From Pseudomonadota bacterium (GTDB lineage: Bacteria; Bdellovibrionota; FAC87; UBA2466), in assembly GCA_043767805.1 (NCBI GenBank), contig JAYUGC010000112.1:1-28631 (forward strand): 28,631 nt of DNA. The letters are read 5' to 3'. Under the pieces are notes generated by a model. That model was not told the origin of the DNA. It made no database searches and was given only the letters and a program-made list of their open reading frames with translations. Below are positions 1-28,631 of this stretch, piece by piece. Position 1 is the stretch's first letter, and every line of letters begins with the position of its first letter. The translations under genes and the position numbers were made by a program.

Positions 1-341
1 AGACCAAAAATCGCGAGCTGAACGGGCACTATTTTCGGATCGGAAAAACCCATCAGAATAATGGAGACGACGAGTAGCGCCTGCACCACGACCATCCAGC
101 CGGTTCGCCGATGAAGGAATGGCATCGTGAACCTGTCGATGAGCGGCGACCAAAGAAACTTCAGAGAGTAAGGGAGCGTCACCACGCTAAATAACCCGAC
201 CGTCTTAAGATCGACGCCCTCGCTGGTGAGCCAACCCTTCAGCGTGCCCCAGACCAGAGGAAGCGGTAAGCCGGAAGAAAAACCCAGCACCAGAGTGATG
301 AAGAGGCGGCGGTTCTTGAGCGCATGCATGAAGGCGGACAT
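1..341 (-). CDS. ampG: AmpG-family muropeptide MFS permease (3' end runs off the window)
   Basis: Not in the ORF track. Manual translation of the minus strand from ATG 341 gives MSAFMHALKNRRLFITLVLGFSSGLPLPLVWGTLKGWLTSEGVDLKTVGLFSVVTLPYSLKFLWSPLIDRF...RRTGWMVVVQ. LGFSSGLP, PYxLKFLWSPLID and RRxGW are AmpG hallmarks. An in-frame TAA lies at 348-350. Confidence 0.92.
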   Translation of the reverse strand, partial: MSAFMHALKNRRLFITLVLGFSSGLPLPLVWGTLKGWLTSEGVDLKTVGLFSVVTLPYSLKFLWSPLIDRFTMPFLHRRTGWMVVVQALLVVSIILMGFSDPKIVPVQLAIFG

Positions 342-374
342 GCCCCATTATACCCGCATGGTAAACTAAGAGCC

Positions 375-1787
375 GTGGACAAAAGCGAAAAGCGAGTCAG
401 CTTCCTCGGCCTTTCCGCCTACTTCGCGGTAGTCTGCATTGCGTCGGGATGGGGAGCCGCGACCGTCGCTCTCTTTCTGATCCCCGCGCCCGCGCTAAAA
501 CCCGCGGGGAGAGTGGGCGCTACCTTGGCGGTCGCCCTCGTTCTCGCCTTTTTGGTCACGGGACTCGCCGTTTGGCTGCACCGTAAGCTCGGAAAATCGT
601 TTCTTCTGTTCCAGGCGGCCATCCTCGCGCTCCTCGCCTTGTCGCTCGGCGCGGGCGAGGCTTGGCTGCGCTCGGGCCTCGCCCCTTGGCCCGCCCGGGT
701 GCTGCACGGCAAAGTGAGCTCTTCCGCCACCGATCGTCTGAAAGCGGTGCGGCCGAAGACTGCGGCCACCAATTCTTGGGGCCAGAGAGACAAAGAGAGA
801 GCCAAGACGCCCGAGCAGGGAGTTACCCGGGTGGCGCTGCTCGGCGGGGCGTTTTTGGAAGAAGGGGTGCTCGCACCCTTGTCTCGTCTCGTCGACGAGC
901 GCGTGGGACGGCCTTACGAGTTCGTGAATCTCGGCGTGAGCGGTAGCTCTCCCCGAGAAATATTCTGGCGCGCAAAAGATATCGCGCTTCCCCTTGGTGC
1001 CGAACGTCTCATCGTCTTTTTCGATCCGACGGAAGATTTCATCGCGCCGCTCGCCTCCGAAAAGCGTTTGCTCCCTCACCTCGCCCGGCTCGTCGCCGAT
1101 CATCCCCCTCGTGGCAGTCTTTTGGGAGAGATCTTTCCTGGCCTCATCCAGCGCCTACTGCCCATGGGGGGCGACGCGAACCCTCTCGAGCGAGATCTCA
1201 CCCAGCGCCTGAAAAAAGGGCGGACGGAAGAGATCCTGGCGCTTCTTACGAAACTCACTCCCACGGCGAAACGAGACGAGATGGCGGAGAGACTCGGCAA
1301 GGCTGACTTGAAACGGCTAGCCCGAGCATTGGCCTTGCCCGATCTCGGCTTGGTCCGGCCCGCTTTCTTGCAACGCCTTCTCGCGTCTTTGAGTTGGGAG
1401 CGCGGAAACGGTGTGTCCCAGGAAAATCTCGAAACGACAGCTCGGTGGCTGGCGGCGACCCTTCGCCTCGGACGGCGGGCGGGCCTGGAGACGACCCTAG
1501 TGCTGATTCCTCCCGCCGAAGCTACCGACGACAGACTGCGCGATCTATGGTCCTCGGTGGGCGATATTCGCGTGGGGGCGCGCCAGTGGACGGAAGCCGC
1601 GGATTGGCTCAAAAATCGGCTAGGCGATCAAACGGATGTCTTGGATTTGAGAGAAGCGTTCGCCGGCGTTCGGGGAACCTACTTGAACGGGGACGGTCAT
1701 TGGACTCCGGCCGGAAACGAAATCGCGTCGCTTCGTCTCGCCGAGCGTTTCGGCAAGACTCCAGCGCCGACCACGACCTTCCCTTAA
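375..1787 (+). CDS. Membrane-anchored SGNH/GDSL-like (AlgJ/AlgX-like) protein, probably lacking the catalytic Ser
   Basis: Three N-terminal hydrophobic helices, then NSWGQRD, VALLGGAFLEEG (block I position), VNLGVSG (block II) and DGHWTPAGN (block V). GTG 375 is preferred because ATG 324 overlaps ampG. Confidence 0.7.
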   Translation: MDKSEKRVSFLGLSAYFAVVCIASGWGAATVALFLIPAPALKPAGRVGATLAVALVLAFLVTGLAVWLHRKLGKSFLLFQAAILALLALSLGAGEAWLRSGLAPWPARVLHGKVSSSATDRLKAVRPKTAATNSWGQRDKERAKTPEQGVTRVALLGGAFLEEGVLAPLSRLVDERVGRPYEFVNLGVSGSSPREIFWRAKDIALPLGAERLIVFFDPTEDFIAPLASEKRLLPHLARLVADHPPRGSLLGEIFPGLIQRLLPMGGDANPLERDLTQRLKKGRTEEILALLTKLTPTAKRDEMAERLGKADLKRLARALALPDLGLVRPAFLQRLLASLSWERGNGVSQENLETTARWLAATLRLGRRAGLETTLVLIPPAEATDDRLRDLWSSVGDIRVGARQWTEAADWLKNRLGDQTDVLDLREAFAGVRGTYLNGDGHWTPAGNEIASLRLAERFGKTPAPTTTFP

Positions 1788-2953
1788 GAGCGGAGCCGCG
1801 GGCGCGAACTTTGCCGAAGCAAAGCGGTCACCAGACTGACCGCCTCTTTGAATGGGTTCGCGCGAGAGGCGCCGTATACCCGGGCGCGGTAAGAGAGCGG
1901 CATGGGGAGGAGTTTCAAATCGAGCGCGCCCGCTCCCAGAAGGAGCTCAAGATCGCCCAGCGCGTTACGACCGAAATGGCGAGCGCTCCACCGGCTGATG
2001 AGCTTATAGTCCTCGGCGGATAAAAGCTTGGTTCCGCACCAAACGTCGCTTACGGGCTGATGTAAGAATGCGCTGACGGCCGCCACGCTCAGGCGATTGG
2101 CCAGCTTCGAGGCGAAGCCCATCGCGCCCGGTTCCATGGGCAGGCGGAAACGATCGCCGTAAATCAAATCACCGCGGCCCTCCACCAACGCCTCGTAGAG
2201 GCGTCTCACCGTTTCCGGAGGCGCGCTCAAGTTGCCATCCGAGATGCCTAAAATTTTTCCCTCGGCTTTGGAAAGGCCCCAATGAACGGCGTCGGTCTTT
2301 CCGTGGCCGGGCTGACGAAGCGCCCGCAAACGCAAAGGCCCGTGATAATGGCTGAGGGTCCGGGTGATGGCGCCCCACGTATCGTCGGTGGAATGGCCCT
2401 CGACAAAAATGATTTCCGTCTCCCGCCCTTCGAGGCCGGTGAGTCTTTGGATTAGGGAACCGATGGTGGCGGCTTCGTTTCTCGTGGGAATGATGAGAGA
2501 GAACGACGAGCGAGCGGCCCACGGAACCTCGTGGCGAAAGAGATGAAGGTTGAGCTTTTGACTCAAAAGAAACGGCGACCGGCCGAGCGCCGTGACCCGC
2601 AGATTTTGAAAACCCGCCTCGCGAATCTCATGGAGCCAAGCGTCCGAAGTAGACGCGGGCTCGGGCAGGAGAAACGCCACGCGATCGCCGGGACGAAGCT
2701 CGTTCTGAAGGGCGCGCAAAGCCGAGCGGCACGCGCCGTGGACCATCGGATTCCACAAAAAGAGCGTTTTGCCCGGCCCTCGGGGGAGGGCTCTGGCGGG
2801 AAGCGGTTGGTCGGCGCCCCACGGAATCCACGATTTACCGGCTACGGGAAGTGCTTCGAACCAACGCCGCGAAGAAGGATTTCCCGGAGAAATCCACACC
2901 ACATTGGAATAGTTGCCCGTGGATCGAATGAGCCGGTTCAGCGCGTTTTTCAC
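1784..2953 (-). CDS. Glycosyltransferase family 2 with a degenerate N-terminal methyltransferase-like region
   Basis: SLIIPTRNEA, IIFVEGHSTDDTW, GKTDAVHWG, DVWCGTK, GDLELLLGA and YRARVYG match DPM-synthase-like GT2 enzymes. LRPGDRV upstream resembles a class I MTase remnant. Confidence 0.85.
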   Translation of the reverse strand: MKNALNRLIRSTGNYSNVVWISPGNPSSRRWFEALPVAGKSWIPWGADQPLPARALPRGPGKTLFLWNPMVHGACRSALRALQNELRPGDRVAFLLPEPASTSDAWLHEIREAGFQNLRVTALGRSPFLLSQKLNLHLFRHEVPWAARSSFSLIIPTRNEAATIGSLIQRLTGLEGRETEIIFVEGHSTDDTWGAITRTLSHYHGPLRLRALRQPGHGKTDAVHWGLSKAEGKILGISDGNLSAPPETVRRLYEALVEGRGDLIYGDRFRLPMEPGAMGFASKLANRLSVAAVSAFLHQPVSDVWCGTKLLSAEDYKLISRWSARHFGRNALGDLELLLGAGALDLKLLPMPLSYRARVYGASRANPFKEAVSLVTALLRQSSRPRLRS

Positions 2954-3008
2954 TAAAACTGATTATAGCGCGCCTTCCCCCACTCCCACTTACTCAGCCC
3001 GTCACAAA

Positions 3009-3044
3009 CCCGTCTAAAAAGTGAGTAGACACTTTTTAGACGGG
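3009..3044. repeat. Perfect 15-bp stem-loop (REP-like palindrome, possible terminator of the 3055-5973 gene)
   Basis: cccgtctaaaaagtg (3009-3023), loop agtaga, cactttttagacggg (3030-3044). Related to the palindromes at 26697-26812. Confidence 0.75.
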
Positions 3045-3054
3045 CTGCGGAAGG

Positions 3055-5973
3055 TTAGTAGATGTCTAGGTAGACCATCAAGGCGTGCTGGGTGGTGCTG
3101 CCGTCGTTGGCCTCTACCATCACGTACTCCCCAGCTTTGCCTTTGAGCGAGGCCGGCACGTTGTAGACCATGCGCACTTTCCCCGGGTTGGAGCTCGGCG
3201 ACAGACTTCCGTAGTTCACGGAAGTCGTCGAGCCGTTTCCGAAGGTGATGAGCGGGTTACTGATCTTTCCCGCTCTCAGCACGAAAGGCCCAGGCAAAGC
3301 GCTTTTCGCCTTGAACTTCATCTGCACCTGAATCGCAAACGAGCTTCCCGCTTTCACGCGGACAGTCGACGAAGGCACGGGCTGACCGTTTCCATCATTG
3401 AGTAAAAGCGAAACGGAGCGAGTCACGTTCACGAACTTGCGCAGCGCCTGCTTCATCGCGCGGCCATCCGCGAAAGTGAGCTGCGAAAGGAAACGGACGT
3501 AGGTGTCGTCTCCCACCCAAGGCCCAGCGGCGATCTCGACCGGCACTTCGACTTCGGCCCCCGTCGCGATGTCCGGCAGATCCACCTTGTTCTTGGTGAA
3601 GCTGACGAAAGCGGGGCTCGAGCTGAGCTCGGTCTTCACTCCCTTGATGTCGGCCGACGTGCGGTTCTTGAACTTGAACTTCGCTTCGACTTTCTCGTTC
3701 ACCTTGGGATCCTTGGCGAGGGTAATTGCGGTCAGCTCGAGCGGGAAACCCGTCTCGGTATCGGCGCGCACTTTGGCGAGCTCCTTGAACCCGGCGCCGG
3801 AATCGGCTTCGAGAGCGACGTCGAGCTGGATCTTGTCGCCCGGCGCTTCCGTCGCAATGGGCGCGGAAACGATACCGGTCAGCGTGGTGCTCGTTGCGGC
3901 GGCCAGCGCCGGCAAATCGCGCACGGTCAGCGCGAACGTTCCGAGGCCAGAGGCGCCGGCGATGCGCGCCCGGATTTTTCCAAGCGCGGTGGATTGACCG
4001 CCGTAGTTATCGATGACGAGAGTCACCTTCACCGCTTCACCAGGAGTATAAAGGCCGTCTCCTGAAGTCTCTTCCAACCGAGCCGCCCGCACCACGAGCA
4101 ATGCCCCTTTGGTCAGCTCGTCTTTGAGCGCGACTTTGCCGAAACCGACTTCTTCCTGATGAAAGATCGGTTCCGCATTCGCAAAGCCATCGAGAAGCCC
4201 TTGGTCTTTCGCTCCCGATGCGCGTCCTTGCGCATAAGCCGCCACGTCGGTCGCGCCGAGCGTCGCCTGATAGGAGCTGGCCGCCGAGACATCGAAGGCC
4301 TTACGGTACTCACTCGTATAGAGACTACGATACTGGCTCGCGAACTGATTGGAGTAAGCATTGTCGTAGCGCGAGCGGCAAAGCGGCTCGAACTCAGTAA
4401 GCACGAGTCCCGTGCAAGGAGGCGAGTAGTACGCTTTCAGCAAAGAGGGCACGGCAACCGACGGACTGCCCGTCGACGGCACACCAAAGGGCGGCTCTTT
4501 CGGAGTCAGCACCGAAGGCGCCATTCCCTGGCCCACTTTGAGCTCCGAGAGTTTCAAGAACTGACCGTTTCCGCCCGGATCGGACGAGATCTGATCGGTA
4601 ATGTCGACGGTCGCGGCGAGCGCGAGAGGCGCCGAGAGATGACCGCGCAAAGCTTCGTTGTAGCCCTTCGGATAACTCTCCAAATGCGCTTTCTGCCGCG
4701 CGGAGAGCTGCCCCGCACTCGTGCCGTCCTTATAAGAAGCCGCGAGCGCGGCATCGGAAGCGCCGACGCTTCGGCCGTTCGCATACCCCTTCGCCAGATC
4801 CCGCGCGTTCGCGTCTTTCTTGGCTTTCGCGACGCCATCCACCCGGCCCACTTTTTCGCCGTCGACACCGCCAGGCCCGGGCGCGCGGTCGGAAGCCTCG
4901 CGGCCACCGTCGAGCGAAGCCGCGGAATCGGCTCTCACGTACACGTCGTTCAGGGCGGCGTTGTAGTTGTTCACCACCTGTTGGTAGTAAGCGAATAAAT
5001 TTTGGGCGAGACCGTCCTCATATTCATACTCGCTTTTCGCGGTAACGTACGGAGGACGAGCCAAGGCCACTTCCTGGCGAGCGGAATCAGTCACCGATCG
5101 CGCCCGGCGGACCAAGTCGTTCGCGTCGGCGACGACGCGCACTTGATAGTCGCGATCGTGCTGAGCTTGCGCGAGGCGAGACCGCGCGTTCTGAACGTTT
5201 TGTTGTCCGGTTTGAAGCTGAGCGTTGGCGCGAGCCAATTCGTTTTGAACGGCGTAGAGCTGGTTCATCATGTCGTTCATGTAGCGCTGGTTGTCGGCGC
5301 GATCTTGCTGCAAACGCGCCAAACGCTGGCGCAAATTTTCCAATTCCGGGGGATCGTCTTGGCGGCAGCCAGAGAACACGCAAGTGCCATGAACCGCGTC
5401 GCAAGCCGCTTTGCTCTGGTTCTCGGCGGCGTTGCGATTGCCGGCACGCACCGGGTGGCCGCCGCCGTGCTCTTCCCAGCCTTTGTCCACGTAATTGCAA
5501 ATCCAATCGCCCGGATGGGGCTGGTTTTCGAGATCGGAAATCTTCTGGCTTACGTTTTGGATCTGGCGATCGAGCTGGTCGCCTTCTCGTTGCAAGCGAT
5601 CCCGCTCCCTTCCCTTCTGCTCGAACTGGGCGTCGAGATTGGAGATCCACTGGTTGGTTTGGAGCAAGTCATTTTCTAGGCCGTTAATCTGGTTACCGAA
5701 GTCGGCGAGGTCGTGATCGAGATCGTGCAAGCGTTGCTCCGCTTGATCCCGGGTCTGAATCGCTTGCGCTTCCGCGCTTTCGGCGGCGGATTGCCGACTC
5801 TGGGCGCCTTCGAGTATCTGGGCTTTCGCCGAGTACCGGGCCCGGGCCCCGTCGGCGATGGTGCGTTGGCGGTCGTAGCGCCCCTTGGCTCCCGCGATAT
5901 CCAGGTCGGCGGCGCAAACCCCCACCGCGAGAAAAGTTAGCAGAACCGTCATCCACCGAAGCGATTGAGCCAT
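3055..5973 (-). CDS. Large secreted protein: signal peptide, long coiled coil with a Cys-rich insert, Gly-repeat helices, C-terminal Ig/CARDB-like beta domains
   Basis: ATG 5973 has an AGGAGGG SD. Signal peptide MAQSLRWMTVLLTFLAVGVCAA; Q/N/D-rich heptads; GDGLYTPGEAVKVTLVIDNYGG and DLPDIATGAEVEVPVEI are typical CARDB-like strands. Confidence 0.8.
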   Translation of the reverse strand: MAQSLRWMTVLLTFLAVGVCAADLDIAGAKGRYDRQRTIADGARARYSAKAQILEGAQSRQSAAESAEAQAIQTRDQAEQRLHDLDHDLADFGNQINGLENDLLQTNQWISNLDAQFEQKGRERDRLQREGDQLDRQIQNVSQKISDLENQPHPGDWICNYVDKGWEEHGGGHPVRAGNRNAAENQSKAACDAVHGTCVFSGCRQDDPPELENLRQRLARLQQDRADNQRYMNDMMNQLYAVQNELARANAQLQTGQQNVQNARSRLAQAQHDRDYQVRVVADANDLVRRARSVTDSARQEVALARPPYVTAKSEYEYEDGLAQNLFAYYQQVVNNYNAALNDVYVRADSAASLDGGREASDRAPGPGGVDGEKVGRVDGVAKAKKDANARDLAKGYANGRSVGASDAALAASYKDGTSAGQLSARQKAHLESYPKGYNEALRGHLSAPLALAATVDITDQISSDPGGNGQFLKLSELKVGQGMAPSVLTPKEPPFGVPSTGSPSVAVPSLLKAYYSPPCTGLVLTEFEPLCRSRYDNAYSNQFASQYRSLYTSEYRKAFDVSAASSYQATLGATDVAAYAQGRASGAKDQGLLDGFANAEPIFHQEEVGFGKVALKDELTKGALLVVRAARLEETSGDGLYTPGEAVKVTLVIDNYGGQSTALGKIRARIAGASGLGTFALTVRDLPALAAATSTTLTGIVSAPIATEAPGDKIQLDVALEADSGAGFKELAKVRADTETGFPLELTAITLAKDPKVNEKVEAKFKFKNRTSADIKGVKTELSSSPAFVSFTKNKVDLPDIATGAEVEVPVEIAAGPWVGDDTYVRFLSQLTFADGRAMKQALRKFVNVTRSVSLLLNDGNGQPVPSSTVRVKAGSSFAIQVQMKFKAKSALPGPFVLRAGKISNPLITFGNGSTTSVNYGSLSPSSNPGKVRMVYNVPASLKGKAGEYVMVEANDGSTTQHALMVYLDIY

Positions 5974-6012
5974 GAGAGCCCCTCCTAAAGAAAAATCCCC
6001 GTGTAGTGTCAA

Positions 6013-6028
6013 TGCAAGGGCGGGACCA
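6013..6028 (-). promoter_or_regulatory. Putative sigma-54 (-24/-12) promoter
   Basis: Minus strand TGGTCCCGCCCTTGCA (GG-N10-GC), about 40 nt upstream of ATG 5973. Confidence 0.55.
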
Positions 6029-6162
6029 GGGCAAGCCAGCGATTCTGGGCTCGATGACTCAATGCTCCAAGAAAACCTTTCAGGGTGTCAGAGCCAGATT
6101 GACCCCGAAGCGGAGCCCGCCCAGAATAAAAGACCGGGATCATCCCCGATCTGAGGCGCGCC

Positions 6163-7026
6163 ATGAACGGGCTTTTCCTTTTTCTACTAGTCGCGATGGG
6201 TGCCGCCGGCGCGGCGGACAAAGACACCAAAAACGTCTTGTCCACGTTCCGGCGGGAAGCCATTCAAGGGGCTCTTGGCGAACAGATTCTTCGCCTGACT
6301 CCCGAGGACTCCCCAGCTCGCGCCACTTTCCTCGTCCCCGTCAAAAATACGAAGCGAAAGCCCACGCTCCTTCAGCTCTATCTTTACCGCCCGGGCGATC
6401 GGCCCACGCTGCTCTCCGATCCTCGCGGGCTAAAGCCGGAAAGCGGCGCCTTCGACACCCTCGTTTCCCTCGTGGGTGAAGACCAAGACGGTGACGGGCT
6501 CATCGACGTGCACCTCGTGGCCCGCTTCAAAGGCGCCAACGGCAAGCCGTTCGAGAAATCCGCTAAGTACCGCAACGAAGGCCCGGCGGGTTTTCGTCTC
6601 CTAACGGCGCCTCCGCCCCCGGCGGCTCCGAAAACCGGCTTTGCTCTGGGTCTCGATTGCCGCTACGTCGCCCTCGACGGAGGCTGGTGGGTGGCGGCGT
6701 GTAAAGAAGGAGAGGCCGCGCTTGAAGTCCGTCTCAAACTCAACGGAGAAGTCCGACTGGCCTTCGAGGCGCCCAATGCCACTTCAATCATGGTGGAAGG
6801 GCAGGACTCGCGCGCCGTAGCCATCAGCTATGACGGCCCGGGGTGTCGTATCGTCAAAATCCTTCGCCTCAAAGACGGCAGACTCGTCTCCGACACCGAC
6901 TGCGCCCCTTCGACTCAATGCGCCCTTACTCGTTTTCCCAAGGTTCCCGACTGCCGAGGGACCGTCGAGTGCGGGGGCGTCGCGGGCGACTTTCGCTGGA
7001 AGCGGGAGTTCGATGTTTGTCAGTAA
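6163..7026 (+). CDS. Secreted hypothetical protein with a DxDGDG Ca-binding-like loop and a Cys-rich C-terminal half
   Basis: Signal peptide MNGLFLFLLVAMGAAGA; EDQDGDGLIDV motif; Pro-rich linker; 8 Cys in the C-terminal half; GAGG SD. Confidence 0.7.
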   Translation: MNGLFLFLLVAMGAAGAADKDTKNVLSTFRREAIQGALGEQILRLTPEDSPARATFLVPVKNTKRKPTLLQLYLYRPGDRPTLLSDPRGLKPESGAFDTLVSLVGEDQDGDGLIDVHLVARFKGANGKPFEKSAKYRNEGPAGFRLLTAPPPPAAPKTGFALGLDCRYVALDGGWWVAACKEGEAALEVRLKLNGEVRLAFEAPNATSIMVEGQDSRAVAISYDGPGCRIVKILRLKDGRLVSDTDCAPSTQCALTRFPKVPDCRGTVECGGVAGDFRWKREFDVCQ

Positions 7027-7081
7027 AGCCTAAGCTTCTCGAATGACGCCCACGAGGTTAAAGTTCCTTTCTATAAACCCC

Positions 7082-9448
7082 ATGCGTCGGAAACTCCCTA
7101 CCCTGAAGCCTTATGTCGCGGAATGGGTCACGGCTTGTCTTTCGCTCATCGCGTGCTTGTTCGCGCTCCGTCCTTTGCTTCTAGATGGCTCCGCCATCCT
7201 TCCTCACGACAACTTTTATTGGTGCTACCCGATCTTTCATTTTTTCGCGGAAGGGCTTACGCAAGGACGCCTGCCGCTTTGGAATCCGTTCATGCACGGC
7301 GGAGAGCCTTTCTATCCGCTTCTCGGACAAATACGGCTCTGGGATCCCATCGCGCTCTTCACGCCGCTGGTGGCTCGCTATTTTTCCAATGATACCGTCG
7401 TCTGGTTTAACTGGACTCGCTTTTTGCAAGCGCTCGTCATGGTGGGAGGCACCTATTTGGTGCTGCGTCCTTTAGCGCGGTTATCGTGGGTACGGCTTTC
7501 TCTTTTGCCGCTGCTCCTCTTTTCTTCCTTTCTTCTGGGCACGTTTCCTCAAGACGGCATTCTCGCGGCGTTTGCGTGGGTGCCTTATCTTTGCTGGTTC
7601 GGCCTGAGGCTCATCCATCGCAAAGGATCGCCGTGGACCAATTGGATTGGCGCGGGCCTCTCCTTCGGACTCGCGTGGCAGTCGTATCATTTCGCCGGCA
7701 CCTGGGTCTTTCTGCTGATCGTGCTCTCCGGCATCGCGCTCTTTCATCGGCGGTGGGGAAGACGCGTGTTTCGCGGCGACAGCTGGAAACGCCCGGCCCT
7801 GGTCTCGGCAATCCTCGTGGGCATGATGGCGCTGCCGAACTTCGCGCTGTTTACCGAGTCGAGTCGCTTCGTTTTTCCGCTTCGCATGGCGCCCGCCAAC
7901 TACCAGGAGTTGCCGCCTTACGGAGGCCCGATCCGCACCGAAGGCGACGCTTCCTACGTTTCCTTCGGTTGGTGGATGCCTGCCTCGTTCGTCAGGTTCA
8001 CGGGAGGTAGCGCCCAGCCCTGGGATTTCTTGCAGATGGTCGCTCCCGACGGCAACCCCGCGACCCACGGCGATCCCAAAGGCGGCTGGGGCTCCCCGTC
8101 GGAAAGTTATCTCTACTTCGGCTTGTTGCCTTGGGTCTTGAGCCTCTTCGGGCTTTGTGTCGCGCGTGGGCGCAAAAAGAAACTCGCGCTCTGGACGACC
8201 GTCGCTTTCGGGCTTTTGATGCTGGGATTCAAAGGCGGGCTATTTAAATTACTGCGTCCGGTTTTCCCTCCGCTTTGGGGCCTGAGAAACACGGGCCTTC
8301 TCGTTCTGTTCTTCGAGCTGGGCTTCCTCTACTTTTATCTCATCGGCGTGGAGCGCGCCTTCGGCCGTAAGCAAAAAGCATCGCCTCTCGCCATCGTCTT
8401 CTTTTTAGCGCTGAGCTACGTTCAGCTTGGCATCGCTTTGCACTTCGCTTCGCGTCCAGAGGCGATGGCGTTGCGGTGGCTTTGGTCCTTATTCATTCCC
8501 GCGGCGGCGGCCCTCGCCGCGAGCCACTTCGGCTGGAAGCGCACAGCGGGTGCGCTCTGCCTGCTCGCCCTCGCCTTCGATCTCGGTAGTCACATTACCG
8601 AGGCTCGGCTGCTGCGCGCGGGCATGCCTCACCCCGCCCTTCAGCTCGGGGTCTCCACGTCGCCTCGCCGAGCGGTTTTTCCCGAGACGCGAGAGATAGC
8701 GCCCGATCAAAAGCGGCAGCCCGGACAAGCTCCGCTTCGTTACTATCCTTTGCTGGAGCACCATGCCTACGCTTTTTCTCCCGCGGTAAAGCAGAGCATT
8801 GGTCCCGATCCTCTGACCGAAGTGTGGCATGGCGTGCGCTGGAATAGTTTCTTTCTGAGCCGTTCGTACTTCGACTGGACGCAGGCCGCGCGTTCCGCCG
8901 ACGAGATTCGAGACAGCTTCGCCATTGGAAAGCCATTGCTTCAGTTACTCGGAGAGAAAGGCCCGCAGGACATGGCTCCCACTGTGCTGGCGTACGATTA
9001 CGATTCGCTCACGGTCAAAATAGCAGCGACCGAAGCGGGCAAGCTGACCTGGTCTGACGGTTTTGATTCCCGCTGGAAAGCGACTCTCGATGGCGTGTCC
9101 ATCCCCGTTGAACGGTGGCAGGGAAACTTCAAGGCGGTCTCCGTGCCGCCCGGCTCCCACGAGATACGATTCGTTTTCAGGCCCTGGTTTTTCCTGATCG
9201 CCTTCGTCGCCTTTCAGTGCGCGCTGGCGATCGGGCTCACGCTCATCGCGCTTACCGAGCTCGGAAAACGCAGTCCTCGCCCGGGTGGACTCTTCAACCG
9301 GTTCCTGCCGGTTCGTTTCGTGCTTCCCATCGTGATAAGTCTCCTGGCTCGTACTCCGTTTTTCAAAAGGGCCCAGAAGGTGTTGATGACCTTGTCCGAG
9401 CCCATTCCCCTCACGACCGATCTTGCCTTCCGAAAAGGCGAGGTTTAG
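7082..9448 (+). CDS. YfhO-family polytopic membrane protein (GT-C-like)
   Basis: PLWNPFMHGGEPF, YFGLLP, many TM helices and the C-terminal LTWSDGFDSRWKATLDG...FKAVSVPPGSHEIRFVFRP signature. The start may be 7043. Confidence 0.85.
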   Translation: MRRKLPTLKPYVAEWVTACLSLIACLFALRPLLLDGSAILPHDNFYWCYPIFHFFAEGLTQGRLPLWNPFMHGGEPFYPLLGQIRLWDPIALFTPLVARYFSNDTVVWFNWTRFLQALVMVGGTYLVLRPLARLSWVRLSLLPLLLFSSFLLGTFPQDGILAAFAWVPYLCWFGLRLIHRKGSPWTNWIGAGLSFGLAWQSYHFAGTWVFLLIVLSGIALFHRRWGRRVFRGDSWKRPALVSAILVGMMALPNFALFTESSRFVFPLRMAPANYQELPPYGGPIRTEGDASYVSFGWWMPASFVRFTGGSAQPWDFLQMVAPDGNPATHGDPKGGWGSPSESYLYFGLLPWVLSLFGLCVARGRKKKLALWTTVAFGLLMLGFKGGLFKLLRPVFPPLWGLRNTGLLVLFFELGFLYFYLIGVERAFGRKQKASPLAIVFFLALSYVQLGIALHFASRPEAMALRWLWSLFIPAAAALAASHFGWKRTAGALCLLALAFDLGSHITEARLLRAGMPHPALQLGVSTSPRRAVFPETREIAPDQKRQPGQAPLRYYPLLEHHAYAFSPAVKQSIGPDPLTEVWHGVRWNSFFLSRSYFDWTQAARSADEIRDSFAIGKPLLQLLGEKGPQDMAPTVLAYDYDSLTVKIAATEAGKLTWSDGFDSRWKATLDGVSIPVERWQGNFKAVSVPPGSHEIRFVFRPWFFLIAFVAFQCALAIGLTLIALTELGKRSPRPGGLFNRFLPVRFVLPIVISLLARTPFFKRAQKVLMTLSEPIPLTTDLAFRKGEV

Positions 9449-9457
9449 AAAAATCCC

Positions 9458-10012
9458 ATGGCTTTGACTCCTTCCTCCATGGCTCCCTTAGGAATGCTCG
9501 CTCCAGAGTTCTCTTTGCCCGATACCGAGGGGAACCTAGTGAGTCTGTCCAACGCGGCGGGTGCGAAGGGTTATCTTGTGGTGTTTATTTGCAACCACTG
9601 CCCCTACGTAGTTCACATCCGCAAGGAACTAGCAACGCTGACTAGCGAGTATCAAAAGAAAGGCATCGCGGTCTTTGGGATTAATTCCAATGACGCGGCA
9701 AGGTATCCCGCCGACTCTCCCGCCAAAATGAAGGAAGAGCGAAGGCTCCAGAAGTACGAGTTTCCTTACCTCTTCGATGAGTCCCAGGACGTGGCGCGCG
9801 CTTACCAGGCCGCTTGCACTCCGGATTTCTATCTTTTTGATGCCGCGAAAAGCCTGGTTTACCGCGGTCAATTCGACGATAGCCGGCCTAGTAGCGGCAT
9901 CCCCGTCACAGGCAAAGACTTGAAGCAGGCCATGGACGAGGTTCTCGCGGGCCGTAAGCCCACCTCAAATCAACGCGCGAGTGTTGGCTGCAACATCAAA
10001 TGGATTAATTAG
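9458..10012 (+). CDS. Thioredoxin-fold redoxin (AhpC/TSA, PRX-like family)
   Basis: APEFSLPD, FICNHCPYV (CxxC), INSND...YPADSP, AACTPDFYLFD, YRGQFDDSRP, SVGCNIKW. Confidence 0.93.
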   Translation: MALTPSSMAPLGMLAPEFSLPDTEGNLVSLSNAAGAKGYLVVFICNHCPYVVHIRKELATLTSEYQKKGIAVFGINSNDAARYPADSPAKMKEERRLQKYEFPYLFDESQDVARAYQAACTPDFYLFDAAKSLVYRGQFDDSRPSSGIPVTGKDLKQAMDEVLAGRKPTSNQRASVGCNIKWIN

Positions 10013-13000
10013 GCAGGTACGAGCGGACGGCCGCCAGCGCGTTCTGACATTTCGCGAGCGTTTCCTCGGAAAGATAAGGCTTGGGCCCGCTTTCGACGAC
10101 GGCCGCGACTTCACGGGACGTAGGCTCGGTGCCCTGGGCTTTGAGCTTCGTGACTTCCTCCGGATCGATGCCGAGCACGTCTTTGATGTTAGTCGCGCCC
10201 GCGGAGATGGCGCGGATCGCGGTGCGCTCCATGGCGGCGTGAATGGCATTGGAGCGCTCGATGGGATCGAGCTGAGCCTCTCCTTTTTCATCCACCACGG
10301 CGATGAACTCGGGCGTGCTTCGCATCCAGCCGGTAATTTTCAAATTCTGTTCCACTCCCGGGACCCCTTCTTCCGCATGCAAGCGATCGGCGAGTGAGTC
10401 GACGGGAAACTGCATCCGGGCCACGTGCTCGCCCTTGGGTCCTTTTTGCTGAATCCACTTTTGAAGCGCAAGGTTCGAGGGCGGCACGATCGGGCCGTCC
10501 GTATCGATGGCTTTCGCCGCGGGAATCGGAACGTATTTGCGAAGCAAGTGCACGAAGGTGGCCCAGCGCCCTTCTTTTCCGGGTTCTTCCAAAGGAATGC
10601 CGGTCATGCGGATGGAGACGAGCGTGCAGGCCTGCGAACAGTAAGTGCCTTGCTCGTAGTACTTACCGGCCGTATGCTCTTTCTTCATCGTTCCGTCCGG
10701 CTGACGAACGTCGACCATGCCGGCGCCGTTGTCGACCCAGCTAAAGTGCGTGCCTTCTTCCATCATGATGCGCCATCCGCGCGCCACGGCTTCGCGCCAG
10801 GTCTCGATCCATTTCTTGGGATTCTTTTCGGCATGGAGCCGCATGAAATCTTGCTTGTTCAAAAGCTTCATCCAATCACCTCGAAGGGGATTGGCGTCGG
10901 GAATAACTTTGCCATCGGCATCGACCGTTGGCTTATACGCTTTCCAGGCCACCGGGTCCCAGCCGTCGCGGCGGACCTTTTCCACCATCTCCTGAGCGTA
11001 CTGATGGAATTTCACCGGATCGATGTCGGCGATGCCGACCCAACCATAAGAGTTCTCATTGGCGAAATGCTCGAGTCCCACGAAGCGCACGCCGGCAAGC
11101 TTCGACTCGTCATGATAGGGATAATTGTCCGCGACCAAAGTTGACGCGATCCCCGTTTCAGGATCGGTGTGAACGATGAACTCTCCCACGTGAGAAAAGC
11201 CTGAATTTCCCCGATTGATCTGAGAAAGGCCAAGGCGCAACCGATCCACGGGCGACAATCCGTTGCTGATGCTTTTTCCTTCCACCGGAACGAAGAAGCC
11301 CAAAACGTTGCCGATGAGGCCTTCTTGCTTCGCTAGCTTGATGTCGTGAGGCACCGCCGCGGAAGTAATGACGGCGGCTTCGGAATTGAGCGAACGGATA
11401 TAAGCTAGGGAGCCGGTATGCACCTCGTTGCTTTGGATCTTTGCGTCGGCATCTCTCATTACGACTTGGTTCGAGACAAAGTTCTCGAGATACTTATCGT
11501 GAGCGCGCACGGCTGCCGCAAGCTCCGTCTCGAGGCCAGAGTCCTTTTTGAGCCGCGCCTGACGCACGATACTCAGAGCGACCCCTCGGCCCACCCATTG
11601 GGTATTGCCGATATGGGGATCGAGATGAATCTTGAAGAGATAGTCCGCGAAAAGACCTGTCACTTTGGCGATATCTTTTCCGATGACCGCTTTCACGCGC
11701 TCGTACTCGGCTTTGTCGCCGTCGGAAACCTGGGTCTCGCTTCCGGGGGCGAGGTACTTTTCCAGGAATTTTTCCCCGTACATGGCCTGCAGGTAATCGG
11801 AAACCAGGCGTTCCAGCTGCAAGCGGCCGCGTTCCCGCTCGGCTCCTTCGAAATAGGTTTCGATGTCCTTGGCGCGCGCGATTAGGTCGGGATTTTGCCG
11901 GACCACCATCGGCACTTCTTTCACCGCGGCTTCCGGCTTTAGATCGAGAAGACTCGCCGCATATTTGAGAAAGCGCTCGCGAAAAGCCGAGTCGTTTAGA
12001 TTGGGCTCGGCGCCGGCCATGAGGTGCAAAGTCAGCTCACGGGCGATATCGACCATCCTGTAGCGCTCGATATTGCCTTCCAGAGTCGCTTTAGCGAGAG
12101 CATTGACGGCTTTCCCCGCATCCAGGCTCGCCTTCATGGTCGCCGAGTACTCGTCGAGACCCATGCGCTTTAAGAAACTTTCCAAGGCCGCCCGACTTGC
12201 CGGCGATTCCATCTCGAGACCCAGTACGGTGTTCTCGCCAACGCTTGAACCATAAGGCTTCGGCTTCGGAGCGGAGGCGATTTCGGAAGCGGCTTTCTCC
12301 TGGCGGGCCCGGGCGCGGGCGGCGTAACTGCCGCCGAGCACTTTACTCGGGCCGCTCTTATCAATGGCGAGACGGTAATCGCGCACGTTTCTTTCGACCG
12401 CCGTGAGCAGACCGCTCAAGTGATCGTCGTGCTCGGTGGCGCCGACCTGCCAAGGAACCGCTTGTAAAACACTTCTCAGCTCACCGTCGGCTTGCGGCAC
12501 GAAGGGCTCCGTACGAGAGAGTTGCCTTTCATGACTGGAAACCGGCGGGTAATCTATGATCTGCACGTCGCCGACCGTCGGCTGAAGCGCGAGACTGACG
12601 GGCGCGACGATGCGTTTGGCCGTCGGAAGATCTTTCAATCCCGAAACTCCCAGTCGACAGAGCAATGAGAGCGGAAAAGCCAAATGACTGTGATTCGGCT
12701 CTACATCGAAGCCCATGGTGAGCTTGGGCGCCAGTACGCAACCTTTGGAGCAATAACCAGCCCCCAGGAAATCCGTGAAGCCCGTATCAAAATGCACGCC
12801 CTGCTTTAAGAAATAGTCCCAGCCCTTTTTCGAGCGTTGAGAATAGAGACGGGCAAAAGCTTCGGGATCTTTCTTGGCGAGCTCGACCCATTCCCGCATT
12901 TCCTTGCGATCGAAAAGCACCGGCCAGTCACGCTGGGTGGCCGAGGCCTCCAAAGTCCCTGAGCCGGGGTTGTAAACGCTGACCGTGGATTTCCAACCGG

Positions 13001-14288
13001 GGCGGTTCGCTTTTTCCACTTGGCGAACGAATTCCGCGGCTAGCTTCTTCGGATCTTGAGTGGACACCATAAGTCGGCGGTTGGACCCTTCCTGAGCGAA
13101 GTTGCCGAGCGAAATGATCCGCTCGCCGCCGAAAACGGGGTCCGGATAAAGGTCGCGTACTTCGACTCGAACGAGACCGGTGGCATAGTCCGTATTGTGA
13201 AACGCTTGTCCGACGTGAGATACGCCATGATTGAAGAGACCGCGATCCGCGAGCCAGCGCCGCGCTCTTCCCCAGTAGGTCTTTTGATCGGGCTCTTTAC
13301 CCTCTTCCCAATGCAATAACCGCGATAAAGCCGTGCCTAGAAGCCGCTTCGAGTAGGCCTTTAAGCTTTGGATCGGTCCGGGTCTCGCCGCGAAGGCGAT
13401 GTCCGCCGCCCTCTTATTACCGGCGTGCTCGTAGACGAAACTTCCATCGTTCACCTTCACGACGACCGGATTGCCTTTTCTGTCTTTGAAAATAGGTTCG
13501 GCGCTAATTGAATTTTCGAGATGCGCTCCGTACCGAAGAGCCGCTGCGTGCATTTGCGTCTCGAGCGGCCCATCCTTAACGCCCTTCTTGCGCGAATGCC
13601 TCACCATGGAAAGCGCCACCGCATCTCCCAGGTAATTCGACTGCCCGAGCTCCGTATCCATGCGCATCAAAGTCAAATAGGAAAGCACCTTCCCGCGCAC
13701 TTCCTTTAGATCCGCCTGAAAGGCGTCGTGTTCCGGAGTCCCGGGACTCGCCAAAAGCGAGCGAATCTTCTCGGTGCCATAGGAGGTATGCATGAAATCG
13801 TTGGCCACGCGTTCCGCGGCGCTCAAAATTTGTTTGGAAATGAAACGGGTGGCGTACGCTTCTCTTTCCGCCGCTGTCCGCACATTGCTCGGCCATTCGT
13901 CCGGCAGCTCTTGCGGCTTCAAAACGAGAAGGCGCGCGGAGAAGTCCGCCACTTTCTTTTGTAACTCCGGTGAGGTGTTGAGCTCTCCGCGAGTCTTGTC
14001 GTAAATCCACGTCGCGAGCTCGCGGGCTTCATTGACCGCCTGATAGCGGCGCTGTGAGAACGCCATGACCTGATCGGAAACCGGCGAGAGCCCGATTTGC
14101 AGACGATCTCCGGCCTCGACTTCAGCGGCCTGCGTCCTGCGGGCCTCGGCAATCTCGGCCGAAAAATCCCGGAACCCCATGTCGCGTAGCCAGGTATCCA
14201 TCTCCGATCGTTCGCGAGACGGCTCCGCAAAGCAGAGCGACGCGAAAAGAACGAGCGCAAGCGCGGTTTGGTAACGAAATGCCTTCAA
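10005..14288 (-). CDS. Large secreted protein with two tandem ~650-700-aa modules, each ending in a permuted papain-like (YiiX/YaeF, NlpC/P60 superfamily) domain
   Basis: Likely TTG start at 14288 after GGGGGG, followed by signal peptide ...TALALVLFASLCFA. Duplicated motifs GVSHVG/GFSHVG, GYCSKGC/TYCSQAC and VAPVSL/VPPSNL occur in His-before-Cys order. The ORF-track start is 14342. Confidence 0.72.
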   Translation of the reverse strand: MKAFRYQTALALVLFASLCFAEPSRERSEMDTWLRDMGFRDFSAEIAEARRTQAAEVEAGDRLQIGLSPVSDQVMAFSQRRYQAVNEARELATWIYDKTRGELNTSPELQKKVADFSARLLVLKPQELPDEWPSNVRTAAEREAYATRFISKQILSAAERVANDFMHTSYGTEKIRSLLASPGTPEHDAFQADLKEVRGKVLSYLTLMRMDTELGQSNYLGDAVALSMVRHSRKKGVKDGPLETQMHAAALRYGAHLENSISAEPIFKDRKGNPVVVKVNDGSFVYEHAGNKRAADIAFAARPGPIQSLKAYSKRLLGTALSRLLHWEEGKEPDQKTYWGRARRWLADRGLFNHGVSHVGQAFHNTDYATGLVRVEVRDLYPDPVFGGERIISLGNFAQEGSNRRLMVSTQDPKKLAAEFVRQVEKANRPGWKSTVSVYNPGSGTLEASATQRDWPVLFDRKEMREWVELAKKDPEAFARLYSQRSKKGWDYFLKQGVHFDTGFTDFLGAGYCSKGCVLAPKLTMGFDVEPNHSHLAFPLSLLCRLGVSGLKDLPTAKRIVAPVSLALQPTVGDVQIIDYPPVSSHERQLSRTEPFVPQADGELRSVLQAVPWQVGATEHDDHLSGLLTAVERNVRDYRLAIDKSGPSKVLGGSYAARARARQEKAASEIASAPKPKPYGSSVGENTVLGLEMESPASRAALESFLKRMGLDEYSATMKASLDAGKAVNALAKATLEGNIERYRMVDIARELTLHLMAGAEPNLNDSAFRERFLKYAASLLDLKPEAAVKEVPMVVRQNPDLIARAKDIETYFEGAERERGRLQLERLVSDYLQAMYGEKFLEKYLAPGSETQVSDGDKAEYERVKAVIGKDIAKVTGLFADYLFKIHLDPHIGNTQWVGRGVALSIVRQARLKKDSGLETELAAAVRAHDKYLENFVSNQVVMRDADAKIQSNEVHTGSLAYIRSLNSEAAVITSAAVPHDIKLAKQEGLIGNVLGFFVPVEGKSISNGLSPVDRLRLGLSQINRGNSGFSHVGEFIVHTDPETGIASTLVADNYPYHDESKLAGVRFVGLEHFANENSYGWVGIADIDPVKFHQYAQEMVEKVRRDGWDPVAWKAYKPTVDADGKVIPDANPLRGDWMKLLNKQDFMRLHAEKNPKKWIETWREAVARGWRIMMEEGTHFSWVDNGAGMVDVRQPDGTMKKEHTAGKYYEQGTYCSQACTLVSIRMTGIPLEEPGKEGRWATFVHLLRKYVPIPAAKAIDTDGPIVPPSNLALQKWIQQKGPKGEHVARMQFPVDSLADRLHAEEGVPGVEQNLKITGWMRSTPEFIAVVDEKGEAQLDPIERSNAIHAAMERTAIRAISAGATNIKDVLGIDPEEVTKLKAQGTEPTSREVAAVVESGPKPYLSEETLAKCQNALAAVRSYLPN

Positions 14289-14325
14289 GAACCCCCCAAA
14301 ATGCCCAGATAACACCTCTGCATGC

Positions 14326-14341
14326 TGCAATGAATGTTCCA
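14326..14341 (-). promoter_or_regulatory. Putative sigma-54 (-24/-12) promoter
   Basis: Minus strand TGGAACATTCATTGCA, close to the consensus TGGCAC-N5-TTGCA, about 38 nt upstream of TTG 14288. Confidence 0.65.
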
Positions 14342-14465
14342 CGGACCGCTCGAAAGTCGCTTTCGGCGGATGGGGTATCTCATTGAAACGCTGGCGAAAT
14401 CAGAGGCTCGTATTCGTTTGGTGGGGACTTTTGGAACGTACTCCGCGAGTGGCCGGTCTCAAGAC

Positions 14466-14481
14466 TTGAGCAGCTGCTCAA
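14466..14481. promoter_or_regulatory. 16-bp perfect palindrome, candidate activator-binding site
   Basis: TTGAGCAGCTGCTCAA, overlapping a second dyad CTCAAGACTTGAG (14458-14470), about 125 nt upstream of the sigma-54 motif. Confidence 0.35.
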
Positions 14482-14501
14482 ACTACGCGCAAAGAAATCC
14501 C

Positions 14502-16706
14502 CTAGGGGCGAAGGTATTGCACGATACTTTGGAGCCGCTGGTCCGCCCTCTTAAAGGCCTCGTTATCGGTGGCAAGTTTCTCGCCAGTGGGCAAGCGCAG
14601 CTGGGCGATGGCAACCACGGCTCCGCCCTTGATTCGGCGGATGACGACGGGCACTTGGGCGACGGTCGACGAGTGACGTTGGAGCAGGACATTGAACTCG
14701 AAGTAGTACTCGTCCGTCGGGAAAGACTTCGCAAGTTGTCCCGAGAGAGCAAGCGACCCGAAATCTTCGAGGGAGCTCGCCTCGACCCCTACCTCTTTCG
14801 TCAAAGCCCTGCCCTTTTCGACTTCGGCGCGCAACACGCCAAGCCTCGCCTTTCCCGCGTAAGCTTGCCGAAGCTGAGCGGAGCTATAAGGGAGAGCCTG
14901 ACAAGGAACCGGTTTGCAGAGGCTAGGGGCGAGATCGGACGGAGTAAAATCGAGTACGAGAACCTCGCCGGCAAACGCTCTCAGGGGCAGCTCTTGACCG
15001 CTTGGCACGGTGATGCGCTTGTCCGCCGCGTTAGGAATGTCAGTCACGCGGCTCAGGGAGCTCTCGCTAGCGGCCGCCTGTTCGAGGTGTCGAGCCTCAT
15101 TAAAATGCTCTTGCAGATAATCCTGATAGGCCCTTTCGAGCTGCGATAGCTGGACTTTCGCGGTTTGCACCGCCTCGGCGGGGGCCTCGGGACCGCCGCG
15201 ACGGCGAGAGTTCTCGTAAGCATCGAGGCTCTTACGAAGCTGCTGCCGGCGAAAGGTCAAATCTTGAAAAATCGGATCGATCGCAATCTGTTTGCCATAC
15301 TCGTCGGGAGACCTGGCGTCTTTGAGTACCTTGGCATAAGGGCGATTCCCTTTGGCAAGAACGAGGTCATCGATGCCAACTTTTCCGCCGTCAAAAACGT
15401 CGGGAAGGAGACCGACTCGAACGGACTTCGCTCCCGCCGCTTCGAGCGCTTTTCCAATGGCATAGGCCGCGCGCTGACTGTCATTTACGCCGTCCGCTCG
15501 AGCTAAGCCTTTCGCCCGGGCATCTCTGTCCAGAACCACGATGAACTCTTTCGCTCCCGACTCAACCAAACCACGGATCATATTGTGATCCCATTCGGTG
15601 ATTCCGGGTAAACCCACGGTGATCTTGCCGCTCGCTTGTTCCGCCACGAGCGTCTTAAACTCGCCTTCCGTTATCACCACGGTTTTTCCCTTGGCCCCGG
15701 AAAGGGCACCGCCGTTATAGAGTTTTTCCTCGGGAGTTAGCCGTCTATCGAGCGAACGGTTGAGCGGCCAACCGATGTACTTCGGAGCCAGGGGATCGGG
15801 ATTCCCCATTTGCCGCGTTCGCCATAGCGGAAGCGTCTGGTGATCTGGGTCCGAAAAGAAAGGGATCTTGATGGAGTCCCGGCCGTTGACGGAATAACAG
15901 GGCCCTCCTTGCGCATCGAAGGAGACTTTCATCCAGCCCGCGTCTCTCATTTCGGCTAGGGAGTACCCATTCTGCTTGGCCCACTGGCGCAGGGGAACGA
16001 AGTCCTCACTGAAGTAAGCGAGACCGGCCCTATCGGCGAGTCCCTCGGGCCAGCCCCGATCCGCGGCGAACTGAGCGACCTTCGCTTGAAGCTCCGGCTT
16101 CGACCGAAGGTCACTAATGAGCTTCTTGTTGAGATCGGAAATCCTGTGAAGCTCTTCCGCCGACAACTTGCGGCCGAGTAGGTTTGCCTTGAACTCCGTG
16201 AGAACTTCCGGCGTCCCGCCTCCCACCTCCAGAACTTCACCCGTCTCGCTCACGACAAAATAATTCACGGAGCCTAGACGCCGGTACTCACTCGCGACAT
16301 GGTAGCCAAAATCCGCGTGTCCGATGACTTTCGCTCCGGGAGGTACGTGCCCGGGCGATTTACCAACGACAAACTTCGCGGACGCATACTTTTGCGTTTC
16401 GACAGGGGGGCGGAGCCGAGAATCGCTCCCAGAGTTAACGCGCATCTGGAACGGCTGTTTTAGATTCACTGAAGTGGCGGCCTGTAGCGCCCGAGCCGAG
16501 CTTTGCCATTCGCTCGTTCCAGCGAGTAGGTCCACGTAACGTTGCTTGTCCAGCGAAATGCTGGGGCGGGGAGCGAGGAAACGAAAGCAGTTGAAGGCGA
16601 AGGACGGTTGTCCCCAGAGCAAAGCGAAGCCCACTACGCCCGTAGAAATGGCGCGCGCGATCTTAGTCGAGCTGAATGTGCGGCTTCCGAACAAAAGGTA
16701 ACCCAT
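14502..16706 (-). CDS. DnaG-like primase catalytic core (Toprim_N + TOPRIM) with an apparent N-terminal signal peptide and no CHC2 zinc finger
   Basis: AADRGW...RAGLAY, EMRDAGW, RDSIKIPF, PKYIGWP, KLYN, VVITEGEFK, FIVVLDRD and KVGIDD are collinear with DnaG core motifs. The N-terminus TKIARAISTGVVGFALLWGQPSFA looks like a Sec signal. Confidence 0.75.
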   Translation of the reverse strand: MGYLLFGSRTFSSTKIARAISTGVVGFALLWGQPSFAFNCFRFLAPRPSISLDKQRYVDLLAGTSEWQSSARALQAATSVNLKQPFQMRVNSGSDSRLRPPVETQKYASAKFVVGKSPGHVPPGAKVIGHADFGYHVASEYRRLGSVNYFVVSETGEVLEVGGGTPEVLTEFKANLLGRKLSAEELHRISDLNKKLISDLRSKPELQAKVAQFAADRGWPEGLADRAGLAYFSEDFVPLRQWAKQNGYSLAEMRDAGWMKVSFDAQGGPCYSVNGRDSIKIPFFSDPDHQTLPLWRTRQMGNPDPLAPKYIGWPLNRSLDRRLTPEEKLYNGGALSGAKGKTVVITEGEFKTLVAEQASGKITVGLPGITEWDHNMIRGLVESGAKEFIVVLDRDARAKGLARADGVNDSQRAAYAIGKALEAAGAKSVRVGLLPDVFDGGKVGIDDLVLAKGNRPYAKVLKDARSPDEYGKQIAIDPIFQDLTFRRQQLRKSLDAYENSRRRGGPEAPAEAVQTAKVQLSQLERAYQDYLQEHFNEARHLEQAAASESSLSRVTDIPNAADKRITVPSGQELPLRAFAGEVLVLDFTPSDLAPSLCKPVPCQALPYSSAQLRQAYAGKARLGVLRAEVEKGRALTKEVGVEASSLEDFGSLALSGQLAKSFPTDEYYFEFNVLLQRHSSTVAQVPVVIRRIKGGAVVAIAQLRLPTGEKLATDNEAFKRADQRLQSIVQYLRP

Positions 16707-16721
16707 GTCTCAACAAACGGA

Positions 16722-16759
16722 CCGCGGCCTCCCCCGCCCAAAAGCCAGGGAGGCCGCGG
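16722..16759. terminator. GC-rich 12-bp hairpin between the 214-aa gene and the primase-like gene (weak terminator or processing/stabilising hairpin)
   Basis: ccgcggcctccc (16722-16733) pairs with gggaggccgcgg (16748-16759). There is no clean U-tract on the minus strand (tccgtttgttg). Confidence 0.45.
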
Positions 16760-16771
16760 CATTAGTTCACT

Positions 16772-17416
16772 CTATTTGTCTCGGAAGAGACTTTCGAACG
16801 TCTGGTACTTGAAGAAATCGAGTTTGCGATGCTTGCGCTTCGCCAGCGTCTCTCCGGAGAGCTCGCTATCGAACGTCTTGCCGATGATGTGCAGGTCGTC
16901 CTCGTCGGAAAGGCCCTTGATCTTGGTGATGCCGCTATAGGATTTTCCGCTCGCGTTCATGACTTCGTTAACCGACTGATCGGGGAGCATGACGTAGAGT
17001 TGTCCGTCGTTGGAAATCATCCACGTTTTGTTGCCGCGAATGAGAACGTCTTTGATGCCAGAAGCATCGACCGTGTACTTCGTGACGGGGCACTGGCCGT
17101 GATTCGGAACGCCCGGTCCCTTGACCTCGAAAACGACGAGCTTATCGGAATTTTTCAGCAAGAAAACTTCGAGACGGGTCTTCCCCGAGTCGCTGGTGAC
17201 TTGCTTACATTCCTGAACGTTCTGATCCATGCGCTGAATGTCGTTGTTGGACAAGATACAACCCGCTTCGCGCACGCGCTTGGCGCAGCGCTGAGCCGCG
17301 GTCTCGCCACTACGGCCACCGGAGCTGGAAGCTCCGCTGTGCTCGGCTTTGGAAATATTCGGCGTAAGGTTAAGGACGGCAACCGCCGCCACGAACCCGA
17401 AGAAACTAACTTTCAT
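16772..17416 (-). CDS. Secreted hypothetical protein with 4 Cys
   Basis: Signal peptide MKVSFFGFVAAVAVLNLTPNISKA; AAAGGG SD; beta-rich mature region. Confidence 0.75.
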   Translation of the reverse strand: MKVSFFGFVAAVAVLNLTPNISKAEHSGASSSGGRSGETAAQRCAKRVREAGCILSNNDIQRMDQNVQECKQVTSDSGKTRLEVFLLKNSDKLVVFEVKGPGVPNHGQCPVTKYTVDASGIKDVLIRGNKTWMISNDGQLYVMLPDQSVNEVMNASGKSYSGITKIKGLSDEDDLHIIGKTFDSELSGETLAKRKHRKLDFFKYQTFESLFRDK

Positions 17417-17508
17417 GACTTACCCTTTCGATTTACGGAAAAACTCATCCGGCGAAACAACCTGTTGACGCCAGAAAGGAGATTTCCTTTCGGAACCAGA
17501 CCCTACTG

Positions 17509-17524
17509 TGCAAGGCACATACCG
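17509..17524 (-). promoter_or_regulatory. Putative sigma-54 (-24/-12) promoter
   Basis: Minus strand CGGTATGTGCCTTGCA (GG-N10-GC), about 93 nt upstream of ATG 17416. Confidence 0.5.
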
Positions 17525-17679
17525 GTTCTTTTCACGGCATTGAACGGCACTAGGATTGTTTAGTCGGTGGCCGTAGTCTCTAGAGGCCCGATATTCCCTA
17601 GCCCCCACAGGCCTTTAGACCCTGTTCGTAGACCAGACTCCCGGAGCCCAATAAGGGCCGCTGTGGTAAACAGAAAGGC

Positions 17680-18450
17680 ATGCGTTTAATTGCCCTAACC
17701 CGTGCGGTGAGTGCTTCCCTCGCCGACTGCGAGCTGACTCATCTCCAGCGCGGAACGTTTGATTTGGAAAAGGCCGAGCGCCAGCACCTGAACTACGAAA
17801 GAGTCTTGCAGGATCTTGGTTGCGAAGTCCGACGCCTTCCCGGGAGCCCGGAGCTTCCCGATTGCGTTTTCGTCGAGGATACGGCGCTAGTGACCGAGGA
17901 CTTCGCCCTCATTACGCGTCCCGGCGCGGAAAGCCGCCGCCCGGAGCCCGCGGACACCGCCGCCGCTATAAAGGGATTTCGAACACTCCACGAAATCGAG
18001 AGCCCGGGAACTTTAGATGGCGGCGATGTCTTGAGAATCGGGCGCCTTCTCTACGTGGGCGTGGGGGCGCGTACAAATGCGGCGGGCGTGGGTCAGCTGG
18101 CCGCCCTCGCCGAGCCTTTCGGTTTTGAGGTCCACCCCGTTACCGTCGAGAAGTGCCTGCACCTGAAGACCGCCGTTACCCAGGTGGCCGGGGGTGTGCT
18201 GCTCTACAATCCGGACTGGGTGAGCGCTAATTCGCTTCCCGAGATGGAACTTCTTCCCGTAGATGCCACGGAACCCTTCGCGGCCAATAGCCTTCTCATT
18301 GGTAAGACTCTCGTTTACGGGGCGGGCCATCCTCGCACCGAGGCCCGGCTCAGAGCGCGAGGGATCGATCTGCGAATCGTGGACATCTCCGAGCTCGCCA
18401 AGGCGGAAGCCGGCGTGACTTGCTGCTCTATCGTTTTCTCCACTCCTTAA
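17680..18450 (+). CDS. ddaH: N(G),N(G)-dimethylarginine dimethylaminohydrolase (amidinotransferase superfamily)
   Basis: PDCVFVEDTA, TRPGAESRR, LDGGDV, LHLKTAV and catalytic AGVTCCS; 256 aa. Confidence 0.92.
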   Translation: MRLIALTRAVSASLADCELTHLQRGTFDLEKAERQHLNYERVLQDLGCEVRRLPGSPELPDCVFVEDTALVTEDFALITRPGAESRRPEPADTAAAIKGFRTLHEIESPGTLDGGDVLRIGRLLYVGVGARTNAAGVGQLAALAEPFGFEVHPVTVEKCLHLKTAVTQVAGGVLLYNPDWVSANSLPEMELLPVDATEPFAANSLLIGKTLVYGAGHPRTEARLRARGIDLRIVDISELAKAEAGVTCCSIVFSTP

Positions 18451-18488
18451 AAAAAAGCGGCCTGCCCTCCGTGAGGAAAGCAGGCCGC
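18449..18488 (-). terminator. Rho-independent terminator of the lipoprotein gene, lying between convergent genes
   Basis: gcggcctgc (18457-18465) / gcaggccgc (18480-18488) stem, followed on the minus strand by U8 (A-tract 18449-18456). Confidence 0.8.
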
Positions 18489-18511
18489 CTTCGATGAACT
18501 TTAAGCGTGAC

Positions 18512-19069
18512 TTAGTTGATGCCGTACGAGTGGAGAATGTAGGCCATGTTGTCGTCGCTGATGCGCTTATAGTGACGCTCTTTAACCTTCGAAATCGCCG
18601 GATTCGAATCCGGCATGACGAGGTCGTCGCCCGACGTGAGCTTCAGACCGTACACGTGCTGCGCGGAGCTGGAGCCCGACCAGATATTGGTCAAGTCGTT
18701 TCCGACGAGCGAGAAGTAACCTTCCGACGGGGCCTCTCCAGGAACCATGCGTTGGTAGGAAAACTTGAACTCATCGTAGTCTTGAATGAACGAGAAGAAG
18801 TGCCCATGCGAGGCGCCTTCGTCGACGGCGGTTTCCGTAGTCTGGCTCGCGAAAGTGATACCGACGAGTTGCCAGTTACCGAGAAGCTCGTTGAGCTCAA
18901 CCGTTTCAGCCGCGGCAACGCCAACCGGCGTGGCAGGCGCAGTAGGCGTGCCTTTGTCGCGAGGATCGTACGGATCGTTACCCGCTGCCGGCGCGAGCGG
19001 ACTCTTTTTGCTGCAGCCGGTAAGCCCGATGACGAGCGCCGACGCCACGAATACTAATTTACGGATCAT
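18512..19069 (-). CDS. Lipoprotein, possibly lipocalin-like beta barrel
   Basis: ATG 19069 has a GGGAG SD; lipobox LTGC; Pro/Ala linker; LLGNWQLVGI resembles the lipocalin GxW motif. Confidence 0.75.
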   Translation of the reverse strand: MIRKLVFVASALVIGLTGCSKKSPLAPAAGNDPYDPRDKGTPTAPATPVGVAAAETVELNELLGNWQLVGITFASQTTETAVDEGASHGHFFSFIQDYDEFKFSYQRMVPGEAPSEGYFSLVGNDLTNIWSGSSSAQHVYGLKLTSGDDLVMPDSNPAISKVKERHYKRISDDNMAYILHSYGIN

Positions 19070-19134
19070 AACTACTCCCGATGATGATGCAGGCCCCTGC
19101 GAGACCCAATGCCTCGCTTGCACCGGGGCTCCTG

Positions 19135-19150
19135 TGCAAAGCGTATTCCA
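19135..19150 (-). promoter_or_regulatory. Putative sigma-54 (-24/-12) promoter
   Basis: Minus strand TGGAATACGCTTTGCA, about 66 nt upstream of ATG 19069. Confidence 0.6.
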
Positions 19151-19217
19151 GGAGTCTTAGGCCCGCGCTTAAGAAAAAAGGCGGACGAAAGTTATACAGT
19201 GGGACAAAAAACGGCCC

Positions 19218-19943
19218 TTAATCGCGCCGGCCGCCCGCCAGGCGGAGGAGATTCAAGAATAAGTTGATGAAGTCGAGATAGAGAGTCAGCGCGCCGAAGA
19301 TGGCTGCCTTCTTCTCGAGAGCGGTGATTTCCCCGTTCACGGAGCCGCCGCCGAAGTTCATGTTCTTGATCTTCTGAGTGTCATAGGCCGTCAGGCCCGC
19401 GAAAATCAAGACGCCCAGGATGGAGTAAACCATCTGGCCTTGTCCGCCCATCATGGACGGGAAAATGAAGGATAGGAGCGCCCAGCCGATGAGGCCAAAG
19501 AGCGCCATGCCGCAGAACGCGCCCACGGGACCTAAGTCCCGCTTGGTGGTGTACCCAAGAAGGCTCAAGCCGCCGAATCCGCACGCGGTGGTCATGAACA
19601 CCCCGGCAATGCTGTCTCGCGTATAGATGAGAAAGATCGTCGAAAGCGTGATGCCCGTGAGGGCCGCGTACCCCAGATAAAGCCCCGTCGCGAGACTCGC
19701 GCTCATTTTTTGAAGGCCCGCGGAGAGCCAGATGACCGCGCCCAGCTGAGCGAAGATCAATCCGTAGAAGAGAATCTTGTTCTGAACGATTTGAACCACG
19801 ATTTCCGGGTTCTGCCCGATGAGGGTCGCCACCACCGCCGTGAGGAGGATTCCTCCCGTCATCCAGGTATAGACCCGGGACATGAAAGCCGCGCGGGCTT
19901 CGACCAAAGCATGAGAAGGAGCGACCTGTCTTACGTAGTTCAT
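19218..19943 (-). CDS. Bax inhibitor-1/YccA (YbhL-like) membrane protein
   Basis: FMSRVYTWM, GYTTKRDL, FAGLTAYDTQKIK, GALTLYLDFINLF; about 7 TM helices. Confidence 0.95.
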   Translation of the reverse strand: MNYVRQVAPSHALVEARAAFMSRVYTWMTGGILLTAVVATLIGQNPEIVVQIVQNKILFYGLIFAQLGAVIWLSAGLQKMSASLATGLYLGYAALTGITLSTIFLIYTRDSIAGVFMTTACGFGGLSLLGYTTKRDLGPVGAFCGMALFGLIGWALLSFIFPSMMGGQGQMVYSILGVLIFAGLTAYDTQKIKNMNFGGGSVNGEITALEKKAAIFGALTLYLDFINLFLNLLRLAGGRRD

Positions 19944-20037
19944 GAGGGCATTCTATGTCGGGTATTTCCTGTCCGCAATGCCGAGTTCGACTAAGTAAGA
20001 CTTGTCCCGGCAAGCCCCGCCCAGTAGGTAACAAAGC

Positions 20038-21882
20038 ATGATGCGGTTGTGGTTCTCCCTGGGAAGCTCGTTGGTCTTGGTATTTCTTACGGCCGCCGGC
20101 CCCGCGGCGGGACCCGGGGCGCGCCTCGCCGCAGAAGCCCGGGCGCTGAAAGGCAAAGGCCGGCCGGAAGCGGTGCAAATGGGCGAGACCCGTGCAACTC
20201 TGCTCCAAAGCTTGAGTGAGCTGGATTCCTTTCTGACCCATTCGGGGAGTGCGATTGCGGCGGGATGGAAGCGTTATCTGAGATGGACCGAACTGCAAAA
20301 AGAGCTCGCGAAGCCCGCTCTTTCCGCCGACCCGAAGGTGCTCTTCACTGTCTACCAACTCTACCTCGCGAGCCAGAACGGCCTTGAGCTCGCGCCCTTC
20401 CTCAAAGTAAGAACGGCGCTCGGCTGGCATGCGCAAAGAGTCTCGGTGGCGGCGACCGCCGATTTCTCCCAGCGATTCGATGACCAGCTCGAAGCGCTCG
20501 CGGGAAAGCTGTCTCAATGGGACGCGAGTCAGGACTCCACCGCCCTCTCGAGGGCGGGAAGCTCGCTCGGATGGCTGACCGCCTCGACGCAAGTGGCTCC
20601 GTTGGTTTCTCACGTGCGCGCCGAGCTCTCCCACCCGAACGCCCGGTTTTTGATCGATGCGAAACTCATCCCTTTCGATACGTTCACGCGAAACGTCGAC
20701 CAGAGCGAAGTGATTCAAGATGCCTTCCAAGACATCGCGCTCACGGTGCGGGCCCGCACTCAAGGGCAGCTCACCGCGTCGCTCGCGACCGGTCGGCAAA
20801 CCGCGGAAATGCTCTTTCATCTGGATGCGTCCACCCTCGCCAGCTCCGTCGGGTACAAGGATCCGGTGACCCTGTGGGGCACGAGCAACACCCGCACACT
20901 CGTCGACAAATCGCTTTATCTGGATGCCGAGGGCATTCACACCCGGCCCGCGGTGGCCCGCTCCTGGACAGCTTCTCGCATCGACAACCTCTCCGTGCCT
21001 CACCAGCTCTTTTGGCGCATTATCGAGCGCATCGCCTGGCGCAAAGCGCTCGAAATGCAGCCCGCCGCGGATGCGGCCATGTCGCGCAAAGCGGAAAGCC
21101 GGTTCGCGCCTCAGGTGGATCTAGAGTTCGCGAAAATCGCCGATAACGCCATCGAGTACGTGAACTCGTTTTACAAAGAGAACTTGTTAAAGCCCATGCG
21201 GCGCGCGGGAACCTTCCCTGAGCTCTTTCAAATGTCGAGTAGCGCCCAAGGCATCGGCCTCGTGGCCAGCAAAGCCGACGGTTTTCAGCTCGGCGCGCCG
21301 ACGCTTGCGCCCGCGCTGCTTGCGGCGCCCAAGGGCATCAGCTTTCAAGTCCACGCTTCCTTCCTGGAAAATTTCGGCGAGCGCTCGCTCGGCGGAAAGA
21401 CCGTGACCGATGAGAGCGTGGAAACGCTCGTGCGCGTGCTCGCCGGAGAAATTCCCGAAGCGCTTTGGGTAGGCGACGGCGCGAAACGCTGGTCAGTCTC
21501 GTTCCCCACCGAGGGAGCCGTGAAGGCCCGTTTGGAAGGCAATCAGTTCGAGCTCAGATTTCTCATGAACGGCTCGACCGTCGATGGAAAAGCGTCGCGC
21601 CTCCCCTTCGAAGTCTCGGCTAAATACGGCTTTCAGCGAGACGTGGCGGGCGTCAAAACCGTGCGGCAGGGCAAGGTCCTCGTGCAGGCCCCGAAAAGCG
21701 CCGCGCCGGAAGACCTCGACCGAATCGCGTTTTTGACGACAAAGTTCGACGCGTTCTTCGCGGAAGAGATCCGGCTAGATTTCAACTCCCTGCCCGGGAT
21801 GATTCCCACGAAGGGCATGGATCAGCTCCGCTTGAGGGACGTTCGCATCGAAAATGGCTGGGCCACTACCGCGGTTTACTAA
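20038..21882 (+). CDS. Secreted hypothetical protein (helical N-terminus, long beta-rich body)
   Basis: 614-aa ORF with signal peptide MMRLWFSLGSSLVLVFLTAAGPAAG and normal composition; it fills the gap between flanking genes. Confidence 0.75.
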   Translation: MMRLWFSLGSSLVLVFLTAAGPAAGPGARLAAEARALKGKGRPEAVQMGETRATLLQSLSELDSFLTHSGSAIAAGWKRYLRWTELQKELAKPALSADPKVLFTVYQLYLASQNGLELAPFLKVRTALGWHAQRVSVAATADFSQRFDDQLEALAGKLSQWDASQDSTALSRAGSSLGWLTASTQVAPLVSHVRAELSHPNARFLIDAKLIPFDTFTRNVDQSEVIQDAFQDIALTVRARTQGQLTASLATGRQTAEMLFHLDASTLASSVGYKDPVTLWGTSNTRTLVDKSLYLDAEGIHTRPAVARSWTASRIDNLSVPHQLFWRIIERIAWRKALEMQPAADAAMSRKAESRFAPQVDLEFAKIADNAIEYVNSFYKENLLKPMRRAGTFPELFQMSSSAQGIGLVASKADGFQLGAPTLAPALLAAPKGISFQVHASFLENFGERSLGGKTVTDESVETLVRVLAGEIPEALWVGDGAKRWSVSFPTEGAVKARLEGNQFELRFLMNGSTVDGKASRLPFEVSAKYGFQRDVAGVKTVRQGKVLVQAPKSAAPEDLDRIAFLTTKFDAFFAEEIRLDFNSLPGMIPTKGMDQLRLRDVRIENGWATTAVY

Positions 21883-22667
21883 GGCCCGCCCACGAGGGCG
21901 TTGCAGGCGCCGAGCGCAATCTGCGAACCTTGATAGTCACAGCTATCGGTGACCTTCGTTTTCACCCAGCCCGCTTCCGCTCCCGTGCCGGAGCTCGGGA
22001 AAGAGCAGACCGTCTCGTCTCTCGCGTGGCGCGTGGCCTCGAGACAGAAAGAGAGCTGAGACGAAGCACCACACCATTTATTGGTGCGGATATTGGCCGC
22101 TTTCGCGCCGAGCCCGGTGTAGGTACACACCACTCCGCCGCCCGCCGCTCTCGTAGCCTCAAGGCACTCGGCGCGGGAGCTGTGGGGACGCCGGCCAAGA
22201 CCCATGCCGGTCTCCACATTCGTCGGCCGCCAGCCGGACTCGTTCCAGCCTTCGGGGCCGACCGGCATCGACGGCGTAAAGAGCGCGCATACCACGCCGC
22301 CGCTCGCGGCCGTTCTGACTTCGTCGCAGTTGGCTTGAGAATCGTGTGTATCGATCCGCACGCCGGCGAAACGGCGCACTAGCTCGGAGCGAGCTCCGTT
22401 CGGGCGACAAAGCAGAGAGTCCGCAGTGAGGTCGCGCTCTTTCTCGCGGACCGGGTTGTACTCCCAGTCGCGCGGCAATTCCTTATAGATCGAAGACGTA
22501 TGTTGAGATGGATCGTAAGCTTTCACGAGGCCCGCGCTTTTGACTCGCGGAAGTAACGCTTTGTAAGCCGCAATTTTCGCCGGCGGCATGAGGCTCACCG
22601 CGCGGTTCAAAGGGCGCGCGCTGGCCAAAGGGCTCAGCAAAGCCACAATCAACAAAAGGAAACCCAC
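21879..22667 (-). CDS. Secreted Cys-rich protein with three internal repeats
   Basis: GTG 22667 has a GGAGAG SD; signal GFLLLIVALLSPLASA; repeats CDEVRTAASGGVVC / CLEATRAAGGGVVC / CLEATRHARDETVC. Confidence 0.7.
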   Translation of the reverse strand: MGFLLLIVALLSPLASARPLNRAVSLMPPAKIAAYKALLPRVKSAGLVKAYDPSQHTSSIYKELPRDWEYNPVREKERDLTADSLLCRPNGARSELVRRFAGVRIDTHDSQANCDEVRTAASGGVVCALFTPSMPVGPEGWNESGWRPTNVETGMGLGRRPHSSRAECLEATRAAGGGVVCTYTGLGAKAANIRTNKWCGASSQLSFCLEATRHARDETVCSFPSSGTGAEAGWVKTKVTDSCDYQGSQIALGACNALVGGP

Positions 22668-22856
22668 GGGCGTCTCTCCCCGTGAACGGTCCAAGAATGG
22701 AATCGGTAGTTTTAGTATGGCTCGTCAGGCGAAAAGATCAGGCGGAGCCAGCCATTGCCCTTAACCGCCGTTAAACTAGCCCGCCGAGTCATGTCTGAGC
22801 CTTGACGTCCTGCTCCGAGATCCGGATTCTGCGATCTCAAACTTGGGGGAATGCAG

Positions 22857-23816
22857 ATGAAGGTAAATCTCGGTTGGGTTTTAGTTAGCGTGGGTTTGGC
22901 CGCTCTGTTCGCATGCTCGGATAAAAAGGCGGAAGAGACTCAGCAAGGCGAGGCCAGCGCGCCGAAGCTAATGCTCGAGTGCTCTTTGGCAAGTCCGACG
23001 CTCATGGATGGCCCCCCTCTCAAGCTGAAAGTGGCGAAGCTTTGGATTGCCTCCGAGCGAACCAGGATCCTACGCGCGTTCGAGTTTCCCGCGGGCCGAG
23101 TCATCCTCAATCCTTATTCCCTGAAAAAATCGGAGATCGCACCCGCCTGGATCACCGAGCTTTCGGAACGAAAGCTCGCGACCGATTGGAGCTCCGCTTT
23201 CCGCTTCCGGTTTCGCGATCGGGAGAAACTGATTTTGCTCGATGGCGCGGAGAGCAGCGGCTTACTCGTCACCCTCAACTCCGTGCAAAAGGGACTCGGG
23301 CTCGCGGACAAGGGCGGAGAGCTAGCTTTGCTCCACTGCGCGAACATCGAAGCGGGCACGGTCACCGCCCATCAGCAGCTCGCGCCCGACGATGCTCCCG
23401 TCGAGCCCGAGCCTCAAATCGGTTGCGCCGATGGAACCACCGAACAGGATTTTGGAAATAAGATGATTGGTTGCACGGGCAAAGTGGGGTGGCTCAAGCG
23501 CGCCACTCTCTGCGGCGTCGGCTGGAAAGTTTGCACGGCAAAAGAGTGGGTGGCCCGCCGCACGAATCAACCGCCGAAATTCAACTATTGGACGGACGAC
23601 GCGCTCAAGTACGGCGGCTCGAGCTCGGGCAATTGCTCCGTGTCGCTCCAAGCCGGAAATAGCTGCTCGGCGGACTCGCCCATGCGAGTGTGTATTTCGG
23701 AAACCGATCCGCTGGGCAATGCCTGCACCTGGACTCGCTGCGGGTTGGATACCACTTCCAATCAATTCTTCGGCGGCTGCGTGCAAGCTTCGTCTTCCAC
23801 GCTGTGTTGTCAGTGA
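22857..23816 (+). CDS. Lipoprotein with a C-terminal disulfide-rich domain
   Basis: GGGGGA SD before ATG 22857; lipobox LFAC; C-terminal GCADGT...LCGVGWKVC...FFGGC...LCCQ with 12 Cys. Confidence 0.78.
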   Translation: MKVNLGWVLVSVGLAALFACSDKKAEETQQGEASAPKLMLECSLASPTLMDGPPLKLKVAKLWIASERTRILRAFEFPAGRVILNPYSLKKSEIAPAWITELSERKLATDWSSAFRFRFRDREKLILLDGAESSGLLVTLNSVQKGLGLADKGGELALLHCANIEAGTVTAHQQLAPDDAPVEPEPQIGCADGTTEQDFGNKMIGCTGKVGWLKRATLCGVGWKVCTAKEWVARRTNQPPKFNYWTDDALKYGGSSSGNCSVSLQAGNSCSADSPMRVCISETDPLGNACTWTRCGLDTTSNQFFGGCVQASSSTLCCQ

Positions 23817-23817
23817 G

Positions 23818-25209
23818 CTAGCGAACTAGCTGGGCGGTGAAGCGGCGGCCCTTGATGCGCCCGCCCTGAAAATGAGAGAGCGCCGTCCGCACGGCGACTT
23901 GAGCGACCGCGACGAAAGCAACGCGATCCAAGATCTCGATCTTTCCGACCTGATCGCCTTTGAGTCCGCCCTCGCCCGTGAGGGCGCCGAGGATGTCGCC
24001 GGGACGAAGCTTGTCTTTGCGGCCGCCGCCGAGGGAAATCGTCGCCATGGGAACTTCCGCGACCGGCTTCTCGGAGGGCGCGGTCTTTAGCTCGCTCGCG
24101 TGGCGAAGGGTCAGCTCGATGCCGGTGATGGCCTGGATGCGCTCGAGCTTCGCGCTTTCCACGTCGGTCACGAAGGAAACGGCAAGGCCTTTGGCCCCCG
24201 CCCTTCCCGTACGGCCGATGCGATGGACGTATTGCTCGGGGTCCGACGGCAAATCGTAATTGACCACGGCATCTAGTCCCGCGACGTCGATGCCGCGCGC
24301 GGCGACGTCGGTCGCGACCAAAAAGCGAGTGCTGCGGTTTCTAAATTTCGCCATCACTCGTTCGCGCTCGCTTTGTTCCAAGTCGCCATGCAAGCGATCG
24401 CTCGAGAGACCCGCCTCGCGGAGAACGGTCGCGACTTCGTCGACACGAACTTTCAAGTTACAAAAAACCAAAGCGGAAGTGAGCGGACGGGACGCGAGAA
24501 ATGCGAGCAGCGCTTCGGGCTTCTTCTCGGCTCGCACGATGTAACCGATGGCCTCGATGTCGGGCACTTCCGCGACGTCCGTCTCCACGGTCACTCGCTG
24601 GGGGTTTTTCTGAAAGCGGCGGCTCAAGTTTTCGATGGTCGAGGGAAACGTCGCCGAAAAAAGCGCCGTCTGCCGCTCCTTCGCCGTCTTTTGCAAAATC
24701 GTCTCGATGCTTTCCCGAAAGCCCATGTCGAGCATCCGATCCGCTTCATCCAAAACGACCGTTTTCACCGTACTGAGATCTAGCGACTTGCGGTTCAGAT
24801 GGTCGAGAATGCGGCCAGGAGTACCCACCACGACTTGCGCGCCATGTTCTAAGGGCGCGAGCTGCAGGCGCACCGGATGACCGCCCGAGAGGATGAGGAC
24901 TTGAAGGTCTTTCTTATAGCGGCCGAGCTTTCGCACCTCGCGAGCCACCTGCGTGCAGAGCTCCCGGGTGGGGCAAAGTACCAAAACCTGGAGCTGGCGG
25001 GTGGAGGTATCCGTCTTTTCGAGAAAAGGGATGGCGAAAGCCGCGGTCTTGCCGCTTCCGGTCTTGGACTGCCCGATGAGATCCCGGCCTTCCAAAAGCA
25101 TAGGAATACTCAAGGCTTGGATGGGAGTAAGGCTATGGTAGCCCATCTCCGCGACTACCTGGCAGATGCCTTCAGATAGCGCTAAATCTGGGAAGCGGGT
25201 CGGCGGCAT
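23818..25209 (-). CDS. dbpA: ATP-dependent RNA helicase DbpA
   Basis: Q motif TPIQ, TGSGKT, PTREL, DEAD, SAT, HRIGRTGRAG and the C-terminal DbpA RNA-binding domain GGRKDKLRPGDILGALT. Confidence 0.95.
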   Translation of the reverse strand: MPPTRFPDLALSEGICQVVAEMGYHSLTPIQALSIPMLLEGRDLIGQSKTGSGKTAAFAIPFLEKTDTSTRQLQVLVLCPTRELCTQVAREVRKLGRYKKDLQVLILSGGHPVRLQLAPLEHGAQVVVGTPGRILDHLNRKSLDLSTVKTVVLDEADRMLDMGFRESIETILQKTAKERQTALFSATFPSTIENLSRRFQKNPQRVTVETDVAEVPDIEAIGYIVRAEKKPEALLAFLASRPLTSALVFCNLKVRVDEVATVLREAGLSSDRLHGDLEQSERERVMAKFRNRSTRFLVATDVAARGIDVAGLDAVVNYDLPSDPEQYVHRIGRTGRAGAKGLAVSFVTDVESAKLERIQAITGIELTLRHASELKTAPSEKPVAEVPMATISLGGGRKDKLRPGDILGALTGEGGLKGDQVGKIEILDRVAFVAVAQVAVRTALSHFQGGRIKGRRFTAQLVR

Positions 25210-25270
25210 AGAGGAGAGCCAATACCATAAACGGAGGGAGGCCCGGGGAACTATTGTGCTAGAGGAAGGG

Positions 25271-26707
25271 GTGGGGTTTTCAGAGGACGAACTTTTTGAA
25301 TGGGTGGAGCGTCAGGCCGCCCTGGGGCCTAGGCGCGCGGGTAGCCCCGCGGGTATCCAGAACGAGGATTTTCTCTTCTCCCAGCTGACCGCCTTTGGTC
25401 TCAAGCGCGTGCGGCGAGAGCCGGTTCCGGTCACGCATTGGAATCCCAAGCGATCCGCTTTCGAAGTCGAGGGACGACTGTTTGAGATTTTTCCCATTCC
25501 CTACACCGCCCTCACTAGGGAAGCCGGGGTGGAAGGCTCACTCGTCTTCGCGAAGGGCCGGGACATCATCGGCTCGGCGAAGTGGAAAGGCCGCATCGTC
25601 GTCGCCGAGATTGGATTTCCCGCGCTCGATGCCGCTCGTTTGCTCGGCCTTTCGCTCGGCAGTTACGATCCCGAGAACACGCTCACGAAGGTAAATCACC
25701 CGGCCACTTGGATTCGTCTCGGCTGGCATCTCTACAAGCTCGCGGCGAAGCATGGCGCGGTGGGGTTCGTCGGCATCTTGAAAGATCAGCCGGGGGGCAC
25801 TTGCCGCATGTACGCGCCGTACGGGTTTCGGGAAAAGGATATCTTGAATAAGCCCATTCCGGGTTTGTGGGCGAGACGCGACGATGGCGAAGCGCTCATC
25901 CGTCTCGCGCGCGCGGGTGCCAAGGCTCGGCTAATCTCGACCGGAACCCACGAAAGTAAGCTGTCTCACAATATCGTCGGAGAAATCGACGGCACCGGCG
26001 ATGAGGTCCTGGTGCTGAGCAGCCATCACGATTCTCCCTTCGCCTCTCCCGTGGAAGATGGGACGGGGGTCGCGGTGGTTCTCGCTCTTGCCCGTCACTT
26101 CGCCAAACGAGACAAACTGAAAAGGCGCCTCGTCGTCGTTTTCACCTCTGGGCATTTTTACGGGTCCATCGGCACGCGAACCTTTCTTGCCCGCCACCGC
26201 GCGGATATCGTCGCCAAGACCGCGCTCGAGATTTCCATCGAGCACATTGCGCTCGAGGCCAAGGAAAGCGGCGGCTACTTAGTGAGCACCGGCTTACCGG
26301 AGCCAACTGGATTTTTCATTTCGTTGAATCGTCCCTTGCGAGACGCCGTGCAAGCTTGCGTCGAAACGCACGGCTTGAGTCGATCTTTAATTTTACCGGC
26401 CGAGGGACCTCTCGGAGATTACCCTCCTACCGACGGAGGCGATTGGCATAAGGCCGGCGTGCCGGTGGTCAACGCCATCAGCAATCCCGTGTATCTTCTT
26501 ACGGACGACGACGCGCTTCGCTGGGTGGATAAGGGGCGTCTGGCAAAGACCGCGAGCTGCTTTGCTGAGCTCATCGAGAAAGTAGACGGTATAGCGCGGC
26601 AAGACTTGGCCCGTCTCGACTTCCCCGCGCGGCTTCTCGGCTTAAAATTTCTTAAACATGTCGTCAAAGCCAAGACCACCTGGCTCGGCCTCCGCCCCAC
26701 CGTCTAA
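25271..26707 (+). CDS. M28-family peptidase-like protein with PA domain
   Basis: LGPRRAGS, NIVGEIDG, SSHHDS, VEDGTGVAVVLALA, FTSGHFYG, TDGG. GTG 25271 follows GAGGAAGGG and avoids overlap with dbpA. Confidence 0.82.
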   Translation: MGFSEDELFEWVERQAALGPRRAGSPAGIQNEDFLFSQLTAFGLKRVRREPVPVTHWNPKRSAFEVEGRLFEIFPIPYTALTREAGVEGSLVFAKGRDIIGSAKWKGRIVVAEIGFPALDAARLLGLSLGSYDPENTLTKVNHPATWIRLGWHLYKLAAKHGAVGFVGILKDQPGGTCRMYAPYGFREKDILNKPIPGLWARRDDGEALIRLARAGAKARLISTGTHESKLSHNIVGEIDGTGDEVLVLSSHHDSPFASPVEDGTGVAVVLALARHFAKRDKLKRRLVVVFTSGHFYGSIGTRTFLARHRADIVAKTALEISIEHIALEAKESGGYLVSTGLPEPTGFFISLNRPLRDAVQACVETHGLSRSLILPAEGPLGDYPPTDGGDWHKAGVPVVNAISNPVYLLTDDDALRWVDKGRLAKTASCFAELIEKVDGIARQDLARLDFPARLLGLKFLKHVVKAKTTWLGLRPTV

Positions 26708-26812
26708 AAGGTGTGTGGATACTTTTAGCCAATCAAAACGTAGGCCAGCGTCAGCTGAAAGGTAGCCAGGTACCCTTTGGCTAAAAGTATCCACACACCT
26801 TTTGGACGGTGG
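26697..26812. repeat. REPIN/MITE-like element: 36-bp inverted repeats (1 mismatch) around a 44-nt spacer
   Basis: ccaccgtctaaaaggtgtgtggatacttttagccaa (26697-26732) versus ttggctaaaagtatccacacaccttttggacggtgg (26777-26812). Inner palindrome aaaggtagccaggtacccttt (26758-26778). Confidence 0.85.
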
Positions 26813-26824
26813 TAAGGTTTGGGC

Positions 26825-28261
26825 ATGGGGGGCCGTAGGCGGAGTTTTTATTTGGGAGTTTCGCTTGCCGGCTTCTGCGCGCTCGTCTTTTTTTCGACGC
26901 TGCAATTTGGCTTCGTGACGGGCGATGACGCTTCCCATGTCACGCAAAATCCCGTGCTCCGCGGCTCACTGCGCGATCTTTGGCTCGCCCCCTTTCAAGT
27001 GCCGGGTCTCTACATGCCGACGACTTACACCGTCTGGTGGGCCGCCGCGCGCGCGAGCCTCGAGACTACCGGCCGACTGCACCCCACGTGGTTTCACGCT
27101 CTCAATTGGCTGCTGCATTCCGTGAACGTGGGCCTCGCCTTTCTCTGCTTTCGCCGCGCAGGCCTTGCCGCGTGTGGCGCGGCTCTCGCGGCCTTGGTCT
27201 TCGGGCTCCATCCCATTCAGGTGGAGGCCGTCGCCTGGGTGACGGCCCTGAAAGACGTCCTCACGGGAACCTTCGTGTTACTGACCATCCTTCTCTCTTT
27301 CGAAGAGAAATGGAAATCGGCGACACTCACTTTCGCGCTCGCCTTACTCGCCAAACCGGTGGGCGCGGTGACCCCTCTTATCGTCGGTCTGTTTCTTTGG
27401 GTGGGCGGACGCTTCACGAAGGAAAAAACAGTTTGGCTCTCGGGCTGGCTTGTGGCTTCCGGCGCGGTTCTTCTCTGGACGAAGTCCCTCCAACCCGGTC
27501 CCACCTTTAGTTGGCTCGAGCGCGGCCGCATCGCCATCGACGCCTTGACCGCCTCGGCGGCAAAAACCGTGGTGCCCGTCGGACTGACTCTGAACTACGG
27601 CCGCTCGCCCGCTTCGGTCTTGGCGCACTCTTCCTGGATCGCGCTCGCCGCCCTTTTCGTCGCGGGGGCCCTTCTCTGGCGATGGCGCTCGAAAACCTGG
27701 CCGGTCGCCGCGGCCGCTCTCTTTCTAGTGCCCTGGCTCCCCGTTTCGGGAGTCGTTTCGTTTTTTCATCAAATGTACTCGACCACGGCCGATCGATTTT
27801 TGTACTTGAGTCTCCTCGGTCCCGCTCTCGCCTTGGGTCACATTCTCGAGCGAAAAAAGATTGCCGGCGGCCTAGTCGCCCTGGTTCTCACCGGCCTCAC
27901 CCTCAAACAGATTCCGTATTGGCGAAGTGACGCCACTCTCTACGGTAGGATGGCGGCCGTTAGTCCCTCCGCCGACAATCTCTACCGCTATGCCATGGCC
28001 CTCATCGAATCAGGCCGGCAGCCGGAAGCCATTACTCCGCTCCGGGATGCCACGCAGCTTGCGCCGAATGATCCTCGCTACGCGAACAACCTGGCGCTGG
28101 TCTTGGCCGAGGAAGGAAAGCTCGAGGAAGCGGAAGCCGAGCTCAGAAAAGCGCTCGAGTTTATCCCCGACTCCCCCACGCTAAAGGCGAACCTAGACGT
28201 ATTGGAGCGGCGCCGAGCCGCTACCAGCTCACCGCTTCGCGGTGGCCGCGGGGGTGGTTAA
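26825..28261 (+). CDS. TMTC-like GT-C membrane protein (putative O-mannosyltransferase) with C-terminal TPRs
   Basis: FVTGDD...QNP, FHALNWLLHSVN, FGLHPIQVEAVAWV, ALLAKP, ADRFLYL and YWRSDATLY, followed by TPR helices (YANNLALVLAEEGKLEEA). Confidence 0.88.
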   Translation: MGGRRRSFYLGVSLAGFCALVFFSTLQFGFVTGDDASHVTQNPVLRGSLRDLWLAPFQVPGLYMPTTYTVWWAAARASLETTGRLHPTWFHALNWLLHSVNVGLAFLCFRRAGLAACGAALAALVFGLHPIQVEAVAWVTALKDVLTGTFVLLTILLSFEEKWKSATLTFALALLAKPVGAVTPLIVGLFLWVGGRFTKEKTVWLSGWLVASGAVLLWTKSLQPGPTFSWLERGRIAIDALTASAAKTVVPVGLTLNYGRSPASVLAHSSWIALAALFVAGALLWRWRSKTWPVAAAALFLVPWLPVSGVVSFFHQMYSTTADRFLYLSLLGPALALGHILERKKIAGGLVALVLTGLTLKQIPYWRSDATLYGRMAAVSPSADNLYRYAMALIESGRQPEAITPLRDATQLAPNDPRYANNLALVLAEEGKLEEAEAELRKALEFIPDSPTLKANLDVLERRRAATSSPLRGGRGGG

Positions 28262-28630
28262 GCACTTGTACGTCTCGTCCCACTTGAAGTGATTCCAGTC
28301 CCACTTTTTGTCGATGAACGTGCAGGTCAGTCCGGCGTCGCATTTACGGGGGCCGAACCAAGTCATGAATCCGCCCATCTCGTTCGTACAGTAACCACCC
28401 TTACGGATGCGGTCCTCACAACGGCGGAAATAGTAAACCTTGTCCTTGCCATCGATCTTGCGGGACTCGCTCTTCACGATGCAACGGCCGTTGTAGCGAA
28501 TGTCGTTCGTATAGCAGCTGTCGTCCGTCGTGCACGTCTCGTCTTGGATGGTGAAGGTCGTCTCGTTCTTCGCGCGCTGGAGCGTCTGGTCCATCATCTC
28601 TTTCATGCTCTTGCCTTCGATGCCGCCCGT
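28229..28630 (-). CDS. C-terminal part of a Cys-rich (Dickkopf/colipase-like pattern) protein; 5' end outside the window
   Basis: The frame stays open to the window edge (TGGIEGKSMKEMM...). CTTDDSC...GRC...RRC...GGYC...KCDAGLTC...KC contains 8 Cys. Confidence 0.7.
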   Translation of the reverse strand, partial: TGGIEGKSMKEMMDQTLQRAKNETTFTIQDETCTTDDSCYTNDIRYNGRCIVKSESRKIDGKDKVYYFRRCEDRIRKGGYCTNEMGGFMTWFGPRKCDAGLTCTFIDKKWDWNHFKWDETYKCLTTPAATAKR

Positions 28631-28631
28631 G

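Follow-up and report, generated by a model that had tools for sequence, protein, structure and literature searches.

We found that one open reading frame of 734 codons plus stop (positions 14502..16706, minus strand) encodes a DnaG-type catalytic core behind an N-terminus with the features of an export signal, which confirms the central observation of a preliminary description of this DNA. All coordinates refer to the window, meaning the whole stretch of 28,631 nucleotides that was analysed. Primases are textbook cytoplasmic replication enzymes. The best explanation that we can offer, and one that we put forward tentatively, is that the protein is an exported accessory enzyme with a cleavable Sec signal, predicted to carry out primase-like chemistry outside the cytoplasm of its producer. 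M1 is the earliest start codon past the upstream stop, and a genome search found a single copy of the gene. The same genome, that of a bacterium from the predatory phylum Bdellovibrionota, carries a canonical dnaG (TIGR01391, 429.5 bits for a cut-off of 283.6) on contig C5, and the gene described here encodes an accessory enzyme, distinct from the replication primase.

Catalytic core and flanking domains

The five sequence motifs that had been read as those of a DnaG core are all present, in the claimed order, between window positions 15366 and 15881: RDSIKIPF (residues 276-283), PKYIGWP (308-314), TEGEFK with E347 (346-351), LDRD with D393 and D395 (392-395) and KVGIDD with D446 and D447 (442-447). 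Chance does not account for these motifs. They belong to a complete DnaG-type RNA-polymerase domain (residues 183-535; 15102..16160, minus strand) composed of an N subdomain, a TOPRIM subdomain that holds E347, D393/D395 and D446/D447 (residues 339-476; 15279..15692, minus strand) and a C-terminal helical subdomain. A profile built from 18 homologues matches the RNA-polymerase domain of Bacillus subtilis DnaG (5guj) colinearly, with an E value of 0.0011.

Structure prediction agrees with this assignment. In the AF2 model (pLDDT 92.1, pTM 0.89), residues 183-535 are predicted to form the complete DnaG RNA-polymerase fold with its three subdomains, so the TOPRIM assignment of the preliminary description withstood the structural comparison. 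Using VIA, residues 184-535 of the model aligned with B. subtilis DnaG 5guj at Z 22.4 (287 residues, rmsd 7.3), with 5w33 at Z 20.4 (271 residues, rmsd 3.4) and with the further DnaG cores 2au3 and 1dd9 at Z 20.0 and 18.6, while bare TOPRIM proteins such as RNase M5 and topoisomerases reached at most Z 10.6. In the same comparison, TOPRIM nucleases do not keep the three-subdomain polymerase domain whole. Foldseek ranks 1-19 consist of DnaG catalytic cores only (E 9.6e-13, target TM 0.70), the named top matches in BFVD are mostly phage primases, and phrog_47 'DNA primase' is matched at 1.1e-7. By sequence alone, hhalign links the protein only weakly to the DnaG of its genome (probability 5.9%, E 0.0064). 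The best Pfam match, DUF3854 (PF12965), is a borderline one confined to the TOPRIM part (residues 342-454; 23.0 bits for a cut-off of 23, E 8e-05), and is found in 18 of 18 family members at E <= 0.05. No NCBIfam family, TIGR01391 included, matched the query at E <= 1.

The acidic metal ligands had been described as intact, and we found E347, D393, D395, D446 and D447 invariant in 67 of 67 relatives. R217, R298, Y310 and K442 are likewise invariant in the 67 sequences, and K309 is conserved in at least 90%. In the 5guj profile alignment R217, R298 and K309 align with R148, R224 and K232 of B. subtilis DnaG. Residues reported to contact the NTP in Staphylococcus aureus DnaG are R146, R222, K230 and N233 (PMC5429622). 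Three of these four contacts are kept; the fourth, an Asn, is Gly312 in the query and Ser in the family consensus. Counting against primase-like chemistry, DnaG D269 is replaced by K351, and W167, R202 and R204, with which B. subtilis DnaG binds its template, show no conservation in the 5guj profile alignment.

The two accessory domains of DnaG are absent, as had been claimed. The only C/H pair 2-4 residues apart is C597...C602, out of four cysteines in total (40, 270, 597 and 602), and no Pfam zinc-finger family matched; a CHC2 finger is visible in the genome's own DnaG on contig C5. Neither Pfam nor NCBIfam detected a helicase (DnaB)-binding domain, and the C-terminal domain is alpha/beta. 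The term 'primase core' holds for the DnaG-type catalytic core, but the core is not a bare one: on either side of it lies a conserved, family-specific domain of no recognised fold. The N-terminal one (residues 51-182; 16161..16556, minus strand) occupies the place of the DnaG zinc-binding domain and has conserved FGY and GR motifs; its profile found nothing among PDB sequences (best E 0.13). The C-terminal alpha/beta domain (residues 536-734; 14505..15101, minus strand) occupies the place of the helicase-binding domain, contains the C597-x4-C602 pair (14901-14918, minus strand) and gave a pLDDT of 90.5 when folded alone. In VIA none of 48161 chains reached Z 5, the best match being Card1 at Z 4.3, and many of the weak matches are PD-(D/E)xK proteins at Z <= 4.3, which is below noise. 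Foldseek gave no match for this domain at E <= 0.001, its profile reached a best E of 0.029 against PDB sequences, and none of its acidic or lysine positions is invariant. Relatedness between the N and C domains was undetectable (hhalign probability 0.08%).

Export signal, post-signal cysteine and family

In place of the CHC2 finger, the N-terminus shows the basic, hydrophobic and SFA-ending tripartite shape that had been proposed, and a crude anatomy script of our own together with conservation assigns it as a Sec-type signal peptide (residues 1-37; 16596..16706, minus strand) with predicted cleavage after A37. The n-region carries R9, K15 and R18 (net charge +3), the h-region spans 14 residues (19-32), and the c-region ends in SFA, followed by FNC. 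AF2 gives residues 1-15 and 27-50 a pLDDT under 50. The h-region is moderately hydrophobic, with a Kyte-Doolittle 9-residue maximum of 2.12 that is the lowest in the signal-bearing set, and this counts against export. The hydrophobic N-terminus is nevertheless retained in homologues: all 17 short forms, namely the query and 16 genome loci whose open reading frames we read anew from the genomes, have it, with small residues at -3 and -1. The same script found signal anatomy in 0 of 14 long relatives. No twin-arginine motif is present, there being no RR within residues 1-20 of the query or of most homologues.

Three residues past the predicted cleavage site lies Cys40 (16587..16589, minus strand), in the context FNCFRFL. 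An equivalent cysteine is found in 34 of 35 signal-bearing members versus 2 of 32 members without a signal, and a cysteine pair of the C597/C602 type in 21 of 35 versus 3 of 32. A lipobox (L-[AS]-[GA]-C) is absent, the residue before the conserved cysteine being N, D, S, R, A or similar (SFAFN-C in the query). We also considered a genome-wide set of proteins with such a tag; a search of the whole genome for a signal peptide followed by C-x-x-hydrophobic-hydrophobic returned 12 of 1554 crude-signal ORFs, about the estimated chance level, and the idea was dropped. With such a signal, the protein appears to leave the producing cell.

The family set comprises 67 sequences, 35 with and 32 without a signal, and includes very divergent members (23-47% identity). 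In a tree built from core columns only, 33 of the 35 signal-bearing sequences fall in one clade (SH-aLRT 97), the sister of which consists of 12 long signal-less forms. Four short members inside the signal-bearing clade (P0010, P0012, P0034 and P0049) have no signal and may be truncated gene calls. Viral contigs yielded only distant, TOPRIM-only matches (17 loci, 26-32% identity).

Of the 15 nearest named loci, 14 belong to Bdellovibrionaceae, Bacteriovoracaceae, Oligoflexia and similar lineages, and the fifteenth lies in the same phylum. The family is present in 10 of 401 Bdellovibrionota genomes searched and in 0 of 33 from the window organism's own family; it is rare, and therefore has an accessory function rather than a core function in predation. 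Matched frames in the 401 genomes are all of 673-767 aa, with no long forms. Long forms were found in one Rickettsiales MAG and one Patescibacteria MAG, once each. A restriction of the family to parasites and predators was considered and found unsupported, with matches in 0 of 200 other Rickettsiales and 0 of 300 other Patescibacteria genomes. An origin of the long forms by fusion with the 1445-aa gene downstream of the query was also rejected, as there is no similarity (best E 0.15). A dsRNA-binding motif (dsrm), C-terminal in many long forms, is present in 9 of 37 scanned. The available portions of the literature on DUF3854, Toprim, DnaG-like, secreted and effector proteins contain no description of an exported DnaG-type protein.

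Locus and nuclease neighbours

A genome of the same genus, G171, does not have the gene and yet keeps both of its neighbours, the 214-aa gene upstream and the 1445-aa gene downstream, which amounts to a single-gene presence/absence difference. Since both flanking genes are conserved in a genome that lacks the primase-like gene, neither serves it specifically as partner or immunity gene. We found no adjacent immunity gene travelling with the 734-aa protein, and no neighbour that is conserved across loci. A DbpA-type DEAD-box helicase gene lies near the relatives at L012, L013, L014 and L017 (17 window proteins compared by tblastn with 21 loci); we examined it as a conserved neighbour and took it as loose synteny, nothing being adjacent across the 21 loci.

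A strong GC-rich hairpin (16721..16760, minus strand; -43.6 kcal/mol, z -4.0) separates the stop codon of the 214-aa gene from the ATG of the 734-aa frame. It looks like the terminator of the 214-aa gene, and a hairpin with a T-run also follows the orthologue of that gene in G171. The scan of the locus for sigma-70 promoters and terminators stayed at background level. Flanking repeats around the gene were not convincing. By Pfam, the 18 window ORFs include no phage, plasmid, integrase, relaxase or other mobile-element gene, and neither these ORFs nor 48 neighbour ORFs of 10 related loci include T4SS or conjugative genes. Defence-system models (PADLOC) gave 0 matches for the query. The sequence is present in four DNA runs, all from one study, with no RNA run listed for the locus.

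Some relatives are associated with nucleases. An EEP nuclease/phosphatase domain is fused to P0007 and P0043, and at two loci (L004 and L005) an EEP gene with a signal peptide of its own overlaps the stop codon of the primase-like gene; these exported EEP partners carry a post-signal cysteine tag of the same kind. In total, an EEP neighbour was found in 2 of 10 neighbourhoods scanned, in addition to the 2 fusions. With the L004 EEP protein as query, no EEP partner was found in the window genome, and the gene downstream at L006 is unrelated to that protein. Furthermore, an RNase_T gene adjoins L015 and a ParB-like nuclease gene lies near L017. The EEP and RNase_T neighbours are equally compatible with a degradative and a synthetic role.

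Predicted role, alternatives and known systems

Computation shows the fold, the catalytic and NTP-contact residues that are kept, the two missing DnaG domains, the conserved signal anatomy with its clade-specific cysteines, the separate dnaG and the accessory status of the gene. From there we infer that the protein is exported and cleaved, what its substrate is, that it polymerises and does not cut, and that prey is its target, and we propose the following course. A cleavable Sec signal would direct the protein out of the cytoplasm, and signal peptidase I would cut it near A37. The mature protein, of about 697 aa, would consist of the family-specific N domain, the DnaG-type RNA-polymerase domain and the family-specific C domain. 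Outside the producer's cytoplasm, single-stranded nucleic acid would be held in the DnaG-type cleft, and the TOPRIM centre (E347, D393, D395, D446 and D447) would perform metal-dependent phosphoryl transfer. The function is probably nucleotidyl transfer on foreign nucleic acid, the predicted chemistry being the making of short RNA oligomers from NTPs; template specificity may be relaxed or nil because the zinc finger is missing. NTPs are normally absent from the periplasm and the medium, so polymerase chemistry would need access to the cytoplasm of another cell, which we assume. The site of action would be one where NTPs and exposed DNA or RNA exist, for which the interior or the surroundings of a prey cell under attack are the most plausible candidates. 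An effector delivered into prey, as the preliminary description suggested, is therefore a candidate reading of the protein. Against this explanation counts the finding that there is no conserved neighbourhood across loci and no partner in the window genome.

In a bolder form of the proposal, which we regard as doubtful, predatory Bdellovibrionota export a working polymerase that is devoid of the zinc finger, enters or touches the prey cytoplasm and makes short RNAs from prey NTPs, either on exposed prey DNA or RNA or template-free. Prey replication or transcription could thereby be jammed, or nucleic acid could be marked or prepared for the co-exported EEP phosphodiesterase, and the cysteine tag common to both proteins would point to a route reserved for their delivery or pairing.

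A centre of this kind might instead cut. TOPRIM cleavage centres are present in RNase M5 and OLD-type nucleases, folds of which match residues 339-476 (Z <= 10.6), and an exported nuclease whose E/DxD metal centre cuts prey or extracellular DNA or RNA alongside EEP-type nucleases, as part of the degradative set that a predator releases, would require no NTP supply outside the cytoplasm. The EEP domain fused to P0007 and P0043 or encoded by the overlapping next gene at L004 and L005, the RNase_T and ParB-like nuclease genes near L015 and L017, and the top matches of the C domain, weak as they are (mostly PD-(D/E)xK nucleases, Z <= 4.3, below noise), all point in this direction. We nonetheless consider a nuclease unlikely, since the entire three-subdomain DnaG polymerase domain is kept with three of the four NTP-contact residues invariant or nearly so, the C domain is without invariant acidic or lysine residues, and the EEP link is confined to 2 of 10 neighbourhoods and 2 fusions, none of them in the window genome. 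To our knowledge, no DnaG-type core acts as a nuclease, which also counts against this alternative. Much less probable still is an exported protein that binds nucleic acid or nucleotides without turnover, such as a periplasmic or surface receptor for DNA or RNA or a nucleotide sensor. In its favour, archaeal DnaG is an RNA-binding subunit of the exosome, and the intrinsic activity of DnaG cores is low. Moreover, DNA binding is reported to drop by more than half in the B. subtilis mutants R224A and K232A and slightly in R148A (PMC5429622), so conservation of the equivalent residues is no proof of catalysis. The five acidic metal ligands, however, are invariant in 67 of 67 sequences, very divergent ones included, which is the pattern of an active enzyme.

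We likewise judge it improbable that the protein stays inside the cell. It would then be a primase or Rep-like protein at work in the cytoplasm and belonging to a degraded mobile element, as with other DUF3854 proteins, and its hydrophobic N-terminus would either hold it uncleaved in the membrane or precede the real start codon. The single-gene indel relative to the same-genus genome and the patchy distribution are as expected of mobile genes, and the DUF3854 match, exactly at its cut-off, also speaks for this alternative, proteins with that domain including, in one report, cyanobacterial plasmid Rep proteins (PMC10079941). On the other side, there is no helicase domain, no mobile-element gene among the 18 window ORFs and no flanking repeat, and the matches on viral contigs are distant and limited to TOPRIM (26-32% identity). 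The basic n-region and the small residues at -3 and -1 predict an N-in, C-out and cleaved topology; the cysteines are specific to the clade, the signal recurs in 17 of 17 independent ORF readings, and M1 is the first start after the upstream stop.

Collectively, an intact catalytic centre, an export signal and compartment-specific cysteines in a conserved clade suggest that primase chemistry is used outside the producer, which would widen the range of nucleic-acid enzymes that predatory bacteria are known to secrete. The protein offers a case from nature of a DnaG core that has neither zinc finger nor helicase partner, and a single gene with soluble domains and a high-confidence model makes a directly testable system. 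Judging by the sister forms, which lack the signal and include members with dsRNA-binding motifs, the whole family would seem to be an undescribed DnaG-like branch with a non-replicative role. If the exported protein does act on prey as a polymerase, it would be the first Sec-exported polymerase of the primase type and a new class of inter-cellular weapon.

Compared with known systems, the protein shares with bacterial DnaG (5guj, 5w33, 2au3, 1dd9 and 4edg; Z 18.6-22.4) the three-subdomain core, the motif order, the TOPRIM acids and three of four NTP-contact residues. It differs in having no CHC2 finger, helicase-binding domain or TIGR01391 match, and in its signal peptide, its two unrelated flanking domains, K351 for D269 and Gly/Ser for Asn. 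The plasmid and conjugative primase-like domains of the DUF3854 and Toprim_3 type provide the best Pfam match and have the 'EGxxK' motif of the TOPRIM glutamate in common with it. CyRepA-type DUF3854 proteins are described as cytoplasmic, plasmid-encoded Rep proteins with a C-terminal DEXDc helicase (PMC10079941), whereas the query is chromosomal, has no helicase and carries a predicted signal peptide. The long signal-less relatives (1300-2100 aa) contain the same unit of N domain, core and C domain (HMM positions ~50-700) with all catalytic residues; in contrast to the query, they have 600-1400 extra residues and no signal peptide, and the post-signal cysteine and the cysteine pair are rare in signal-less members (2 of 32 and 3 of 32). 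T7 primase without its zinc-binding domain is reported to make random diribonucleotides (PMC6163395) and may serve, by analogy, as a precedent for primase activity without a zinc finger. Archaeal DnaG and the T7 fragment are, like the query, DnaG-type cores without the finger, but both are intracellular. The primases TraC1 of RP4 and SogL of R64 are reported to be DnaG-type enzymes that leave the producer and act in another cell (PMC5512222); these travel with ssDNA through type IV secretion and belong to conjugative elements, whereas the protein described here has a Sec-type signal and no T4SS or plasmid genes nearby.

A DnaG-type catalytic core without the DnaG accessory domains

The primase-like gene (window 14502-16706, minus strand) is an uninterrupted ORF of 734 aa that begins at the first start codon past the upstream stop; it is single-copy in its genome and unremarkable in GC content. 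In Pfam, DUF3854 alone was above threshold, borderline at 23.0 bits for a cut-off of 23 (residues 342-454), with Toprim_3 sub-threshold, and NCBIfam returned no family at E <= 1. The five primase motifs listed in the preliminary description are present with their order kept (residues 276-283, 308-314, 346-351, 392-395 and 442-447), and a weak, sequence-only hhalign match to the genome's own DnaG (probability 5.9%, E 0.0064) aligned the same motif pairs. The protein also matches phrog_47 'DNA primase' (1.1e-7), and an 18-homologue profile aligns colinearly, over profile positions 177-426, with 5guj, the RNA-polymerase domain of B. subtilis DnaG (E 0.0011).

Modelling with AlphaFold2 (67 sequences) gave a mean pLDDT of 92.1 and a pTM of 0.89, with pLDDT < 50 at residues 1-15 and 27-50 only. 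Foldseek returned 26 PDB matches to this model at E <= 0.001, led by 5guj (9.6e-13); DnaG catalytic cores take up all of ranks 1-19, the primases Twinkle, T4 gp61 and T7 gp4 come next, and the named top matches in BFVD are for the most part phage primases. When the model was compared by VIA-align with 48,161 chains, the core matches spanned residues 182-537 and gave Z 22.4 to 5guj (287 aligned, rmsd 7.3), 20.4 to 5w33 (271 aligned, rmsd 3.4), 20.0 to 2au3 and 18.6 to 1dd9, whereas proteins having the TOPRIM fold alone in common with the query reached Z <= 10.6. The TOPRIM structure proposed earlier is thus borne out, and the predicted model indicates a complete DnaG-type catalytic core, more than a TOPRIM domain.

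The active centre is intact. Across 67 aligned sequences, which share 23-47% identity with the query, R217, G257, R298, Y310, E347, G348, G368, I369, D393, D395, K442, D446 and D447 are invariant, which includes all the acidic metal ligands, as the preliminary description had claimed, and K309 is at least 90% conserved. In S. aureus DnaG, R146, R222, K230 and N233 contact the NTP directly, according to the cited portion of PMC5429622. The 5guj profile alignment pairs query R217, R298 and K309 with B. subtilis R148, R224 and K232, equivalent to the first three of these contacts, so that three of four are kept; the fourth, Asn, is Gly312 in the query and Ser in the family consensus. DnaG D269 is replaced by K351, a Lys shared with DUF3854/Toprim_3 proteins. 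The profile alignment shows no conservation of W167, R202 and R204, which bind the template in B. subtilis DnaG, and template recognition therefore probably differs.

The reported absence of a zinc finger and of a DnaB-binding domain was upheld: the four cysteines (40, 270, 597, 602) offer C597-x4-C602 as the sole closely spaced C/H pair and hence no CHC2 finger, and no helicase-binding domain was found in Pfam or NCBIfam. A separate canonical dnaG, with a visible zinc finger, is confirmed on contig C5 of the same genome (TIGR01391, 429.5 bits for a cut-off of 283.6). Two conserved domains, with no detectable relationship to each other, flank the core instead. The N-terminal one (residues 51-182) carries conserved FGY and GR motifs and has no match among PDB sequences (best E 0.13). 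The C-terminal one (residues 536-734) reaches pLDDT 90.5 when folded alone; VIA-align gave a best Z of 4.3, with none of 48,161 chains at Z >= 5, and Foldseek no match at E <= 0.001. Many of its weak matches, all below noise, are PD-(D/E)xK nucleases, and none of the domain's acidic or Lys positions is invariant.

Signal anatomy and the signal-less long relatives

The query opens with an n-region of +3 and an h-region of 14 residues (19-32), followed by SFA|FNC, the bar marking the predicted cleavage site. We built the case for export on such anatomy and on comparison, re-calling ORFs in 16 distinct genome loci. The tripartite arrangement is present in 17/17 short forms (query included) vs 0/14 long relatives; the short homologues accordingly share the predicted signal noted in the preliminary description. 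The residues preceding the conserved cysteine do not fit a lipobox, and no twin-arginine motif was found in the signal region of the query or of most homologues.

A hydrophobic N-terminus is found in 35 of the 67 aligned members, and the cysteines are associated with it: the C40 equivalent is present in 34/35 signal-bearing vs 2/32 signal-less members, and the C597/C602 pair in 21/35 vs 3/32. In a tree made from core columns alone, with signal and cysteine columns left out, 33 of the 35 signal-bearing rows fall in a single clade of 37 (SH-aLRT 97), whose sister is a group of 12 long signal-less forms (SH-aLRT 94), and the signal label changes 6 times vs 22.7 in shuffles. The four signal-less rows within the clade, which start at HMM positions 38-173, may result from truncated gene calls. 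Cysteines limited to this clade would fit folding in an oxidising compartment.

The long relatives (P0026-P0038 and others; L018:6221-11302 and L019:43-4272), of 1300-2100 aa, open directly with the DnaG-like three-domain unit (HMM positions ~50-700) and lack both the signal and the post-signal and paired cysteines. This unit predates its putative export, and the signal and cysteines were gained by the Bdellovibrionota clade. A dsRNA-binding motif lies near the C-terminus in 9 of 37 long relatives scanned, and some have a weak second TOPRIM. None was seen in 401 Bdellovibrionota genomes, where matched frames were all 673-767 aa. Carriers include one Rickettsiales and one Patescibacteria MAG, with none in 200 and 300 other genomes of these groups, respectively. 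Collectively, the long relatives have the look of a separate, as yet undescribed DnaG-like family.

Distribution and gene neighbourhood

A word-based search found 17 homologues, and an exhaustive representative search 95 proteins at E <= 0.001, query included (60 at E <= 1e-30). Among the closest 15 of 21 genome loci, 14 are named Bdellovibrionota, Bdellovibrionaceae, Bdellovibrio, Bacteriovoracaceae, Pseudobdellovibrionaceae or Oligoflexia, and the fifteenth ('Deltaproteobacteria bacterium') shares its phylum with the window's genome. The gene is accessory: it was found in 10 of 401 genomes of this phylum, the window's own counted, in 0 of 33 of its family, and not in a same-genus genome (G171, 93% complete). 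There, the flanking genes are conserved at a spacing of 447 nt vs 2678 nt in the window, making this a clean single-gene presence/absence difference. No flanking repeats were found, nor mobile-element genes among the window ORFs scanned, in agreement with the earlier remark that phage and plasmid genes do not flank it.

A GC-rich hairpin (window 16721-16760, -43.6 kcal/mol, z -4.0) between the upstream 214-aa gene and the primase-like ATG is probably the terminator of that gene; a sigma-70 promoter scan stayed at background level. The surroundings appear rich in predicted exported proteins without assigned function: most ORFs around the gene, at 3055-6012, 6163-7026, 16772-17416, 18512-19123, 20038-21882, 21879-22694 and 22851-23816, are Pfam-less with signal-peptide or lipoprotein-like N-termini, one of them encoding a lipoprotein-like protein of 321 aa that has 15 cysteines. 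The ORF at 10005-14342 (minus strand) encodes 1445 aa and opens with a signal-like N-terminus. Its protein has no match in Pfam, NCBIfam, PADLOC or PHROG, carries a ~590-aa unit in internal tandem duplication (26% identity, E 1.7e-42), and is conserved in G171, where the primase-like gene is absent.

Both here (23818-25209, minus strand) and in four Bdellovibrio or Pseudobdellovibrionaceae loci (L012, L013, L014, L017), a DbpA-type DEAD-box RNA helicase gene is located 3-7 kb away from the primase-like gene; in the last three an unannotated ~745-aa gene stands between the two. In Oligoflexia MAGs, one neighbour (L007:16-2235, plus strand, 739 aa) has ricin-type beta-trefoil lectin domains at its C-terminus and weakly matches CDtoxinA, and another (L008:5702-6472, minus strand), adjoining the primase-like gene, is a SAM-dependent methyltransferase-domain protein with a signal peptide then Cys. 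The window's genome encodes a protein of the same description (G000:C58:40943-41719), dissimilar to the former by BLASTP. Judged from their N-termini, these methyltransferases look like a further 'cytoplasmic-type' enzyme that is apparently exported.

Candidate chemistry and known primases that leave the cell

We favour primase-like nucleotidyl transfer as the chemistry of the putatively exported protein, since strict conservation extends over the whole polymerase domain and most of the NTP contacts, TOPRIM nucleases retain the TOPRIM fold alone, and the dsRNA-binding motifs of relatives suit an enzyme with an A-form duplex product. T7 primase without its zinc finger yields random diribonucleotides, as stated in the cited part of PMC6163395, a precedent for activity without the finger. 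The main weakness of a polymerase is NTP supply outside the cytoplasm: action outside the producer would need NTPs from another cell's contents, and such access would be plausible for predators.

A nuclease, which would not require NTPs, is a serious rival, and EEP (Exo_endo_phos) and RNase genes among the neighbours of homologues speak for it. An EEP domain is fused C-terminally in homologue P0007 and N-terminally in P0043, and in two of ten neighbourhoods scanned (L004, L005) a separate EEP gene overlaps the homologue's stop codon. The EEP protein there has its own predicted signal peptide, then a Cys tag closely resembling its partner's (...QSCSKVF vs ...LSCDKVF; ...QTCRQFF vs ...LRCEGVF). 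Further neighbours include genes for RNase_T (L015) and for a ParB-like nuclease (L017), the remainder being unrelated housekeeping genes, and no EEP partner was found in the window's genome.

DUF3854 is discussed solely for cyanobacterial plasmid Rep proteins in the cited part of PMC10079941. Full-text literature searches, judged on titles and abstract starts, found no description of an exported DnaG-type protein. To our knowledge, TraC1 and SogL are the sole primases that leave their producer. These two do so through conjugative type IV secretion, according to the cited section of PMC5512222, whereas the protein described here has a predicted Sec signal and a chromosomal setting. The enzyme class is known; the novelty lies in the predicted exported setting, in the pair of flanking domains and in the Cys tag that follows the signal.
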